Assembly (NCBI GenBank): GCA_964629085.1
Contig: CAZVPR010000002.1
Coordinates: forward strand, 20,428-84,427
Source: an uncultured Anaerolineales bacterium
GTDB lineage: Bacteria > Chloroflexota > Anaerolineae > Anaerolineales > UBA11858
Length of the DNA: 64,000 nt
Direction of reading: 5' to 3'
The position numbers were made by a program, and so were the translations under genes. A model generated the notes under the pieces. That model did not search any database, was not told the DNA's origin, and was given only the letters and a program-made list of their open reading frames with translations. Positions 1 to 64,000 of the stretch are shown one piece after another (the first letter of the stretch is position 1; every line of letters begins with the position of its first letter).

Positions 1-1
1 G

Positions 2-469
2 ATTTACTGTATCGGTGACAAGGTTGATGAATCTTTTGGTTTACCGGTGCAGTGGAACGAGTTCGTCAAGCATCCCATCCCCGAATTTCCCGTACAAGAT
101 TTGACTTATGAAGTTTACGACTCTGAAGATGCCAAACCCCTGGAAGGCATTTTTGTTACTGGTTGGGCGCGCGAGGCCAGCAGTGGTCTGGTGGGTTATG
201 CCCGCAAAGATGGAGAAAATGGTGCTGAAGCCGTACGTCAATACCTGGAGACAATTTCCCCACCTCAGAATTCGGTCAACTTGTTGAATGCCTTGCAAGA
301 ACGGCTGGTGAACCTATCCCATCCCGTAGTGGATAAAGCCCAAATTATGAGGCTGGATGAAATCGAGCGCGATGAGGCAGAAAGTCGAGGTCTGGAAGAT
401 TTCAAATTCGCATCGAACGAAGAAATGCTAAAGGCGCTCAATGGGAAAACAGAACTAGTGTTGGCCTGA
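2..469 (+). CDS. C-terminal fragment of an FprA/adrenodoxin-reductase-like NADPH:ferredoxin oxidoreductase (5' end outside window)
   Basis: The frame is open from position 2 (IYCIGDKVDESFGLPVQW) into ORF 47..469. The segment FVTGWAREASSGLVGYARKDG resembles the GW-x-(K/R)-x-x-x-G-x-(I/V)G block of FprA-type reductases. Stop TGA at 467-469. Confidence 0.5.
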   Translation: MYCIGDKVDESFGLPVQWNEFVKHPIPEFPVQDLTYEVYDSEDAKPLEGIFVTGWAREASSGLVGYARKDGENGAEAVRQYLETISPPQNSVNLLNALQERLVNLSHPVVDKAQIMRLDEIERDEAESRGLEDFKFASNEEMLKALNGKTELVLA

Positions 470-480
470 TACAACAAAAA

Positions 481-507
481 AGGAGCCCGTCGTTTTGGCG
501 GGCTCCT
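481..507. terminator. Hairpin between convergent genes (likely terminator, U-tract on the minus-strand side)
   Basis: Perfect 9-bp inverted repeat AGGAGCCCG (481-489) / CGGGCTCCT (499-507) with a 9-nt loop. The A-run ACAACAAAAA just upstream on + reads as a T-run after the hairpin on the minus strand. Confidence 0.6.
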
Positions 508-528
508 GTACATTTAGCAATGTCTTGC

Positions 529-969
529 TCAAGAGTGTTTGACTCGGGGGGTGATCATTAAGATAAACCCCACAGCGATAAAGCCTTCAGCAATGGTTAC
601 ACCCACAACTTGCAGTGGTCCGAACAGGGGAATCACTGGCCAGGGTTGCGTGCCGAAACCAAATACATCTGCCAGCCCCGATGTGACAGCCATAACATAG
701 CCAGTGCTCACCAGTCGCAAGCCGATGTCGGCGGCAATCGTGCGCTCACGGCCGATCCACTGCACCGAAAAACAAATATAACCCCCAAAACAAATCAGCG
801 CCAGACCCAACAGAAAAACGGAAATCTGCACAAAACCGACCACCGGGCTGCGGTCCAAACCGAACACACCCGGTTCCAGTCCCAGCACGACCAAAAACAC
901 CCCAACAGCGACTAAAATCAAACCTGCCCGCACGCGGCGGTTGCCGTTTATAGGTCTACCTTTGGCCAC
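529..969 (-). CDS. Small polytopic membrane protein, unknown function
   Basis: 146 aa with several long hydrophobic segments (LILVAVGVFLVVLGL, VVGFVQISVFLLGLALICFGGYICF, VVGVTIAEGFIAVGFILMI). The GTG start at 967-969 shares base 969 with the TAG stop (969-971) of the upstream dipeptidase gene, suggesting coupling. Confidence 0.5.
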   Translation of the reverse strand: MAKGRPINGNRRVRAGLILVAVGVFLVVLGLEPGVFGLDRSPVVGFVQISVFLLGLALICFGGYICFSVQWIGRERTIAADIGLRLVSTGYVMAVTSGLADVFGFGTQPWPVIPLFGPLQVVGVTIAEGFIAVGFILMITPRVKHS

Positions 970-2057
970 TACGATATTCCTTCCGGCAAACTGTTCTGTA
1001 GATATGTAATCCAGTTCTGTCCAAGCACAGCAGCGACATCATCTTCAGTATACCCTTTTTCTTGCAATAACAGTGTTAATTTCCTCAAATCGGCAATGGT
1101 ATCGATGCCGTCGGGCACACTCTGTAAGCCAAATCCGCCATCGAAATCACTGCCCAACCCGACGTGGCGAGCGTCTCCGGCCATTTGGCAGATATAGTCG
1201 ATCTGGGCAACGACATGATCAAGAGTCACCAGGTGTCTACCATCTCGCTCCGTCCATCCAGCCAACAGGAAGGGGTTAAACGGCACAATTCCGATGACAG
1301 CATCTCGCTCTAACAGGCCACGAATTACCCGATCCGATAAGAAGCGATTGCTCTCAGTGCCTTTTAGCAATGCCAGGGCATTGGCATGCGATGCAAGGAT
1401 TGATCCAGGATAAATATCTAGCGATTGCAGAACGGATTTTTGGTCCATATGGCTGATGTCCAAAGAAAAACCATGGTCGGCCATGGCATCGAGCAATTCG
1501 AACCCAGCTTTAGTTAGCGGGCCGGGTTCACCGGTGCCGCCGCAAAAACGCGTCCCCGTCCAGGCCGGTCCGATTAATCGGACTCCCCGATCCCACCACT
1601 CAGCCAGTTCCGATGGAAAGCGGACCGCCTCTGCCCCTTCCATGAGCACAACCAGGCCCACAGGCGGAGCAGCAGTTTCAGGTTGCCACTCTTCCAGGTG
1701 AGCGTTCAATTCGGCTTTGTTCTGAAGCAAGCGGAATTTGTCGGGAGACTCATCTACCAGGCGATGGTAAACATCCAGTTGGGCACTGTAGCGTTGAACT
1801 GCCTCGGTATCATCAGCATAACATTCTACGTCCCACTCGCCTAACTTCCGCCGGGCAGGGGCGGCGAACAAAGTCGAGAATATGATGGCTACTTTGCCTT
1901 GCTGGAAATCAGGCCAGCCCAATAAGGTGTCTCCATTATAGTTTGGAGCATCTTTACCGCGCTCTCGCTGGCGGGTTTCCTCAGCAGAAAGTGTGTAATC
2001 ACGTCCGAACGAAACGACGTTCCAGGCCAAATCTTGGTGTGAATCGACAATGATCAT
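969..2057 (-). CDS. Membrane (renal-type) dipeptidase, peptidase family M19
   Basis: 362 aa. N-terminal VDSHQDLAWN metal-ligand block and C-terminal GLGSDFDGG block are characteristic of the M19 TIM-barrel dipeptidases. Confidence 0.8.
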   Translation of the reverse strand: MIIVDSHQDLAWNVVSFGRDYTLSAEETRQRERGKDAPNYNGDTLLGWPDFQQGKVAIIFSTLFAAPARRKLGEWDVECYADDTEAVQRYSAQLDVYHRLVDESPDKFRLLQNKAELNAHLEEWQPETAAPPVGLVVLMEGAEAVRFPSELAEWWDRGVRLIGPAWTGTRFCGGTGEPGPLTKAGFELLDAMADHGFSLDISHMDQKSVLQSLDIYPGSILASHANALALLKGTESNRFLSDRVIRGLLERDAVIGIVPFNPFLLAGWTERDGRHLVTLDHVVAQIDYICQMAGDARHVGLGSDFDGGFGLQSVPDGIDTIADLRKLTLLLQEKGYTEDDVAAVLGQNWITYLQNSLPEGIS

Positions 2058-2060
2058 AAT

Positions 2061-3119
2061 CTATTTGTTTAGTATATTGGCTATTTGGCGGTCGATCTTA
2101 CCCATGGGGAATTCCGATAATTCATCCAATGAGGACCAACGCAAGTCAGCATGTTCCAATTGTTGAGGTTCGCCAGCGACCAGCGTGGAGCGGAAAGCGT
2201 GCAGCGTTACTCGAAAATGACTGTACGCATGCTCATAAACTCCGAGATGCTCTCCAACTTCGATTTGGACACCCAACTCCTCACAAATTTCTCGCTCCAG
2301 GCAGGCTTGCAGAGATTCCCCGGGCTTCTGTTTGCCTCCGGGGAATTCCCACATGCCAGCCAAAAGGCCATCTTGTGGTCGCTGGGCGATGAGCACATGA
2401 CCATTGCGCTGGATCACTGCCGCGGTCACAATGTGGTGTGGAATATCTGTTTTTGGTTTCTTCACCGGGCGTTGTTCCTGGATTCCTAACTTCAACGCTT
2501 CACAAAATTCTGCCGCCGGGCACTGGTCACATTTGGGATTGCGAGGAACACAAACTGTTGCGCCCAAATCCATCAAGGCCTGGTTATAATCTCCGGCCCG
2601 GCCCGCAGGCAGGTTTTCCTGCGCCAACTGGATAAATTCCTTTTCAGCCTGGCCCGCGCCCAAAGGTGCAGAAATGTTGAATACTCGCGATAATACCCGC
2701 CGAATGTTGCCATCCAATGCGGCTTCATCTTGATCAAAGGCAATGGATGCTATCGCTGCGGCAGTGTATTGGCCAATACCAGGCAACTTCTTCAATTCTG
2801 CTGCATCCTCCGGTAATCGTCCACCATAATCTGCAACAATCACTTGCGCTGCTTTGTGCACATTGCGGGCACGCGTGTAATATCCCAACCCCTCCCATAG
2901 TTTGAGCACTTCATTTTGATTCGCATTGGCCAGGCCGAAGACAGAGGGAAAGCGTTCCAGCCACCTCTCAAAATAGGGGATAACCGTTTCCACGCGTGTC
3001 TGCTGGCACATGATCTCAGAAATCCAAACTGCATAAGGATCACTGATCCCGCGCCAAGGGATATTTCGCTCCCTTTGCGCGTACCAATTCAGCAAGCTTT
3101 CGGCGAAAGATATCGACAT
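2061..3119 (-). CDS. mutY: A/G-specific adenine DNA glycosylase MutY
   Basis: 352 aa. HhH-GPD core (WISEIMCQQTRVETV, PGIGQYTAAAIASIAF), Fe-S cluster loop CVPRNPKCDQCPAAEFC, and a C-terminal NUDIX-like domain (WEFPGGKQKPGESLQACLEREICEELG). Confidence 0.9.
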   Translation of the reverse strand: MSISFAESLLNWYAQRERNIPWRGISDPYAVWISEIMCQQTRVETVIPYFERWLERFPSVFGLANANQNEVLKLWEGLGYYTRARNVHKAAQVIVADYGGRLPEDAAELKKLPGIGQYTAAAIASIAFDQDEAALDGNIRRVLSRVFNISAPLGAGQAEKEFIQLAQENLPAGRAGDYNQALMDLGATVCVPRNPKCDQCPAAEFCEALKLGIQEQRPVKKPKTDIPHHIVTAAVIQRNGHVLIAQRPQDGLLAGMWEFPGGKQKPGESLQACLEREICEELGVQIEVGEHLGVYEHAYSHFRVTLHAFRSTLVAGEPQQLEHADLRWSSLDELSEFPMGKIDRQIANILNK

Positions 3120-3201
3120 GACTTTGAAACAGTGGGATAAAACAAAAGACTGGATATCAGGAGTGATTCGCTAAAATTGTCTCTCCCGCATCCAATCTCA
3201 A

Positions 3202-3504
3202 TTACATTTGAAAACCGGGACGTTCGCTTACGGTTTTAAATTCCAGATCTTTTACATAATCTAACAAGCGAGCTGTGAGCCCATCCCATTCCTGGGACAA
3301 CATAATTCGGCGCAGCTCGGCGGCATCTTCAGAAGTTACGGCTGCCAGGATTTGTGGCTGATCCCCATATACCGTCACCCAGGCTTCGGTAGCTTCCAGG
3401 CCAAGGTCTTGAATCTCGGGCATGAACTCACGCACAACAAATTCGAAATATTCCTGTTCACGCCCGGGCACGATATTCCACGACATCAAAAGTTTTACAG
3501 CCAC
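3202..3504 (-). CDS. Hypothetical small cytoplasmic protein (100 aa)
   Basis: Clean ORF in the same minus-strand gene string, 14 bp downstream of the MBL-fold gene. No recognisable motif. Confidence 0.4.
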   Translation of the reverse strand: MAVKLLMSWNIVPGREQEYFEFVVREFMPEIQDLGLEATEAWVTVYGDQPQILAAVTSEDAAELRRIMLSQEWDGLTARLLDYVKDLEFKTVSERPGFQM

Positions 3505-3518
3505 GATAATCTCCTGGC

Positions 3519-4163
3519 CTAAGACTGGTAATCCAAGACCACAACCTGGGTTTCACTGGGCACAGATGATTGGGTCACGTTCAATTCTTCTTCCGGCGCG
3601 ACCTTGCCTAAGCCCATTTCTTTCAGGAATTTACTCAGGGGGTCGAGTTTGAGTTTGCATTCGCTGGTTTCATATTGCATTGGAATCACAATTCCTGGTT
3701 CCAGCAGGCTGATAACCTCAGCAGCCTTGGCCGCATTCAATCCGCCGCTCCCGCCCACCGGCACTAAGGCCACATTTACAGAACCCAGAGCTTCAATTTG
3801 TGATTGGCTGGGTACGCGGTGAAGATTTCCGAGGTGGGCAACTGAAACGCCCTCATAATCGAAAACATACAGGGTGTTTTTCAACTCGTCTTTTTTGCGC
3901 TTGGAACCGCCATTTGTGCTGACAGCGGTAATGAAAACATTGCCAATTTCGAATTCACCCGGCCCGCGCAGCACGCGCTCTTTCGAGCGGACCCCAGCTT
4001 CAAAATTGTATGGTGGTGCATCCTGGCTGATCGAAACGATGTGTCCGCGTAAGTTCAGTTCTTGATAGCCAACAACTTCATGGTCATAAGGATCTGTCAC
4101 AACTGTCGCCAGGCCGCGTGCGGTAAGTCGAAAACAGGAATGTCCATGCCAAGTAATTTTCAT
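3519..4163 (-). CDS. Metal-dependent hydrolase of the metallo-beta-lactamase fold (UPF0173-like)
   Basis: 214 aa. The MKITWHGHSCF start and overall length are typical of the UPF0173 MBL-fold family. Confidence 0.7.
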   Translation of the reverse strand: MKITWHGHSCFRLTARGLATVVTDPYDHEVVGYQELNLRGHIVSISQDAPPYNFEAGVRSKERVLRGPGEFEIGNVFITAVSTNGGSKRKKDELKNTLYVFDYEGVSVAHLGNLHRVPSQSQIEALGSVNVALVPVGGSGGLNAAKAAEVISLLEPGIVIPMQYETSECKLKLDPLSKFLKEMGLGKVAPEEELNVTQSSVPSETQVVVLDYQS

Positions 4164-4240
4164 GTACTACCTCCAAAATATCGGCCTGATTATACTTCAT
4201 AGGTAGGAAATTCGCCAAAATTCTGATATGATGGGCAACC

Positions 4241-5776
4241 ATGAAACGAAGAATATTGCCTATCTCATTGGTCCTTTTTTTATCTGTAGTTTTTGGTGCT
4301 GCGCTTACAGCATGCCAGGTTGAAGCGCCGCCACCCCCCACCGTGACACCCCCACCAACGGTGGAAATCGTCCTTCCTTCAAATACGGTAGAACCAACGG
4401 TTCCCCCCACAGATACCCCAGAACTAACCCAAACGCCAACTCAAACTGCAAGCCCCACCGCCACCACGCCTCCCCCGCCCGAACTGAATTATGCCATTTG
4501 GGCAGAATTCGATTATGGCAGGAAAATCTTGGCTGTCGAGCAAATCATCGATATTCCCAACAATTCTTCCACTGCTTTTAATGATCTTATATTGGTAATT
4601 CCACCCCTGCTTTTCGAAAACACATTCTATCTAAAATATATTGGCTGGGGTAGCGGCCAGGAGATCACCGATGCCCGCGAATATGGGGCGGTGATGACCA
4701 TCCCGCTGGCGGAACCCCTGGAACCGGGCATGATCAAAAAGATCAGGCTTTCTTACGAACTGCATCTGCCCGTAAACAATTCTTCTGCCCAGGCCGGCCC
4801 TAACCCCTTTGGCTATACAACCCGCCAGATCAACTTTGTAGATTGGTACCCTTTTGTGCCGCCTTACCGGGATGGCCAGGGCTGGGTGGTAAATGATCCC
4901 TGGGCCTATGGCGAATTCCTGGTTTACCCGGTTGCTAATTTCAATTTCACCCTCACGTTATTAAACACACCCCAGGCTGTAAACATCGCCGCCAGCGCCC
5001 CAGATACCGGAGATGGGGTCACCCACCATTATTACCTGGAACGAGGGCGCAATTTCGTCTGGTCGGTCAGCCCTTCGTATGAAGTTTTCGAAACGGATGT
5101 CAACGGCACAACCATCATGGGGTACGTATTTTCACCGGATTACGAGAGTGGGAAAAGCGCTTTCAATGCCACCGTGGATGCCTTCAAACTCTACACTGAT
5201 TTGTTTGGCCCTTATCCACACCCCATGTTGACCATGGTCGAGGCCGATTTCGACCACGGCATGGAATATCAGAGCCTTTTCTTCTTGAACAAAGGATTTT
5301 TTGCCTCCTTTGATGGCGCTAATGGGAGTTTTTTGGTCGCCATTGCTGCGCATGAAACTTCCCATCAATGGTGGTATGGCCTGGTTGCCAATGATCAGGC
5401 CAACGAACCCTGGCTGGATGAGGCTCTGGCGACCTACAGCGAGTACCTGTTTTATGAGTACTATTACCCTCAGGATATTGACGAGTTCTGGTGGGCTCGG
5501 CGGATTTTGCCCCAAAATCCATCTGGCTGGGTGAACACATCCATTTACAGCGCCGAGGGCTACCGCGAATATCGAGACGCGGTCTATTTGCAGGGCGCCA
5601 AGTTTTTGGTTGATCTGCGCGCCAAGATGGGTGATGAGACCTTCTTTGCATTTCTCAAAGACTATTCTGCAACATATACAGATCAAATTGCGACGGGAAA
5701 TGATTTCTTTTGGGTGCTTTCTAAATATCTAAAAACAGATCTTGGACCGTTATTAGAGACGTATTTCTTGCGATAG
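4241..5776 (+). CDS. Exported M1-family (gluzincin) metallopeptidase, probable lipoprotein
   Basis: 511 aa. Signal peptide ends in lipobox LTAC, followed by a Thr/Pro-rich linker (PPPPTVTPPPTV...TQTPTQTASPTATTPPPP). Zinc motif HETSH followed 19 residues later by E in WLDEALATY, i.e. HExxH-x18-E. Confidence 0.8.
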   Translation: MKRRILPISLVLFLSVVFGAALTACQVEAPPPPTVTPPPTVEIVLPSNTVEPTVPPTDTPELTQTPTQTASPTATTPPPPELNYAIWAEFDYGRKILAVEQIIDIPNNSSTAFNDLILVIPPLLFENTFYLKYIGWGSGQEITDAREYGAVMTIPLAEPLEPGMIKKIRLSYELHLPVNNSSAQAGPNPFGYTTRQINFVDWYPFVPPYRDGQGWVVNDPWAYGEFLVYPVANFNFTLTLLNTPQAVNIAASAPDTGDGVTHHYYLERGRNFVWSVSPSYEVFETDVNGTTIMGYVFSPDYESGKSAFNATVDAFKLYTDLFGPYPHPMLTMVEADFDHGMEYQSLFFLNKGFFASFDGANGSFLVAIAAHETSHQWWYGLVANDQANEPWLDEALATYSEYLFYEYYYPQDIDEFWWARRILPQNPSGWVNTSIYSAEGYREYRDAVYLQGAKFLVDLRAKMGDETFFAFLKDYSATYTDQIATGNDFFWVLSKYLKTDLGPLLETYFLR

Positions 5777-5843
5777 AACCATGGCTGAACACAAACTATT
5801 GAAAATTTAGGGGGACAGCTGTGCCCGGAGTATTGCTTTCCAG

Positions 5844-6695
5844 TTGATAGGCTTTCTGATTGTGATGGCCATTTTCATCACCCCCGCCATCATAGTTGCC
5901 GTGGCAATCGGCGACCGTAATTCTGGCTTCGGTTTATACATCAGCATCATCATTGGGCTGATGCTGGCCAGTATGGTCGGGGTGATTGTATGGGGCATCA
6001 ACAGCACTCGTAAGCGTGCCAAAAAGTTGGATGCCATCTTCACACCCTGGGGATTGACCGGAGAATCGTATTACTACAGCGGACGTCAATATCACGGAGA
6101 GGTCAAACGACGCCCTGTCGATGTTTATTTTCATCGCGGGCCAACCCTGGACATCTCCATCGAATCCCGGTTGGATGCCAGGGCATTTATTGTATTCAAA
6201 AGCGAAATCGGCAAATACTCTGCCAGCCTGGCCAACTTCGAAGATGTGGCCCTGAACAACCCTACCTTCCACAACTTCAGCATTTATGCTCAAGATCGAT
6301 ATTGGATGGAAAACATCCTGGACGGTGAAGCCGTCCGTCAGGCTCTGCGCCAATTGATGAGCGTCACTGGGGCCTACGAGCTGCGCAAGGTAATGATCCA
6401 GCCCAAGGAGCTCAAGTTCACTTTGCGCCGCATCCACATGGACGAGATCAACCCGGAGAACATGCAAGCCTGGTTCGATGATTTATTTACCTTCCTCAAA
6501 GCTGCTGAGGCGGCACCCACACCACAGGCTGCAACGTTAGCAACCCCCATTGAAGAAGATTCCGACCAGGTAGATCGCAAATCAATACCCATTTTGGCCT
6601 CTGCAGTAGCGTGCAGCGTAGCCGGCACCCTGGGCTTTTGCGCATTCGCCATCACGGTCATCAGCCTGATATTCCGTTCTGTGCTGGCACCATAA
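5844..6695 (+). CDS. Membrane-anchored hypothetical protein (N- and C-terminal TM segments)
   Basis: 283 aa with hydrophobic N-terminus (IGFLIVMAIFITPAIIVAVAIG, IIIGLMLASMVGVIVWGI) and C-terminus (ILASAVACSVAGTLGFCAFAITVISLIF). The start is uncertain: TTG 5844 or ATG 5865. Confidence 0.5.
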   Translation: MIGFLIVMAIFITPAIIVAVAIGDRNSGFGLYISIIIGLMLASMVGVIVWGINSTRKRAKKLDAIFTPWGLTGESYYYSGRQYHGEVKRRPVDVYFHRGPTLDISIESRLDARAFIVFKSEIGKYSASLANFEDVALNNPTFHNFSIYAQDRYWMENILDGEAVRQALRQLMSVTGAYELRKVMIQPKELKFTLRRIHMDEINPENMQAWFDDLFTFLKAAEAAPTPQAATLATPIEEDSDQVDRKSIPILASAVACSVAGTLGFCAFAITVISLIFRSVLAP

Positions 6696-6882
6696 ACTAG
6701 AAAAGCAATATTTGAACTGGAATCTCCCTATCCAATGGTGGGGAGCTTTTCTTTTGAGAACGATAATCTAACTACACGGCTCTTCAGATTTTTAACGCTG
6801 AACACCAGGGGGATTGCGGCTTTCGATTTTTCGCAGAAAATTGACCTGGTTGGAATCATTTTGAACATATACTGTTTTATTA

Positions 6883-6942
6883 GTGCATTTTCTTGATAGA
6901 TTTTCGGGATTTCCCAAATATGTGTTTCGGAACAGCACTAGG
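6883..6942. repeat. 60-bp direct repeat, copy 1 (partner at 7259-7318)
   Basis: GTGCATTTTCTTGATAGATTTTCGGGATTTCCCAAATATGTGTTTCGGAACAGCACTAGG matches 7259-7318 at 57 of 60 positions. Confidence 0.9.
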
Positions 6943-6992
6943 ATATAAACGAAAGACATATTCGGAGTTGAATAAACGCTTCGCTACGCCCT

Positions 6993-7075
6993 GCCCGCCA
7001 GAGGCGCGCACATCGAAGATGGCCCTATGGGCAGCGAGGCCCACCTTTGGTGGGCGCGCCTCTGGCATCTCAGGG
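6993..7075. repeat. Dispersed structured repeat family A, copy 1 (inverted copies at 30050-30152 and 44175-44287)
   Basis: The core GGCGCGCACATCGAAGATGGCCCTATGGGCAGCGAGGCCCACCTTTGGTGGGCGCGCC recurs, reverse-complemented and with a few mismatches, at the two other sites. It contains the internal hairpin CCACC-TTT-GGTGG and terminal GGCGCGC/GCGCGCC inverted ends. Confidence 0.85.
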
Positions 7076-7128
7076 TGACAGAATGTATGCGTTGTCATTA
7101 ACCAATCACCCACTACTTCATTTTCAAA

Positions 7129-7208
7129 CTCAAGGGGTTGATTTTTAAAATAGACCCCTTGAGTCAAACAAGTCAACCGGTTGAGTCGCGCGACTCAACC
7201 GGTTGACT
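7129..7208. repeat. Two adjacent perfect hairpins, including a 38-bp perfect palindrome
   Basis: CTCAAGGGGT (7129-7138) pairs with ACCCCTTGAG (7154-7163). AGTCAACCGGTTGAGTCGC|GCGACTCAACCGGTTGACT (7171-7208) is its own reverse complement, and each arm holds the nested palindrome GTCAACCGGTTGAC. Confidence 0.9.
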
Positions 7209-7258
7209 TTTAAAATGAACTGGTTTGTTTTTGCAAAACAAGGCGTTGATTCTTGCTC

Positions 7259-7318
7259 GTGCATTTTCTTGATAGATTTTCGAGATTTCCCAACTATGTG
7301 TTTCGGAACAGCATTAGG
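7259..7318. repeat. 60-bp direct repeat, copy 2 (partner at 6883-6942)
   Basis: 57 of 60 identity with 6883-6942, same orientation, 376 bp apart. Confidence 0.9.
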
Positions 7319-7320
7319 TT

Positions 7321-7394
7321 CCCTCACCCCTCCTTCGCTTCGCTGCGTTTTTCCGTTTTCAGCGTCCCATTGGGAGAGGGGCCAGGGTTGAGGG
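7321..7394. repeat. Dispersed hairpin repeat family B (CCCTCACCCC ... GGGAGAGGGG ... TGAGGG), copy 1
   Basis: It shares CCCTCACCCC, a CT-rich spacer and CCATTGGGAGAGGGGC with 34975-35038, and partly with 44661-44697. The ends form an imperfect inverted repeat. Confidence 0.8.
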
Positions 7395-7496
7395 AAAAAT
7401 AGCCACTTCGACTTACCAAATTACTCATGATTGTTATCGATTGCGTGACTTATTTCTCTCCAGGCGGGCTGACCACGGTCCGAATGCATTGAAAAC

Positions 7497-7524
7497 TGGA
7501 CAATCCCACATATTATTGTATAAT
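7497..7524 (+). promoter_or_regulatory. Sigma-70-like promoter for the 7565 gene
   Basis: TGGACA (7497-7502), 16-nt spacer, TATAAT (7519-7524). The Shine-Dalgarno (SD) sequence AAGGAGAG at 7553-7560 precedes ATG 7565. Confidence 0.55.
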
Positions 7525-7564
7525 GGACACGATTTATCCAATTACGAACCCCAAGGAGAGCACG

Positions 7565-9586
7565 ATGAAACAAGGAAAATCATCCAACTTGCTGCGGATT
7601 TTGGTCGCGGCAATGGTATGGGTATTGGCTTTTGCCATGTCGGCCTTCAATGGTCAGGCTGGGCCAGTACTGCAAGAGGAAGACCCCTATTTAGAAATTA
7701 TCAACGAAACCGAAACAACTTTGTGTTTATTCGGCGCCGTGCCCGATGGGGTAACTGAAATTGCCGAAGAGCATATTATCGCCGAACAAGAACTCGAATC
7801 TTATGACGATTTCTGGCTGGAAACCGGCCTGGAAGGTACCTTTACATTGATTGCAACCGATTGTGATGAATATTCGATCGTCGCTGAGGCCCCGGGAGTC
7901 ATTTTGGGGCAGGTGCCCGTCGTCTGGTGGGTCGGCTATGAAGTGGAATACCTGGGCGATGTTGTCGAGACTGAAGAGCAGGCGCCTGTTGAGGAAACAG
8001 AATCCAGCTCCACGGAATCCGCCGGCACCGGTTCTGCTGAAGTCAGCGCTGGCAGCGCCGACAGCGGCTTCCGCCCCGCGAGCCACGGCTTCAGTTTCGA
8101 AAATTATGGTGACAATATCCAGGTTGAGAACCTGACCGCAGTCGAGATGCAGCGTCTGTTTGGCGATAAGGTTTGCGCCAGTCAGGCCGGTGGTGAGTGC
8201 ATCTTGACGCCACCCGCCAAGCAGTGGATGAAAGAAATCAACAATTATATGGCCGGCGGACACTGTGAGGGTATGGCCGTGCTCAGTCTGTTGATGTACA
8301 GCAACCACGTCAATCCAGGCGACTTTGGTGCCACCAGCACGTATGATCTTTCCATAAACAACGAGGCTTTGCAGCGCGAGATCGCGTATTGGTGGACTAC
8401 GCAAGCCACCTGGCCAGCCGCAGCGGTAAAAATTAACGAATCGCCTCAGGCCGTCGTGAATGCCTTGATCGAAACCTATACCTCGTATCCTTCTCCAGAG
8501 GAAGAATGGGTTATGGGCATTTATATGGCCGACTTCAGCGGTGGCCATGCCATTACGCCCTTTGCCGTAGAAGATAAAGGAGAAGGCATCTATCATATTT
8601 TGGTCTATGATAACAACTGGCCCGACCAGAGCCGCGTTGTGGAAGTGGATTACGATGCCAACACCTGGCGCTACCAGGCTTCTACCAACCCTAACGAGCC
8701 CGAGTCGCTCTACGAAGGTGATCAAAGCACCCAAACCCTGGAGATCGTGGGCATCAACCAGCGCATGATGCAGCAAGAATGTGATTTCTGCGCCGGTGGT
8801 GGTGCTTCAGGCCAGATTCGTGGCGGGCGAGGCCTGGCGGCTGCCTCGCAAGAATTCAACCAGATCTGGCTCAACGGTCAGGCTGACCTGCAAATCATTA
8901 CTGAAGACGGCCAGCGCATCGGCTTCTTCGATGGTGAATTCATCAATGAGATTGAAGGCGCTCGTGGCGACAATATGAAGTTTGGCGTCGATATCTGGGA
9001 CATCAACAACGAGCCGGTCTATTTCATCCCCCTGGGGATTCAGTTCTCCATCACCGTGGATGCCAGCCGCGCTACTGAAGGCATTACCAATGATGTGGTC
9101 ATGATCGGCCCCGGATACGATCTGGTGGTTGCTGAACTTTACCTTGACCCAGGCACGTCCGACACGATCACCGTCTCTCCCGATGGCACCTTGCTGGCTT
9201 ACAGCACCGAGTACAACGACGCCCCGGACATGATCTTCGGCGTCGAGACTCCGGCAGCCGACTACGAATTCATCGTCGCCGCGCTGGACATCGAATCGGG
9301 CGCTGAGTTTGTCATCGAACTGGATATGGACGCAGGCTATCTGAGCGTCAACACGGATAACACGACCGAATATGGCGTCTACGAGATCGTCATGTACCGC
9401 ATCGACGATGAGGGCGAATCCTGGTTCAGCAATGACGATATTTACATGGAACCCGGCGATACCAGCTACTTCCTGTTCAGTGAGTGGGAAGGCCCTGGCA
9501 GCAGCTTATTCATCGACATCGACTACGGCAGCGATGGCTCTATCGATGAGAGCATCGAGTTAGCAGATGAGTACGAAGCTGAGTAA
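7565..9586 (+). CDS. Exported protein with a cryptic papain-like Cys/His/Asn pattern and a very acidic C-terminal region (function unknown)
   Basis: ATG 7565 is preferred over the track's 7523, which lies inside the -10 hexamer. Signal peptide MKQGKSSNLLRILVAAMVWVLAFAMSAFNG. Blocks GGHCEGMAVLS, SGGHAITPFAV and ILVYDNNWP occur in the order and spacing of clan-CA peptidase catalytic residues. Confidence 0.6.
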   Translation: MKQGKSSNLLRILVAAMVWVLAFAMSAFNGQAGPVLQEEDPYLEIINETETTLCLFGAVPDGVTEIAEEHIIAEQELESYDDFWLETGLEGTFTLIATDCDEYSIVAEAPGVILGQVPVVWWVGYEVEYLGDVVETEEQAPVEETESSSTESAGTGSAEVSAGSADSGFRPASHGFSFENYGDNIQVENLTAVEMQRLFGDKVCASQAGGECILTPPAKQWMKEINNYMAGGHCEGMAVLSLLMYSNHVNPGDFGATSTYDLSINNEALQREIAYWWTTQATWPAAAVKINESPQAVVNALIETYTSYPSPEEEWVMGIYMADFSGGHAITPFAVEDKGEGIYHILVYDNNWPDQSRVVEVDYDANTWRYQASTNPNEPESLYEGDQSTQTLEIVGINQRMMQQECDFCAGGGASGQIRGGRGLAAASQEFNQIWLNGQADLQIITEDGQRIGFFDGEFINEIEGARGDNMKFGVDIWDINNEPVYFIPLGIQFSITVDASRATEGITNDVVMIGPGYDLVVAELYLDPGTSDTITVSPDGTLLAYSTEYNDAPDMIFGVETPAADYEFIVAALDIESGAEFVIELDMDAGYLSVNTDNTTEYGVYEIVMYRIDDEGESWFSNDDIYMEPGDTSYFLFSEWEGPGSSLFIDIDYGSDGSIDESIELADEYEAE

Positions 9587-9601
9587 AATCTTAGTTTAAT
9601 A

Positions 9602-9691
9602 ACAGGAGTTACGCATTTGAGTTTGTATTTATCGAAAATTGACCCTTCGATACGCATTCACTACTCATGATGCGAACTGCATAACTCCTGT
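9602..9691. repeat. Long imperfect hairpin between convergent genes
   Basis: ACAGGAGTTACGCA (9602-9615) pairs with TGCATAACTCCTGT (9678-9691) with 1 mismatch in 14 bp. It lies between the stops of the 7565..9586 and 9765..11411 genes. Confidence 0.6.
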
Positions 9692-9764
9692 CAATAAACA
9701 ATATACAAGACCCTTTGGGAAACAAAATCCCAAAGGGTCTTTATTTATCACGTCAACTTACAGC

Positions 9765-11411
9765 TTACCAACCAACCGGGTCATTGACGACATCGCCGCG
9801 CGGCCACCAATTCAGGTTGATGCCTTCAACCAATTCCATGGCCCCCACCATAACAGGAATATTACTTCCATTACCATCGACATGCCCGCCGATCAGGTCA
9901 TATTGGGTGTAAGCATCGATGTAATAAGACCCAGGCGGCAGATCAAAGATAGTGTAGACACCGGCATCTTGTGCTGTGCCAAGCCAATACCAGAAACCGG
10001 TTTCCACGTTGGTTGCTACGATGTGCATTGGCGGAGAAGGTGCTACCGGGTAATTGGTGAAACCGGTGAGACCACCTGTTCCCGTCTGAGGTTCTGTTGC
10101 CGTCAGGGGCGAGATATAGATATAGATTTCATAATCAACCGGTTCGCTGGCAATCGATTTGACATCTATGTAGTACTCGCCATCTTGGGGCAAAATACCC
10201 TGCCAGCTTGAAGTAGCGGGATAATCCATATCCATGGGTGGCGTACCTTTCACGCCAATATCCATGACCACATTTTCGCGTGCTTCAACTCCATTTTTTG
10301 TCACAAATACGTCAACCAACATCTCTTGCCCTTGCATGGCGTAGAGCACATAGTCGTGAAGTTCACTTGGCTCCAGCCTGTTGTACATGGTGATATCTGA
10401 TGCCCCTGGTGCGAATGAAACCTGGAACTGCTCCGACAGGAATTCTGTCTCCGCTGTAGCAGCTCCCAACACATCCTGAGCGCAAATCAACATCGCTGTG
10501 ACAACGATCTGTTCGGGTTCAAGCGCGGCCAGACAATTGCCAATAGGCCCATCGATGCCGGAACACAGTTGAATATCTAGTGGGTCGACGGATGTAAATA
10601 CTTCACAGGTTTCATTATCACGCATGAAGCAAGACATTGAAGCTGTAGGTCCAAATCCACCATAGCCCAGGCAGGGCATGGTCATGTTTTCTGTCCAACC
10701 CTGACTCAGCATTATGCCTTGCAGCACTTCATAAACACTGTGAGCACCATCATAATGGAGGCCTTCCCCCAAACCAAATACCTGACAGCCTTTGCCTGTC
10801 TGCCCGCTCCAACTTTGATCGATAATGATGCCATCACTGATCCCCATGGGGATTCCCAGTGAGGCTTCAGCAGCCACTTGCAAATTCATGCAATGATCAT
10901 CCAGGGGTTGGAGTGCTTCACCCAGAAGGGCTGCCTTACATTCTGCAGTTGGTCCAGGAACTTCTGGGTACAGCCCATCGGGCGTAGCCGGGATGCCAAA
11001 CATCGGCCCACAATCTGAGAAACTCGGTGGTGCCAGTACGATGTCCATAACTGTTTGGCCAGCAGCAACGGCTACAATGCCCAGGTCCCAACCATCCGCT
11101 GAGGGGTAACCGATCCCCATGCTGGCGAAGAGCAGATATTCCCCAGGGGGTACTTGCAACGAAAAAGTACCCACGGTAGCGCTTTCCAGTGTTTCTGTGA
11201 AGACCCAAACGCCGGTTACGGGGTCCAGTGCGTAAACGGTCATGGCTGGGGTTGGAGCCGCATGTAAGTGCACCGTACCTGTGATCGTGCCCGGCTGACC
11301 CTCGGTATTGGCGTTGGCTGCTAATACGCCCGGAAATGTTGTCATCGCCATCAACAGCAGTGCAAGTAGGCTAAGCAGAATCGTTAGGGTTCGTAAATTC
11401 TTCGTGGTCAT
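9765..11411 (-). CDS. Exported Cys-rich hypothetical protein with carboxypeptidase-regulatory-like beta-sandwich ends
   Basis: 548 aa. Signal peptide MTTKNLRTLTILLSLLALLLMAMTTFPGVLA. The N-terminal (GTITGTVHL...GEYLLFA) and C-terminal (VYTIFDLPPGSYYIDAY) segments resemble CarboxypepD_reg-type domains. The central region has more than 10 Cys. Confidence 0.55.
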   Translation of the reverse strand: MTTKNLRTLTILLSLLALLLMAMTTFPGVLAANANTEGQPGTITGTVHLHAAPTPAMTVYALDPVTGVWVFTETLESATVGTFSLQVPPGEYLLFASMGIGYPSADGWDLGIVAVAAGQTVMDIVLAPPSFSDCGPMFGIPATPDGLYPEVPGPTAECKAALLGEALQPLDDHCMNLQVAAEASLGIPMGISDGIIIDQSWSGQTGKGCQVFGLGEGLHYDGAHSVYEVLQGIMLSQGWTENMTMPCLGYGGFGPTASMSCFMRDNETCEVFTSVDPLDIQLCSGIDGPIGNCLAALEPEQIVVTAMLICAQDVLGAATAETEFLSEQFQVSFAPGASDITMYNRLEPSELHDYVLYAMQGQEMLVDVFVTKNGVEARENVVMDIGVKGTPPMDMDYPATSSWQGILPQDGEYYIDVKSIASEPVDYEIYIYISPLTATEPQTGTGGLTGFTNYPVAPSPPMHIVATNVETGFWYWLGTAQDAGVYTIFDLPPGSYYIDAYTQYDLIGGHVDGNGSNIPVMVGAMELVEGINLNWWPRGDVVNDPVGW

Positions 11412-11971
11412 AAATCATCCTTTCGTATATTGAGACGGATTATTTCGAAAAACAAGTGTACCTTAGGCCATACGCCTGCTTTTCGTTTTACTACTGCGAA
11501 GGCGTTGGCCTGAGCAGTCGATTTCTGAAAATCTTAGTTGCTTCCAAAAGCCAAGTAGGGTAAATAGACAAAATACTGTTCAATGCTCTCCGTGCAATTG
11601 GGTTGTGTAACCGTGACCGGCGGCATCTCCCAGGCAAGCAGCCTGGACTATGAATAGGGTGTATTTCCAGTTTGATTTCTAAAGAAGGGGGAAATTCATG
11701 CCATGGACAATCACCCTCGCCCTCAATGGAACAATGATTAAACGAAAGATCTTTGACAACATAACGAAGGCCCTCTATCATTTAACGTTTTTATAGCTTG
11801 CCGGGGGCGTAGCGCAGGTATTATACAATAACAATGGCAAAAGCATGAGATCGAAATGTATTTATGACAATATTTGTCAATTTTATGCTATTGCCCATCC
11901 GAAAAATTTAAATAGGGGTGGTTATTTCGAGAAACATTCCCACATATAAATCTTACAACTTTAAAACAGCA

Positions 11972-12005
11972 TCTAAACAATTTCTGAACATCTTTTGGAT
12001 AAAGT
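11972..12005 (+). promoter_or_regulatory. Activator-box promoter 1: tandem CTAAACA-ATTT-CTGAACA plus TAAAGT hexamer
   Basis: TCTAAACAATTTCTGAACA (11972-11990) is identical to 33292-33310 and has 1 mismatch to 36768-36786. The 7-bp direct repeats start 11 bp apart (11973, 11984). A 9-nt spacer precedes TAAAGT (12000-12005). No -35-like hexamer is present. Confidence 0.6.
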
Positions 12006-12079
12006 TAGAACCAAGATAAATAGGTATCAGGCAACAACCGAATACCTAATAACGAATACTCAACGCCAAGGAGCGTTTA

Positions 12080-14350
12080 ATGACTACAGGAACACAAACC
12101 CTACCAACCAATACAGCCCGATCACAGGCCATGTCGATCAATTATCAAAAGATCATCGGTGTGGTAAGTCTGTTAGCCATTATCCTTCTGGGCGCGTTTT
12201 TTCGATTTTACAAACTTGGCGCTTACACCATTGGAAATACCTATTATGCGGCCGCAGTCAAATCGATGCTGACCTCCTGGCACAATTTCTTTTTCGTTTC
12301 CTTCGAGCCAGGTGGCACTGTGACGGTCGATAAGCCCCCCTTGGGATTTTGGGTTCAAGCGATTTCCGCCTACTTTTTTGGAGTCAATGGCTTTGCCCTG
12401 GCCTTTCCGCAGGCCCTGGCCGGGACGCTTTCCATCCCGGTGCTCTACCATCTGGTGCGCAAAAATTTCGGCATTTGGGCCGGGCTGATGGCAGCCCTGG
12501 TTCTGGCGTTAGTCCCTGTGACCATCGCCACCGAACGCAACAATACCATCGACGGGTTGCTTGTCTTCGTGCTGCTGTTGGCAGCCTGGGCTTTTCTCAA
12601 AGCTACTGAAACTGGTAAAACCCGTCATTTAATTCTGGGCGCAATTCTGGTGGGTCTGGGATTCAACATCAAGATGCTGCAAGCCTACATGGTGCTGCCG
12701 GCGTTCTATGCGCTGTATCTCTTTGGCGCTCGCAATGCCTGGTGGCAACGCATCCTACAGCTTGGCGCAGCAACCATCGTTTTGCTGGCGGTGTCCTTCG
12801 CCTGGGTGATCGCCGTTGACCTGACCCCTGCTGACCAGCGTCCTTATATCGGCAGCAGTGATAACAATACGGTTATGGAACTCATCGTCGGGCATAACGG
12901 ATTGAGCCGTTTGGGATTAAATGATAATCGCGGCCCCGGTGGGGGGGATGGCCCCAGGGATGGCGCTGCTCCCGGGGGCAATGCGAACCTACCTCAGGCG
13001 GGCTTCACCCCTCCCGGGCAGAATTCTGCTCCCGGTGGGAATCAAACCAATAACCGTCGACCGCCACAAGAAGCCTTCGATGCCTGTACAGGGCTGGCAG
13101 TTGGGGATGCCTGCACCGTCGACCTCCCTAATCAAGCTATAGAAGGCATCTGTTTTGCCCCCTCGCAAAATGAACTGGTCTGTGCTCCAGAAGACAGGCT
13201 GCCGCAACAGGCCAATGCCAATGCGCCCGGGCAGTTCCAACCGCCCTCCGGGGGTAACGGTCCAGGGAATGATGGCCCCGATGGAAACCGAGGCCCATCG
13301 ACAGGCGCAGGACAGCGCAATATGAACGGCGGTGAGACTGGGCAAGCGGGCGTACTGCGTCTGTTCGCAGAACCCCTGGTCACCGAGACCAGTTGGCTGC
13401 TCCCCCTGGTGCTTTTAGGCTTGCCTGTTGGTTTGATTGCTGCGGGCTGGTCATGGCCGCTGAACGGCAAACACAAGAGCATCTTGCTCTGGGCTGGTTG
13501 GCTGCTGCCTGCCATGGCATATTTCAGCTTTACCACGGGGTTGTGGCACCGTTACTACCTGATCATGTTGGGGCCGCCCATCGCTGCACTAGTTGGCATC
13601 AGCCTATGGAGCCTGGCAAAACACTGGCAGAAGAATCCCACCCTCGGTTGGATCCTGGCTGCCCTGCTGACCAGCCTGACCATCATCTTCGAAATCTACA
13701 CCTTCCAAAATTACCCTGATTATTCCACCTGGGTGAGCGTGATTTCCATCCTGATCGGGCTGGCAGGAATCGGCTTCCTGGCCATCAGCAAGTTGATCCC
13801 TCTGCACAAAATCGGCTTGAGCCTGCTGTTGCTGGCCATGTTGGTGGCCCCTTTCGCCTGGTCATTGCTGACCACACTCAACACCAACCCCAACGTAGGT
13901 CTGCCCACCGCTGGGATTTCAGCCTCCGACCAGACTCGTTCATCCTTCATGACCCCAGACGTATCTACGCTCAGCGCCAATGGGCAGGCAATTTTAGAAT
14001 ACACATTGGCCAACTCCGAACCCGACAATTATTTGCTGGCAACGCTCAATGCCCGCGGTGCAGCGCCCTATCTTCTGGAAAGCGACCGTAAAGTGCTGAC
14101 CTTCGGCGGCTTCGGTGGCCGTGATGACGTGATCGATCTGAATGAATTGATCGCTATGATCGATACTGGCGAACTACGCTACATCCTGGGCATCCCCCAA
14201 CAGAAACAGGAGATCGCTCAATGGATGGTCAATAACTGCTCCGTCGTAGACATTCCTGGCGTGACAGTCACAAATTCAGCCAATAATCAGAACAATCGCC
14301 CCGGACCTGGCGGGCAATCCAGTGAGGTGCTTTATGACTGCGGAAAGTAG
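12080..14350 (+). CDS. GT-C fold glycosyltransferase, family 39/83 (PMT/ArnT-like) with a large low-complexity insertion
   Basis: 756 aa with many TM helices. VDKPPLGFW motif in the first external loop. SD AAGGAG at 12068-12073. A G/P/N/Q-rich insertion of about 145 aa (nt ~12915-13350) contains the 4-Cys module PPQEAFDACTGLAVGDACTV...LVCAPED. Confidence 0.75.
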   Translation: MTTGTQTLPTNTARSQAMSINYQKIIGVVSLLAIILLGAFFRFYKLGAYTIGNTYYAAAVKSMLTSWHNFFFVSFEPGGTVTVDKPPLGFWVQAISAYFFGVNGFALAFPQALAGTLSIPVLYHLVRKNFGIWAGLMAALVLALVPVTIATERNNTIDGLLVFVLLLAAWAFLKATETGKTRHLILGAILVGLGFNIKMLQAYMVLPAFYALYLFGARNAWWQRILQLGAATIVLLAVSFAWVIAVDLTPADQRPYIGSSDNNTVMELIVGHNGLSRLGLNDNRGPGGGDGPRDGAAPGGNANLPQAGFTPPGQNSAPGGNQTNNRRPPQEAFDACTGLAVGDACTVDLPNQAIEGICFAPSQNELVCAPEDRLPQQANANAPGQFQPPSGGNGPGNDGPDGNRGPSTGAGQRNMNGGETGQAGVLRLFAEPLVTETSWLLPLVLLGLPVGLIAAGWSWPLNGKHKSILLWAGWLLPAMAYFSFTTGLWHRYYLIMLGPPIAALVGISLWSLAKHWQKNPTLGWILAALLTSLTIIFEIYTFQNYPDYSTWVSVISILIGLAGIGFLAISKLIPLHKIGLSLLLLAMLVAPFAWSLLTTLNTNPNVGLPTAGISASDQTRSSFMTPDVSTLSANGQAILEYTLANSEPDNYLLATLNARGAAPYLLESDRKVLTFGGFGGRDDVIDLNELIAMIDTGELRYILGIPQQKQEIAQWMVNNCSVVDIPGVTVTNSANNQNNRPGPGGQSSEVLYDCGK

Positions 14351-14786
14351 AACAAGTAACTTGGAAGGTGATAAAAACCTCCCAGGTTTAGAAACGATCA
14401 TTCAAGCCATCAAATATGCCACTGTAGGCGTATCCAACACGCTCATCGACGCGGCAGCTTACTTTGCCCTCACCCGTTGGCTGTGGCTGGGATCGCTGCC
14501 GGTGTTAGCCAAAGGAATAGCCTATGCCATCGGCATGGTGAACAGTTTCTACTGGAATCGAAATTGGACCTTCAAAAGTAAGGGCACGATATATCGTGTC
14601 CCAACCTGGAAGGCGGCTTTCCTGTTCACCCTGACACACATCGCGGCCTTGGGAATCAATGCTGGCGTGATGTTCTTGGGGCTAGAAGTCTTGGCGTTGA
14701 GTGAAATTCTCTCGCTAATTCTGGCAACCGGTGCTGCCTTCGGCTGGAATTTTATTTTGAACAAGTTGGTCGTTTTCAAGGCATGA
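14334..14786 (+). CDS. GtrA-family membrane protein (polyprenyl-phosphate-sugar flippase-like)
   Basis: 150 aa from ATG 14334 (SD GAGG 14324-14327), overlapping the GT39 stop. 4 TM segments and the YAIGMVNSFYWNRNWTFK signature of GtrA-like proteins. Confidence 0.8.
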   Translation: MTAESRTSNLEGDKNLPGLETIIQAIKYATVGVSNTLIDAAAYFALTRWLWLGSLPVLAKGIAYAIGMVNSFYWNRNWTFKSKGTIYRVPTWKAAFLFTLTHIAALGINAGVMFLGLEVLALSEILSLILATGAAFGWNFILNKLVVFKA

Positions 14787-14899
14787 TGATTCACCGCTAA
14801 GACGCAAAGAGCGCCAAGATGATTGTTTTTTCTACATTTTGTTTTCTTTAGAATTAACTTCGCGATCTTCGCAACTTCGCGTTAAACAAGGAGTAAATC

Positions 14900-15631
14900 A
14901 TGAAATCTTTATCCATTGTCATACCCGCTTATAATGAAGAAGCCAATCTGCACACCACCATAGCAGAGATATCCAGCGTGCTCTCTGACATGCCTATTGA
15001 TTATGAAATTATCCTGGTCAATGACGGCAGCCGCGACCGTACTGGAGAAATTGGCCGTGCGTTAGCCAAATCTGTGTACAACTTCCGTCTGGTAGAGCAT
15101 TACCCAAACCGCGGTTATGGCGGGGCGTTGAAATCTGGCTTCGACGCCGCGCAAAAGGAGTTGATCGCTTTCTTCCCCGCGGACAACCAATTCCACTTTG
15201 GTGAGATCATTGTCCTACTTGAACGCATGATCGTGACAGAAGCGGCTATTGTCTGCGGCTACCGTGCTCCTCGGCGCGATCCCTTGATGCGTAAAGTCAA
15301 CGCTTTTGGTTGGAACATGCTTGTCAGGGTATTATTTGGATATCTATGTCGTGACATCGATTGTGGTTTCAAACTCTTCCGGCGCGATATTCTCAACTGT
15401 GTGAACATCACATCTGATGGCGCGCTGATCGATACCGAATTCTTATCCAGCGCCCGACGCCTGGGTCTTCGCATCGAAGAGGTACCCGTGACTCACCGCC
15501 CGCGTGTTGGGGGCGAAGCAACGGGCGCAAATCTGCCTGTGATCATCAAAGCATTTCGCGATTTATGGAAATTGCTGCAGGAGCAGGCTGCCAATAACGG
15601 CTACCTGAAATGGCGTTTTGGATTACGGTAG
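14900..15631 (+). CDS. Family 2 glycosyltransferase, polyprenyl-phosphate sugar synthase type (DPM1/GtrB/ArnC-like)
   Basis: 243 aa. LSIVIPAYNEE, VNDGSRD and the FFPADNQ acidic motif of GT-A family 2. SD AAGGAG lies just upstream. Confidence 0.85.
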   Translation: MKSLSIVIPAYNEEANLHTTIAEISSVLSDMPIDYEIILVNDGSRDRTGEIGRALAKSVYNFRLVEHYPNRGYGGALKSGFDAAQKELIAFFPADNQFHFGEIIVLLERMIVTEAAIVCGYRAPRRDPLMRKVNAFGWNMLVRVLFGYLCRDIDCGFKLFRRDILNCVNITSDGALIDTEFLSSARRLGLRIEEVPVTHRPRVGGEATGANLPVIIKAFRDLWKLLQEQAANNGYLKWRFGLR

Positions 15632-15677
15632 AATAACTATACCCTTTTATCAGTATCATCCAATAAAGGAGTCATAG

Positions 15678-16610
15678 ATGACCAATAAATCTTCTCTTTC
15701 ACGGCGAGATTTTCTCGGCTTGATGGCAATGGGCGGATTCAACTTGACTTTTGGGAAGGCTTTACTAACGCTTACAGGCACCCAAGCCACATCAACGGGA
15801 ATTGATATGGCCATAGCCCGCGCGACCAGTTACAAACCGGCTGCCCTGGTTGAAGCAGCCATCGCCGCGCTGGGCGGCATGGAAAACTTCGTCAAGCCGG
15901 GCGATCATGTCATCATCAAGCCCAATATCGTCGCTGCCGATTATTCCTATGAATATGCGGCTTACACAAACCCTGAAGTGGTCGGCGCGCTCACGGCGCT
16001 GTGCGTCGCTGCTGGCGCCGGAAGTGTGCGTATGATGGATTCCCCTTCCACTAGCTCCGGTGAACAGGCTTACGCCCGCAGCGGCATCGGCGAGGCAGTG
16101 AAGGCAGCCGGTGGTCAAACCGAAGTCATGAGCCAGATCAAGTTCCGCAACGTCGATATTCCCGAGGGGCGCGATATCAAAAATTGGACGATTTATGGGG
16201 ATGTGCTCGATGCGGATGTGCTCATCAATGTGCCAATTGCCAAACACCATTCACTTGCCAAACTGACTCTGAGCATGAAAAACCTGATGGGTGTGATCAC
16301 AGATAGGGGAAAATTTCACCGCAAATTGGGGCAGCGCCTGGCCGATCTGGCCAGCCTGGTCCGTCCCACGCTGACGATTATGGATGCGGTCAACATCCTG
16401 ATGAATCGCGGCCCGCGCGGCGGCAACCTCAACGACGTCAAAGCGATGAACACAATCATTGCCAGCCAGGATTTCGTTGCCACTGGGGCCTACGCGGCCA
16501 CGTTCTTCGGCAAGACCGGCTCAGATATCGACGCACTGCGCCTCGGTGCTGAGATGGGGCTGGGCAGCCTCGATCTGAACGGCCTTTCGATCGAAGAAAT
16601 CAGCGTTTAA
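15678..16610 (+). CDS. Tat-exported DUF362-domain protein
   Basis: 310 aa. Twin-arginine signal SRRDFLGLMAMGG. The VKPGDHVIIKPNIV and PIAKHHSLAKLTLSMKNLMG blocks are typical of DUF362. Confidence 0.7.
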   Translation: MTNKSSLSRRDFLGLMAMGGFNLTFGKALLTLTGTQATSTGIDMAIARATSYKPAALVEAAIAALGGMENFVKPGDHVIIKPNIVAADYSYEYAAYTNPEVVGALTALCVAAGAGSVRMMDSPSTSSGEQAYARSGIGEAVKAAGGQTEVMSQIKFRNVDIPEGRDIKNWTIYGDVLDADVLINVPIAKHHSLAKLTLSMKNLMGVITDRGKFHRKLGQRLADLASLVRPTLTIMDAVNILMNRGPRGGNLNDVKAMNTIIASQDFVATGAYAATFFGKTGSDIDALRLGAEMGLGSLDLNGLSIEEISV

Positions 16611-16621
16611 GTGTTGAAACC

Positions 16622-18193
16622 GTGAGCATCCGGGAAGCCCCATTCACACCACCCAAAGATCAGCGAAAAAAGTGGAGCCGCTGGCGTAGATTGCGTCAGA
16701 TCGTGCAAATTCTGGCTTTATTGCTGTTTTTCTATCTGCTGATTGTCAACTGGCGCGCCGGCGCGGCTTCTGCTCAATCGGGAATATTCTTCCGGCTCAA
16801 CCCGTTGACCGCGCTGACAGCTATGCTGGCCAGTCGAGCCTGGATTCCCAAGTTGGGTTGGGCGCTGATCACAGTAATGGCGACGTTATTGCTGGGTCGC
16901 GTGTGGTGTGGCTGGCTTTGCCCCCAAGGGACTATCCTGGAATGGATTCGCTTCCCTGGGGCTTATCAACGCTCAAACAGGATCGCGCCCCGCTGGAGGT
17001 CGGTGAAATATCTTCTTCTGCTGGTCATTCTCGGCATGGCATTGATGGGCAGTATGACACTGCTACTCTTCGATCCCATCACCATCCTGACGCGCTTCAC
17101 GTCCACAAGTTTATTTCCGGCGTTCAACGATGGCATCACCCAACTTGAGTTCGCGCTTTATCGATATCCGCTTTTCCAACCGCCCATCAATTGGATCGAG
17201 AGCAATCTGCGCGGGGTAGTCTTGCCCTCCGTTCAATCAGCATTCAGGCAAAGCGTCCCCATTCTGGCACTTTTTGCAGGTATCCTGGCGCTCAACGCGC
17301 TGGCAGATCGATTTTGGTGCCGGTACCTGTGCCCACTGGGCGGAATGCTGGGGCTGCTCTCGAAAATTTCTTTGTTCAGGCCGTTCATCACCACCCAGTG
17401 CAATCACTGCGATCACTGCCTGAGTGAATGCAAGCTGGAGGCTATTCAGGCACACGATGGATCGGATATTGCTCCGCACGAAATTATCATCTCGGAATGC
17501 ACCATGTGTATTGATTGTCTGGCCAGTTGTCCGGAGAGCGGCATCACGTTCAGGGGCCAAACACAGCCGGTTTATTCACAAGATTTCGACCCTGACCGCC
17601 GTCAGGCTTTGTTGTCTTTGGGGGCTGGTGCAGTTGGCGCTCTGCTCATCGGCACGGATGCGGCGACAAAATCGCCCAGCCCAAGCTTGATTCGTCCGCC
17701 GGGCGTCGAAGACGAAGATGATTTTCTGGCCCACTGCATCCGGTGCAGTGAGTGCATGCAAGTCTGTGCCACATCAGGTTTACAACCAACCCTATTCGAG
17801 GCCGGTTTGGAGGGACTTTGGACACCGACATTGGTGCCGCGGCTGGGCCCTTGTGATTACAGTTGCACAGCTTGTGGCGAGGTTTGCCCCAGCGGTGCCA
17901 TCCCCCTGTTGGATTTGGAAACCAAGCGCCAGCAAATTATCGGACTGGCCGTTTTGGATCGCAACCGTTGTTTGCCTTGGGCTTATGCCACGCACTGCAT
18001 CGTCTGCGAGGAAATGTGCCCGGTGCCGGACAAAGCCGTGCGGTTAGAAGAAGTCACCGTGATCGACCCATGGGGGTATGAGGTGATTGTGCAACAGCCT
18101 TTTGTAGTGCGTGATTTGTGCACTGGCTGCGGCATTTGCGAATTTCATTGTCCTATGGAAGCCCAATCGGCCATCCAGGTTCAACGCCGGTAA
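16622..18193 (+). CDS. Membrane polyferredoxin: NapH-like N-terminal half fused to a NapG/MauM-like C-terminal half
   Basis: 523 aa with a GTG start. Two CX3CP motifs (WCGWLCPQG, WCRYLCPLG) sit between TM helices. Cluster motifs CNHCDHCLSEC and CTMCIDCLASCP follow. An internal Tat-like segment DRRQALLSLGAGAVGALLIG is then followed by CIRCSECMQVC, CTACGEVCP, CIVCEEMCP and CTGCGICEFHCP. Confidence 0.75.
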   Translation: MSIREAPFTPPKDQRKKWSRWRRLRQIVQILALLLFFYLLIVNWRAGAASAQSGIFFRLNPLTALTAMLASRAWIPKLGWALITVMATLLLGRVWCGWLCPQGTILEWIRFPGAYQRSNRIAPRWRSVKYLLLLVILGMALMGSMTLLLFDPITILTRFTSTSLFPAFNDGITQLEFALYRYPLFQPPINWIESNLRGVVLPSVQSAFRQSVPILALFAGILALNALADRFWCRYLCPLGGMLGLLSKISLFRPFITTQCNHCDHCLSECKLEAIQAHDGSDIAPHEIIISECTMCIDCLASCPESGITFRGQTQPVYSQDFDPDRRQALLSLGAGAVGALLIGTDAATKSPSPSLIRPPGVEDEDDFLAHCIRCSECMQVCATSGLQPTLFEAGLEGLWTPTLVPRLGPCDYSCTACGEVCPSGAIPLLDLETKRQQIIGLAVLDRNRCLPWAYATHCIVCEEMCPVPDKAVRLEEVTVIDPWGYEVIVQQPFVVRDLCTGCGICEFHCPMEAQSAIQVQRR

Positions 18194-18375
18194 AGCATTC
18201 AAAATCAATTGCTCCTGACGTAAGATACCGTTACAATTACTCATCTTTATTCCAGCAAAAGATAAGCACAGTTGATGTGGCTATTTTCGGAATTTACTGC
18301 AGCGGATCACAGATTTCACCGGATTTTTTGAATAGACGATGAAAGGTGAAATGATTGCAATAATCAGCGCTTTTA

Positions 18376-19002
18376 TTGAGTAGAATTATGTTGACCCAAA
18401 CAAAAGAAACATTGACTACAATGACACCGAAAAAAGCCCTGTCAATTCTAAAAGAAGGCAACCAACGGTTCGTGGAGAATCAGGTTGAAAAGCGCGATCT
18501 GTTGGAACAAATGCGCCAAACCAGCCAGGGGCAATTCCCGTTTGCCATAATCCTGGGATGCATTGATTCACGTGTCCCTCCAGAGCTAATTTTCGATTTG
18601 GGCATTGGAGATGCGTTCAGTATCAGGATTGCGGGCAACATTATCAACCAGGATATCCTCGGCAGTATGGAATTTGCCTGCAAAGTTAAAGGCTCAAAAC
18701 AGATCGTCGTGCTGGGTCACACAAGTTGCGGTGCTGTTCGAGGAGCACTCAATGAGGTTGACCTGGGCAATTTAACTGCTCTAGTTAGCAAAATAAACCC
18801 GGCGATTGAAGAAGTAAAAAAATTATCAAATAAAACCCAGGTCGATGTCGATGTCGACCAGGTTGCAGAAATGAATGTTAAAATGACTATCGAGCAAATC
18901 AAACGGAGAAGCCCAATTCTTCGTGAATTGTTTGAAAAAAACCAAATCGGCATTGCGGGCGCAATGTACGATGTGAGCACAGGCAAGGTTTCTTTCTTGT
19001 AA
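18376..19002 (+). CDS. Beta-class carbonic anhydrase
   Basis: Zinc ligands CIDSRV and GHTSCGAV, plus the KEGNQRF N-terminal block. The true start may be ATG 18388 or 18421. Confidence 0.85.
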   Translation: MSRIMLTQTKETLTTMTPKKALSILKEGNQRFVENQVEKRDLLEQMRQTSQGQFPFAIILGCIDSRVPPELIFDLGIGDAFSIRIAGNIINQDILGSMEFACKVKGSKQIVVLGHTSCGAVRGALNEVDLGNLTALVSKINPAIEEVKKLSNKTQVDVDVDQVAEMNVKMTIEQIKRRSPILRELFEKNQIGIAGAMYDVSTGKVSFL

Positions 19003-19044
19003 TTCGCCAGTTGTTTTACCAAATCAATTTCAAAGGCGCATTTC

Positions 19045-20121
19045 ATGCTGGAGTTTGAACATTCCCTATTTAAGTTATTGCTTCTGGTAGCGGTTTTGAA
19101 CGCCCGACCACCGGGACGCAAGTGGCTGCCGGCTATCATCGCCGGCGGTTTGTTGTTGGCCTTTCTTCCGCCCATAGTGACCGTGACCGTCCCCTGGGAT
19201 TTGGTACTCGGTCTGACCATTCCGCTATTGCTTTGGCAGAACGCCCGTCAGATCATCACTGCCCAATGGGTCGGCAGATGGAAAGATATCCTGATCTGGT
19301 TGGTAGCTGCGGCCTTGTTTGCGGTGGTATTTTGGAGCTTCAAAGGTCTGGAACCCTCAGTGGTGATCCTGTTTAGCCTGGTAGCTGCCAGCATGCTTTG
19401 GAGCGTCGGCAGGACGAAGAACACAACCAGCGTGGTCAGTTTGATCGGTCCCTTCACACTGATCTTTTTGCTCGCCGAAGTGGAGCCTTTGATTCAAAGC
19501 ACATCCCGTTATATTGGCGGGGTATTTAGCGGGTTGGCGATTGGCGCAGTAATCGCTTTGGGGGCGGTTCTGTTGAACAAGAGAAGCACGCCAAACGTTG
19601 GCAATGTTATTGCAATCGCTCAAATCTATCTGGCTTATGGTTTCGCCTTATTTGCCGGTGTTTCTGCCGTCGCTGCCAGTCTGGCCAGCGTGATTGTCTA
19701 TATCACTTTTGGCTTGTATTCAGACCTTTGGCCGGAAAAACGCGTCCAACCGACCCCTATAAATTCATGGGGCGGCTTTATCTATATCCTGGTAATCTTC
19801 ATCTTCCTTGGCTGGCAGGCACATTACCCACCCTCCAGCCTGATTTTTCTGGAAGTATTGGTTGGATTTGTGATCAGTTTATTTATCGCCCGGATTGGAC
19901 AATTCTTGAAATTAGATGCTTTCCCCGATGATCTCCCCCTTTGGCGGGTGGGATTCAAGGTGGCGTTGCTCCTGTTCCCAGCGCTATTAATTTGGCCTCA
20001 TGATACACTACAACAACCGGCATTGCTGGCCTATGCGTTTGGGATTGCGATCCTAAACCTGATCGTTGCCAGACTGACATTAACTTACTTTTTTGAAAGA
20101 ACTGAAGAAATTTACCAATGA
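19045..20121 (+). CDS. Polytopic membrane protein, distantly cation:proton-antiporter-like
   Basis: 358 aa with at least 9 hydrophobic helices. LGLTIPLLLWQNA resembles the LPPLLF block of CPA1 exchangers, but the match is weak. Its stop overlaps the ATPase start (ATGA at 20118-20121). Confidence 0.35.
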   Translation: MLEFEHSLFKLLLLVAVLNARPPGRKWLPAIIAGGLLLAFLPPIVTVTVPWDLVLGLTIPLLLWQNARQIITAQWVGRWKDILIWLVAAALFAVVFWSFKGLEPSVVILFSLVAASMLWSVGRTKNTTSVVSLIGPFTLIFLLAEVEPLIQSTSRYIGGVFSGLAIGAVIALGAVLLNKRSTPNVGNVIAIAQIYLAYGFALFAGVSAVAASLASVIVYITFGLYSDLWPEKRVQPTPINSWGGFIYILVIFIFLGWQAHYPPSSLIFLEVLVGFVISLFIARIGQFLKLDAFPDDLPLWRVGFKVALLLFPALLIWPHDTLQQPALLAYAFGIAILNLIVARLTLTYFFERTEEIYQ

Positions 20122-22868
20122 CAACATCGAACATCCCAAAACCGTGGCACACGTTTTCTGTGGAGACCACGCTCGAAAAACTGGCTGTTGAAACCGATAA
20201 GGGGCTTAGCCAGACCGAAATTACAAACCGTATAGAAAAGTTCGGTTTGAATGAATTGGTAGAACACGGGGCCAAAAACCCCTGGAAAATCCTGTTCGAC
20301 CAGTTCCGAGAGACCATGGTCGTGGTGCTGATCCTCGCCGCTATCGTATCGGCGCTGGTCAGCGACTGGAAAGACGCCATTGCCATCCTTGCCATTGTGA
20401 TCCTCAATGCCGTCCTGGGCTTCGTTCAGGAATTCCGCGCCGAGCAGGCTATGCAGGCGCTAAAGAAAATGGCCGCTCCATTGGTGCGGGTGCGCCGCGA
20501 TGGCAAAGTACTTGAAATCGAATCGGGGCAACTGGTGCCCGGCGACGTGATCTTGCTGGAGGCCGGCAACGCCGTTCCCGCTGACGCCCGGCTGATCGAA
20601 TCGGCCAGCCTGCGTGTTACCGAAGCCTCCCTGACCGGTGAATCCCATCCCATCGACAAAACGGTTGAAACCCTCGAGGGGGATGATTTGCCCTTGGGCG
20701 ACCGCCACAACCTGGTCTATATGGGCACGGTGGTCAATTATGGGCGCGGCGTGGCCGTTGTTGTCGAAACAGGCATGCAGACTCAATTGGGCCGCATCGC
20801 CGAATTGATCCAGTCCGTAGAGGGCGAACAAACTCCTTTACAAAGACGTATGGCGCAACTTGGAAAATCGCTGGCCTTTGCCTCACTGGGAATTGTAGCT
20901 GTGGTCTTCGCTTTGGGCTTAATGCGCGGTGAAGAGATCGGCGAGATGTTTATCACCTCGATTGCCATGGCCGTAGCCGCCATCCCCGAGGGCTTGCCCG
21001 CCGTCGTGACCATTTCCCTGGCTTTAGGCGCCCAACGTATGCTGCGCCGCCAGGCTCTGATCCGTAAACTGCCCGCCGTAGAAACCTTGGGTTCCGTTAC
21101 CACGATCTGCTCTGATAAGACTGGCACGCTGACTGAGAACCGCATGACCGTCACCATCCTGGATGTGATGGGTGAGACCGAACAAATCGATGCCATGCTC
21201 GAAAAGCACATTGCTGTGCTGGATGCTGAATTCCGCCCCAGCGAACGACCTCCCGTGCGCAGCCTGGGCCTGCTGCTCAAAGCGGCCGCCCTGGTCAATG
21301 ATGCTATTTTGCAGGAATCCCCCGAAGAAGATGATGCTTTCCGAGCGATCGGTGATCCTACCGAAGGTGCCTTGTTGATCGCGGCCGCCAAGACCGGCCT
21401 GTGGAAATCCGAACTGGATCAACGCTGGCCGCGCGTGGGCGAAGCTCCATTTACATCAGAACGCAAACGGATGACCACCGTTCACCAGGTCAATATCCCC
21501 ATCGATGCCCCCAGCGATGCACCCTGGCGAGACGCTCCCTATGTAGCGTTTTGCAAGGGCGCGGTCGATGAGATGCTTTCAATCACGGCCCAGGTTTGGG
21601 CTGGTGATCAGGCGGTACCCTTGGGCGATGAACTCAGAGAACGCATCCTGTCATCAAATAACGAGATGGCCGAAGACGGCCAGCGCGTGCTGGGGGTGGC
21701 TTTTCGCCCCCTGAACGAACTGCCTGAAAAAATCGATGAAGAATCGCTGGAAAAAGAGATGACCTTCATCGGCCTTACCGCCATGATCGACCCGCCGCGT
21801 CCTGAGGTTGAAGCTGCTGTGGATACCTGTCAGACAGCCGGCATCCGCCCGGTGATGATCACCGGCGACCACCCCCTGACGGCGCTGCGCATTGCCAAAG
21901 ACCTGGGTATCGCTGACGAAGACGCCCAGGCAGACAGCCAAATTCTTACCGGACAACAGCTTTCCCAAATGTCGGATGACGATCTTGAGGCTGTGGTTGA
22001 GGATGTCTCGGTTTATGCGCGCGTATCCCCAGAACACAAACTCAAAATCGTCCAGGCTCTGCAAACTCGCGGCCATATTGTGGCCATGACCGGAGACGGC
22101 GTCAATGATGCGCCCGCCCTGCGCCGCTCGGATATCGGCGTGGCTATGGGCATCACCGGTACAGACGTCTCTAAAGAAGCCTCTGATATGGTGTTGCTAG
22201 ATGACAACTTCGCCACCATTGTGCGAGCAGTCTCCGAAGGTCGTACGATTTACGACAACATTCGTAAATTCATCAAATACACCATGACCAGCAATGTGGG
22301 CGAGATTCTGGTCATGCTGCTGGCGCCTTTCTTTGGCATGCCGCTGCCGCTTACCGCGCTGCAAATCTTGTGGATCAACCTGGTCACCGATGGACTGCCT
22401 GGGTTGGCGCTGGGTCTGGAACCCTCCGAGCGGGATACCATGCGTCGTCCGCCTCACCCCCCCGGAGAAAGCATTTTCGCCCGCGGCCTGGGCGTGGCCG
22501 TCTTGTGGGTCGGGCCGTTGATGGGCGTCGTTGCCCTGGGTGTTGGCCTGTGGGGCTACCTGACCGGTAACCCTTATTGGCAAACAATGACCTTTACTAC
22601 CCTTACCCTGGCGCAGATGGGCAACGCGCTGGCGATTCGCTCCGATCACGACTCACTTTTCCAGATCGGATTGCTTTCCAACAAACCCATGCTTGGAGCC
22701 GTATTGCTGACCCTTGGCATGCAAATGGTGGTTACCTATTGGGGGCCGGCCCAAAATCTCTTCGGTACTCAGGCCTTGCCACCATTCGAGTTGGTCATCA
22801 GCCTGGCGGCCAGTACGCTGGTTTTCTGGGCCATCGAATTGGAAAAGCTCATCAAGCGGGGAAGATAA
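20118..22868 (+). CDS. P-type ATPase, type IIA (Ca2+-transporting, SERCA/PMCA-like)
   Basis: 916 aa. Motifs [15 protein letters not shown], phosphorylation site [18 protein letters not shown] and [11 protein letters not shown]. Confidence 0.9.
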
Positions 22869-22906
22869 ATTTTTTGCAAATTATTATTTCAATATCAATA
22901 CTTCCT

Positions 22907-22951
22907 TACTTCCTACTCCATATTTCCGATTTTCTAAAGGAGTAGGAAGTA
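22907..22951 (+). terminator. Hairpin downstream of the P-type ATPase gene
   Basis: TACTTCCTACTCC (22907-22919) pairs perfectly with GGAGTAGGAAGTA (22939-22951) around a 19-nt loop. There is no clear U-tract. Confidence 0.45.
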
Positions 22952-22978
22952 GGGAGTAAGGTTTAAGGTTTCTTTCCC

Positions 22979-24268
22979 ATGCTCCCAGATTTACTTCTTA
23001 TCACTTTTCTAATCCTGGCCAACGGCTTCTTCGCCGCTGCCGAGATGGCCGTGGTTTCAGCCCGGCAGTCGCGCTTGCAAACCCTGGCCGAAGAAGGCAA
23101 TGCCCGCGCCTCAAAAGCCCTGGGGTTGCGCGAAAATCCAGCCGAATTTTTGGCCACTGTGCAGGTCGGCATCACGCTAGTGGGTACCCTGGCCTCGGCA
23201 GTTGGCGGTGTGGAAGCTTCGCGCTGGCTGGCCCCACAGATCGCTCGTTTGCCTATGTTGGCACCTTATGCCGAACAGATTGCCCTGGGTTTGGTGGTAG
23301 TTACAATTGCCTTTGGCTCGCTGCTCTTTGGCGAATTGGTACCCAAACGCCTGGCCATCCGCAACCCGGAGAGATTGGCCATCACGGTGACGCGCACCTT
23401 CGAGGTCATGGCGCGCATTGTGAGAATTCCCATTCGCATCCTGATGGTTTCTGCCGATGCCGTGCTGCGCCTGTTCGGGCCCGAACATCCCCAAGATCAG
23501 GCCACCCGCCCCGAAGAGATCGAAGTGTTAGTGCGGCGCAGCGCCGCCGAAGGGATGATCTTGCCCTTGCAGGAGCGTCTGATCGAGCGCGTCTTTGATT
23601 ATGCTGACCGCAGCGTGCGCGATGAAATGACCCCACGAATGGAGATTATCGCCATTGAAACAGGCACCCCCCTGAACGAAGCCTTGGACCTGGGCAAGGA
23701 ACATGGCTATTCTCGATTCCCGGTATATCGCCAAAACCTGGATCACGTTCTCGGCTATGTGCACATCAAAGACCTGATCTGGTCGCCCCCCGACACGCCG
23801 CTAGAGAGCATCCTGCGTCCATTGGAATACATCCCCGAAGGTGCCAGCCTGCCGCAGGCTTTCAACCAGTTGACGCGCAGCGGTTACCAGATGGGCATGG
23901 TGCTGGACGAATACGGAGGCACGGAAGGCTTGATCACGTTGGAAAACCTATTGGAAACGATTGTCGGAGAAATCGAAGACGAACACAGTCCTATTGCTAC
24001 GGTACCCGAGGCGCGCGGTACTGGTGTTTGGGAAATTGCCGGGCATACTGCTATTGTTGAGGTGGCGGAACTTCTGGGTGTGGAATTTGAGGCGCAAGGG
24101 AAATACAACACCCTGGCGGGATTCATCATGGCGCAGTTAGGACAAATCCCCCAGGAGGGGGATTCGGTTCTTTGGAATGATTTTTGCTTCACCGTTGATG
24201 AGATGGAGCGTTTCCGGGTGGTGAGTGTGTGCGTGCGCTACATGCCCTCGGAATCGCAATTTGAGTAG
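22979..24268 (+). CDS. CNNM/HlyC/CorC-family transporter (DUF21 + CBS pair + CorC_HlyC)
   Basis: 429 aa. N-terminal 4-TM DUF21 (FFAAAEMAVVS), a CBS pair (VRDEMTPRMEI..., YSRFPVY) and C-terminal CorC (FCFTVDEMERFRV). Confidence 0.85.
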   Translation: MLPDLLLITFLILANGFFAAAEMAVVSARQSRLQTLAEEGNARASKALGLRENPAEFLATVQVGITLVGTLASAVGGVEASRWLAPQIARLPMLAPYAEQIALGLVVVTIAFGSLLFGELVPKRLAIRNPERLAITVTRTFEVMARIVRIPIRILMVSADAVLRLFGPEHPQDQATRPEEIEVLVRRSAAEGMILPLQERLIERVFDYADRSVRDEMTPRMEIIAIETGTPLNEALDLGKEHGYSRFPVYRQNLDHVLGYVHIKDLIWSPPDTPLESILRPLEYIPEGASLPQAFNQLTRSGYQMGMVLDEYGGTEGLITLENLLETIVGEIEDEHSPIATVPEARGTGVWEIAGHTAIVEVAELLGVEFEAQGKYNTLAGFIMAQLGQIPQEGDSVLWNDFCFTVDEMERFRVVSVCVRYMPSESQFE

Positions 24269-24283
24269 CAAACCTTTTATCAG

Positions 24284-25726
24284 CTATCCCTTCACATAGC
24301 GGCTATGGAAAGCGATCCATTTGGGCAAGATTTCCTCGAGCAGCTCTTTCGGGGGCAAAAAGGCAATCCTGAGGTGATGGGTAGCTTCTTTTTGCCCAAA
24401 ACCAGAGCCATTCACCGTGCATAAGCCAACGTCTTCCAACAAAGCCATGCAATAGTCATAATCCGTGGTGCCTTCGGGCAACGCATTTAACCGGGGGAAG
24501 AGATACATGCCGGCAGTCCTTCCAAAGCATTCCACCCCATCCATTTGTTTGAATGCTTCCCGGATCATGGTTGCCTTTTGATGCAACTCATCTAGGGTTC
24601 GCTGTTTTTCCTGATTGTACTGTCCATAAGAAGGGCTGCCTTCCTCGGGCGGGCTGACCATCAAATAGGTAAGGATCTGCCCGGCGGTATTCGAACACAA
24701 GCTCACGGAGGCCTGTTTGAGCAGCAAATCAGCGAAGTTCAAGTTGCTTCCGCTTATTTGGGGCGGATTCCTCACTTCAAGGTAGCCCCCTCGGTGTCCG
24801 CATTCCCCATAATACCCCTTCGAGATGCTGTGCAGGCTGAACAGCGGCACAGCTTCAGAACCCAGGATTTTGGCAAAGGACACGAATTCCCCAGAATAGA
24901 TATTTTCCTGATAAACCTCATCGGCGATGATCACCAGGCCGTGATCTTTTGCAAACGCAATCACTTCGCGAATGCTATTCTCATCTAAGATGGCGCCGGT
25001 TGGATTGCCGGGATTGATCACCACAATCCCCTTGACCTTGACTCCCTTTTCCTCAGCAGAAATCAGCGCGTCTTCCAACATTTCTCTGTCGAAAGTCCAT
25101 CCGTTATCCTCGTTGGGGTAATAATTTACCTGAACACCGCCCGCCTTTGTGATGGTCGCCGAATAGAGTGGATACTGCGGGATTGGGATCATGATGCCAT
25201 CCTGCGGGCCGGCGATGAGCAAATCCAGCACAGACTTGGCCCCCTCGCTGGCACCGCTGGTCAGAAAAATCAGCTCCGGGTCGGCAGCGACACCATCAGA
25301 ACTTTCGTAACCATCCCTTTTGTCGATAAATTCGGCGATGGCCTCTCGGATAAAGCGCAATCCCTTACTTTCGGTATAAGCCCCCATACCGGTGCCGATA
25401 TTTGCGAGGATCTGTTCGCTGATATCCAATACGTCATCAGGAATGAAATCATCTTCACGTAAATCGCTGAGCGGTGACTCTTCAAACAAACTCTTCAACT
25501 GCCGCTCACGCTTGATCTTGGCCGCATCTTCTACCAGGCTTAGCACCTGGCGGTAATACGTCATGGCGGGTTGACCCAAAGCCTGCGGATTACCGATATT
25601 GCAGAACACAACCGGCTTTCCTTCCTGCTTCAAAGCGGCTGCCCTTTGGGGGATCGGGCCTCTTACGGCGTATTCCATCTCGAGGATATTCTGATTGACT
25701 TCGATACCTGCTGCGGCAAGATTCAT
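24284..25726 (-). CDS. PLP-dependent aminotransferase, alanine aminotransferase (ALT)-like subgroup
   Basis: ATG 25726 (SD GGAG 10 nt upstream) is preferred over 25780. MEYAVRGPI, NPGNPTG, and SISKGYYGECGHRGGY with the PLP-lysine context, as in eukaryote-type ALT. Confidence 0.8.
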   Translation of the reverse strand: MNLAAAGIEVNQNILEMEYAVRGPIPQRAAALKQEGKPVVFCNIGNPQALGQPAMTYYRQVLSLVEDAAKIKRERQLKSLFEESPLSDLREDDFIPDDVLDISEQILANIGTGMGAYTESKGLRFIREAIAEFIDKRDGYESSDGVAADPELIFLTSGASEGAKSVLDLLIAGPQDGIMIPIPQYPLYSATITKAGGVQVNYYPNEDNGWTFDREMLEDALISAEEKGVKVKGIVVINPGNPTGAILDENSIREVIAFAKDHGLVIIADEVYQENIYSGEFVSFAKILGSEAVPLFSLHSISKGYYGECGHRGGYLEVRNPPQISGSNLNFADLLLKQASVSLCSNTAGQILTYLMVSPPEEGSPSYGQYNQEKQRTLDELHQKATMIREAFKQMDGVECFGRTAGMYLFPRLNALPEGTTDYDYCMALLEDVGLCTVNGSGFGQKEATHHLRIAFLPPKELLEEILPKWIAFHSRYVKG

Positions 25727-25902
25727 ATTGACGGGCTCCTGTTTTTTGAGAGTTACTTTGTCAAATCTGCAAAAGCCCACTAAGTATACTCGATGCTAAC
25801 AAAACCTAAAAACCATCTAAATATCTTTTGAACTTCTCTTTGTTAAGATCATCAAAATTCAAGAATTTAGAATCTATTTCACAAGAAATCATAATCAAAT
25901 TT

Positions 25903-25981
25903 GTTATTGCGAGGAGGCATCGCCAACGAAGCAATCTACAAACAAATATTCAGATTGCCTCGCGGGCGCGCCCGCAATAAC
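25903..25981. repeat. 79-nt imperfect hairpin repeat (GTTATTGCGAGG ... GCAATCT / AGATTGC ... CGCAATAAC)
   Basis: Outer arms GTTATTGCG (25903-25911) / CGCAATAAC (25973-25981), inner arms GCAATCT / AGATTGC. A related GTCATTGCGA...GCGGCAATCTC element occurs at ~30932-31015. Confidence 0.65.
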
Positions 25982-26009
25982 ATCATGCAAAATTGAAGAG
26001 GATATTAGA

Positions 26010-27650
26010 ATGCAAAAAACAAAAATGCTCGTTTTGGCTCTCGTACTACTCGTCAGCGGATTGGTGGCTCTCAACAACGCCCAATCCGCGGCCGCCTCAT
26101 CGCTGGCGGATATATTGGGTCAATTTACCAGCGAGGCTTGCCTCGACAATACAGCCGATGAGGGCCAGTGCAAAGATTGCTGCGACAGCCTTGATGCGGA
26201 CGGCAAAGCTCGCAAAGCCTGCCGCGATTCTTGCGCGGTACAGGATTTCGCTCAAAATATTGAATTGATCTCATTCGAAATCACATCTGTACTCGGACCT
26301 GGTGGCGACTACTCTGTTTGCTCGGCCAGCGGCGATGAACGTACCTGCAAGGATTGTTGTGACGATTCCAATTCAATAGCCGGCGGCGACCGGCGCTTTT
26401 GCCGCGATGCCTGTTCCGACGCAACCGGCGCACAGAACAACCAAAACCCCGCTCCACCCCCCGAGCAAGGACAACCACCCCAAGGTCAATCTCAAGGCCC
26501 CCGAGAAATGACTATCCAGCAAGCCATTTCCGATGAAGCCCAAATGAAGACCATCGCCTTTGACGCTTTGTCTTTCCTGACCGGAAGCTTGGGCGCCGAT
26601 TCCTTCTTCCCACCCGGAAAGGTGGCAGATTTCTGGGGTTTCCAATATTTGCGCGACAACGACCTCAGTGAGATGGGCCACAACACCGATTTCCTCACAA
26701 GTGCCGCGTTCAATATGCTGAACGTGCTGACACCTGCTCAGCGCGCCGAATTGATCGTGCTGGCCAAAAGCCAGGTGGATGAGATCAACCAGTATGGCTA
26801 CATGCGCTTCACCCTGATGGATGCTTTTCGGAGCTTGTTAGAAGGCGATCTGCCTGCTGGCACATCTGGGCTAAGCGAGGCGGCCGTCAAAGCTTACTCG
26901 TCAGATCTTTATCGCCTGGATGGTGAGATCAGCTTCGAGCGGGCGCAGGTGATGGGCAGCCTGTTGCACGCCCTGGATTCTGATCAACGCGCTTATCTGG
27001 ATGTTATGGTCGGTCAGGGTATGCTCGATTGGCCCGATGTAAATGAACCCGACGACATGCGCGGTTTGGCGCGCGATGTCAAGGTGGCCGTGATGACCTA
27101 CGCTGGCGATATGTTCAGTTGGTATGTCGGCTCTCTGGAAGCGGACGTCTACTTCTGCCCCGAGCGTCAAGGCACTTACTTCGGCGCTTTCTATATGAAA
27201 GACGCTCCAGCAGTCGGCAACCCCGGCTACAACATCGGCACCAACATCACCGCTGATTCGGGCCAGGCTTTGTTGGATACACTTAACCCAGAGCAGGCCA
27301 ATCTGATCACCAGCCTGGTGGATGTACAGCGCAGCGATCTGACTAGCATTGTGGACGTGCGCCAGCAAGTCGCAGTTGAACTGCGTAAGTTCATGGCTGG
27401 TGAATCCGCCGATTTGGCTTATGTACTCGGTCTGATGGAAAGATACGGAGAATTGGATGGCGCCATCGTTTATAACTACGCCAAGAATTTTGCCCGAGTA
27501 AAGCAGATGTTGAGCTCAGAACAACTGGCGCAATTGATGACTTTGCGAGAAGAATTACTTGGTGAGTTGATTTTCCCGTCTGGGGCTTATCTCTACTCTC
27601 AGCCCATCCCAATGCCAGAGATTGGGAATACGGACTTCTTGTTCCAATAA
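26010..27650 (+). CDS. Exported hypothetical protein with a duplicated N-terminal Cys motif
   Basis: 546 aa with a signal peptide. Two copies of C-K-D-C-C-D-x(n)-C-R-D-(S/A)-C (CKDCCDSLDADGKARKACRDSC; CKDCCDDSNSIAGGDRRFCRDAC). A Q/P/G linker is followed by a ~380-aa domain with no motif I recognise. Confidence 0.6.
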   Translation: MQKTKMLVLALVLLVSGLVALNNAQSAAASSLADILGQFTSEACLDNTADEGQCKDCCDSLDADGKARKACRDSCAVQDFAQNIELISFEITSVLGPGGDYSVCSASGDERTCKDCCDDSNSIAGGDRRFCRDACSDATGAQNNQNPAPPPEQGQPPQGQSQGPREMTIQQAISDEAQMKTIAFDALSFLTGSLGADSFFPPGKVADFWGFQYLRDNDLSEMGHNTDFLTSAAFNMLNVLTPAQRAELIVLAKSQVDEINQYGYMRFTLMDAFRSLLEGDLPAGTSGLSEAAVKAYSSDLYRLDGEISFERAQVMGSLLHALDSDQRAYLDVMVGQGMLDWPDVNEPDDMRGLARDVKVAVMTYAGDMFSWYVGSLEADVYFCPERQGTYFGAFYMKDAPAVGNPGYNIGTNITADSGQALLDTLNPEQANLITSLVDVQRSDLTSIVDVRQQVAVELRKFMAGESADLAYVLGLMERYGELDGAIVYNYAKNFARVKQMLSSEQLAQLMTLREELLGELIFPSGAYLYSQPIPMPEIGNTDFLFQ

Positions 27651-27696
27651 ACAGCTGGCAATTTGACAATTGGTTCAATTGGGGCGCAGATTACCG

Positions 27697-27735
27697 CAGG
27701 CACGCCCGCTCGCAGAGCCGCACAGCATGGCATCT
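27697..27735. repeat. 39-bp direct repeat, copy 1 (partner at 27880-27918)
   Basis: CAGGCACGCCCGCTCGCAGAGCCGCACAGCATGGCATCT matches the partner at 37 of 39 positions. It is embedded in the hairpin GGCGCAGAT (27683-27691) / ATCTGCGCC (27732-27740). Confidence 0.85.
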
Positions 27736-27879
27736 GCGCCCAAAATCAAAATGTCATTGTATAGGGTAAATAAATCAAAACTTCTCTGCCATACATCTGG
27801 CAAATTACCACAGATGAACCGGATAAATTGGATGTAAAAATAATCTGTGTTTGCCACGCTTTGCGCGCATTCTGCGGAC

Positions 27880-27918
27880 CAGGCACGCCCGCTCGCAGAG
27901 CCGCACAGCGTGGCGTCT
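27880..27918. repeat. 39-bp direct repeat, copy 2
   Basis: 37 of 39 identity with 27697-27735, same orientation, offset 183 bp. Confidence 0.85.
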
Positions 27919-28030
27919 TATTTATCTGTGGCGCATTTTTCGCACGTATCACGCAATATAATCCTCTTGTCGGTCAAATGTACGGTAGAGAAATCAAAAC
28001 TACTTAGTGGAGGGGCTGCGTTCCTGTATG

Positions 28031-29104
28031 TTATAAATTCAGCAATTCCGGTACCGGCTCATGATGCTTGGTCAATTCATGCGCCACATCATCCAGTTCT
28101 GTGTCAACAAACCAGGGGTCGACATGCACTACAATTTCAGTCAACCCTTCTATTTCATGAAATAACTTATGACGGACATCTTCTGCGACCCGATGCCCAT
28201 CAATTGTTGAAAGATTAGCATCCACTGCAATACAAACTTCGGCATGCAATTGATGGCCAACCCAGCGCATTCGCAACCGCTTCAGTTCTTTGACCTCCGC
28301 ATGATGCCCAATAACATGTTCAGCCCGATCTAAATTTTCCGGCTCAATGGCATCCATCAGACGATACCAGATTGATTTAGTGGCATCCCAGGTGATAAAC
28401 AGAATGGTAATTCCAATCAGAAACCCTATAATGGGGTCCACGATGGGAAAGCCCAACCAGGCCCCACCCGCAGCAATCAACACCGCCAGGGAGGTCAATC
28501 CATCCGTACGGGCGTGCAATCCATCAGCCATCATCGCCGCTGACCCGATGCGCCGACCCACACGAATCTGAAGGATCGCTACCAACTCATTGCCCAGGAA
28601 ACCGATCAAGGAGGCGGCTGCTACCCAACCCAGGTTAATTATCGGTTGGGGGTCGATCAGTCGTTGGAAAGATTCCCAAAACACCACCCCGGCACTGACC
28701 GCAATCGACAACACGATGAAAATCCCGGCGATATCTTCAGCTCTTCCAAAACCGTAATTGTAGCGCCGCGTAGGCAGGCGGCGCGCCAGGTAAAAGGCAA
28801 TCAGCAAGGGAATCGAATTCAACCCATCGCCAATATTGTGCGTAGTATCTGCCAGCAGAGAAACGCTGCCACTGAAATATACAATCACAATTTGCATAAT
28901 TGACGTTGCCAATAAAATCGCCAAAGCTATCCAAATCGTTCGAATCCCCTCTTGATTATTCTTGAAGGCTGTTTCAGCGGCAACGTGCCTGCGATCGTGA
29001 CTGTGGACGTGAAAGAGTGAACTTATCCTTTGGAAAAGGCCGTCCGAATGCTGGTGCTCAGCATCTCCTTGATGAGAATGATCGTGATTGTGATGGGATC
29101 CCAT
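28031..29104 (-). CDS. Cation diffusion facilitator (CDF) divalent-metal exporter with a His-rich N-terminus
   Basis: 357 aa. N-terminus MGSHHNHDHSHQGDAEHQH, six TM helices with HNIGDGLNS and DPIIG blocks, and a C-terminal cytoplasmic dimerisation domain. Confidence 0.85.
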   Translation of the reverse strand: MGSHHNHDHSHQGDAEHQHSDGLFQRISSLFHVHSHDRRHVAAETAFKNNQEGIRTIWIALAILLATSIMQIVIVYFSGSVSLLADTTHNIGDGLNSIPLLIAFYLARRLPTRRYNYGFGRAEDIAGIFIVLSIAVSAGVVFWESFQRLIDPQPIINLGWVAAASLIGFLGNELVAILQIRVGRRIGSAAMMADGLHARTDGLTSLAVLIAAGGAWLGFPIVDPIIGFLIGITILFITWDATKSIWYRLMDAIEPENLDRAEHVIGHHAEVKELKRLRMRWVGHQLHAEVCIAVDANLSTIDGHRVAEDVRHKLFHEIEGLTEIVVHVDPWFVDTELDDVAHELTKHHEPVPELLNL

Positions 29105-29115
29105 TTTGCAATCCT

Positions 29116-29766
29116 TTACAGGGGTTTGAGCCCCATGATGAAACTCAAAGAGCCATAGCGCATCTCTTTAAGTTCGATTTCGCCAAAGCCCTGCTCACTC
29201 AACATACGCTCTAGCTGTATGGCAAGCTTATTTTCACGAGTCGGGCGCCCGTGGATAAAATTGATCAGGCTAAAGCGGGTTGAATCCAATTCGATGATCG
29301 CCAACCTGCCGCCCGGTTTCAACACTCGATACACTTCAGCCACTCCTTTTAGCTTGAGTTCATTGGGGAGATGGTGAAACATCAGGCTGCTGAGCACTGC
29401 ATCGAAACTGCTATCGGAAAAAGACAGCTTTTCGATCACGCCCACGCGGAAATCCACAGATTGTTCCTTTTGAGTCGCTTTGCTTTTAGCCGCCGCGATC
29501 ATGTTTGGAGCCGGATCAATTCCGGCGACTTCCCCATTCGCGCCAACCCTTCTGGCCGCGGTCAGGGTCAGGTTGCCGGTGCCACAGCCAACATCGAGGA
29601 TATGTTCGCCCGGTTGGATTTTGGCCAGGGTCACAGCTTCTTCTCGTGCTTTTTGTTCCTTGCCCAGCGTTAGCAGATTGACAAGTTTGTCATAGAAAGG
29701 GGCCCAACTATTGATGATCCTCCCTTCCGTTTCGGGTACACCCTGAGAGTGGGGTTTTGTGTGCAT
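29116..29766 (-). CDS. Class I SAM-dependent methyltransferase (UbiE/COQ5-like)
   Basis: 216 aa. Motif I ILDVGCGTGNL, post-I GIDPAP, and motif III LKPGGRLAIIE. It lies 11 bp upstream of the CDF gene on the same strand. Confidence 0.75.
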   Translation of the reverse strand: MHTKPHSQGVPETEGRIINSWAPFYDKLVNLLTLGKEQKAREEAVTLAKIQPGEHILDVGCGTGNLTLTAARRVGANGEVAGIDPAPNMIAAAKSKATQKEQSVDFRVGVIEKLSFSDSSFDAVLSSLMFHHLPNELKLKGVAEVYRVLKPGGRLAIIELDSTRFSLINFIHGRPTRENKLAIQLERMLSEQGFGEIELKEMRYGSLSFIMGLKPL

Positions 29767-29801
29767 ATTTTTCTCCGTTTATTGTATAATTTATCAGATA
29801 A

Positions 29802-29851
29802 CGAACATAATGTTCGGTATCTAGTGTAATAATTTGCCTGACAGGTGTCAA
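29802..29851 (-). promoter_or_regulatory. Promoter of the methyltransferase-CDF operon with a palindromic operator at the start site
   Basis: Read on the minus strand: TTGACA (29851-29846), 17-nt spacer, TACACT (29828-29823). The perfect 7-1-7 palindrome CGAACAT-A-ATGTTCG (29802-29816) lies just downstream. A related site, CGTTATGTTCG, is at 29865-29875 upstream of the -35. Confidence 0.6.
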
Positions 29852-30049
29852 CAAATACTTCCTACGTTATGTTCGTTTTGGGACAATCTGGCAAAATTGT
29901 TCGGAAATTATGAGGTTTCAAATGCAATCAAGAATTGCCTCCAATGACTACCCAGAAGATTCAAATGTCGATATTTGAGACAAAATCGCCAGGATGTGGA
30001 TAATTTATAAGTGATCGCAGAATCAATTTGTCACTCTAAGATGCCCTTG

Positions 30050-30152
30050 CGAAGTATCCCCGCAGGGGGACAGGGGCAGTCGAAGGGTCGCCACAGGCGC
30101 GTCCACCAAAGGTTTGCCTCGCTGCTCATAGGGCCATCTTCGATGTGCGCGG
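30050..30152. repeat. Dispersed structured repeat family A, copy 2 (inverted relative to 6993-7075)
   Basis: The reverse complement of 30090-30152 reads CCGCGCACATCGAAGATGGCCCTATGAGCAGCGAGGCAAACCTTTGGTGGACGCGCCTGTGGC, near-identical to 7004-7066. Confidence 0.85.
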
Positions 30153-30181
30153 CTATATGCTAACCATTTGACGGAGAAACC

Positions 30182-30766
30182 ATGGAAAAAAAGAAACCCG
30201 ACCGGCGCATTCAACGCACACAGCATGCCTTGCGCAAAGCTTTGGTTGAGCTGATTTTGGAAAAGGGGTATCCCAAGGTCACCGTCCAAAACATCATCGA
30301 TCGCGCCAATGTTGGCCGGTCGACATTTTATGCTCACTTTTTAGATAAAGACGATTTATTAGTCAGCGGATTTCATGCCTGGGCCTTTGATCTCTCCCAA
30401 AACGTTGGTGATGGTCAATATTCCCGAGAAGACGATCACATCATTCACAGCCGAGATTTCTTTGAACATGCCGATCATCATCGGGATCTGTACCGGGCGA
30501 TGTTGGACAGCGGAGGTGGAGACTTGATTTTGGAGATCGGGCAAGAGCATATTCAACGTCAGATCGAGCAACATCTGCGAGAACTGCTGGGGGAGCAGGA
30601 TTTATCCATTCCGCTGCCATTTATCACGCATTATCTGGCGGGTGCCCTTTTATCTTTGATCAAATGGTGGATTCAAGAGGAGATTCCATTTGACGCGGTG
30701 CAGATGGATGCCATGTTTCAGGAAATGGCCACCCCCGGGATTCGCAATATTGTTGGGGGGCAGTGA
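30182..30766 (+). CDS. TetR/AcrR-family transcriptional regulator
   Basis: 194 aa. N-terminal HTH block RRIQRTQHALRKALVELILEKGYPKVTVQNIIDRANVGRSTFYAHF. Confidence 0.85.
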   Translation: MEKKKPDRRIQRTQHALRKALVELILEKGYPKVTVQNIIDRANVGRSTFYAHFLDKDDLLVSGFHAWAFDLSQNVGDGQYSREDDHIIHSRDFFEHADHHRDLYRAMLDSGGGDLILEIGQEHIQRQIEQHLRELLGEQDLSIPLPFITHYLAGALLSLIKWWIQEEIPFDAVQMDAMFQEMATPGIRNIVGGQ

Positions 30767-31283
30767 GGCATGAGGCGCTAACCTCAAGGGGGGCACCTGC
30801 AAACCCTAACCAGCATCAGCCTTTGGGCTTTCATGTTAGGGGCCTGGATTATCTTACAAATGCCGTCATTCTGAGTAAACCACTACGTGATTGCGCTGCT
30901 CACGCACAAAGTGCGGGAAGAAACTAGATTATGTGTCATTGCGATCCCTGAAAGGGAGCCCCTCGACACTTCCTTCGGTCGCAGGCTAAACTCCGCCGAC
31001 TGCGGCAATCTCATCCATGGGTGTTAGAGTCTGCCACGTCCCACCTTTGGCGGCTCTTCGTAGTGACATCAATGTTTGTTTCTTATTTTCGCCCACACAA
31101 TCGCCAGGGGTTGGACTCAGCATGACATTGTTTTTCCCTCAGTCATTGTGCCATGATTCCTATAAACCTAAGCGTTTCATGAGAAATCCCTGAAAGAGCA
31201 CAAAACGGCGTATCTTCATCCAAAATAGTAGGTTACACTTTAGAATAAATGACACCTGGGAAGCAGCCAAAGGAGGCAACAGC

Positions 31284-33179
31284 ATGTCGAAAGAGCAAAA
31301 ACTAGAAGGGGAAGTTTTTTACCCGGCCGAAGAGATCGTACAAAACGCCAATGTCCAAGATTACGACACCCTGTATCAATATTCCATTGATGATCCTGAA
31401 AGTTTTTGGGCCGAAAAAGCATCCGAGTTGGAATGGTATCGTCACTGGGACAAAGTTCTCGATGACAGCAAGGCCCCATTCTACAAGTGGTTTGTCGGGG
31501 CCAAAACCAACATCATTCAAAACGCCATTGATCGTCACTTGACCACCTGGCGGCGCAATAAACTGGCACTGATCTGGGAAGGTGAACCCGGAGATGTGCG
31601 CACATTTTCTTACCATGCTTTGGATCGCGAGGTCAGCAAGATGGCCAATATCCTCAAAAGCATGGGGGTTCAAAAAGGGGATATCGTCACCATTTATATG
31701 CCCCGCATTCCGGAGACCTTCTTTGCTATGCTGGCCTGTGCCAAGATCGGCGCGGGTCACAGTGTGGTGTATGGCGGCTTCAGCGTTGAGGCCCTTGCCG
31801 AGCGCATTGAGGATGCGCAAAGCCGGGTGCTGGTCACAGCCGATGGCGGCTGGCTGCGCGGCAAGATCATCGAACTGAAAAAAATCGCCGACGAGGCCAT
31901 GGCTCGCCAACCGACCATCGAAAGCTGCATCGTGGTCAAGCGTACGGAGCAAGAAATCTATATGGAAACCGGGCGTGATTACTGGTATCACGATCTGCTG
32001 GAATTGCCCATCGCCAGCCCAAAATGCGAAACCGAGCAAATGGACGCCGAAGATCTGCTCTTCATTCTCTACACATCGGGGACCACCGGCCGTCCTAAAG
32101 GCGTGCTGCACACCCACGGTGGGTATCAGGTCTACACCTACACCACGCTCACATCCGTCTTCGATATCAAAGATGAAGACCGCTGGTGGTGCGCCGCCGA
32201 CCCCGGCTGGATCACAGGGCACAGTTATATCGTCTACTCACCGCTGATCGCCGGCGCGACCAGCTTCATGTTTGAAGGTGCTGCCAATTATCCCTATCCC
32301 TACCGTTGGTGGCGCATGATCGAGAAGTACGGACTGACCATTCTTTACACCGCGCCGACCGCCATCCGCGGTTTGATGCGCTATGGCGACGCCTGGCCCC
32401 AACGATACGATCTCTCCAGTTTGCGCTTGCTCGGCAGTGTAGGAGAACCAATCAACCCCGAGGCCTGGAAATGGTATAACAAAGTGATCGGCAACGATGA
32501 ATGCCCCATTATGGACACTTGGTGGCAGACCGAAACGGGCGGTTTTGTAATCACCCCGCTGCCATCAACCCCGCTCAAACCAGGTTCCGCCACCAAACCC
32601 TTCTTCGGGCATGAAGTGGATGTCGTCGATGATGACGGCAAACCGGTCAAAGCTGGTGAGGAGGGTTACCTGGTGCTCAAACGCCCCTGGCCGGGGATGC
32701 TGCGCACCGTCTACGGCGACGATGAGCGTTATCAGCAGCAATACTGGAGCAAATTCGGGAATATGTACCAAACTGGTGACTCTGCTCGCAAAGACAAAGA
32801 CGGTTACATCTGGGTCATCGGACGTATGGACGATGTGCTCAAGGTCAGTGGCTATCGCTTGGGGACAGCCGAAGTCGAGAGCGCGCTGGTCAGCCATTCT
32901 GCCGTGGCTGAAGCCGCAGTAATCGGCCTGCCGCATGAAATCAAAGGCAACGCGGTGCACGCCTATGTGATTTTGAATGCCGGTCAAAATGGGAATGATG
33001 AATTAGCCAATGATCTGCTTGCCCACGTCCGGAAGGAGATGGGCCCCATCGCCAAACCAGAGAGCATCACATTTGTGGATAGCTTACCCAAGACTCGCAG
33101 CGGCAAAATCATGCGGCGCTTGCTCAAGGCCCAGGCCTTGGGGGAAGATGTTGGGGACACAAGCACACTCGACGAATAA
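31284..33179 (+). CDS. acs: Acetyl-CoA synthetase (AMP-forming acetate-CoA ligase)
   Basis: 631 aa. AMP-binding motif YTSGTTGRPKG, the WWQTETGG block, and C-terminal PKTRSGKIMRR with the acylation lysine. Confidence 0.9.
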   Translation: MSKEQKLEGEVFYPAEEIVQNANVQDYDTLYQYSIDDPESFWAEKASELEWYRHWDKVLDDSKAPFYKWFVGAKTNIIQNAIDRHLTTWRRNKLALIWEGEPGDVRTFSYHALDREVSKMANILKSMGVQKGDIVTIYMPRIPETFFAMLACAKIGAGHSVVYGGFSVEALAERIEDAQSRVLVTADGGWLRGKIIELKKIADEAMARQPTIESCIVVKRTEQEIYMETGRDYWYHDLLELPIASPKCETEQMDAEDLLFILYTSGTTGRPKGVLHTHGGYQVYTYTTLTSVFDIKDEDRWWCAADPGWITGHSYIVYSPLIAGATSFMFEGAANYPYPYRWWRMIEKYGLTILYTAPTAIRGLMRYGDAWPQRYDLSSLRLLGSVGEPINPEAWKWYNKVIGNDECPIMDTWWQTETGGFVITPLPSTPLKPGSATKPFFGHEVDVVDDDGKPVKAGEEGYLVLKRPWPGMLRTVYGDDERYQQQYWSKFGNMYQTGDSARKDKDGYIWVIGRMDDVLKVSGYRLGTAEVESALVSHSAVAEAAVIGLPHEIKGNAVHAYVILNAGQNGNDELANDLLAHVRKEMGPIAKPESITFVDSLPKTRSGKIMRRLLKAQALGEDVGDTSTLDE

Positions 33180-33204
33180 CAGAATCACCTTTGAGGTAAT
33201 TAGG

Positions 33205-33240
33205 AGCCGGTCTTTTGGGAAAAGACCGGCTTCTTGTTTG
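33205..33240 (+). terminator. Rho-independent terminator of acs
   Basis: Perfect 12-bp stem AGCCGGTCTTTT (33205-33216) / AAAAGACCGGCT (33220-33231) with loop GGG, followed by the T-rich TCTTGTTTG. Confidence 0.8.
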
Positions 33241-33291
33241 AGCAAGCCCTTCATAAATTACGCATATCGCATACATCAATTCCAAAAGCCT

Positions 33292-33325
33292 TCTAAACAA
33301 TTTCTGAACATGGTTTTGCTACTAT
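33292..33325 (+). promoter_or_regulatory. Activator-box promoter 2: CTAAACA-ATTT-CTGAACA plus TACTAT hexamer
   Basis: TCTAAACAATTTCTGAACA (33292-33310), 9-nt spacer TGGTTTTGC, TACTAT (33320-33325). ATG 33357 has SD AAGGAG. Confidence 0.6.
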
Positions 33326-33356
33326 TTTGGCAAGTTTATTCGTAAAGGAGCAAACC

Positions 33357-34973
33357 ATGAATATCAAAAAGAAAACTCTATTCGCAGCAATGGCATTCGT
33401 TTTTGCGATAACAGCAAGCAATCTCGTTTTTCCTCTGGTCACTGTCGTTGCCAAAACCGTCGAAGCCATACCAGAAACAGAGCCTTCAGGCGATGTTGAA
33501 ACTCAGGACGCGGCGATATTCAGTTACCCCATCGTCGACACCGGACAAGAATACTGCTACAGCGATAACGGCAGTATCCCTTGCCCGGAGGATGGACAAT
33601 CGTATTACGGCCAGGATGGTCAGGTGATCGGCAATCAAGCCCGCTACCAGGATAACGGCGACGGCACTGTGACCGACCTAGTGACCGGTTTGATGTGGCA
33701 GCAGGACCCCGGCGAAAAAATGACCTATGCCGAAGCCGCTTCCGGCGCGGACAGCTTCAGTTTGGCGGGCTACAATGATTGGAGATTACCCACCATCAAA
33801 GAGCTGTATTCGTTGATTGATTTCAGCGGCACCGATGTCAGCCGCTGTGTTGAAGAGGGCACCTGCACGGGCAACCCCTTCATCGATACTGATAATTTCG
33901 ATTTCGAATATGGGGACACCGCCGCCGGAGATCGCATCATCGACTCGCAGTGGGCTACCAGCACGATTTACGAAGGCAGTGTTATGAACGGCTCCCAGGC
34001 CATGTTCGGGGTCAACTTCGCCGATGGTCGCATCAAGGGCTACGGCACGGGAGTAGGCCGCGGCGGTCAAGCAAAAGGTTTCTTTGTGATCTACGTACGT
34101 GGGAACACGAGCTACGGAGAGAACAACTTTGCCGACAACGGCAATGGTTCGGTTACCGATAACGCTACTGGCCTGACCTGGATGCAATCCGACAGCGCCC
34201 AAGGCTTAGACTGGGAAGAAGCTCTCAATTATTGCTCGAGCCTCGACTATGCCGGGATCAGCGATTGGCGGCTGCCCAATGCTAAAGAGCTGCACAGCAT
34301 CGTCGATTACAGCCGCTCTCCAGACACAACCAACTCAGCAGCCATCGATCCAATCTTCAATGTAACTTCGATTACCAACGAAGCTGGTCAGACCGATTAC
34401 CCCGCTTTCTGGAGCAGCACGACCCACGCAAACTCCAATGGAATGACAGGCGCCGGTGTATACATCAACTTTGGTCGCTCGATGGGCAACATGAACAACA
34501 ACTGGATGGATGTGCATGGTGCTGGCGCACAACGCGCTGAAATGAAAAGCGGTGATCCCTCCATCTATTCAACCGGCCACGGGCCGCAAGGCGACGCCGT
34601 TCGGGTCTACAACTACGCTCGCTGTGTGACCGGCGGCACGACGGATGAAGTGATCACCGGCGGTGAGATCGACCCCAACGCTGTTGCCAATTCAGAATTC
34701 GCAAGTGGGTCGCCGCAGGCGCAAGCCGGTCAACAGACTGGGCAGCCCTCGGGAAATAATCTGGCCGGCGCGGCTGGCAGCAACCAGCTTTCCCAGTCCG
34801 GGCCGCCTCAGGAAGCCATTGATGCCTGCACCGGTTTGAGCGCAGGCGCCACTTGCTCCGTAGGCCCTGGCAGTGGAACCTGTGAGAATATCCAGAATCA
34901 ACTAGTTTGTGTGCCGGAAGGCGGCCCTCCGGGAGGAGGGCAGGGTCCACCCCAAGGAGGTGGGCAGCCATAA
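33357..34973 (+). CDS. Exported DUF1566 (Lcl C-terminal domain) protein ending in the 4-Cys module
   Basis: ATG 33357 is preferred (SD AAGGAG). Signal peptide. Two DUF1566 blocks (TGLMWQQD...DWRLPTIKELYSL; TGLTWMQSD...DWRLPNAKELHSI). A Q/G/N linker is followed by PPQEAIDACTGLSAGATCSVGPGSGTCENIQNQLVCVPE. Confidence 0.75.
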   Translation: MNIKKKTLFAAMAFVFAITASNLVFPLVTVVAKTVEAIPETEPSGDVETQDAAIFSYPIVDTGQEYCYSDNGSIPCPEDGQSYYGQDGQVIGNQARYQDNGDGTVTDLVTGLMWQQDPGEKMTYAEAASGADSFSLAGYNDWRLPTIKELYSLIDFSGTDVSRCVEEGTCTGNPFIDTDNFDFEYGDTAAGDRIIDSQWATSTIYEGSVMNGSQAMFGVNFADGRIKGYGTGVGRGGQAKGFFVIYVRGNTSYGENNFADNGNGSVTDNATGLTWMQSDSAQGLDWEEALNYCSSLDYAGISDWRLPNAKELHSIVDYSRSPDTTNSAAIDPIFNVTSITNEAGQTDYPAFWSSTTHANSNGMTGAGVYINFGRSMGNMNNNWMDVHGAGAQRAEMKSGDPSIYSTGHGPQGDAVRVYNYARCVTGGTTDEVITGGEIDPNAVANSEFASGSPQAQAGQQTGQPSGNNLAGAAGSNQLSQSGPPQEAIDACTGLSAGATCSVGPGSGTCENIQNQLVCVPEGGPPGGGQGPPQGGGQP

Positions 34974-34974
34974 A

Positions 34975-35038
34975 CCCTCACCCCTTCTCGCTTGCGCTTG
35001 ACTCCCTTCTCCCAATGGGAGAGGGGCTGGGGTGAGGG
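34975..35038. repeat. Dispersed hairpin repeat family B, copy 2 (intercistronic)
   Basis: CCCTCACCCC (34975-34984) and GGGGTGAGGG (35029-35038) are exact reverse complements. The interior CCAATGGGAGAGGGGC is shared with 7321-7394. Confidence 0.85.
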
Positions 35039-35055
35039 CAAAAAAGGAGCTTGTC

Positions 35056-36636
35056 ATGAAGAAAAAACCCTTTACCATTCTAACCATTCTGCTCAGTTTA
35101 TCGATCCTGGCCTGTGTATTTGCAGAAACCGTTGCCGGACAAGTACTCACAGGCGCCGATGGTCATCGCCAGGACGCTGATATCTCTGAGAGTACTGATA
35201 ATAATTCATCCATCCCCCTTCTCCTGGATTTTCCCACAGATACTTCACAAGCCAGCAATCAAATCACAGACGGGTATTACCTCTTTTCACCAATTCGCTC
35301 TACCGAGACCTACCTGATGGACTCCAATGGAGTGGCTGTTTTCACCTGGCAGAGCGATTACACTCCCGGTCACGCGGTCTATTTCTTAGATAACGGCAAC
35401 CTGCTGCGATCCGGAAGCCTGGGCCGCGGTACCTTCAGTGCCGGCGGCGTGGGCGGGGTCATTCAGGAGGTCGCCCCCGATAACAGCGTGGTTTGGGAAT
35501 TCCAATACGCCGATGGCCTGGTCCAACAGCACCACGATATCGAGCAATTGCCCAACGGCAACATTCTGTTGATCGCCTGGGAGTTGAAGACCCGAGAAGA
35601 AGCTATCGCCGCCGGACGTGACCCCAGCTTGCTAGATGAGGGCGAACTCTGGCCGGATCATGTTGTTGAGGTGGATCCTGCCACCCATGAGATCGTCTGG
35701 GAATGGCATGTCTGGGACCACCTCATTCAGGATTACGACTCCAGCAAGCCTAACTATGGCATGGTTGCGGACCACCCTGAACGGATCGATCTCAACTATA
35801 CCGTCAACCGTAAAGCTGGTGCCGATTGGAACCACACCAACTCGATCGATTACAATGCCGACCTCGACCAAATCATCCTCAGTGTGCTGGGGTTCGGCGA
35901 GATTTGGATCATCGACCATAATACGACTACGGAAGAAGCCGCTGGACCGGCCGGCGACCTGCTTTATCGCTGGGGTAATCCCGAGGCATATGACACTGGA
36001 ACCGCGCAGGATCAGCAACTTTTTGGTCAGCATGATGCCCAATGGATTCCCACTGAGTATCCTGGCGGCGGCAACATCTTGATCTTCAACAACGGCGACC
36101 GCCGCACGCGGGCTTACTCCTCCGTGGACGAGATTATGCCCCCCCTTAACAGCGATGGCAGTTATGCGCTCACAGCGGGTACTGCTGATAAGCCAGAGAC
36201 CACAACCTGGTCCTACGCTTCCCCCAACGATTTCTACGCCGATCATATCTCCGGTGCACAGCGCCTGCCCAATGGCAACACGCTGATCTGCAGCGGGACC
36301 GACGGGCGCTTCTTCGAAGTGACTCCCGCTGGGGAAATCGCCTGGGAATACAATTATGGCGCCGAGGTCTTCCGGGTCTCGCAGATCGCTGCCGATCATC
36401 CTGGTTTGGCAAGCCTAGCTCTGCAACCTGGTGATGTGCTGATCGGTGAGAGTGGTGTTCGAAACCAAAGCTCTGGGGGCCAACTCCAGGACAATGGTTC
36501 CCCTCCGCAACCGGCGATAAACGCCTGCAATGGCTTGGTCGAAGGAGACGCCTGCACAGTTCAACTACCCAAACGGACGGTAAACGGTTCTTGCCAGACT
36601 ATTCAGAACCAATTGGCCTGCGCACCAGACGGATAA
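35056..36636 (+). CDS. Exported arylsulfotransferase-like beta-propeller protein ending in the 4-Cys module
   Basis: ATG 35056 (SD GGAG). Signal peptide with a lipobox-like ILAC. The blocks DNGNLLRSG, VQQHHDIEQLPNGNILLIAWE, NHTNSIDYN and LPNGNTLIC resemble the ASST beta-propeller family. The C-terminus is PPQPAINACNGLVEGDACTVQLPKRTVNGSCQTIQNQLACAPDG. Confidence 0.55.
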   Translation: MKKKPFTILTILLSLSILACVFAETVAGQVLTGADGHRQDADISESTDNNSSIPLLLDFPTDTSQASNQITDGYYLFSPIRSTETYLMDSNGVAVFTWQSDYTPGHAVYFLDNGNLLRSGSLGRGTFSAGGVGGVIQEVAPDNSVVWEFQYADGLVQQHHDIEQLPNGNILLIAWELKTREEAIAAGRDPSLLDEGELWPDHVVEVDPATHEIVWEWHVWDHLIQDYDSSKPNYGMVADHPERIDLNYTVNRKAGADWNHTNSIDYNADLDQIILSVLGFGEIWIIDHNTTTEEAAGPAGDLLYRWGNPEAYDTGTAQDQQLFGQHDAQWIPTEYPGGGNILIFNNGDRRTRAYSSVDEIMPPLNSDGSYALTAGTADKPETTTWSYASPNDFYADHISGAQRLPNGNTLICSGTDGRFFEVTPAGEIAWEYNYGAEVFRVSQIAADHPGLASLALQPGDVLIGESGVRNQSSGGQLQDNGSPPQPAINACNGLVEGDACTVQLPKRTVNGSCQTIQNQLACAPDG

Positions 36637-36757
36637 GAAACCATGACGCGGTACCTCGGAAATTTGGTATTGGGTATTGGATAATCGGTATTCGTACCTC
36701 ATTACCCAATACCTAAAACCTGAACATTACCAAACGCTTACAAGCCCCCAACCCGGC

Positions 36758-36801
36758 CTGAACAGCTTCTAAGCAATTTCTGAACAACCTTTTGCTATGC
36801 T
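36758..36801 (+). promoter_or_regulatory. Activator-box promoter 3: three in-phase repeats CTGAACA / CTAAGCA / CTGAACA plus TATGCT hexamer
   Basis: Repeats start at 36758, 36769 and 36780 (11-bp phasing). The 9-nt spacer ACCTTTTGC precedes TATGCT (36796-36801). ATG 36842 has SD AGGAGG. Confidence 0.6.
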
Positions 36802-36841
36802 TATAGCAAGATACCAAAGCACGTGTATGCAGGAGGATGTC

Positions 36842-38299
36842 ATGAACAAGAATTTATTTTTCATCATGGTTTTAGTTAGCGCTTTGTTTATTGCACAAAT
36901 GGCGTGCTCAATACCCGGCTCATCCGAGGCACAGGTTGAAGGCTCCCAGCCTGTCAATGCGCTGGAAGAGAACGAAGAGGAAGGAATAGCAGATGTACCA
37001 GCGGCAACACAAGCACCTTCTCCACAACCGGGCCAGGGCAACAATCAGCCGGGCGGCGGCCAACAAAATCAGGGCAACCAGGGCAATAATCAACCGGGTG
37101 GTGGTCAACAACCGCAGGGAAACCAACCCTGCCAGGATGGCTTCATCGCCAATGGCAACATTGCCAACGGGCAAGTATTCGAATCAGACGAGAGTTTTCA
37201 AGTGATTTGGACATTGGAAAATACCGGCAATTGCACCTGGAACAGCGGTTATGTTCTGAAGATGCTTGGCGGCGATATTATTACTTCAGAAAGCGAACTA
37301 GCAGTGAGTGCAACGGTAAACCCTGGGAACACGACCACCCTTTCAGTAGACATGCAAGCCCCCTCAACGCCAGGCAATTATGTATCCGCCTGGAAAATGA
37401 CCGATGGACAGGGCCATGCCTTTGGGTTGGATTCTCCCCCTAATGCTCCCTTGCGGGTAGCTATCAAAGTCATCCCGGCAGGCAACCAGGGCAATCAATC
37501 CAACCCCACCCCCGAAGCGAATCCCGATGCGGCAGTAACCGGGAGCGGGCAAACCTTGCTCGACGGGCAGTGCTTCGACCTCAACAGCGGCCAGGAAGTC
37601 GCTTGCAACAACAGCGCCGCCGATGTGATGTATCAGTTCAACCCGGTAACCAGCGGAAAATTCCATGGCCAGAACAACACCAACCTGGCCAACAACCGTG
37701 ATGAAGAGCCCGATAAAGCAACTTGCGAAGCAGAAACGTATCCGCCCATGGCGCATTCAGCACTGGAAGACAAGTACTTTTGCTTCCAAATCAACAATAT
37801 CGTCAACACTACCTACGGCTGGATGCGAGTCGAACGCTTCGATCAAGACGGCGTCACCTTCGATTTCATGACCTTCAAGACTGACCCGCCTGTCGCTCAG
37901 CCGATCAACCCCAATGCCCTCTTCGTCGAGAGCCAGGGTGATCAGGTTACCATGTTAAAAGGCGAATGCTTCGATGTAGGGAATGGCCAACTCAACGAGC
38001 AGTGCACAGGCGTTTTCGCCGGCTTCCTGTACGAAGAAACTACCAAACGAAATATCACTGTCATGCAGATCAACCCCAGCGAAGTTACATATGCAGCTGC
38101 TTTGAGTTTTGAACCAAACAAATCGGATTGTGAAACTGCCAGTTATAACCAATCCCCTATCTGGCCCATCAAAGAAACGGAATACTATTGCTACCAATTC
38201 ACATCGGGAATCAATACTCATTACGGCTGGCTGCGCCCGACTTATTTTGACACCAACGGCATGACCTTTGATTATCTGACCTGGCAGGCGATGCCATGA
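36842..38299 (+). CDS. Exported protein: NBR1-FW-like Ig domain plus two copies of an unnamed 4-Cys ~120-aa domain
   Basis: ATG 36842 is preferred. Signal peptide and a Q/G/N-rich linker. WTLENTGNCTWNSGYVLKMLGGD...PGNYVSAWKMTDGQGHAFG matches the NBR1-like bacterial Ig fold. The C-terminal halves repeat: GQCFDLNSG...TYGWMRVERFDQDGVTFDFMTF and GECFDVGNG...HYGWLRPTYFDTNGMTFDYLTW. Confidence 0.55.
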   Translation: MNKNLFFIMVLVSALFIAQMACSIPGSSEAQVEGSQPVNALEENEEEGIADVPAATQAPSPQPGQGNNQPGGGQQNQGNQGNNQPGGGQQPQGNQPCQDGFIANGNIANGQVFESDESFQVIWTLENTGNCTWNSGYVLKMLGGDIITSESELAVSATVNPGNTTTLSVDMQAPSTPGNYVSAWKMTDGQGHAFGLDSPPNAPLRVAIKVIPAGNQGNQSNPTPEANPDAAVTGSGQTLLDGQCFDLNSGQEVACNNSAADVMYQFNPVTSGKFHGQNNTNLANNRDEEPDKATCEAETYPPMAHSALEDKYFCFQINNIVNTTYGWMRVERFDQDGVTFDFMTFKTDPPVAQPINPNALFVESQGDQVTMLKGECFDVGNGQLNEQCTGVFAGFLYEETTKRNITVMQINPSEVTYAAALSFEPNKSDCETASYNQSPIWPIKETEYYCYQFTSGINTHYGWLRPTYFDTNGMTFDYLTWQAMP

Positions 38300-38409
38300 A
38301 TGGTGGGAAGTTGATTGTTGATAATGGGCAGAATTGTGAGACACTGCCCACATGCTAACTTGCTTACTTGCCCACACGCCCACTTACAAACTTGCACTAT
38401 AATTAAACT

Positions 38410-39105
38410 ATGAACAAAACCATCCTCGTCGTAGACGACAAAGCCAATGTGCGCACCCTCTTGCGGGAATATCTGACCGAAGAGGGTTTTCACGTTGTGA
38501 CGGCCGAGAACGGCCAGGAGGCGCTATACGTCGCCCGCCACGAAAAACCCGATCTGGTCATCCTGGACATTATGATGCCCGAAATGGGCGGCTATGATTT
38601 CCTGCGTGCCTACCGCAAAGAGCAAGATACGCCGGTGATCATGTTAACCGCCAAGATCGAAGAATCCGACAAAGTACTCGGTTTAGAACTGGGCGCCGAC
38701 GACTACGTCACCAAGCCATTCGGCATGCGCGAGATTGTCGCCCGCATCCGGGCCGTGCTGAGGCGCACCGGCCAGACCGCGCCCCCCTCCGAGGTGCTGC
38801 GCGGTGCCGATATCACCCTCGACAAAGGAGGCCATACCGTCAAAGTCGGCGACGATTTCATCGACCTGACTCCCTCTGAATTTGATTTACTAGCCGTACT
38901 GCTGGAATCCCCAGGGCGAGTCTTCTCTCGACTGGATTTACTGGAAAAATTGCAGGGCACCGCTTTTGAGGGCGTGGAACGAACCATCGATGTCCACATC
39001 CGCAACTTGCGCACCAAGATCGAACCCGACCCCAGCCAGCCGCGCTATATTGAGACCGTTTTCGGTGTGGGATACCGATTCGGAGCGGGGAGCAGTGAGC
39101 GGTAA
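38410..39105 (+). CDS. OmpR/PhoB-family response regulator
   Basis: 231 aa. Receiver domain (ILVVDD, phospho-Asp in LVILDIMMP, LTAK) and winged-helix output (LTPSEFDLLAVLLESPGRVFSR..., IETVFGVGYRF). Confidence 0.95.
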   Translation: MNKTILVVDDKANVRTLLREYLTEEGFHVVTAENGQEALYVARHEKPDLVILDIMMPEMGGYDFLRAYRKEQDTPVIMLTAKIEESDKVLGLELGADDYVTKPFGMREIVARIRAVLRRTGQTAPPSEVLRGADITLDKGGHTVKVGDDFIDLTPSEFDLLAVLLESPGRVFSRLDLLEKLQGTAFEGVERTIDVHIRNLRTKIEPDPSQPRYIETVFGVGYRFGAGSSER

Positions 39106-39164
39106 GCCGAGAGCATTTGACCCTCATCCTCACCACTCTCCATTGTCCACTTCCCACTAAAATT

Positions 39165-40649
39165 ATGCGCTCATTAACTCCCAAACTACTGCTCGCCTTT
39201 GTCTGTGTCAGTCTGACGGTGGCAGTATTAGGCGCGGCGATCATTCGCTATACATCCCAAAAAGAATTCGAGGATTTAGCACTCAATAACGCCCGCAACA
39301 ATTTCATCAATCGGGCCAGTACCTATTACCGTACCACCGGTTCCTGGGAGGGCTACGCACCGATATTCTTTGGCCAGACCGCGGCTCAGGCGCAGAATCA
39401 ACCCAACCAACAGAGGCCCCCCCTCCAAGGGCAACCGCAGAATCAACCCCCAAATCAGCGTCCACAAGGTCAACCTGAACCTGATCCCAATGATCAACAA
39501 AGGCAACAAGGTCTCACATTTATATTGGTTGACGTGGATGGACGCATTGTGATTCCCGTGCGACCGTACCGAGTGGGGGAATTCGTGCCGGATGAGTTGC
39601 TTTCGGATAGTATCGACATTGAAATTCGCGGCGAGGTGGTTGGTAGCGTGATTACCCTCGGTGAGTTACCTCCCCTGGATCAACGCGAACTGCGTTTCCT
39701 GGAGCGCACCAATAATTCACTGATTTTCGCAACCCTGGGTGCCACCGCCATCGCCATGATCATCAGTTTGGTGCTGACGCGCGGCCTGACACGTCCGCTG
39801 CGAGAATTGACCGGCGCTATTCGATCGCTCCCTCAGGGCGGCATGGGCCAGCAGGTAAGCGTGCGAACCAGGGATGAGATCGGCCAACTGGCCCAAGCTT
39901 TCAACCTGATGAGCGCTGATCTGGCTCGGCTCAGTGAACAGCGCCGCCAAATGACTGCCGATATAGCCCACGACTTACGCAGCCCGCTGACTGTCATTGG
40001 AGGATACATCGAATCGATGCGCGATGGTGTACTACAGCCCACGCCCCAACGATTGAACGCCATTCACGATGAAGTGCAGCATCTGGAGCGCCTGGTAGAA
40101 GACCTGCGCACGCTTTCCCTGGCTGACGCCGGAGAACTCTCACTCAACCTGGCATCCATCTCGCCGGCCGGATTGCTAGAACAGGTCCAGGCTGCTTATC
40201 AGCACGCCGCCGAACGCAAGAACCTGACATTGGCGACGAGTGCCAATGGCAGACTGCCTACCTTCAATGCCGATCCCGACCGCATCATGCAGGTATTAGG
40301 CAACCTGGTCAGCAATGCCATCCGACATACGTCCGAAGGAGGAAAGATCAGTGTGCAGTGTGCAGTGTTCAGTGAGCAGGTGGCCTTTAGCAGTCAGCAG
40401 CCCTTCTCCCGTCATCCGTCCTCAGTCATCTTCACCATCAGTGACACGGGCTCTGGAATTCCCGCCGATGATTTGCCTCGCATCTTCGACCGTTTTTACC
40501 GTGTGGACGACTCGCGCCACGGCGGGGAGGGCGAATCCGGGCTGGGGCTGGCGATCGCCAAATCAATCGTCGAGATGCATGGGGGTACAATTGGGGTCGA
40601 GAGTGAGTTAGGGCGAGGGACGACCTTCACCATTTCATTACCCCTCTAA
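39165..40649 (+). CDS. Sensor histidine kinase (2 TM, Q/N/P-rich periplasmic domain, HAMP, HisKA, HATPase_c)
   Basis: ATG 39165 is preferred. H-box IAHDLRSPLT, N-box LGNLVSNAIRHT, and G-boxes DTGSGI and GLGLAIAK. Extra residues lie between the N-box and the G1-box. Confidence 0.9.
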   Translation: MRSLTPKLLLAFVCVSLTVAVLGAAIIRYTSQKEFEDLALNNARNNFINRASTYYRTTGSWEGYAPIFFGQTAAQAQNQPNQQRPPLQGQPQNQPPNQRPQGQPEPDPNDQQRQQGLTFILVDVDGRIVIPVRPYRVGEFVPDELLSDSIDIEIRGEVVGSVITLGELPPLDQRELRFLERTNNSLIFATLGATAIAMIISLVLTRGLTRPLRELTGAIRSLPQGGMGQQVSVRTRDEIGQLAQAFNLMSADLARLSEQRRQMTADIAHDLRSPLTVIGGYIESMRDGVLQPTPQRLNAIHDEVQHLERLVEDLRTLSLADAGELSLNLASISPAGLLEQVQAAYQHAAERKNLTLATSANGRLPTFNADPDRIMQVLGNLVSNAIRHTSEGGKISVQCAVFSEQVAFSSQQPFSRHPSSVIFTISDTGSGIPADDLPRIFDRFYRVDDSRHGGEGESGLGLAIAKSIVEMHGGTIGVESELGRGTTFTISLPL

Positions 40650-40679
40650 ATCTAAGCTATCAAACCTCCGCCCAGCCGC

Positions 40680-41171
40680 ATGGCTGCCAATAAATCCAGA
40701 ATGCCCGAAGCCACATATTTTAAAACGTTTGTCTATTTGTTGTGTTCGCTGGCAGTGATAATATCTGCCTGTAATTGCAGTCAGAGCGAAAATAATCCCA
40801 TAAGCACCCCAACCCCAACTGATGAGATGGTGCCAACCTCTAAACGGGAAGCTTATTACATCAATATGCCATCACAACCTGGGGTGGTGGTCTATAACCG
40901 GGTAGAGGCCTTCATTCAGGCCCATGATTTCATGGATGCATTCCAAGCCGCGCTGAGCGATGGCCAATTTTCAGAGGATGAGCTGGAGCAAATAGCCCAA
41001 TTAGCCGCCAACGCCGAAGCCAGCCTGTACAATACCGGCGACTGGCCGCTTTTTGAACACGCCCGGCAAATAGACAAACTTAGTAAACATGCCTTTCGGG
41101 GGGAATTGGCCCAAGCGGAGATTGGGATTGGCGAACTGAAAAGATCATTACCCCGCCGGCCGCGGCCTTGA
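40680..41171 (+). CDS. Small lipoprotein-like hypothetical protein downstream of the kinase
   Basis: 163 aa. Lipobox-like IISAC, a helical acidic body and a basic tail RRPRP. It starts 30 bp after the kinase stop on the same strand. Confidence 0.5.
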   Translation: MAANKSRMPEATYFKTFVYLLCSLAVIISACNCSQSENNPISTPTPTDEMVPTSKREAYYINMPSQPGVVVYNRVEAFIQAHDFMDAFQAALSDGQFSEDELEQIAQLAANAEASLYNTGDWPLFEHARQIDKLSKHAFRGELAQAEIGIGELKRSLPRRPRP

Positions 41172-41305
41172 GGCGATTTTCCAACAAAGCCACCCTGCCT
41201 CGGTACCAGAGGCAAGTTGAGTTGCTATCAGTACAACAGAAACCAAGGTTTTCCAGGAATTTTGATAAAGCCTGACATTTTGACAAGCGGTTTTTTCCAA
41301 ATTGC

Positions 41306-41698
41306 TTAAGATCCACTGCTGTCGAAGACCTGGATGCGGTGGTTGTTACCGTCCGCCACGTAGATGTTCCCGGCGCTGTCCACCGCCACGTCGGCTGGAT
41401 ATTTGAACTCCCCGTCCGCGCTGCCCCATGACCCCCACGTGCGTAGAAAAGTCCCGCTGCTATCGAAAACCTGGATGCGATAATTGAAGAAATCCGCTAC
41501 GAAGACGTTCCCGGAGCTGTTCACCGCCATGCCCCATGGGTAATGGAACTCCCCGTTCCCGCTGCCCCTTGACCCCCATTTTAGGATGAAGTCGCCTACA
41601 GCGGCGTAGGCAATCTGGGAAATGACCAGCGTCAGAATTAGCGTCAGGATGGTCGGCTTCGACCATCGTCGGGTTCGGTGGGGCTTTGGAGTTGGCAT
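41306..41698 (-). CDS. Short membrane-anchored NHL-repeat protein (only two full repeats)
   Basis: 130 aa. N-terminal anchor KPTILTLILTLVISQIAYA. NHL blocks GEFHYPWGMAVNSSGNVFVADFFNYRIQVFDSSG and GEFKYPADVAVDSAGNIYVADGNNHRIQVFDSSG. Confidence 0.7.
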   Translation of the reverse strand: MPTPKPHRTRRWSKPTILTLILTLVISQIAYAAVGDFILKWGSRGSGNGEFHYPWGMAVNSSGNVFVADFFNYRIQVFDSSGTFLRTWGSWGSADGEFKYPADVAVDSAGNIYVADGNNHRIQVFDSSGS

Positions 41699-41829
41699 GG
41701 AGGGTTGGGTTGGTCATCCTACCTGCTGATGTATTCACCCTCAGATACTGGGTGTCAATCTGCGACGTATGGTGTGCGTCATCTATTGAGAGCGCAAGCA
41801 GCCAAAGGGCCTCTGCTATAATCATCGGG

Positions 41830-42816
41830 ATGTCTGCACTAGAGAAGTACCTGGATCAGTCCCTGGAGGTACGCGCCAGCCTGATAGATGCTGACCACAC
41901 TCAAGCGTTGCGTTTGTTCAGCGGATTCTACAAAGGTTGTCCTGACCTCGTTGTCGATCTTTATGGGGAAACGTTGGTTTTGTTCAATTACGGGGAAAAT
42001 GGGGATATATTGGAATCCGCTCAGGAAATCCTTTTGGAAAAATTACCCTGGATTAAATGCGTGTTTCTTAAGACTCGCTCGGCGCGTGATCCTGTTCAAA
42101 GGAGGGGGGTGCTTGCCTTTGGACATTCACCAACCGAAAAAGTCCAGGAGCACGGCATCTGGCACGCCCTCGATTTGCAATTAAACCAGGATGCCAGCTT
42201 CTACCTGGATACTCGCAACTTGCGCAAATGGCTGCTGGACCATGCCTCTGGCTGGCGCGTGCTGAACACGTTCGCCTACACCGGCAGCCTGGGGGTTGCC
42301 GCGCTGGCCGGGGGTGCAGAATACGTGCTGCAGACCGATCTCAAGCGCAAGTTCCTGGAGCTGGCCCGAAAGAGCGGCATGCTCAACCGGCTGGATATCG
42401 GCAAAATGAAATTGAGGGCGAACGATTTCTTCAGCATGGTCGCCGAACTCAAACACAAAAGAGAGCTTTTCGACTGCGTGATCCTGGACCCGCCTTTCTT
42501 TTCCAGCACCAAGAAAGGCTCGGTGGATCTAGTCAAAGAAAGCACACGCCTGATCAACAAGGTGCGTCCCTTGGTGGCCGATGGCGGCTATCTGGTGGCA
42601 ATCAATAACGCCCTATTTCTCAGCGGGGCAGATTATATGCGCTCATTAGAAGAGCTGTCAAAAGACAGATATCTGTCCATCGAAGCAACGATCCCCATCC
42701 CCCCCGATATCACTGGCTTCCCAAACACAATTGTGAACACGCCGCCCACCGATCCAGCTCCCTTCAACCATCCCACCAAAATAGCCATCCTGAAAGTGCG
42801 GAGAAAAAACATGTAA
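41830..42816 (+). CDS. Class I SAM-dependent methyltransferase, RlmI/RlmK-like (PF10672-type)
   Basis: ATG 41830 is preferred; the upstream part of the track ORF overlaps the divergent NHL gene. VLNTFAYTGSLGVAALAGGA (motif I) and FDCVILDPPFF (motif IV). Confidence 0.6.
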   Translation: MSALEKYLDQSLEVRASLIDADHTQALRLFSGFYKGCPDLVVDLYGETLVLFNYGENGDILESAQEILLEKLPWIKCVFLKTRSARDPVQRRGVLAFGHSPTEKVQEHGIWHALDLQLNQDASFYLDTRNLRKWLLDHASGWRVLNTFAYTGSLGVAALAGGAEYVLQTDLKRKFLELARKSGMLNRLDIGKMKLRANDFFSMVAELKHKRELFDCVILDPPFFSSTKKGSVDLVKESTRLINKVRPLVADGGYLVAINNALFLSGADYMRSLEELSKDRYLSIEATIPIPPDITGFPNTIVNTPPTDPAPFNHPTKIAILKVRRKNM

Positions 42817-42893
42817 CGCAGAGATGCAGAGTACTATTATTTTTTTCCTGCACCTCTGCGTTATTATTTACCCAACCTATCAGACACTGGAGA

Positions 42894-44087
42894 ATGCACA
42901 TGTACACCAATAAAGCTTTACGTTACGGCATGTTCGGCTCGTTGTACTTTACCCAGGGCACCATCCTGAGTTATTTCACCGCCCTGAACGCGCTTTATTT
43001 TTTATCGCGCGGCCTGTCGATGACCGATGTGGGCGTCTTCGCCTCCATTGCCCTGATCCCGTTCGTGATTAAGATTTTCCTGGGGATACTCAGCGACAGG
43101 GTCAACCTGTTCGGAATGGGCCATCGCAAGCCTTATATCCTCCTGGGCCTCTTGGTGCAATTTGTGTGTCTGATCCTGGTCGCCTATGTTGATCCCGCTG
43201 AATACTACTGGGGCTTTGTTGGGGTAGCTTTCACCCTCCAGATGGGCATGGCGCTCTATGATACCTGTACGGACGGCCTGGCATTGGACACTACACCCCC
43301 GGAAGAAGAGGGCACCATTCAGGGCTTCATGGTGGGGGGACGGGCTTTGGCTGTGGTGGTGACAGCCTCGGTGGTGGGCCTGCTGGCCGAGTACGTCTCC
43401 TGGACGGCCGTTTTCTGGACCCTGGCAGTGATCACCCTGGTGCCGATTCCCCTGGTACTGGGCATCAAAGAAGATGAACGCACTGCCGGAGAAGAGTTCG
43501 ATTGGTCAGCCTTTGGGGCCTTCAAACAGAAAACCGTAATCTTTCTGGCCTTATTGGGATTCCTGTTCTTCTTCATCATCCAGGGAGCCAATCCGTTGGT
43601 GAACGCTTTCCTGCAAACCGATTTCGGCATCTCCTTGAGCATGGCTGGATATTTCACTACGATTTGGGGAATCGGCGTGGTGCTGGGCGGCGTGTTTGGC
43701 GGAAGGCTGTACGGCCGCATCGGCATGCGCAACGCCACCCTGCTGGCCATGGGTGTGGGTCTGGTTGGCATTTTGTTGTTGGCGTTTATCAGCAGCCCCG
43801 GTATGGCCTGGCCGTTAATAGCACTTTATGGTTTGGCCTACGGCACGCAACAGACGGTCTTCTTTGCCCTGGCAATGAAATACACCGAGAAGCGCATTGC
43901 CGCGTCGATGTTCTCGATCTTGATGGCGGTAACCAACGTGGCCCAGGGTGCGGGCATGGCCATCAGCGGTATCTCTGCCGATGCTGTAGGCTTCCGCTGG
44001 ACGTTTGCCATCCTGGCGTTATTGAATATCCTGGCTTTGCCGCTATTGCCGGTGATTTTTGGAAAGAGAGGCTCTTCGCAAACGTAG
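42894..44087 (+). CDS. MFS transporter
   Basis: 397 aa, 12 predicted TM helices, and the loop 2-3 motif GILSDRVNLFGMGHRKPY. Confidence 0.8.
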   Translation: MHMYTNKALRYGMFGSLYFTQGTILSYFTALNALYFLSRGLSMTDVGVFASIALIPFVIKIFLGILSDRVNLFGMGHRKPYILLGLLVQFVCLILVAYVDPAEYYWGFVGVAFTLQMGMALYDTCTDGLALDTTPPEEEGTIQGFMVGGRALAVVVTASVVGLLAEYVSWTAVFWTLAVITLVPIPLVLGIKEDERTAGEEFDWSAFGAFKQKTVIFLALLGFLFFFIIQGANPLVNAFLQTDFGISLSMAGYFTTIWGIGVVLGGVFGGRLYGRIGMRNATLLAMGVGLVGILLLAFISSPGMAWPLIALYGLAYGTQQTVFFALAMKYTEKRIAASMFSILMAVTNVAQGAGMAISGISADAVGFRWTFAILALLNILALPLLPVIFGKRGSSQT

Positions 44088-44174
44088 GAGTAAACTTACC
44101 GTAAAAACGCCCCGATCGCAAAGAAATATTTTGGGTAGAGGATGATTTGTAAGTGATGATTAAAATGATTATCA

Positions 44175-44287
44175 CCCTGAGATATCCCAAAGGGGGCCTG
44201 TAGGGGAAGGGTCACCATAGGCGCGTCCACCGAAGGTGTGCCTCGCTGCCCATAGGGCCATCTACGATGTGCGCGCCCCTGGCGGGC
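44175..44287. repeat. Dispersed structured repeat family A, copy 3 (inverted, with internal extra segment)
   Basis: The reverse complement reads GCCCGCCAGGGGCGCGCACATCGTAGATGGCCCTATGGGCAGCGAGGCACACCTTCGGTGGACGCGCCTATGG...ATATCTCAGGG, collinear with 6993-7075. Confidence 0.85.
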
Positions 44288-44396
44288 CTCAGCATGACAT
44301 CATCACCTACTTTGTGGCCACTACCAAATTTTTCAGTATTAAATGATTTTTCCTTGGTGTTCTTCGCAACTTCGCGGTGAGAAACAGGATGTTTGC

Positions 44397-44424
44397 TTGA
44401 CTTATGCTCAGCCTTCGGTATAAT
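44397..44424 (+). promoter_or_regulatory. Sigma-70-like promoter of the serS leader
   Basis: TTGACT (44397-44402), 16-nt spacer, TATAAT (44419-44424). Confidence 0.7.
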
Positions 44425-44430
44425 CACCCC

Positions 44431-44765
44431 ACTCAGCACGGAGCCGAGTAATCGTGTAACTTTTCAGAGAGCCGCCGGTCGGTGTGAGGCGGCAGGCCAA
44501 GCGATGAAATCCCCTCCGTCCCGTGGCGCAAGTTTGAGACTGTGTCACGAGCAGTTCCTGCAGGGATAATGATTGTAAAGATGTAGCATGCTACGTCTTT
44601 ACCCAAACAACTATTGTCGTAAGGGAACCGGGTTCGCCCGTTAGCGCGAGTTTGAGTTCGCCCTCACCCCCAGTTCCTCTCCCCGAGGGAGAGGGGGGAA
44701 GAGCGGAGAAAGCAGGTGGCACCACGAGCGCCCCCCTCGTCCTGCATGGAGAGGGGGGTATTTTT
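44431..44765 (+). promoter_or_regulatory. T-box riboswitch leader controlling serS
   Basis: Stem I distal elements: AGAGAG (44466-44471), then the helix GCCGCC/GGCGGC enclosing the loop GGTCGGTGTGA. The T-box core GGTGGCACCACG is at 44715-44726. The terminator has stem CCCCCCTC (44731-44738) / GAGGGGGG (44751-44758) followed by TATTTTT. serS begins at 44842. Confidence 0.7.
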
Positions 44766-44841
44766 GTGCAAAAGGGTGTATTCCCATCACCCTTTTGCCA
44801 CCCCAGTGCATGGCACTGGGGAATAACTAACTTTATCGGAG

Positions 44842-46122
44842 GTGCACATGATAGACATCAATCTTATCCGCGAAAAACCTGACGTCGTCCGGGATGCGCT
44901 CAAAAAGCGCCAGGAAGACCCCGCTCCTGTCGACCAGGTGCTTGAAATGGACGCGCAGCGCCGCGACCTGATTCAAAACGTCGAGGCTCTCAAAGCAGAA
45001 CGTAACACCGTCTCTAAAGAGATCGGCAAGATGAAGGACCCTGACGAGCGGCAGGCCAAAATCGAGGCCATGCGCGCTGTTGGGGATCAGATCAGCAACA
45101 TCGATGAAGAATTGCGTGAGGTACAGGCCTCGCTGGATGCCCTCATGTCCACGCTGCCCAATATCCCCGGCGCGCAGACTCCTTTGGGGGTGGATGAATC
45201 TGAAAACGTAGTCCTGAAAACTTCGGGTGTGAAGCCTGAATTCGATTTCGCGCCCAAGCCTCACTGGGAATTAGGCCCTGCCTTAGGCATCATCGATTTC
45301 GAGCGCGGCGTCAAGATCACCGGCTCACGTTTTTACGTGCTCAGTGGTGCGGGGGCGCGCTTACAGAGAGCGCTGATCGCCTTCATGCTCGATCTGCACA
45401 TCAAGCAGGGTTACACCGAAAAGTACACGCCCTTCATGGTGCGCACCGAGACGGTCTACGGTTCCGGGCAGTTGCCCAAATTCGCCGACAATCTCTACAA
45501 GGACCACGAAGAAGAACTCTACTTCGTTCCCACTGCCGAAGTACCGCTGACCGGATACCACATGGACGAGATTATCGATGAGGAAAACCTACCCCTGTAC
45601 TACACGGCCTATACACCTTGCTTCCGCCGAGAGAAGATGAGCGCCGGTCGAGATGTGCGCGGCATCAAGCGCGGCCACCAGTTCGACAAGGTGGAGATGT
45701 ACATGTTCACCAAGCCCGAAGATTCTCCGGCCGCCTTCGAGAAAATGTTCGCCGACGCCGAAGAGACTGCCGAATTGCTGGGGCTGCCTTACCGCACGCA
45801 CCAGCTTTGCACCGGCGACTTGGGCTTTGGCGCCAGCATTACTTATGACCTGGAAGTTTGGGCCGCGGGCTGCGGTGAGTGGCTGGAAGCCTCCTCAGTT
45901 TCAAATGTGACCGATTTCCAGGCCCGCCGCGCTAACATTCGCTATCGACCTGAAGAAGGCGGCAAACCCCGTTTTCTGCACACGCTCAATGGCTCCGGGT
46001 TGGGGCTGCCGCGCGTGATGATCGCCGTCATCGAGAACTACCAGCAAGCCGATGGCTCAGTGGTTGTCCCCGAAGTGCTACGCCCCTGGATGGGCGACAT
46101 TGAAGTGATCAAGCCGGGTTAA
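44842..46122 (+). CDS. serS: Seryl-tRNA synthetase
   Basis: 426 aa. N-terminal coiled-coil arm and class II motifs ([25 protein letters not shown]). Confidence 0.95.
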
Positions 46123-46160
46123 GCAACCACTGGTGTTAAATACCGTAAATAGAATTAAGA

Positions 46161-46209
46161 TATCAGGTATTCGGAATTGAGTATTACCCTTCATTCCGAA
46201 TACCTGATA
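46161..46209 (+). terminator. Strong hairpin downstream of serS
   Basis: Perfect 17-bp stem TATCAGGTATTCGGAAT (46161-46177) / ATTCCGAATACCTGATA (46193-46209). No U-tract follows, so its role as a terminator is uncertain. Confidence 0.5.
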
Positions 46210-46237
46210 CCCCATACCAGCGAAAAAGGAGCTATAC

Positions 46238-46735
46238 GTGCCTGATTGGTTATCATCAACAGTCAATGTTCTTCTTGTAATCACGGTGATCGTGGGCCAG
46301 CTTGGCCTGGTGATCCCCATATTTCCCGGTAACATCATCATCTGGGTGGCGACACTAATTTACGGTATTGTGTATGGTTTTGGTCAATTGGGAGCCATCC
46401 TCTTTGCAGCCATCACCATCCTGACCATCCTGGCTATGACGGCGGACAACATTTTAATGGGCGCAAAAGCCAAAGAAAAAGGCGCGGCCTGGAGTTCGAT
46501 CATCATGGCGTTGGCGTCAGCCGTAGTGTTCACATTTGTTTTCCCGCCGATCGGCGGCATCATCGCCGCACCATTGGTACTCTTCTTGTTAGAGTTCCGC
46601 CGCTTGGGAGATAGTAAACAGGCTACCGAGGTGGTCAAAGCCCTTGCGCTTGGATTGGGACTTTCCTTTGTGGCACGCTTCGTTTTAGGGTTGATCCAAA
46701 TTGGATTGTGGGGGGCTTGGGCGTATTGGGGGTAA
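46238..46735 (+). CDS. DUF456-like small membrane protein
   Basis: 165 aa. GTG start with SD AAGGAG (46226-46231). Four hydrophobic helices and a general resemblance to DUF456. Confidence 0.45.
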   Translation: MPDWLSSTVNVLLVITVIVGQLGLVIPIFPGNIIIWVATLIYGIVYGFGQLGAILFAAITILTILAMTADNILMGAKAKEKGAAWSSIIMALASAVVFTFVFPPIGGIIAAPLVLFLLEFRRLGDSKQATEVVKALALGLGLSFVARFVLGLIQIGLWGAWAYWG

Positions 46736-46802
46736 CGCCTTCGGCGGACTGGGGACCGGAGGCGGAAGACGGAGATACGATCTCCAATCGGTCTTCCGTC
46801 AA

Positions 46803-47384
46803 CTAGGCCGAAGGCCGAAAAAAGGTCATGCCAACACCCATGCGATCGAAGGCTTCTTCGATCCAATGCTGCACAATTGCAGAGCTATTCTCCCAGATTT
46901 CGAACATTACCGGAATTGCACGTGTGTCTGCTATCAGGGCCAGGGCTCGAGCCGCCTCACCCCGGGCACGCTGAGCCCCATTCTTCAAAACTTCCATCAG
47001 GGGGATAACCGCTTGCTCCCCGATAGCAACCAAAGCATCGGCTGCTAAGCGAGAAAGTAAACGATCTCTATCATCGAGAATTTCAATAAGTGTGGTTGTT
47101 GCCTCAGGAGAAGGATTCTCTTTGATGGCCAGAGCGGCGCATTGGCACACGGTCAGGTCATCATCCTGCAAACTCTTTAGGAGCAAAGTTTGCGCTTTGG
47201 GTACGGCGATCCCCGCCAAACTGCGCGTCGCCCACCAACGTTGATCTGCATCTGACGAGGATAACAATTCTTCCAGCGCAGGTAGAGCATCTTTCCCAAA
47301 CCTGACCAATTCAAGCGCGGCGGCTTCAGCCCGCTCATCGTCCCCGGATATAAGGTTGGAGATTTGAGATTGGATGTTGATCAT
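46803..47384 (-). CDS. HEAT-repeat (PBS-lyase-like) protein
   Basis: 193 aa. Repeated DxxVRxxAAxALGxIG-like units (ERAEAAALELVRFG, QRWWATRSLAGI, VCQCAALAI, SRLAADALVAIG, RARGEAARALALI). Confidence 0.7.
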   Translation of the reverse strand: MINIQSQISNLISGDDERAEAAALELVRFGKDALPALEELLSSSDADQRWWATRSLAGIAVPKAQTLLLKSLQDDDLTVCQCAALAIKENPSPEATTTLIEILDDRDRLLSRLAADALVAIGEQAVIPLMEVLKNGAQRARGEAARALALIADTRAIPVMFEIWENSSAIVQHWIEEAFDRMGVGMTFFRPSA

Positions 47385-47429
47385 TCAGAGAGAGGTCCGA
47401 CTTTTCTAAAAAGTCGGACTTCTATTCGA

Positions 47430-47648
47430 TTATTTTTCAGGCGGCGGAATGGGCAATTCTTCTTTAGCCGTTTCAATCCACCTGTCGCCCTCGTCGATCA
47501 ACATAACTGGAATATCTTCACGGATGGGATACTTGCGCCCACAATCCTGGCAGATGAACCAGGTTTCTTTGTAATATTCCAGCAAGCCTTCCGTATCCCG
47601 CACACAGGCTGGACAACGCAGAATTTCGATTAGCTCTTTACTGACCAT
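47430..47648 (-). CDS. Trm112-family small zinc-ribbon-like protein
   Basis: 72 aa. LIEILRCPAC...FICQDCGRKYPIREDIPVMLIDE is the Trm112/UPF0434 pattern. Confidence 0.8.
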   Translation of the reverse strand: MVSKELIEILRCPACVRDTEGLLEYYKETWFICQDCGRKYPIREDIPVMLIDEGDRWIETAKEELPIPPPEK

Positions 47649-47850
47649 TGGTTTCTCCTCGTTGATTCTAATAAAAGAAGTTTATAACATATCACCGCGG
47701 AGACGCCAAGTTCACAGAGAAAAAATTAACCGAGAGCATCCAATGAGACAGGCATTCCTATTTTAAATCTCTGCGCTCTCTGTGTCTGGCCCGTCGTAGG
47801 CGCGCAAAGCAGCGAGGCCCACCTACGGCGTGCGGAAATTTTTTTAATGT

Positions 47851-48477
47851 TTAAACATCCTCAAAACGGATATTGATGTTGGTGGTGCCGTTTCCAAGGT
47901 CAACGCCCTGAACAACAACCGCTTTGCCATTCTCGTGTCCATCGAAAACCATACTGAAGGTGGTCTCGGTGATGGCGGTATTGAGCGTGCGCTCGGTCAG
48001 AGCCATGTCACCCAATGCACCCCGATAAAACTCAATGGCCTCTTCGACAGTCAGGCTGGTAGCAAAATTGACCTGGTCGCCGCCACCCGTAAAGTTCTGG
48101 ACATCATCGGGTAGAGGGAATTCTGTGTCGTATTCCTGGGCCTCAGCTTCGTCTGCAGGTGCCTCAGCAGCCTCATCAGTAGCTTCAGCTTCACCCGATG
48201 AATCTTCTTCGGCAGCTTCCGCAGGCGCTTCCGATTCTTCTGCATCAGTACCTTCAGCATCAGCAGCAGCTTCGGCTTCGGTTTCCTCTGCCTCCTCACC
48301 GTCGGCATCCTCACCGTCGGCATCCTCCGCAGGCTCTTCAGCCTCTTCGGCTTGGGCTGGTTCTTCGGCCGGGGCCTCAGGCTCGGGCTCATTGCTTGAT
48401 CCACCTACAACGGAGCAAGCCAAGCTCACAATCAGAAGAGTTACTACTATCAAAAGTAATGATTGTTTCGATTTCAT
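47851..48477 (-). CDS. Exported protein with a long acidic low-complexity region
   Basis: ATG 48477 is preferred (AAGGA 8 nt upstream). Signal peptide ending SLAC. An E/A/D-rich tract of about 90 aa is followed by a ~90-aa globular C-terminus. Confidence 0.55.
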   Translation of the reverse strand: MKSKQSLLLIVVTLLIVSLACSVVGGSSNEPEPEAPAEEPAQAEEAEEPAEDADGEDADGEEAEETEAEAAADAEGTDAEESEAPAEAAEEDSSGEAEATDEAAEAPADEAEAQEYDTEFPLPDDVQNFTGGGDQVNFATSLTVEEAIEFYRGALGDMALTERTLNTAITETTFSMVFDGHENGKAVVVQGVDLGNGTTNINIRFEDV

Positions 48478-48516
48478 GTTTTTTTCCTTTGGCATATACG
48501 AATAAAGAAATCCTGG

Positions 48517-49356
48517 TCAGCGGCAGGCTTCTCGCCAGGCATCCAAATCCCAATTCTTCTTGAGAAAATCAAAATTGAGATCATTGGCCCGAGGACAGAA
48601 ATCGCTGCGCTCGAGTTCGTATTCTACCCCAAAAACTGCTTTTCCGAATTGCACAAACGGTAAAAGAAGATCACATTCGTCATAATAAAAGCATTCTTCA
48701 TTGAGCGCCCAATCGAAATAGGGCAGCAAGTCTTCGATCTGATCGAGATCATTCTTCAGACCTATGGAAAGGCCGCGGCTATGAGCGCTTTCAGCAAGCC
48801 AGATATTGAATTCGAGTTGATCCTGATAGCTGAGGAGAAAACCACTCTCATTGGCAAATCCATCGACATTATCCGGCTCAACACCATCACAACCCAGTTC
48901 CACCGCCAAATCCAGGCGCGCCTCTAATAAAGGCGCCAGAGCTTCAATCTGACGGATATCCAACCAGCTTTCATCTGGCCATTCATCGAGGGGTTTACCA
49001 ATGACGGCTTTCGGGAAATTTGCAGCATCATCCCGCCAATTTTCCCAACTTCCAGCGCTGAAATAACAGATCACAATTCGGCCCTCTTCGTGTAACGCTT
49101 GGACTACATCTTCAGGAACCAGATATAGATCGACATCATACATCTGCACATCGAATGATGTATCGATCTCCCCGGTCAACTGCCACTGCCAGGTTGTTCC
49201 CGGAGCTGGCTGCCACCAGACTGCCTCCACGGATACACCTGGGACATCTGGATCGGGGTCGGCGCGGGGGGGCATTGCTATCATCCACGAGTTTGCCTGA
49301 GTTATTCCTAAAATTAGCACTTGCATTACCGATAACAACAATTTTCTCTTCATCAA
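48517..49356 (-). CDS. Glycoside hydrolase family 114-like (endo-alpha-1,4-polygalactosaminidase-type TIM barrel)
   Basis: 279 aa. TWQWQLTG, VICYFSAGSWENWRDD, WLDIR and GCDGVEPDNVD blocks, as in GH114/PelA-hydrolase-type enzymes. Confidence 0.65.
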   Translation of the reverse strand: MMKRKLLLSVMQVLILGITQANSWMIAMPPRADPDPDVPGVSVEAVWWQPAPGTTWQWQLTGEIDTSFDVQMYDVDLYLVPEDVVQALHEEGRIVICYFSAGSWENWRDDAANFPKAVIGKPLDEWPDESWLDIRQIEALAPLLEARLDLAVELGCDGVEPDNVDGFANESGFLLSYQDQLEFNIWLAESAHSRGLSIGLKNDLDQIEDLLPYFDWALNEECFYYDECDLLLPFVQFGKAVFGVEYELERSDFCPRANDLNFDFLKKNWDLDAWREACR

Positions 49357-49809
49357 ATATTCCTTTGCTTTGCTTTTTGTTGCCCCTGATCAGTGATAAC
49401 TGTTACAACAACCAATCCAAAACAACTCATCGGACACTTTTATTCGGCGATTCTCTACCGTACATGTGTGACCTAAAAAAGATCATGTAGCCTGATTCAT
49501 ACAAAAAATGCACCACAGATGAATAGGATGAACACAGATAATTTACTTTTTTCCCGCCCATGACGTTCTTGTCATCCGTGGCAATTTTCTAGATCTACGG
49601 TTGAAAATTTCATTGGGTACGAATTTTGCAAGTTATACGAATTCAGAATATATTTTCTCAACAAAAAATATTCGTGACATTTGTGAAATTCGATTTCATT
49701 CATGATCACCTCAGCTTGATCGGTTGTCAATTCAAAATCGGAAAATTAAAAGCAGCTTCCTTTTCGATCCTTCCCCCATTCGCTCTACGTGACTATAGAT
49801 GGCCCCTTT

Positions 49810-52800
49810 TTATTGAAAGGTTATCGGCTCAATACGTACATTTTCGGGGCCGACCAGGGATTGCAGTTCGGCCACCAGTTCAGGATTTAGATAAGTGGTG
49901 TAGTTGGGGAAATCGAGCAGGAAGCCGCGGCCATATTCAAAAATATGGAAGGCAAAGCGATCCTGTCCCGGCGAACTGATCAAACTGCCGAAGACACGCC
50001 GGAGCAGAAGGTTATCCCTCACCCGGCCTAATTTGGGCCGCAAGATGATGGTGGCCATTTGAACATCACCGCTGGTCTCGCGGGACGGCAATACAGGCGC
50101 AGTTGGAGGGATCGATTCTGGTTCAATACCGTCATTATCCACAACTGGATCCACCGGCACCGGCTTGACTTCGGACTCTTGAATCTGGTGAGCAGCATGA
50201 AAATCCTCTGCCAGAGAGAGAGCTTCTTCTAACAGTGACTTTTCGCCCTCGAGTTCAGGCTCTGGTTGTTCGCCTTCGGGTTCAAGTTCCGGATGCAGTT
50301 CTTGATGTTGTTCTTCAGGTTCTGCTTCCTTTGCCGCGATGGGTTCAGGTTCTTCGATACCATTGACGTCGTTCCAGCCATCGGGAAAGGCTTCGGGGGG
50401 GGGTGGGAAGCCATCATCCTGCCAGTCATCCGATTCCGCGTCCACGTCCGTGTCGGCCTCGTAAACAGGTTTTTCATCGGCAACTTTGGGTTGCGGTTGT
50501 GATACAGACGTGGGTTTGGGCTTTGACGCCACGGGTTGCGCCATTTCCTCAAAGAAAGGTTCTTCGAAACTGGCAGCTGGAGGCGATGTCGGCTTTAAAG
50601 GCGTGATATGGTTCATTTCAGTCGTGACTTTATCAACCAGGATTTTGGGCTCGCCGCGCGAGGCATCCACTTTGCCATCGACCAGCACGATCTTGTCGAA
50701 ATCAATCACTTCCTGATACTTGCTCCAGGTGCGGGGGAAAACCACCAGATCAATATTTCCCTGCATATCTTCGAGGGTGACAAAAGCCATCGGCTGGCCT
50801 TTTTTGGTGGTGTGTGGACGAATGCGGCTGACAACCCCCGCCACGCGCACAATGTGCCCATCACCGGCTTCGAGCAGTTCCGTTGAGAAATGACTGATAT
50901 TCTGGGTGATGGCATCCATCACTGGGCTCAGAGGATGATCGGACACATACAGGCCAATCAACTCTCGTTCCCAATCGAGTTGTTCACGGCGGGGTATCTC
51001 GCCGACGAATTCTGGCAATTCGATAGTATCCACTAAGCCGGTCTGCGATCCGAACATGGACATCTGCCCGGAGTCAGCAGCGGCGAAATGGGATGAACTC
51101 AATGAAACGATGCGATCAAGCGCATCCAACAAGGCAGGCCGAGTGCCAAAGAAATCCAATGCCCCAACTTTGATCAGGCATTCCAGGGAGCGCTTGCCAA
51201 CCTTGCGCAAATCTGCCCGCCGGACGAATTCATTCAAGTCGCTGAACGGGCCTTCTTGCCGCGCTTCAAGCAGAATCTCCACCGGGCCTTGGCCCACGTT
51301 TTTGACGGCACCCAGGCCAAAACGGATTCTTTGACCGGAAACAGGAGACGGTGGACGGGCCGCCCGGTCTTCGGTCTTCGGTTTCCCGTCCTCTATTGTA
51401 AAATCCCAACCACTAGCGTTAATATCCGGCGGTAATACCTCGATGCCCATACGGCGGCAATCAGCCACATACACGGCCACTTTGTCGGTGTCGCTTAAGA
51501 AGACCGATAACAGGGCGGTCATATATTCAACCGGGTAGTGAGCCTTGAGATGGGCCGTCTGCACGGAGATGACGCCGTAATCGGCGGCGTGTCCCTTGGG
51601 GAAACCATAACGGGCGAAAGCTTCCCAATTGTCGAAGATCTGATCAGCGACATCTTTAGTAACCCCGTTTTCCATTGCCCCAATGACGAAGCGATCGCGT
51701 TGTTTGAGTAGCTCTTTTTCTTTCTTCTTGGCAACCGTCTTGCGCAGGAAATCAGCTTCGGAGGCTGTATATCCAGCCAATTCCATGGCCGAATACATAA
51801 TCTGTTCTTGATAGACCGTGATGCCATACGTTTCTTCGAGGATCGGTTCCAGCTTGGGGTGCAGGTACTCAATCTCCTCCTCACCATGCATGCGCCGGAT
51901 GTAACTAGGGATGAAGTCCATCGGTCCTGGACGGAAGAGCGCTACCATAGCGATAACGTGATCCAGGTTTTGAGGCTTCATCTCCACCAGGTTGCGGCGC
52001 ATACCCGCGCCCTCAACCTGGAAAACACCCGCAGTTTCGCCGCGTCCCAGAAGTTCAAAAGTTTCGGGATCGTCCAATGGGATATTGTCTAGATTAAAAT
52101 CGATCCCGTGCCGTTCTCGGATCAGGTCGCAGGCCTTGGCCATCACCGTCAATGTGGAGAGGCCCAAGAAATCGACTTTGAGCAAGCCCTGCTCGTCGAT
52201 GACCGACATCTCGAACTGGGTGACGGTCTCGATGGGGCTGTCTTGCGCACTGCCCGTGGGACGATGCAGCGGCAGATACTCGACAATTGGTTTGTCGGTG
52301 ACCACGACGCCAGCGGCGTGCGTCCCGGCGTTGCGGGTGACCCCCTCCATGCCTTTGGCGGTATCCACCAGGTCGCGAATATAGTCGGCCGATTTGTAGG
52401 CTTGTTTGAACTCGGGGACTTCTTCCAGCGCCTGGGCAATGGAAACAGGCTTGCCAGGAATGGCCGGGATCAACTTGGCCACTCGGTCCACCTCACTGAG
52501 GGGGATATCCTTGACACGGCCGACATCACGGATGGCGGCGCGCGCTTTCATGGTTCCAAAGGTGATGATCTGCGCAACTTTATCGCTGCCGTAGCGCTGG
52601 GCGCAATACTCCATCAACTCAGCGCGGCGGTCGTCGCGGAAATCCAAATCGATATCGGGCATGGAGACGCGGCTCGGGTTGAGGAAACGCTCGAAGATCA
52701 GGCCGTGCTCGATGGGGTCAACCAGAGTAATCTCCAGGGTGTAGGCCACAATCGATCCGGCGGCAGAACCACGCGCGTTGTAAAGAATATTTTTTTTCTG

Positions 52801-53844
52801 CGCATATTGGCAAAGATCCCAAACGATCAAGAAGTAAGCATCGAAACCCATATCATGGATAATGCCTAATTCATAATCCAGGCGCTCCTGGTAAACCTGA
52901 TCACCAGCCCGGTTACCATAACGCTTGTGCAAACCCTGTTCGCATAATTCTCGCAGATAGGTTTCGGCCGTCAGTCCTTCCGGAACCGGGAAATCAGGCA
53001 GGTGATAGCCCTTGAAACCCAGGTCAATCTCACAGCGTTCGGCAATCAGCAAGGTGTTGCTGATCGCTTCCGGCACCTCGGCAAAAATGTTGGCCATTTC
53101 CGCTGCGGAGCGTAAATAGTAAGTACTGTCCGACATGCGCATGCGCTTGGGATCGGAAAGCAGCGTCCCGGTCTGCACGGCCAGCAAAATGTCCTGCAAT
53201 TTCGCATCAGAAGAATTGACGTAATGGACATCATTGGTGGCGACATAATTGGCCTGGTAGTGCGGGCCCATCTCCAACAATGCTTTGTTGATTTGTTCTA
53301 ATTCTGGAATTTCGTGCTGCTGCAGCTCGATGAAGAAATTTTTACGCCCAAAGACCTCATAGTACCAATCTAACTTTGCGCGTGCTCCAGCCAGATCACC
53401 TTTTTCTATCGCCCGAGGGATTTCAGCGGCCATACAGCCAGAAGTGCAGATTAAGCCCTCGGAGTGCGCCGCCAGGAAATCGTGATCGATGCGCGGAAAA
53501 TAATAGAAGCCCTCTAGCTGAGCCGCCGAGGCAATCTTGAGCAAGTTCTGATATCCAGTCTGGTTTTCCGCTAACAACAGCAAGTGTGAAGATTTCTTGT
53601 CAAATTGCGAGTCACGGTCCTGCATCCCCCGGGCTGCCATGTAGGCCTCGACGCCGATGATGGGCTTAATGCCATGTTTGGTGGCGGCGTTGTAAAAATC
53701 AATCACCCCAAACATGGTGCCGTGGTCGGTGATGGCGATCGCGGGCATCTCCAACTCTTTGGCACGTTTGACCAAGGCATCGATATTGCTGAAACCATCC
53801 AAGAGGGAGTATTCGGTGTGACAGTGCAGGTGGACGAAGGACAT
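49810..53844 (-). CDS. dnaE: DNA polymerase III alpha subunit (DnaE) with a ~270-aa C-terminal extension
   Basis: 1344 aa. PHP domain start MSFVHLHCHTEYSLLDG, palm/fingers blocks (GTHAAGVVV, FLGLSTLT), and OB fold (VAGVVSRIRPHTTKKGQPMAFVTLED). An acidic/Pro-rich tail and a final ~85-aa ordered segment follow. Confidence 0.95.
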   Translation of the reverse strand: MSFVHLHCHTEYSLLDGFSNIDALVKRAKELEMPAIAITDHGTMFGVIDFYNAATKHGIKPIIGVEAYMAARGMQDRDSQFDKKSSHLLLLAENQTGYQNLLKIASAAQLEGFYYFPRIDHDFLAAHSEGLICTSGCMAAEIPRAIEKGDLAGARAKLDWYYEVFGRKNFFIELQQHEIPELEQINKALLEMGPHYQANYVATNDVHYVNSSDAKLQDILLAVQTGTLLSDPKRMRMSDSTYYLRSAAEMANIFAEVPEAISNTLLIAERCEIDLGFKGYHLPDFPVPEGLTAETYLRELCEQGLHKRYGNRAGDQVYQERLDYELGIIHDMGFDAYFLIVWDLCQYAQKKNILYNARGSAAGSIVAYTLEITLVDPIEHGLIFERFLNPSRVSMPDIDLDFRDDRRAELMEYCAQRYGSDKVAQIITFGTMKARAAIRDVGRVKDIPLSEVDRVAKLIPAIPGKPVSIAQALEEVPEFKQAYKSADYIRDLVDTAKGMEGVTRNAGTHAAGVVVTDKPIVEYLPLHRPTGSAQDSPIETVTQFEMSVIDEQGLLKVDFLGLSTLTVMAKACDLIRERHGIDFNLDNIPLDDPETFELLGRGETAGVFQVEGAGMRRNLVEMKPQNLDHVIAMVALFRPGPMDFIPSYIRRMHGEEEIEYLHPKLEPILEETYGITVYQEQIMYSAMELAGYTASEADFLRKTVAKKKEKELLKQRDRFVIGAMENGVTKDVADQIFDNWEAFARYGFPKGHAADYGVISVQTAHLKAHYPVEYMTALLSVFLSDTDKVAVYVADCRRMGIEVLPPDINASGWDFTIEDGKPKTEDRAARPPSPVSGQRIRFGLGAVKNVGQGPVEILLEARQEGPFSDLNEFVRRADLRKVGKRSLECLIKVGALDFFGTRPALLDALDRIVSLSSSHFAAADSGQMSMFGSQTGLVDTIELPEFVGEIPRREQLDWERELIGLYVSDHPLSPVMDAITQNISHFSTELLEAGDGHIVRVAGVVSRIRPHTTKKGQPMAFVTLEDMQGNIDLVVFPRTWSKYQEVIDFDKIVLVDGKVDASRGEPKILVDKVTTEMNHITPLKPTSPPAASFEEPFFEEMAQPVASKPKPTSVSQPQPKVADEKPVYEADTDVDAESDDWQDDGFPPPPEAFPDGWNDVNGIEEPEPIAAKEAEPEEQHQELHPELEPEGEQPEPELEGEKSLLEEALSLAEDFHAAHQIQESEVKPVPVDPVVDNDGIEPESIPPTAPVLPSRETSGDVQMATIILRPKLGRVRDNLLLRRVFGSLISSPGQDRFAFHIFEYGRGFLLDFPNYTTYLNPELVAELQSLVGPENVRIEPITFQ

Positions 53845-54057
53845 AGGCCAATTGGTTTGTTGGTGGGTTTGTTTGTTGGGCTGTTGATTGGCAATGCACC
53901 AACCAGCAAACTATCCAACCAATCGCGATTATAGCACAAGGGTTCGAAGAATCCGGATTGTGGACTTAAAGAATCCAATTTTTTAAGCTTCAAAACTTGG
54001 CATAGAACATAAGTTCGAATATAATGGAAAAGATTTTTTCACAAAAGGAGAAAGCGC

Positions 54058-54768
54058 ATGTCTTCCACCCTCTTTTCCGGCTTTTCCAAAGAGACAATTC
54101 AATTCTTTAGCGATCTATCAGATAACAACAATAAACCCTGGTTTACGGAACATAAACCCGATTTCGAAAATTATGTCATGGGGCCGGCGCGAGACTTTGT
54201 GGTCGCGATGGGAGAGAAACTGAAAGAGGTAGCCCCCAGGGTGAACGCCGACCCGCGCGTCAACAAATCCATCTTCCGCATTTACCGTGACACGCGTTTC
54301 AGCAAAGACAAAACCCCCTACAAGACCAATCTTGGATTGTGGTTTTGGGTCGGACAAGGAGCCAAATTTGAAAACCCTGGATACTACTTTCACCTGGACG
54401 CTCATGACTTGATGCTGGGCTGCGGGTTGTACTCTTTCGCGAAACCGATTCTGAAGGCATACCGTGATGCTGCAGTTCATCCCGAACTGGGACCCGCACT
54501 GGCAAAGTCCGTTGTTGAAGTCGCTGGAAAAGGCTACAACTTCGGCCAAAAGACCTACAAGCGTGTGCCGCGCGGCTACGATCCCGACCACGAAAATGCC
54601 GAACTGCTGCTCTACAGCGGTTTGACCGCCGGCACGGAAATGGATCACCCCGAAGAATTGTATTCGCCGGCGTTGATCGACTACTGCCTGGAACGTTATC
54701 GAGAAATGGCCCCCATCGTGAATTGGTTGCAAACCATGATTGAGAAAGCTGAATTAGGCACAACATGA
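54058..54768 (+). CDS. DUF2461 (TIGR02453) family protein
   Basis: 236 aa. FFSDLSDNNNKPWFTEHKPDFENYV and RIYRDTRFSKDKTPYKT blocks. Confidence 0.8.
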   Translation: MSSTLFSGFSKETIQFFSDLSDNNNKPWFTEHKPDFENYVMGPARDFVVAMGEKLKEVAPRVNADPRVNKSIFRIYRDTRFSKDKTPYKTNLGLWFWVGQGAKFENPGYYFHLDAHDLMLGCGLYSFAKPILKAYRDAAVHPELGPALAKSVVEVAGKGYNFGQKTYKRVPRGYDPDHENAELLLYSGLTAGTEMDHPEELYSPALIDYCLERYREMAPIVNWLQTMIEKAELGTT

Positions 54769-55259
54769 ACTTCCATGAAAAGAAATCTCTCCCCAAATAC
54801 AAATATGGCGCGGCGCGCACGATGGTTTACTTGCGCGGCCTATACTTGCAGGAATGCCATGAAACCTGGAAACAGGCCAAAACTGCAAAAATCGAATTGC
54901 CGGAAACGGATGATCCAGCCTATATTTCTCTGGAAGCCTTGCTATCCCACGTGCTAAGGGCGGATCGCGCCTACATAACCTGGATTTGCAAGCAATTGGA
55001 ATTATCCGACCCTCAAATCAATCCGGCTCCCGAAATTGAAGTGATCGCCGAGGAAGCCGAAGATTACATTGCCCATCTGATTGAACGCTGGGGGATGCCT
55101 CTTGCAGATGTCGAAGAAGGACGCTTCCACAGAGAAGAATATGTCTCCAATTGGGGTGTGCGCTATTGTATCGACGCCATGTTAGAACATGCCGTTATGC
55201 ACCCTATTTTGCATGGAGAACAGTTAGAGGAATTATTGTTCGAGCAATCTGGCGTGTAA
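54765..55259 (+). CDS. Hypothetical protein, possibly DinB-like four-helix bundle
   Basis: 164 aa. The start overlaps the upstream stop (ATGA). His-containing helices (LLSHVL, HAVMHPILHGEQL) give only a weak resemblance to DinB. Confidence 0.35.
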   Translation: MNFHEKKSLPKYKYGAARTMVYLRGLYLQECHETWKQAKTAKIELPETDDPAYISLEALLSHVLRADRAYITWICKQLELSDPQINPAPEIEVIAEEAEDYIAHLIERWGMPLADVEEGRFHREEYVSNWGVRYCIDAMLEHAVMHPILHGEQLEELLFEQSGV

Positions 55260-55381
55260 CCCCCTGCAATTTCTCTCAGAATCACCGAGAGCCGGGTTCG
55301 CCATACCCGGCTCTCTCTAAGGAGGAGAAGAAGAGAAATCGCCCTTCGATCATAAATATATCAACAATCGTAAAATAGTGC

Positions 55382-55411
55382 TTGACGCAAACCCTACGAT
55401 TACCCTACGAT
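55382..55411 (+). promoter_or_regulatory. Candidate promoter with a tandem 11-bp repeat upstream of the ABC operon
   Basis: TTGACG (55382-55387), then CCCTACGAT twice (55392-55400, 55403-55411). The second copy supplies TACGAT 18 nt after the -35. Confidence 0.4.
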
Positions 55412-55444
55412 AACCCATCACTTTTGAAAGTTCAGGCAAAACCT

Positions 55445-56449
55445 ATGGAATTAGCAATTCGCACGGAAAAAATGGGCAGAATCTACAAGATTCGCGGCGG
55501 GAAAAAATCCGATCCCAAGGAACTCACTGCCCTGAAAGATGTCAACTTGGAAATCCCCAAAGGGGAATTATTCGGGCTGCTAGGTCCGAATGGCGCTGGC
55601 AAAACCACGCTAATAAAAATTCTCACCACTTTGCTGGCTCCCACCTCAGGTCAGGCCTGGGTGTCAGGCTTCGATGTTAACGCTGCGCCCCAGGAAGTAC
55701 GTGCCCGCATCAACATGGTCTCAGGCGGTGAATCCTCCGGGTACGGCCTGCTGACGGTGCGCGAAAACCTGTGGATGTTCAGCCAGTTCTATGGCATTCC
55801 CTCCAAAGAGGCCAACCGGCGCATCAAACAATTGCTGGAGGTCGTCGGGCTTGAGGATCGCTTGAACACCAAGTCTTCCGACCTTTCCACCGGCCTGCGC
55901 CAGAAGATGAACATCGTGCGCGGCTTTATGACCGATCCTGATGTGCTCTTTCTTGACGAGCCTACCCTGGGCCTGGATGTAGGCGCATCACGCGATGTAC
56001 GCGGCTTTATCCGCCAGTGGATTGACGATGAACCCAAACGTACGCTGCTGCTGACGACGCACTACATGGTCGAAGCGGATGAGCTATGCGACCGGGTGGC
56101 GATCATCAACAAGGGACGCGTGCTGGCCTGTGATACACCCGCAAATTTGAAACAACGACTTCAGCAGGATGTGATCTTTAAGATGGAGCTCAGCCCCTTG
56201 AACGGATTAAGTGCGGACTCCTTTGAGGGGTTGCCCGGAGTCAGGAAAGCGATTCATGCTCCCAAAGATGGCGCCGCCGAATTGGACCTGATCCTGGAGA
56301 AAGACGACGCCCTGGGAGGCGTGATCAATATGATGACCTCCAACGACATCCACATTCTCAACCTGCAAAAGCGCGAGCCTACTCTCGAAGATGTCTTTGT
56401 CGACCTGGTCGGGCACAGCATGGAGGAGGCGGCAGCCAGTGGACAATGA
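55445..56449 (+). CDS. ABC transporter ATP-binding protein (ABC-2/DrrA-like)
   Basis: ATG 55445 is preferred; the track's TTG 55382 coincides with the putative -35. Walker A GPNGAGKTT, signature LSTGLRQKM, Walker B LFLDEPTLGLD. Confidence 0.9.
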   Translation: MELAIRTEKMGRIYKIRGGKKSDPKELTALKDVNLEIPKGELFGLLGPNGAGKTTLIKILTTLLAPTSGQAWVSGFDVNAAPQEVRARINMVSGGESSGYGLLTVRENLWMFSQFYGIPSKEANRRIKQLLEVVGLEDRLNTKSSDLSTGLRQKMNIVRGFMTDPDVLFLDEPTLGLDVGASRDVRGFIRQWIDDEPKRTLLLTTHYMVEADELCDRVAIINKGRVLACDTPANLKQRLQQDVIFKMELSPLNGLSADSFEGLPGVRKAIHAPKDGAAELDLILEKDDALGGVINMMTSNDIHILNLQKREPTLEDVFVDLVGHSMEEAAASGQ

Positions 56450-57305
56450 ACAGTTTTCAGGTAATCGTAATCAGATTCCAGTAAAGAGGAACACCGGCTT
56501 TCGGTTGTTTGTGCAAACGGTGCTGGCGCGGGCTTACCCGCGCATCATCGGGCAGCAGCGCGAGAAGTCCTGGTTATTCTTCGATATTTTCCTGCCCATG
56601 CTGGCTGTTTCGGCTTATGTGTTTGTCTATCGCGCCATCGGCGCGCCGGAGGAATATGTCGGCTTTGTGGTCATGGGCGGCGCGATGACCGCTTTCTGGA
56701 TGAATGTGCTCTGGAGCATGTCCAGCCAGTTGTACTGGGAAAAAGAAATGGGCAATCTGGCGTTGTATGTGATGGCGCCCAACTCGATGATGGCTATCCT
56801 TTTAGGAATGGCGCTGGGCGGCCTGGTAGCGACGACGCTGCGTGCATTAGCGATCACGGTTTTGGGCAGTTGGATTTTCAAGATTCCGTACGCGGTCACC
56901 AGCTATAGCCAGCTATTCCTGGTGTTTATGCTGGCTATGATCGCCTTATATGGCATGGGGATGTTATTCGCTTCCCTGTTCCTGCTGCTAAGCCGGGAAG
57001 CCTGGCATCTTTCTAACCTGGCGCAAGAGCCAGTCTACCTGTTTTCGGGCTTTTACTTCCCTATAAAAAGTTTCAACTTTTGGGTGGCGGCCAGCGCTTC
57101 GATTATCCCGCTGACCTTGGGCCTGGATGCTATGCGCCAACTGGTATTTCCCTCGGGGCCAGCGCTGGGCTTCCTCAGCGTACCTTTGGAAATCGGTATC
57201 TTATCCGTGTTGTGCGTGATCTTTCTGACCGCGGCAAAATTTTTGCTCAGCTATATGGAGAGATTGGCAATTCGCGAAGGTCGGCTGACGGATAGCAGGA
57301 GGTAG
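56391..57305 (+). CDS. ABC-2 type transporter permease (first of two)
   Basis: Six hydrophobic helices. The true start may be the in-frame GTG 56439, which overlaps the ATPase stop. Confidence 0.7.
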   Translation: MSLSTWSGTAWRRRQPVDNEQFSGNRNQIPVKRNTGFRLFVQTVLARAYPRIIGQQREKSWLFFDIFLPMLAVSAYVFVYRAIGAPEEYVGFVVMGGAMTAFWMNVLWSMSSQLYWEKEMGNLALYVMAPNSMMAILLGMALGGLVATTLRALAITVLGSWIFKIPYAVTSYSQLFLVFMLAMIALYGMGMLFASLFLLLSREAWHLSNLAQEPVYLFSGFYFPIKSFNFWVAASASIIPLTLGLDAMRQLVFPSGPALGFLSVPLEIGILSVLCVIFLTAAKFLLSYMERLAIREGRLTDSRR

Positions 57306-57357
57306 TCAAGTAAACATGTATGCATTGCTTACCTGTTTACTCTAAACTTAATAGATT

Positions 57358-58257
57358 ATGGACAGCACAAAACGAACCTCACTAAATATCCGAACTATAT
57401 TACCCGATCGCCAAACTTTCACGCGCTCATTCCGCATGGCGACATGGCTGGGTTGGCAGATCGAATCCAATTGGACAGATCCTTTCCTGTTTGCGGTTTA
57501 CTCCATCGTCAAACCCCTGGCTGGGGCCGCGATCCTGGTGGTGATGTACAGCATCATCACCGGTGGGGATTTCGACACGCTGATCTTTCCGTACATTTAC
57601 CTGGGCAACGCTTTTTACATTTATGTGGGTCAGGTGATGACCGGCATTTCCTGGGCCGTTATCGATGACCGCGAACACTACAAAACGCTCAAATACATGT
57701 ATGTAGCCCCCATCCACGTTCCAACGTATTTGCTCGGACGCGGCGTGGCGCGTTTCATCGTTGCTTCGATATCTGTGCTGATCACCATCCTGGTTGGCGT
57801 GACATTCTTGCACGTTCAAATCGATTTAGCCGCGGTGAACTGGGGGTTATTCTTCGTTTCACTTTTTGTTGGGGTCATCATGCTGGCCATGATGGGACTG
57901 ATCCTGGCAGGTATCGCGATGACCATTGCCAATCATGTCTGGTTCCTGGGCGATGTGGCCGCAGGGGCGTTATATCTTTTCAGCGGGGCCATTTTCCCAC
58001 TGGATGTTCTGCCAGCCGCAATACGCCCCATCGGATTTATTATGCCCATCACGTATTGGTTGGAATTGTTGCGGCGATCGCTGGTTGGTTCAGTCGCGGA
58101 GGCCTTTCCTACGCTTTCAAGATTTAGTAATGCCCAATTGATGGGCATTCTATTGGGGTTGACAGCAATTTTTGCTGTTCTTTCTGCTGTGATCTTCTTA
58201 TGGTGTGAGCACCGGGCACGCGAGCGCGGCATGATCGATATGGTCACGAATTATTGA
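57358..58257 (+). CDS. ABC-2 type transporter permease (second of two)
   Basis: 299 aa, six hydrophobic helices, with layout similar to the preceding permease. Confidence 0.7.
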   Translation: MDSTKRTSLNIRTILPDRQTFTRSFRMATWLGWQIESNWTDPFLFAVYSIVKPLAGAAILVVMYSIITGGDFDTLIFPYIYLGNAFYIYVGQVMTGISWAVIDDREHYKTLKYMYVAPIHVPTYLLGRGVARFIVASISVLITILVGVTFLHVQIDLAAVNWGLFFVSLFVGVIMLAMMGLILAGIAMTIANHVWFLGDVAAGALYLFSGAIFPLDVLPAAIRPIGFIMPITYWLELLRRSLVGSVAEAFPTLSRFSNAQLMGILLGLTAIFAVLSAVIFLWCEHRARERGMIDMVTNY

Positions 58258-58295
58258 AAATCCAAAAAATATTGCGCAATGGAAAAGTGTGAGGT

Positions 58296-58811
58296 ATGAA
58301 AAAGACATTGTATTTCGGTAGTGTAGCCACACAGACTCTCGGTTCCATCTTTTTCGCGGTAAGCATAAATGGTTTGATTTCGTTGTCGCTTGATGACGAG
58401 CAGGAGAATTTCTCTCAACGAATAGCAGATCGTTTCGGGGCAGAAGTTGTCTGGGATCAGGAGCGCACAAAAGCAGTAACACGCCAAATTACAGAATATC
58501 TGGATGGCGCCCGAAAAGCTTTTGACTTGCCCATCGACTGGTCAATCATGAGCCCATTTCAAGAAAAAGTTTTACGCGCAACAGCAAATATTCCTAGCGG
58601 AAAAGTTCGGACCTATGGCGAGATCGCGGCGATCATCGGCAAACCGCGCGCAGCTCAAGCTGTTGGGCGCGCCGAAGCAACCAACCCAATTCCAATTGTG
58701 ATCCCATGCCATCGGGTCGTGGCCGCGAATGGCGGTCTGCATGGTTACAGCGCCCGCGGCGGATTGGCAACCAAAGCCTGGTTGCTAAAACTGGAAGGCT
58801 ATCTGGTGTGA
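58296..58811 (+). CDS. ogt: Methylated-DNA-protein-cysteine methyltransferase
   Basis: 171 aa. Active-site IPCHRVV and TYGEIAAIIGKPRAAQAVGRA helix-turn-helix block. Confidence 0.9.
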   Translation: MKKTLYFGSVATQTLGSIFFAVSINGLISLSLDDEQENFSQRIADRFGAEVVWDQERTKAVTRQITEYLDGARKAFDLPIDWSIMSPFQEKVLRATANIPSGKVRTYGEIAAIIGKPRAAQAVGRAEATNPIPIVIPCHRVVAANGGLHGYSARGGLATKAWLLKLEGYLV

Positions 58812-58874
58812 AATTTTGGCGCGCAAAATTGACAGGGCAGCCAATTCACCCTGCTATTATCGGTGATGAACAAT

Positions 58875-59240
58875 CTATTCTTCTAGAATTTCCTCAGTTG
58901 GTTCAGGTTCACCTGATTTGCGGTCAAGCATCTGCATCTGCGAGGCGACAACTTTGGTGAAGTAGCGTGTCTCACCTTCACTTTCAAAACGATCGGTTTG
59001 CAAACGCCCCTCCAGAAAAACCAGGCTGCCTTTCTTGAGATACTGTTGGCAGATTTCTGCTAAACGCCCCCATGCTTCGACGTTGAACCAATCAGTAGCT
59101 TCTTTGTTTTCACCGCTACTCTTCCAGCGACGGTTCACAGCTACACTGAATGCGGAAACTTGCTTTCCTGATGATGTGTAGCGCATTTCGGGGTCTTTCC
59201 CCAAATTACCAATGAGTTGTACACGATTGAGACCAGGCAT
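58875..59240 (-). CDS. ssb: Single-stranded DNA-binding protein
   Basis: 121 aa. OB-fold start LNRVQLIGNLGKDPEMRYT. Short acidic tail ending EEILEE. Confidence 0.85.
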   Translation of the reverse strand: MPGLNRVQLIGNLGKDPEMRYTSSGKQVSAFSVAVNRRWKSSGENKEATDWFNVEAWGRLAEICQQYLKKGSLVFLEGRLQTDRFESEGETRYFTKVVASQMQMLDRKSGEPEPTEEILEE

Positions 59241-59392
59241 ATACCCTTCCTTATGATTTGCAATCTAATTTATCTATTATTGTAACGAAAGTTTTGAATT
59301 TGTCAATTACTTTGTTGCCTGTAAATTCAAAGGCTGGTATCCTTGGGAAACGTCAGGCGTCGAAATATTATTACATTGGGAAATGAGGACGT

Positions 59393-60040
59393 ATGTACAT
59401 AGCAATCGAAGGTGTAATTGGCGTTGGAAAAACCACACTAGCGCGTTTGTTAAAACCTGCTTTTGAGGCATCGTTATTACTGGAAGTCTTCGAAGAGAAT
59501 CCATTTCTTTCAAATTTCTATATTGATCGCGATCGTTATGCTTTTCAAACGCAGGTTTTCTTTTTGCTCAGTCGATTCCATCAGCAAAACGCTGTCTCGG
59601 GAATGTTAGAGACGAAAAAGAATCTAATCGCCGACTACACTTTCAAGAAAGATGCCTTGTTCGCCAGTATTAACCTCAAGGGGGATGAACTCGACACCTA
59701 TTATCAAGTTCATGAGGCTTTGGCAGAAAAAATCCCTTTGCCAGATTTGATCGTCTATCTTCAAGGTAGCACAGATGTTCTGATGCAGCGGATCGCTCAT
59801 CGCGACCGGCCTTATGAGCGGGGTATGGATGTAGCCTACATTGACGAATTAAATCAGGCCTATGAGAAATACTTTGGTGATGGGTATAATGGACCTAAGA
59901 TACTTATCATCAATACGGATGACCTGAATTACGTAGCAAACCTTGAAGATTTGAAACAGGTTGAAAATCGCATTCGCCAGGCTTTGGAGATAGCTCCATT
60001 TCAAACCACGTTACCCCTAGACCTCAAAAATTATCGCTAG
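59393..60040 (+). CDS. Deoxynucleoside kinase
   Basis: 215 aa. P-loop IEGVIGVGKTT, ENPFLSNFY...YAFQTQVFFLLSR and DRPYER blocks of the dNK/dCK/dGK family. Confidence 0.85.
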   Translation: MYIAIEGVIGVGKTTLARLLKPAFEASLLLEVFEENPFLSNFYIDRDRYAFQTQVFFLLSRFHQQNAVSGMLETKKNLIADYTFKKDALFASINLKGDELDTYYQVHEALAEKIPLPDLIVYLQGSTDVLMQRIAHRDRPYERGMDVAYIDELNQAYEKYFGDGYNGPKILIINTDDLNYVANLEDLKQVENRIRQALEIAPFQTTLPLDLKNYR

Positions 60041-60082
60041 ATGATTCTATTTCGTCCTGCTTCGAAATTAGGATGAGAGACC

Positions 60083-61087
60083 ATGCAAATTAATACAGAA
60101 ACTCTCAAGCAATTTGCGAATACAACTGTTGAAAAATATACGCGCGCAAATTTCGACATTATGGCTGCGTATTTGAGGGGTTCGATGGTAATGGGGGATG
60201 ATCCATTTTTGGGAGGAACCACGGATGTTGATCTGGTATTTATCCATTCGGATGCACCTACCACCTCGCGAGAGATTCTGCGCTTGACCGATGAGGTACA
60301 TCTGGATATTGAACACCACGCGCAAAAGGAATATCTGAAAGGCAGAGATTTGAGAGTTGATCCCTGGATGGGTCCGAGTCTGTATAACGCACAAGTTCTT
60401 TTTGACCCTCAGCATTTCCTCGATTTCACCATCGCCACGGTGCGGGGCATGTTCTATCGATCCGATCATATTATCCTGCGCTCCCGGCCACTCCTGGAAG
60501 CAGCGCGTCAACGCTGGTTAGAGATGCAAGAGGCATCCGAGACTACAGATGAAAATCAATTGGATGAATATCTGTTTTGCATCGAAAACACGGCCAATGC
60601 CCTGGCTCTCCTGGTCGGAGAACCGTTGCCGGAACGGCGCATGTTATCCTGGTTTGCTCAACGTGTCGAAATACTCAATCGCGGGGGAATGTATGCTGGG
60701 ATGCTGGGGTTGTTGGGTGCCCCAAAAGTTAAAGTTGATACGCTGAAAGAGTGGATATCGATTTGGGAAAAAACTTTCGATTCAATTTCTGATGACGATC
60801 GGCCTGTTCGAATTCACCCCTATCGAAAGCAATATTATTTGCACGCCTTCAAAGCGATCCTTTTCGGCGATCAGCCCAAAGATGTGCTCTGGCCACTGAT
60901 CCGTTCTTGGGCATCCTTGGCAAAAGAAGTGCAAGACCAGGAGGCACTTACTACCCAATGGATTGATGTTGTCCAACAGTTGGGTCTATCTAATGAAGAA
61001 TTTGGAGAAAGGCTTGCAGGATTGGACGCCTATCTGGATCAGGCAGAAGAGGTCACCGAAATCTGGGCCATGGAAAATGGCGCATAA
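60083..61087 (+). CDS. Hypothetical protein with an N-terminal minimal nucleotidyltransferase-fold motif
   Basis: 334 aa. LRGSMVMGD...TDVDLVFIH fits hG[GS]-x(9-13)-DhDh of Pol-beta-superfamily NTases. The long helical C-terminal part has no motif I recognise. Confidence 0.4.
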   Translation: MQINTETLKQFANTTVEKYTRANFDIMAAYLRGSMVMGDDPFLGGTTDVDLVFIHSDAPTTSREILRLTDEVHLDIEHHAQKEYLKGRDLRVDPWMGPSLYNAQVLFDPQHFLDFTIATVRGMFYRSDHIILRSRPLLEAARQRWLEMQEASETTDENQLDEYLFCIENTANALALLVGEPLPERRMLSWFAQRVEILNRGGMYAGMLGLLGAPKVKVDTLKEWISIWEKTFDSISDDDRPVRIHPYRKQYYLHAFKAILFGDQPKDVLWPLIRSWASLAKEVQDQEALTTQWIDVVQQLGLSNEEFGERLAGLDAYLDQAEEVTEIWAMENGA

Positions 61088-61163
61088 AATAAAGAGGCAA
61101 AACCCTGAAAATTCCTTTCCCCGCAGCAACTACGGGGTACGCCTTTGACGTTCAAGTAGAATA

Positions 61164-61190
61164 AACTGGCCTTAGCTCGGCCAGTTTTTC
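61164..61190. terminator. Bidirectional terminator hairpin between convergent genes
   Basis: AACTGGCC (61164-61171) / GGCCAGTT (61179-61186), loop TTAGCTC, T-run 61185-61189 on +. It abuts the kinase stop codon. Confidence 0.6.
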
Positions 61191-62217
61191 ATTTGGGGAA
61201 AACTCTAGGTAACAACACCTTGAAGGTAGACCCTTTCCCAGGACCAGCAGATTCAGCCCAAATTTCCCCGCCATGTAATTCCACCATCCCCTTGGAAATT
61301 GCCAACCCTAATCCCAAACCTTCATACCGCCGCGTCATGTGGTGCTCGACTTGATAGAACTGGTCAAAGATCCGGTCCAGTTTATCTGAAGGGATGCCTA
61401 TGCCATAGTCCGTAACTGCGATCAGGACATCTTTGTCATCCGGATTCACTTGAATTTTGATCTCACCACCTTTGGGTGAAAACCGGAGTGCGTTATTTAG
61501 TAGTCTCAAGAAAACATTATTTATGCGAGAATCTACTTCCACATACACATCGGATGTCGGCAAATCGAAGTCAATTATATGATTGGTGATAGATTTGGAT
61601 ACTTCATCATGCACACTTTGGATGATCTCTTGAATCAAGAGAACTTTTAAATCTAACTCCGTTGCTCCCGTATACAGCAAATTCATATGGGTCATATCTT
61701 CCAAAAGAGACCTGAGTCGTAAAGCGGCATTCAACAAAGTTTCCGTAATGTCTTTTAGCTCATCATCCACTTCCGCTTTCAGAAAAGTGGCGTATCCCAA
61801 AATCAATCCCAAAGGTGTTCTTAACTCGTGGGATGCCACAGCCAGAAAATCGGCTTTAACTTGATCTGCCTGGCGAATTTTTTGAAGAGATTTGATGTGA
61901 TGAAATGCGATTGCAGTTTGGGTGGCTACAAATGACAGCAGCTTGTCATCTGTCTCTGTGAATTCTCCCTGGTTTTTGTTGAGCACCTGCAGTGTACCAA
62001 CGATTTGATCTTCATAGCGAATAGGGACATCCAAAAAATCCGTCGCCCCACTTTCTGAAATCGAACTGTAGCTCTCCTGCTCATAAAATAACACGCGTAC
62101 GTCACAACACGCAAGCAAATCGCTGGTGTTTTCCTTGACCAATTGAATCAATGATTCGATATTCTTGGCAGAATTCAATTGCTGGCTGATTTCCAAAAGG
62201 CGCTCTATTGCGACCAT
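61189..62217 (-). CDS. Cytoplasmic GAF-domain sensor histidine kinase
   Basis: 342 aa with no TM segment. GAF-like N-terminus, H-box VASHELRTPL, N-box LLNNALRFS, and G-boxes DYGIGI and GLGLAISK. Confidence 0.85.
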   Translation of the reverse strand: MVAIERLLEISQQLNSAKNIESLIQLVKENTSDLLACCDVRVLFYEQESYSSISESGATDFLDVPIRYEDQIVGTLQVLNKNQGEFTETDDKLLSFVATQTAIAFHHIKSLQKIRQADQVKADFLAVASHELRTPLGLILGYATFLKAEVDDELKDITETLLNAALRLRSLLEDMTHMNLLYTGATELDLKVLLIQEIIQSVHDEVSKSITNHIIDFDLPTSDVYVEVDSRINNVFLRLLNNALRFSPKGGEIKIQVNPDDKDVLIAVTDYGIGIPSDKLDRIFDQFYQVEHHMTRRYEGLGLGLAISKGMVELHGGEIWAESAGPGKGSTFKVLLPRVFPK

Positions 62218-62223
62218 AAACCA

Positions 62224-62964
62224 CTACCGCTCAAATCGAGACTCATCCAGGAGGTCGTTATAATCCATTTCTTGCTTGACAATTGCAGATTCACCGTCAT
62301 CCAGCGACTGATAGCGCACTTCCGCTGCTTGCAGATTTTGCGACGATGCTTGCGGCACAATGGCCCACTTGCCACAGTGGGGACAGCGCTAGAGCTTTCC
62401 AACCACTAGATTTGGAGCTAGCATATGCCGCGCATATGGCAACCGGCAGCGCGGGCAAACGGCTCCCCCGGCCAACCCATAATTACCTATAACAAATTCC
62501 TTCTTGCGGCCAATCAATCCACCACCCAAGGTACCCAAGACCGCAATCACGCCAATCACAACAAACACTGGGACAATCAATTTCCCTACACTACTCCAGG
62601 CATCTTCAGCACTGATAAATTCACGTCGAAATTCACTGGAAGATAACGATGATTGATCAGCCCGAAAGCCAACAGCTGAAAAAGTGTGATCGCCAGGTTC
62701 GAAGTCCGCGGTATTGAATTTAAACCGGAAAGGCGGTTGTGTTGAGGTCTGCACCAGTTGCCCGTCAATATAGAATTCGACGCGTACTAAATCGTCGGGA
62801 GACCGTACAACCAGGGAAAAACTGCCCTGAATTTGCCCGGCGGCCGCATACCCGAAATCCTTGTTCAAACCAAGGATCAATGGTTCGGCATCCTCTTGAG
62901 CTGCGCTGGGCGCAAGCAAGAAGAGCAGAAATGCAACCTGGAGAATAGCAAATGTTATTTTCAT
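62224..62964 (-). pseudogene. Type-I membrane protein (Ig-like ectodomain, TM, cytoplasmic CPRC...CPHC zinc ribbon) interrupted by an in-frame TAG at 62389-62391
   Basis: The track ORF 62389..62964 ends ...GAVCPRCRLPYARHMLAPNLVVGKL-TAG. The same frame continues RCPHCGKWAIVPQASSQNLQAAEVRYQSLDDGESAIVKQEMDYNDLLDESRFER to TAG 62224-62226, 6 nt before the kinase ATG. Confidence 0.55.
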
Positions 62965-63040
62965 TGGATTACAATCAGTGAAATAGCGCAGCTACTATTC
63001 TACCCCCAAATTTCAGGTTTTATTGAGCAGTTTTATGGAA

Positions 63041-63067
63041 GGGGCTGAGGCCTTGTGTATCAGCCCC
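63041..63067 (-). terminator. Hairpin just downstream of the ABC-2 permease gene
   Basis: Perfect 8-bp stem GGGGCTGA (63041-63048) / TCAGCCCC (63060-63067), 7 nt after the permease stop. There is no clear U-tract. Confidence 0.45.
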
Positions 63068-63074
63068 TTCACAT

Positions 63075-63869
63075 CTACTTCCAGCGCGTCAGAATCGATT
63101 CGCGTTGGAATAGCTGTGTGGCAAAGGCAAACAAGCCGACGTCCAAAACCAGTAAACCGATCGCCATCCATAGGATGATCTGTTCATTGATGAATATCAA
63201 TCCTGTGGATTGACCCACGAATAAGCCGACCAACGGCAGCACAAAGACAGCTGAGATCTGTTCTGCCACCCGGGGGTCTGTCACCCGAGAAGAAATCATC
63301 ACCGCCAGGCTGACACCGGCCAGGGCTAATAAGGGCCCCACCACAAAGATGGCGCTCAGCCACAAAGGGTCAAACAATTTCCCCAACACCCCCGGGCTGA
63401 CCACCAGGAAACTGGCACCAAGCATGTAGAGAAAGAAACTCAGCCAGGTGGCAATCACTGCCGGGATCGAGGCTGCCAACGCCTTACCAATCAGCAGTTC
63501 CAGCGTGGTAATGGGCGTTGCCAGCAACGGTTCTAACGTGCGAGCTGTCTTTTCCCCAACGATGCTGTAAGACGCAAAAGTAATCGGCACGATCATGGGC
63601 ACCATCATGAACAAGAGCATGAATTGGGAGACAACGAAATACTGCATGCAGCCCTCGCCATCGAGATTGCCACACATCTCCAAGAAATTTGGCGGCAAGT
63701 CCGACATGGACATGGCATCGCTGATATCCCCAGATGACTTGGTGAAGTATAGAATTGCCAGCGGCATAATCGTAAACAACAGCGGCAGAAAGGCTACTGT
63801 GAAAATCACAAAACGGTTTCTAAATACTTCCGCCCATTCTTTTTGAACCAACACCCAAATCTTATCCAT
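63075..63869 (-). CDS. ABC-2 type transporter permease
   Basis: ATG 63869 (MDKIWVLVQKEWAEVFRNRF) is preferred. It overlaps the upstream stop as ATGGATAA. Six hydrophobic helices. Confidence 0.7.
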   Translation of the reverse strand: MDKIWVLVQKEWAEVFRNRFVIFTVAFLPLLFTIMPLAILYFTKSSGDISDAMSMSDLPPNFLEMCGNLDGEGCMQYFVVSQFMLLFMMVPMIVPITFASYSIVGEKTARTLEPLLATPITTLELLIGKALAASIPAVIATWLSFFLYMLGASFLVVSPGVLGKLFDPLWLSAIFVVGPLLALAGVSLAVMISSRVTDPRVAEQISAVFVLPLVGLFVGQSTGLIFINEQIILWMAIGLLVLDVGLFAFATQLFQRESILTRWK

Positions 63870-64000
63870 TATTCTCCGCCTCCGCGGCCTGGTCGACAAG
63901 CCGCAAATAGACATCTTCAAGACGTCTGCGCAGCTCTCCGACAAACTGAATTTCTGCCCCGGCTTCAACTAGGGCCTGCACTAATTGAGGATTACGGGCT
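63862..64000 (-). CDS. C-terminal end of an ABC transporter ATP-binding protein (5' end outside window)
   Basis: The minus-strand frame reads ARNPQLVQALVEAGAEIQFVGELRRRLEDVYLRLVDQAAEAENNG-stop. The LEDVYL tail and coupling to a permease are typical of ABC-2 ATPases. Confidence 0.55.
   Translation of the reverse strand, partial: ARNPQLVQALVEAGAEIQFVGELRRRLEDVYLRLVDQAAEAENNG

Follow-up and report, generated by a model that had tools for sequence, protein, structure and literature searches.

A recurrent direct-repeat promoter box and an adjacent OmpR/PhoB-family two-component system point to an envelope or secretome regulon in uncultured Anaerolineae

The stretch analysed here, hereafter the window, comprises 64,000 nucleotides from an uncultured Anaerolineales bacterium, and all features described below lie on its + strand. 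An OmpR/PhoB-family response regulator (RR; 38410-39105; Pfam Receiver and Trans_reg_C) is followed by a sensor histidine kinase (HK; 39165-40649; Pfam HAMP, HisKA and HATPase) with two transmembrane segments and an extracytoplasmic loop of about 155 aa; no second OmpR-type RR is encoded in the window. Upstream of the pair are a secreted NBR1-like Ig-domain protein (36842-38299; Pfam N_BRCA1_IG) and an operon (33357-36636) of an Lcl_C/DUF1566 protein (33357-34973) and an arylsulfotransferase-like propeller (ASST; 35056-36636; Pfam Arylsulfotrans). Gene calls on identical metagenome contigs make 35056 the most likely start of ASST, and 39165 rather than 39117 that of the kinase. A three-gene operon (12080-15631) encodes a GT39 glycosyltransferase with PMT_2 and YkcB_C domains (12080-14350), a GtrA-like protein (14322-14786, start uncertain) and a GT2 enzyme (14900-15631), a combination that would suit surface glycosylation based on polyprenyl-phosphate sugars. 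Finally, sec546 (26010-27650) encodes a secreted protein of 546 aa for which Pfam and PDB gave no matches, and has a 150-nt structured leader (fold z = -4.5). The families named in the first-pass annotation (GT39, DUF1566, arylsulfotransferase-like, NBR1-like, RR and HK) are all borne out by Pfam. The private Cys module that it described is present in GT39 (aa 327-371) and at the C-termini of Lcl and ASST but is missing from the NBR1-like protein.

The 19-mer TCTAARCAATTTCTGAACA occurs three times in the window, on the + strand only (11972-11990, 33292-33310 and 36768-36786), against 0.02 matches expected from shuffles, which reproduces the copy number and positions first reported; a window scan allowing up to three mismatches found no further match. 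Box 1 (11972-11990; TCTAAACA-ATT-TCTGAACA), upstream of the GT39 operon, consists of two 8-bp direct repeats placed 11 bp apart and is an exact match, as is box 2 (33292-33310; TCTAAACAATTTCTGAACA), which precedes the Lcl_C-ASST operon. Box 3 (36757-36786; CCTGAACA-GCT-TCTAAGCA-ATT-TCTGAACA), ahead of the NBR1-like gene, has a third in-phase repeat. Searching for CTRARCA-N4-CTRARCA gave four hits on the + strand (11973, 33293, 36758 and 36769) and none on the other, and the hit at 36758 recovers the extra in-phase CTGAACA that had been noticed at this locus. With a relaxed scan only four sites were returned, compared with 0.07 in shuffles: boxes 1-3 and a degenerate box 4 (25816-25834; TCTAAATATCTTTTGAACT, spacer TCTCTTTGT) with a -10 hexamer TAAGAT at 25844-25849, the probable target of which is sec546. 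The three box promoters originally proposed are hence real, but a fourth, weaker copy had been overlooked.

At boxes 1-3 the distance from the box to a TAnnnT hexamer is always 9 nt and the spacer always includes TTTTG, as can be read directly at all three loci. The hexamers are TAAAGT (12000-12005), TACTAT (33320-33325; TGC before it, an extended -10) and TATGCT (36796-36801; also preceded by TGC), with predicted transcription starts at about 12012, 33332 and 36808, respectively. Starts preceded by a Shine-Dalgarno (SD) sequence were said to lie 46-89 nt downstream, and we verified SD-preceded ATGs at 12080 (89 nt from the box), 33357 (46 nt) and 36842 (55 nt). The claimed lack of a TTGACA-like -35 also held, given that a sigma-70 consensus scan yielded no -35/-10 pair at the promoters of boxes 1-3.

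To look beyond the window, a genome collection was scanned with the bare 19-mer, TAnnnT not being demanded, which gave nine matches in eight Chloroflexi MAGs, all of them followed by TAnnnT at +9 and then by an SD-preceded ATG; none of the six matches from other phyla had TAnnnT at +9. A metagenome scan added 114 sites in 112 loci with a pattern that demanded TAnnnT at +9, so this set cannot test the spacing and the nine genome-collection matches are the sole test of it; 10-15 of the metagenome matches are probably due to chance (for example L027/L078, L034, L038, L061, L065 and L087). Of 127 box sites in MAGs and metagenomes of other Chloroflexi, 84% are non-coding compared with 25% at random, and 66% have an SD-preceded ORF start no more than 130 nt downstream; the corresponding figures are 15% for random positions and 12% when the opposite direction is read. 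The scan of relatives that had been suggested as a check thus shows the anticipated enrichment before gene starts. About half of the box sites have a TG-extended -10, and the hexamers are mostly imperfect (TATCCT, TACTAT, TATGCT and TAAAGT). A position-frequency matrix reveals extra in-phase repeats at -10 to -3 and -21 to -14, and up to four units in 11-bp phase are visible.

In no fewer than 20 further Chloroflexi lineages, orthologues of the PMT_2/GT39, Lcl_C, NBR1-like and sec546 genes are preceded by the box with its 9-nt geometry. Downstream genes encode PMT_2 in 17 cases, Lcl_C in 7-9 and NBR1-like proteins in 1-2; ASST is the second gene after the box in two other loci, GtrA follows a box-driven GT39 in five, and sec546 orthologues stand behind consensus boxes in L022, L040, L068, L080 and L133. 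Conservation is seen most directly in the relative L023 (62-82% protein identity), whose orthologous promoters share with those of the window nothing but the box, the spacer, the -10 and the SD. Here the same Lcl_C-ASST gene pair is found, the Lcl orthologue is preceded by TCTAAACAAGTTCTGAACA as the counterpart of box 2, the -10 region of this promoter is identical (TGCTACTAT), and the NBR1-like orthologue is likewise box-driven by a retained counterpart of box 3. Other putative targets in Anaerolineae are genes for PEBP, DUF2680, YHYH and LTXXQ proteins and HlyD-ABC-MacB efflux genes.

Three 19-nt copies in 64 kb could hint at a repeat family, that is, at a dispersed repeat or mobile-element remnant with no regulatory role. 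However, the copies cease to resemble one another within about 35 nt and have unrelated flanks, the boxes are mostly intergenic and strictly tied in strand and position to gene starts, they are kept before orthologous genes in lineages at 50-80% protein identity, and a 754-kb contig contains one strict site only. We give this reading practically no credence and regard it as refuted as far as sequence data reach. Given that the same box, regulator and targets recur across many uncultured Anaerolineae, we interpret the system as a real, mechanistically conventional regulon. The earlier proposal of activator-dependent promoters belonging to one regulon is supported by the position and orientation of the box and by the recurring targets, and its membership (GT39 operon, DUF1566, ASST and NBR1-like genes) is mirrored by the recurrence of these families after the box in further species.

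The box is probably the operator of the RR encoded at 38410-39105. Of the 127 box loci, which average about 4 kb, 35 contain an orthologue of the RR (63-82% identity), and in 22 loci a kinase lies beside the orthologue; the recognition helix RTxDVHxRNLRxK is invariant across 25 RR orthologues. Half-sites of the xxAACA type are shared among several OmpR-family subfamilies, and the box could be a true operator of another transcription factor whose gene lies at a distant site in the genome (a different OmpR-family protein, or the genuine PhoB or PhoP), with the RR and HK genes as mere targets. In keeping with this, two thirds of the loci, which are short, have no RR gene, and the RR promoter in the window has no box. 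We nevertheless consider it unlikely: a single-copy gene that turns up in 28% of loci of about 4 kb is enriched there by orders of magnitude, the RR orthogroup is the only regulator family that recurs in box loci, a box directly before the RR gene in 15 or more loci is what autoregulated two-component systems classically show, and pst/pho genes are absent from the 164 genes downstream of boxes.

Returning to the RR as regulator, the box stands immediately upstream of its gene in about 15-17 loci. Among 33 distinct RR upstream regions, 14 have TAnnnT 6 nt before the ATG, nine of these with the box 9 nt upstream; in these nine a -10 at 6 nt puts the ATG on the predicted +1, which independently supports the -10 assignment. 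Leaderless genes with TANNNT approximately 12 nt before the start are documented, Chloroflexi included (PMC3160421). In many Anaerolineae species the RR would therefore be autoregulated via a box before a leaderless gene. The loop does not seem to be universal, given that the RR promoter has no box in either the window, in which TATAAT (38398-38403) lies 6 nt before the ATG of a putatively leaderless gene, or L023. Hence, the adjacent two-component system stands as the candidate regulator, whereas the positive autoregulation proposed for it would, in the window, need read-through from the NBR1-like promoter.

Could the block be a promoter for an ECF-type alternative sigma factor, with GAAC as the -35 and no RR involved? 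GAAC or AAC is typical of the -35 elements of ECF sigma factors, and the high conservation and promoter-proximal position of the block would fit as well. However, the gap from TGAACA to TAnnnT is 9 nt rather than 16-17, a tandem direct repeat of up to four units in 11-bp phase is needed by no sigma factor, and the -10 looks like that of housekeeping promoters (TAnnnT/TGn). A search of the 127 box loci found no ECF sigma factor gene, and RpoE- or SigW-like genes were found neither in these loci nor in the window, compared with RR genes in 35 loci, which makes this explanation very improbable.

Under the RR-operator reading, the kinase would sense an extracytoplasmic cue and phosphorylate the RR, which would then occupy, in head-to-tail fashion, a pair of strong 8-bp direct repeats (TCTRAACA and TCTGAACA) with 11 bp from one repeat start to the next; upstream, the array may be lengthened by one or two weaker repeats that keep the phase. 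The array would cover about -40 to -22, stand in for the -35 and end exactly 9 bp from TAnnnT, so that the RR could recruit the housekeeping holoenzyme of RNA polymerase in the manner of PhoB at Pho boxes. In the window its output would be four transcription units (GT39-GtrA-GT2, Lcl_C-ASST, NBR1-like and, more weakly, sec546), with NBR1-like transcription possibly reading through into the RR and HK genes; across Anaerolineae the same regulator-box pair would also control the PEBP, DUF2680, YHYH, LTXXQ and HlyD-ABC-MacB genes. Activation rather than repression is suggested solely by the lack of a -35 and by the constant placement of the box over the -35 region. OmpR-family regulators such as RpaB and MtrA can repress from such positions, and the box overlaps a region that RNA polymerase must touch, so the RR might instead be a repressor or dual regulator that occludes the -35 region. 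This we consider unlikely: a -35-like hexamer is absent from all these promoters, the -10 hexamers are mostly imperfect, and a rigid 9-nt spacing in nine of nine unbiased matches better fits a polymerase-recruiting activator than a roadblock. The regulon likely serves a response that remodels the envelope or secretome.

The operators of PhoB-type regulators are built of direct repeat units of 11 nt in tandem, which these proteins bind head-to-tail (PMC4415409). Like PhoB of E. coli at its Pho box and PhoP at the PHO boxes of Bacillus and Streptomyces, the RR is of the winged-helix OmpR/PhoB family, and the box shares with theirs the 11-bp-phased tandem repeats of 7-8 conserved plus 3-4 less conserved positions (PMC4415409), a location in place of the -35 that ends about 10 bp from the -10, and weaker upstream units of the kind known from complex operators in Streptomyces; autoregulation of the regulator gene in many species is a further parallel. 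However, the repeat is TCTRAACA rather than CTGTCAT or GTTCACC, the RR scores 225.6 bits against a PhoB equivalog cut-off of 296.2, no phosphate-uptake or phosphatase genes are among the 164 downstream genes, and the kinase, with its large extracytoplasmic loop, shows no link to Pst. The Pho-box likeness pointed out earlier thus extends to geometry but not to phosphate biology, and we reject a Pho regulon. The RR also scores below the equivalog cut-offs for MtrA and BaeR. Its closest solved structures and models are MtrA (6.6e-55) and RegX3 (3.5e-52), with RpaB as third-best NCBIfam hit, and MtrA/MtrB and RegX3 of Actinobacteria and RpaB of cyanobacteria, which are related Terrabacteria lineages, also have direct-repeat operators. 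In contrast, scores for these types fall short of the cut-offs (227 versus 300 and 218 versus 330 bits), the HLR1 repeats bound by RpaB (TTTACA) are 10 bp rather than 11 bp apart, and the regulons concern cell division (MtrA) and photosynthesis (RpaB). For the envelope stress systems BaeSR and CpxAR, BaeS is the best full-length NCBIfam match of the kinase, and HlyD-ABC-MacB efflux and LTXXQ (CpxP/Spy-like) genes belong to the regulon across species, but all scores are far below the equivalog cut-offs (242 versus 500 bits), the operator sequence is different, and the main targets, GT39, Lcl_C, PEBP and sec546, have no Bae or Cpx counterpart.

With regard to glycosylation, to our knowledge actinobacterial O-mannosylation (Pmt of GT39 plus Ppm1 of GT2) has no dedicated two-component control, and nearly all box-driven GT39 members match PMT_2/YkcB_C rather than PMT (17 versus 2), but by analogy the GT39 and GT2 enzymes and the secreted proteins with low-complexity linkers may be enzymes and substrates. 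PmrA/PmrB (BasRS) of Enterobacteria activates arnBCADTEF via hexamer direct repeats in 11-bp phase, and the arn pathway combines a GT-C transferase with a small flippase and a GT2 synthase of polyprenyl-phosphate sugars. The RR has better hits than the BasR and PmrA models, the enzyme here is of the PMT_2/YkcB type in a host without lipid A as a known substrate, and secreted proteins dominate the regulon; in common are OmpR-family two-component control of envelope modification, 11-bp-phased repeats and a weak ArnT match of the GT39 protein in the window (8.6e-9).

The 19-mer TCTAARCAATTTCTGAACA occurs three times in the window (11972-11990, 33292-33310 and 36768-36786), always on the + strand, and no other copy turns up there when as many as three mismatches are allowed; the expectation from dinucleotide-preserving shuffles is 0.02 matches. 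Its half-site pattern, CTRARCA-N4-CTRARCA, is found four times on the + strand and not once on the - strand, the fourth match being a third in-phase repeat at 36758 that the first-pass annotation had already pointed out. The operator can be written as TCTRAACA-N3-TCTGAACA, that is, direct repeats with 11-bp phasing. Each of the three boxes is followed by a 9-nt spacer with TTTTG and by a -10 hexamer on the + strand (TAAAGT at 12000-12005, TACTAT at 33320-33325 and TATGCT at 36796-36801), with ATGs preceded by a Shine-Dalgarno (SD) sequence downstream at 12080, 33357 and 36842. Reading the sequence again confirmed the three copies, their spacers, hexamers and SD-preceded starts as originally described, and a sigma-70 consensus scan agreed that no -35/-10 pair is present at these three promoters.

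The count of box promoters needed revision: the three that had been named stand, but they are not the total. A relaxed search of the window, which allowed up to four substitutions across the two 8-mers and made TAnnnT at +9 obligatory, returned just four sites, each of them intergenic and on the + strand, compared with 0.07 in shuffles. The overlooked site is a degenerate box, TCTAAATATCTTTTGAACT, at 25816-25834 (+ strand), followed by the spacer TCTCTTTGT and TAAGAT, and it lies upstream of the gene for a secreted 546-aa protein (26010-27650; the sec546 family). In five loci from other genomes and metagenomes, an orthologue of this protein comes after a consensus box, hence we regard the degenerate box as supported. 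In 4/4 window sites the box and the TAnnnT are separated by 9 nt. An OmpR/PhoB-type operator is marked by at least two direct repeats with 10-11-bp phasing, by a fixed position that overlaps the -35 region some 10 bp from the -10, and by the lack of a -35 consensus; the box shows all of these features. Other promoter types were considered and rejected. An extracytoplasmic function (ECF) sigma promoter would call for an AAC-containing -35 element at a spacing of 16-17 nt instead of 9 nt, together with an ECF sigma/anti-sigma pair, and neither the window nor the 127 loci collected from other genomes and metagenomes yielded an RpoE/SigW homologue; Bacteroidetes-type or sigma-54-type promoters (TTTG, GG/GC) misfit in their spacings, and the organism belongs to the Chloroflexi. 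An inverted repeat around the -10 of the three first-named window promoters (TTGC..GCAA, with TTGG..CCAA in promoter 1) resembled a compensatory change and was dropped, since other species do not conserve it.

Scanning the bare 19-mer once against 185,579 species-representative genomes, with TAnnnT not required, gave 15 matches, 9 of them in eight Chloroflexi/Anaerolineae MAGs. In each of these nine, TAnnnT follows the box at exactly 9 nt, and a downstream SD-ATG starts the reading frame of a signal-peptide-like or membrane protein. The remaining six, in Paenibacillus, Brevibacillus, Rummeliibacillus and Endobugula (L011, L013, L014, L017, L020 and L025), have neither TAnnnT at +9 nor a downstream gene start; they doubled as an internal control and were discarded as noise, in keeping with the approximately 9 chance matches expected by arithmetic from the size of the collection. 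Gene families after the box in the MAGs are those of the window, such as Lcl_C (L018), PMT_2+YkcB_C (L022) and N_BRCA1_IG (L023). The locus has its nearest named relatives in Anaerolineales MAGs, and proteins identical to those of the window were found on JGI and ENA metagenome contigs. A Black Sea MAG (L023) is syntenic with the window over the genes for the Lcl_C/DUF1566 protein (Lcl), the arylsulfotransferase-like propeller (ASST), the NBR1-like protein, the response regulator and the histidine kinase, at 62-82% protein identity. Its Lcl and NBR1-like genes are both preceded by the box, and in pairwise intergenic alignments with the window conservation is limited to the box, spacer, -10 and SD.

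A metagenome scan with the pattern TCTRARCANNTTCTGAACA-N9-TANNNT, in which TANNNT at +9 is thus built in, gave 114 sites in 112 loci; together with the MAGs the total is 127 sites, with 115 unique 58-mers. The possibility that the block is a dispersed repeat or MITE, scattered regardless of gene starts, is addressed by this collection. Of the box sites, 84% fall in no stop-free frame of 150 codons or more, against 25% of random positions in the same loci, and an SD-preceded ORF starts within 130 nt downstream of the -10 at 66% of the sites, against 12% in the opposite direction and 15% at random positions. Because the sites are mostly intergenic and oriented towards downstream starts, and because a 754-kb contig holds one strict site only, we rejected the repeat in favor of the promoter box that had been proposed; the flanks are, moreover, unrelated. 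A position-frequency matrix of the 115 unique sites reveals weaker in-phase repeats further upstream (TCnnAAca at -10..-3 and tcTaAACA at -21..-14), so that as many as four 11-bp units can be seen in tandem. The spacer consensus is TCTyTTTGC; TG occupies the extended -10 position in about half of the sites (T in 64%, G in 50%), with TAnnnT always present.

Pfam upheld the gene families assigned in the first-pass annotation, with PMT_2+YkcB_C, Lcl_C, Arylsulfotrans, N_BRCA1_IG, an OmpR-type response regulator and a HAMP-HisKA-HATPase kinase in the window. The GT39/PMT_2 (GT-C) operon consists of a GT39-like gene followed by a GtrA-like and a GT2 gene (PF13231, 7.4e-33; PF24878, 6.3e-16; GtrA_DPMS_TM, 8.9e-26; Glycos_transf_2, 6.2e-28). 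Among 100 distinct first-gene proteins after the box are PMT_2 (17), response regulators (15), PEBP (9), Lcl_C (7), DUF2680 (5), the sec546 family (5, by BLAST), YHYH (4), HlyD (4), SGL (3), Yip1 (3), LTXXQ (1) and N_BRCA1_IG (1). The 64 distinct second- or third-gene proteins include histidine kinases (9), response regulators (6), ABC transporter ATPases (5, one locus additionally with a MacB domain), GtrA (5), Metallophos (3), ASST (2), PEBP (2), YceI (1) and LTXXQ (1). PMT_2, Lcl_C, N_BRCA1_IG and ASST therefore recur after boxes in other species, as expected of the proposed regulon. The window sec546 protein has no significant Pfam match, with faint LTXXQ similarity only (E = 0.014), and a PDB profile search of the family returned no homologue. 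Its C-terminal domain of approximately 380 aa is highly conserved between the window, L022, L040, L080 and L133 (59% mean column identity over the whole length of the five-sequence alignment), and its Cys-rich N-terminal region is variable. Between the box-driven operons, the window also holds a run of ion-homeostasis genes (18376-24268 and 28031-29104; beta-carbonic anhydrase, P-type cation ATPase, CNNM/CorC transporter and cation-diffusion facilitator), none of them preceded by a box.

Several target proteins share a module of approximately 45 residues with four cysteines, PPQEAIxAC-x7-8-C-x10-14-GxC-x6-8-LxCxP. At the protein level, the window copies are encoded at 13058-13192 (GT39 loop), 34803-34922 (Lcl) and 36499-36633 (ASST). 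The shared, private module that had been noticed is thus real, and within the window it is confined to these three regulon proteins. An HMM built from them finds 32 copies across the window and the box loci (L018, L022, L023, L026, L031, L040, L043 and others), placed in an extracytoplasmic loop of matched GT39 orthologues, at Lcl and ASST C-termini, and N-terminally in sec546-family members of other species and other secreted proteins. No Pfam match was obtained at permissive E-values, and no PDB match. Because the module sits both in the GT39 loop and in co-regulated secreted proteins, the regulon could be read as a surface-layer or sheath glycoprotein programme across the class Anaerolineae, with the module as a common docking or recognition tag, although we consider this an unlikely and speculative reading. 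If it were true, the tag would bring GT39 and its substrates together or fix these substrates to a single polymer of the envelope, and the two-component system would act as a monitor of the layer's condition.

The only OmpR-type gene in the window encodes the response regulator at 38410-39105, a receiver (PF00072, 3.4e-33) with a C-terminal winged-helix Trans_reg_C domain (PF00486, 5.6e-27), hence an OmpR/PhoB-family member; its closest structures, matched over the full length, are MtrA, RegX3 and KdpE. Adjoining it is a HAMP-HisKA-HATPase_c histidine kinase at 39165-40649 (its start, and the ASST start at 35056, are as called on identical contigs from metagenomes). Long tracts of low complexity in which Q, P, N and G abound occur in the kinase's extracytoplasmic loop (39390-39500), and similar Q/G/N-rich linkers occur in the N-terminal region of the NBR1-like protein (37030-37130) and in Lcl. 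A hypothetical protein downstream of the kinase (hyp163, 40680-41171) was discarded as a member of the system, being conserved in no other box locus. Elsewhere in the window, a second histidine-kinase paralogue (61207-61872, - strand) shares 32% identity with the catalytic half of the first, and no partner OmpR-type regulator for it was detected in the window.

Tblastn with the window response regulator identified orthologues of 63-82% identity in 35/127 loci (mean locus approximately 4 kb), which for a single-copy gene amounts to an enrichment of orders of magnitude. A kinase orthologue lies beside the regulator in 22 loci, and the box is directly upstream of the regulator gene in 15-17; other loci are arranged like the window, as box, small secreted protein, regulator and kinase. 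Across 25 orthologues, the recognition helix RTxDVHxRNLRxK does not vary. Judged from these sequences, the box is tightly coupled in the genome to one regulator/kinase orthogroup, including the regulator gene's own promoters, which favors the adjacent pair as the probable regulator, as previously suggested.

The regulator gene of the window looks leaderless: a TATAAT at 38398-38403 (+ strand) is separated from the ATG at 38410 by exactly 6 nt, with no box upstream of it, whereas nine orthologues have one. The same TAnnnT-6 nt-ATG arrangement is seen in 14/33 distinct regulator upstream regions, 9/14 of which carry the box 9 nt upstream of the hexamer. In leaderless bacterial genes, reported in Chloroflexi too, the first T of the hexamer lies 12 nt from the start codon (PMC3160421). 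The regulator hexamer has this signature and so fixes +1 relative to the hexamer, which would place the box at about -40 to -22, the transcript start being taken solely from the 14 leaderless regulator genes.

Where a box takes the place of the -35, PhoB-type regulators recruit polymerase. They bind head-to-tail on tandem 11-nt direct repeat units (PMC4415409). Based on these two properties, we infer that the phosphorylated response regulator activates the box promoters: it would bind at about -40 to -22 and recruit polymerase in place of the -35. Repression through the box is the main mechanistic rival. The rigid box-to-hexamer spacing argues against it, as do the absence of a -35 and -10 hexamers that are imperfect. 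Positive autoregulation, which had been part of the original proposal, is conceivable in the window only by read-through from the NBR1-like promoter into the regulator gene, given that the regulator's own promoter is box-less; its TATAAT would supply basal expression. No terminator-like site was found on the + strand from 38299 to 38410, and the fold of this spacer is not significantly better than shuffles (z = -1.2).

No Rfam family was detected in the whole window at gathering thresholds, but some leaders and gaps show structure of their own. The sec546 leader of approximately 150 nt (25860-26009) folds into a long hairpin, GUUAUUGCGAGG...CCUCGCGGGCGCGCCCGCAAUAAC (-40 kcal/mol, z = -4.5). 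A strong, GC-rich nested hairpin lies in the Lcl/ASST gap at 34974-35040 (-40 kcal/mol, z = -3.1), followed by A-rich sequence and no U tract; it may act in mRNA stabilisation or processing instead of termination. In other genomes, short tandem repeats occur in some box-driven GT39 5' leaders (L048:1410-1470 and L053), e.g. (AGTCTAA)n in L048, and a conserved hairpin, ACGGGAAGA...CCCCGU, is found between the -10 and the SD of box-driven small secreted or lipoprotein genes (L029, L032, L066, L085, L104:3277 and L125).

The Anaerolineae, which are almost uncultured, abound in sediments, oxygen-minimum zones and digesters. Our literature search found no transcription-factor or response-regulator regulon for Anaerolineae/Chloroflexi, and none seems to have been described; searches for the box motif, and for Anaerolineae two-component systems with GT39, gave nothing relevant. 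Here, the earlier interpretation is supported, with the amendments of a fourth site, a box-less leaderless regulator promoter and a likeness to Pho in geometry only, and the system is a newly delineated two-component regulon of the OmpR/PhoB type in uncultured Anaerolineae. It provides a nearly invariant operator, a probable regulator and a conserved set of targets, namely surface glycosylation (GT39), efflux (MacAB-like) and several families of secreted proteins with the private Cys module in common. With the box, co-regulated genes in MAGs can be annotated and metatranscriptomes interpreted, and the regulator is testable in vitro with a single purified protein. A PhoB-like activator on a -10-only promoter is a textbook mechanism; what is of value here is the catalogue with its biology, and no new concept is involved.

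Compared with named systems, the box has the same architecture as the Pho box, and to that extent the label 'Pho-box-like' holds. Membership of the Pho regulon does not, because the regulator scores below all PhoB cut-offs (TIGR02154, 225.6 vs 296.2 bits; NF007546, 184 vs 471; NF053854, 195 vs 270) and the targets are unrelated to phosphate. No pst, pho (phoA/D/X), ugp or phn gene is found among the 100 first and 64 second or third genes, where only 4 generic Metallophos matches occur among the 164 downstream genes. Identification as MtrAB, BaeSR, CpxAR, WalRK or RpaB was likewise rejected, with every score under its NCBIfam equivalog cut-off: the regulator reaches 227 vs 300 bits for MtrA, 218 vs 330 for RpaB, 214 vs 340 for YycF, 199 vs 380 for BaeR and 177 vs 341 for CpxR, and the kinase 242 vs 500 for BaeS and 240 vs 725 for WalK. 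With BaeSR/CpxAR, the regulon across species does share efflux genes and LTXXQ proteins. The closest analogue by logic is PmrAB with the arn operon, in which a two-component system drives an envelope-modification pathway of GT2, flippase and GT-C.

Follow-up and report, generated by a model that had tools for sequence, protein, structure and literature searches.

Organization of the locus

We analysed a 64-kb stretch of DNA, referred to here as the window, in which a minus-strand open reading frame of 191 codons (62964..62389) ends in GAVCPRCRLPYARHMLAPNLVVGKL-TAG, with the TAG at 62391-62389. This stop lies between two cysteine motifs encoded on the same strand, CPRC (62457-62446) and CPHC (62385-62374). 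Past the TAG, the frame remains open for 54 codons, RCPHCGKWAIVPQASSQNLQAAEVRYQSLDDGESAIVKQEMDYNDLLDESRFER, up to another TAG at 62226-62224, and the sequence context around the premature stop reads GGAAAGCTC-TAG-CGCTGTCCC. The tail residues, which correspond to codons 193-246, are RCPHCGKW...DESRFER. The ATG of a histidine kinase gene (62217) is found 6 nt beyond the TAG at 62226-62224 and shares its frame with the interrupted gene, which we denote the Ig/Zn gene. The features of the locus are as follows.

62389..62964, minus strand: truncated allele of an Ig/Zn-ribbon membrane protein gene, 191 codons plus TAG, assigned from the sequence, a Big_7 match and an AlphaFold2 model; the exact 191-aa product is present in public assemblies (P0002)
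62964-62896, minus strand: signal-peptide-like helix, codons 1-23 (approximate)
62880-62617, minus strand: Big_7 Ig-like domain, codons 29-116 (approximate)
62610-62503, minus strand: predicted transmembrane (TM) helix, codons 119-154 (approximate)
62457-62446, minus strand: putative first zinc knuckle, CPRC, codons 170-173
62389..62391, minus strand: premature amber TAG, codon 192, derived from an ancestral CAG (Gln) through a C>T SNP at 62391 (base of the minus strand)
62227..62388, minus strand: orphaned 54 codons (193-246), identical to the intact allele, with the CPHC knuckle (62385-62374), the predicted last beta-hairpin and two helices, and the conserved C-terminal DESRFE-type motif
62224..62226, minus strand: original stop TAG of the 246-codon gene; orthologues terminate at the equivalent position
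61189..62217, minus strand: soluble histidine kinase, 342 aa, with a remnant GAF domain, HisKA and HATPase_c (Pfam)
61163..61187: terminator-like hairpin between the kinase stop and a convergent 334-aa ORF, called on both strands, with a T-rich tail that is clear on the plus strand only
63075..63869, minus strand: ABC-2 permease, 264 aa (ABC2_membrane families), closing a YhfC / ABC ATPase / ABC-2 permease block
63862-64000: region overlapped by the ABC ATPase gene, whose start lies past the end of the window

From base composition alone, a run of 54 stop-free codons would be expected by chance with P ~0.08. Taken by itself the open frame is weak evidence for a coding sequence, and it is homology, as judged from sequence comparison, that we regard as decisive.

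The interrupted gene belongs to a conserved family

The search for homologues of the readthrough product, that is, the protein that would be made if the TAG were passed over, returned 369 proteins, and nearly all of the 120 that were listed are 243-260 aa long (~246). The peptide encoded downstream of the TAG aligns to this family, which agrees with the initial annotation in its claim that the stop separates two CxxC knuckles and is followed by a protein-like sequence. The named homologues come from metagenome-assembled genomes of Anaerolineales or other Chloroflexota. Relatives are encoded in 268 species-representative genomes, and the best 80 loci all belong to Anaerolineales/Chloroflexota. 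Many of these 80 loci derive from marine anoxic settings, judging by isolate names. Only two entries of 191 aa are present among the listed homologues: P0002, which is the product of the TAG allele, and P0121, which differs from it by one residue.

Nine residues are invariant in the family alignments (C170, C173, C194, H196, C197, K199, L211, E215 and R243), and they include the four cysteines of the two knuckles. The pattern CxxC-x20-CxHC, with a spacer of exactly 20 residues, was found at 71 of 72 loci, the exception having CPFC as its second knuckle. The N-terminal half of the protein matches Big_7 (PF17957) with E = 5.9e-8 and 33.7 bits, against a gathering score of 24.1. We built an AlphaFold2 model on family alignment A2, and obtained a mean pLDDT of 84. 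The model predicts a hydrophobic helix at the N-terminus (residues 2-16), a beta-sandwich (29-116, pLDDT above 90) and a long TM helix (119-154). These are followed by two beta-hairpins (167-169/176-178 and 189-193/200-203) that have the CxxC motifs in their turns (pLDDT 82-90), and then by helices at 208-222 and 226-243. Codon 192, the site of the TAG, falls within the predicted strand 189-193.

In the model, the layout of hairpins and CxxC motifs is that of a zinc ribbon. No curated zinc-ribbon model in Pfam or NCBIfam matched at threshold; the best matches were DUF7479 (E = 0.018), DUF7575, zf-ChsH2 and Zn_ribbon_8, all of them far below their gathering scores. A PDB profile search gave, for the ribbon, marginal matches to Nop10 and an HVO_2753-like protein (E = 0.19-0.87) and, for the ectodomain, the Fn3-like modules of CbhA (E = 4e-11). 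When the full model was submitted to Foldseek, only Ig/Fn3-like structures were matched (CbhA Fn3-like modules, E = 7e-6), and the small ribbon was left unmatched. Some family members are annotated as RpoP/RPC12 by JGI.

The positive-inside rule is used to assign membrane topology, and the RKK cluster that follows the TM helix would by this rule place the predicted ribbon in the cytoplasm, within a tail of residues 155-246. From sequence and model, the full-length protein, normally of 246 aa, is thus predicted to cross the membrane once: a signal peptide and an extracytoplasmic Big_7 domain precede the TM helix, and a putative four-Cys zinc ribbon (CPxC-x20-CPHC) follows it on the cytoplasmic side, ahead of a helical acidic tail. 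The architecture read from the DNA in the initial annotation (signal peptide, Ig-like domain, TM segment and four-Cys zinc ribbon) is therefore upheld by the Pfam match to Big_7 and by the AlphaFold2 model. The family is uncharacterised, yet its members already carry a generic annotation as Ig-like domain-containing proteins. A by-product of this analysis is the definition of an uncharacterised, Anaerolineales-wide family that would combine Big_7, a TM helix and a zinc ribbon with an exact 20-residue spacer.

Origin of the premature stop

If the 191-aa protein were the normal form of the gene, orthologues should end at the same position and be followed by divergent, stop-rich sequence. The opposite was found. 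At the position of the TAG, the five closest relatives among the listed homologues have Gln, and the comparison of orthologues that the initial annotation had proposed turned up a sense codon at this site in all 58 motif-bearing species-level loci (E in 30, Q in 11, S in 6, L in 5, and A, V and D in 2 each; stop in 0/58). A premature stop anywhere in the gene was likewise absent from the species-level loci (0/78). In the nearest kin, the codon at the site is CAG (L005 and L087) or CAA (L090).

The 90%-identity cluster that contains P0002 includes a 246-aa protein, P0122, which is the readthrough product with Q192 and is otherwise identical to it. P0122 is encoded on a contig from another JGI sample, JGI 3300009314 (locus L005). 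Over 4,777 aligned bases, L005 and the window differ at two positions only: 62391 (C/T), which makes the difference between CAG and TAG, and 60868 (GGC/GGT), which is synonymous. The TAG form was found on 14 contigs, plus one that has an additional N84K substitution (L006). The sources of these contigs are JGI 3300009128, JGI 3300007511, ENA ERZ23498639, ENA ERZ23499048, Logan SRR8062320 and NCBI, with SAMN10231914 and SAMN10231892 also among the source samples. Over overlapping stretches, the four P0002 loci are 100% identical to the window, and L006 is 99.9% identical. The TAG allele is thus on 15 contigs and the CAG allele on 1, and TAG is the consensus in most assemblies of the population, although contig counts are not allele frequencies: some of the assemblies could have been built from one and the same set of reads, and the samples themselves may be related.

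We also compared the tail with its two nearest relatives, and obtained dN/dS values of 0.16-0.23, against 0.15 for an intact-versus-intact control. The tail was coding until essentially now, and the mutation is young enough for the rest of the gene to be unchanged relative to the CAG allele. Altogether, the data show both the identity and the age of the allele: the window carries a very recent CAG>TAG nonsense SNP which segregates in a near-clonal population and truncates a conserved 246-aa protein at residue 191. We consider this explanation as a whole, with the consequences predicted below, highly probable. A very recent nonsense mutation had been among the possibilities listed in the initial annotation, and the existence of L005, with CAG in a gene that is otherwise identical, bears it out.

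Could the genome truly encode CAG, with TAG being the artefact of one assembly? The L005 assembly does have CAG in otherwise nearly identical sequence, and a sequencing or assembly error had been suggested in the initial annotation. However, the 191-aa product is encoded on 14 contigs, with the one variant in addition, and the samples or runs behind them, in JGI, ENA, Logan and NCBI, have at least five different accessions. The site itself (GCTC[T/C]AGCG) contains no homopolymer, and the haplotypes are also distinguished by a second, synonymous SNP, as expected of real strain variation. The TAG is a real single-nucleotide variant with assembly-level support, and random sequencing error is excluded; we give next to no credence to an artefact of a single assembly.

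The case described here is an ordinary nascent pseudogene or hypomorphic allele. It has in common with other nascent pseudogenes and segregating nonsense polymorphisms a single-base premature stop, an intact downstream frame and the coexistence of both alleles. There is no difference in kind, and the one unusual point is that most assemblies have the truncating allele as their consensus. Among the other family members that appeared truncated, we found no second nonsense case: in P0019 and P0057 nothing but the N-terminus is missing and the ribbon is present, and P0079 and P0111 end early. A scan of a metagenome collection with an exact 35-mer gave zero matches to the population. A degenerate 20-mer gave 37 matches in the same collection, of which only 5 were to family members, all from other species and all with Gln at the site; the source population was absent from this collection. 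A search of the literature for the sample accessions found none.

These results bear on how the locus should be annotated. The 191-aa ORF and a 44-aa ORF (62224-62358) that a gene caller predicts downstream of it are two fragments of one 246-codon gene, and the proper flag for this gene is that of a disrupted allele, rather than of a recoding event. The open frame 3' of the stop is no basis for reading it as evidence of readthrough.

Possible readthrough of the TAG allele and selection on it

We next considered the alternatives in which the TAG is more than a recent loss of function. The predominance of the TAG allele could come from hitch-hiking, from neutrality, from selection for loss, or from functional suppression. 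In the last of these, UAG would be decoded, by a suppressor tRNA, as pyrrolysine or through a context-dependent leak, to yield either full-length protein or both forms, short and long, in regulated proportions. The family-like, intact sequence of the downstream 54 codons and the predominance of TAG among assemblies are compatible with this, as is the base that follows the stop: it is C, and UAG followed by C has been reported as a weak terminator context in E. coli. Yet the youth of the mutation fully accounts for the intact tail. Moreover, TAG is a regular stop codon in this DNA, ending 17 of the 66 ORFs of at least 150 aa in the window, the neighbouring permease gene and the full-length Ig/Zn gene itself among them. 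A stop at the site was seen neither in the 78 species-level orthologues nor among the listed protein matches of ~246 aa, and the residue at the site varies across the family, as it would not at a pyrrolysine or selenocysteine site. No tRNA gene, and hence no suppressor tRNA, was found in the 64-kb window, and the RNA 3' of the stop showed no unusual structure (z = +0.36). The local stop-codon readthrough that the initial annotation had raised thus found no positive support, and we judge any decoding of this UAG that matters to the protein to be very unlikely.

The resemblance to amber recoding (pyrrolysine) or programmed readthrough is that conserved coding sequence continues past an in-frame UAG. 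Unlike in those systems, the site is occupied by a variable, ordinary residue in relatives, TAG serves as a regular stop in the window and a CAG allele exists; the window also has no tRNA gene, and no structural element was found 3' of the stop. Two broader versions were rejected. Global reassignment of TAG is ruled out by the 17 of 66 long ORFs in the window that end in it. A designed readthrough fusion of the Ig/Zn protein to the kinase does not fit the distant relatives, in which the gap between the two genes is mostly not a multiple of three and the Ig/Zn stop is usually TGA.

A low-level, near-cognate leak at the UAG may nevertheless occur. Near-cognate readthrough of UAG in other bacteria often inserts Gln, and Gln insertion would here restore the wild-type protein. 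One can then imagine that leakiness of UAG-C is what maintains the amber allele at high frequency: mostly the tail-less Ig/TM form would be made, along with a little full-length protein through Gln-tRNA, and this would retune the output of the ABC-2-linked module and of the coupled kinase. We regard this scenario as extremely unlikely. If it were true, the leaky amber allele would be a natural population-level "dimmer" allele that works through stop-codon leak in an uncultured Chloroflexota lineage.

An adaptive truncation differs from the recent nonsense mutation that we favour in its selective reading only: loss of the cytoplasmic module would be beneficial in this habitat, and the TAG allele would be sweeping. 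TAG is the consensus (15 contigs vs 1). The adjacent kinase has degenerated in this clade and is gone from the sister lineage, a hint that selection on the locus may have been relaxed or be changing. However, contig counts do not measure allele frequencies, and the samples may be related. The 4.8 kb compared contain just two SNPs, and in a near-clonal population drift or hitch-hiking gives the same pattern. The gene is also intact in all 78 species-level relatives examined. For these reasons we hold an adaptive sweep to be quite unlikely. As a separate observation, the presence of TAG on 15 contigs vs 1 is more than would be expected of a strongly deleterious mutation.

Genomic context of the Ig/Zn gene

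When we examined the genomic contexts of the best 80 species-level loci, we found that the Ig/Zn gene directly follows a same-strand ABC-2 permease gene in 74 of the 76 that could be tested. In most loci with enough upstream sequence, genes for a membrane protein of the YhfC family and for an ABC ATPase come before the permease gene; in L001, the YhfC and ABC_tran genes are likewise found upstream. By this gene order, the Ig/Zn gene stands at the end of a conserved cluster, yhfC / ABC ATPase / ABC-2 permease / Ig-Zn. A literature search for YhfC together with ABC-2 returned nothing relevant.

The kinase is a less constant neighbour. In 38 of 72 species-level loci, the next gene downstream is an orthologue of it in the same orientation. 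The closest relative of the window's protein (P0001, 79% identity, locus L087) is encoded by an intact Ig/Zn gene whose next neighbour is the convergent 334-aa ORF, the kinase gene being absent. In the next closest (P0003, 73%, locus L090), a 342-aa kinase is found 9 nt downstream, and in more distant relatives the gap between the Ig/Zn gene and the kinase is typically 75-610 nt. The CxxC-x20-CxHC ribbon is kept irrespective of the kinase, being present at 38/38 loci with an adjacent kinase and 33/34 loci without one (the exception being the locus with CPFC as second knuckle). A strict C-terminal acidic-SR(F/Y) pattern was found in 34/38 proteins with the kinase vs 24/34 without it, and most of the exceptions are close variants.

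The kinase itself is 342 aa long in the window's clade, vs 409-433 aa in all but one of the other orthologues. Aligned with orthologues of 412 aa, it has a shorter N-terminus and is missing ~50 residues of the GAF core. This deletion agrees with the Pfam result, in which only the last third of the GAF model was matched.

Several features bear on how the kinase gene is expressed. The 25 nt that precede its ATG contain no obvious Shine-Dalgarno sequence. When the 110-nt gap ahead of the Ig/Zn gene was scanned for promoters, no coding-strand site was found, and totals were at the level of shuffled sequence. The terminator-like hairpin at 61163-61187, which likely marks the end of the transcription unit, is located only after the kinase gene, and the kinase is probably co-transcribed with the Ig/Zn gene. 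Because the gap is 6 nt and no Shine-Dalgarno sequence is obvious, translation of the kinase is probably coupled to that of the full-length Ig/Zn gene as well.

This arrangement is the basis for a further reading of the locus, in which the Ig/Zn protein would sense at the membrane and use its ribbon tail to signal to the TM-less GAF kinase, and the truncation would uncouple a two-protein sensor. The start of the kinase gene 6 nt past the full-length stop (9 nt in L090), the lack of a promoter-like coding-strand site in the scanned region, the position of the hairpin and the adjacency of the two genes in 38/72 species all speak for this reading. But the other 34 of the 72 species have no adjacent kinase, and 33 of these keep the ribbon, nearly all with a recognisable C-terminal motif, either strict or slightly variant; the closest relative has an intact Ig/Zn gene and no kinase; the gap to the kinase is 75-610 nt in more distant relatives; and the kinase in the window's clade has lost ~50 residues of its GAF core. 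The ABC-2 block adjoins the gene in 74/76 loci, which makes the transporter the better candidate for a partner. The initial annotation had viewed the Ig/Zn protein as a membrane-sensing partner of the GAF kinase, a view that the partial adjacency, the absence of the kinase in the closest relative and the retention of the ribbon regardless of it leave poorly supported. We therefore think that a two-protein sensor of this kind is unlikely. The better-supported reading of the gene order is that the Ig/Zn protein would function with the ABC-2 transporter cluster, with the kinase as an optional addition.

Predicted consequences of the truncation

A C>T transition at codon 192 has converted CAG (Gln) to TAG. 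The product now stops just short of the second CxxC knuckle and lacks the last hairpin together with the two helices and the C-terminal motif. The exported Ig domain and the membrane anchor could still be made. Because two of the four invariant cysteines and the conserved tail are gone, the truncated cytoplasmic module would have no four-ligand zinc site, and we infer that its function is lost or strongly reduced. Ribosomes would in addition halt 165 nt ahead of the kinase ATG, as opposed to the former 6 nt. Translational coupling to the kinase is therefore probably weakened, and a polar effect is plausible. The intact and the tail-less forms make up a natural allele pair, and this pair is a possible tool for asking what the cytoplasmic ribbon does, should the organism or metatranscriptomes of it come within reach.

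Comparison with known systems

Transporter-linked signalling modules and single-pass accessory proteins of kinases include BceAB-BceS, YycH/YycI with WalK, and LiaF with LiaS. The Ig/Zn loci are like these in that, in about half of the species, they combine an ABC transporter and a single-pass protein with a kinase that has no membrane sensor of its own. They differ in that there is no sequence relationship to any of these systems, in that the transporter is of the ABC-2 type and accompanied by a YhfC-family protein, in that no response regulator was seen among the adjacent genes, and in that the kinase is dispensable across the family.

The predicted ribbon shares with the zinc-ribbon fold of Nop10, of HVO_2753-type small zinc-finger proteins and of RpoP/RPC12-type proteins the two CxxC knuckles in hairpin turns and the four invariant cysteines. 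Unlike in these, it would form the cytoplasmic tail of a single-pass membrane protein, and it is followed by two predicted helices and an acidic-SRF(E/D) C-terminus. The Big_7 ectodomain resembles the Fn3-like modules of CbhA from Clostridium thermocellum (PDB 3pe9 and 3pdd) both by sequence profile and by predicted fold. The CbhA modules are found in secreted glycoside hydrolases, whereas here a single module appears to be tethered to the membrane and joined to a putative cytoplasmic zinc ribbon.

Genomic context of the Ig/TM/zinc-ribbon gene

Flanking the disrupted gene for the Ig/TM/zinc-ribbon protein are a transporter block upstream and, downstream, a histidine kinase and a convergent ORF with its neighbours. 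The features of the region are as follows.

62964-64000 and beyond (245-3576 in L001, a same-population contig): four-gene block
63038-63070, minus strand: GC-rich hairpin (GAAGGGGCTGA, 11-nt loop, TCAGCCCCTTC), spotted by eye in the sequence
62224-62358, minus strand (e.g. L001 3607-3741): 44-aa ORF with a GTG start (MPQASSQ...SRFER), from gene callers in public assemblies
61189-62217, minus strand: “GAF” histidine kinase, 342 aa, altered especially in codons 1-105 (about 61903-62217)
60083-61087, plus strand: 334-aa ORF
59393-60040, plus strand: deoxynucleoside kinase
58875-59240, minus strand: SSB region

The block runs in the order YhfC-family membrane protein, ABC ATPase, ABC-2 permease and Ig/TM/zinc-ribbon protein, and is present in nearly all of the testable Anaerolineales/Chloroflexota genomes, 76 among loci L007-L086. 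It is a predicted transporter-associated module that is uncharacterised; the cytoplasmic part of its fourth subunit matched no curated family. The 44-aa ORF is just the orphaned C-terminus of that subunit's disrupted gene, an artefact that the nonsense mutation has brought into the annotation.

The hairpin sits directly 3' of the permease stop, inside the 110-nt gap preceding the Ig/TM/zinc-ribbon gene. Because it has no T-run, terminator calling gave no terminator there. A role in RNA stability or processing is possible.

Downstream kinase and convergent ORF

At 62217-62226, the kinase is in frame with the full-length Ig/TM/zinc-ribbon gene, with TAG and two codons between them. The next closest relative (L090) has the same in-frame layout, but with three intervening codons. 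Because the layout is not kept in more distant relatives, the shared reading frame is probably a coincidence.

The kinase is 342 aa long both in the window and in the L090 genome, which encodes P0003, whereas more distant Anaerolineales orthologues are, with one exception, 409-433 aa. When we compared the kinase loci (L012 5757-6995, with a longer kinase, and L090 4748-5776), the alignment showed that the window kinase lacks about 50 residues in mid-GAF relative to the longer orthologues, and is also shorter by about 17 residues at the N-terminus and 7 in the linker helix. The sensory domain of the kinase looks degenerate in the window's clade. At the locus of the closest relative (L087) there is no kinase at all.

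The sole match of the 334-aa ORF was a weak one to Polbeta nucleotidyltransferase (E = 0.012). Beside the deoxynucleoside kinase and SSB, this ORF is conserved at 33-61% identity in many of the genomes considered here.

Other variants in the population

The intact CAG haplotype is set apart at window position 60868 (L005 5097) by a synonymous GGC/GGT difference at Gly262 of the 334-aa ORF. One TAG-bearing contig, which encodes P0121, carries N84K in the Ig domain (window 62713; L006 742).
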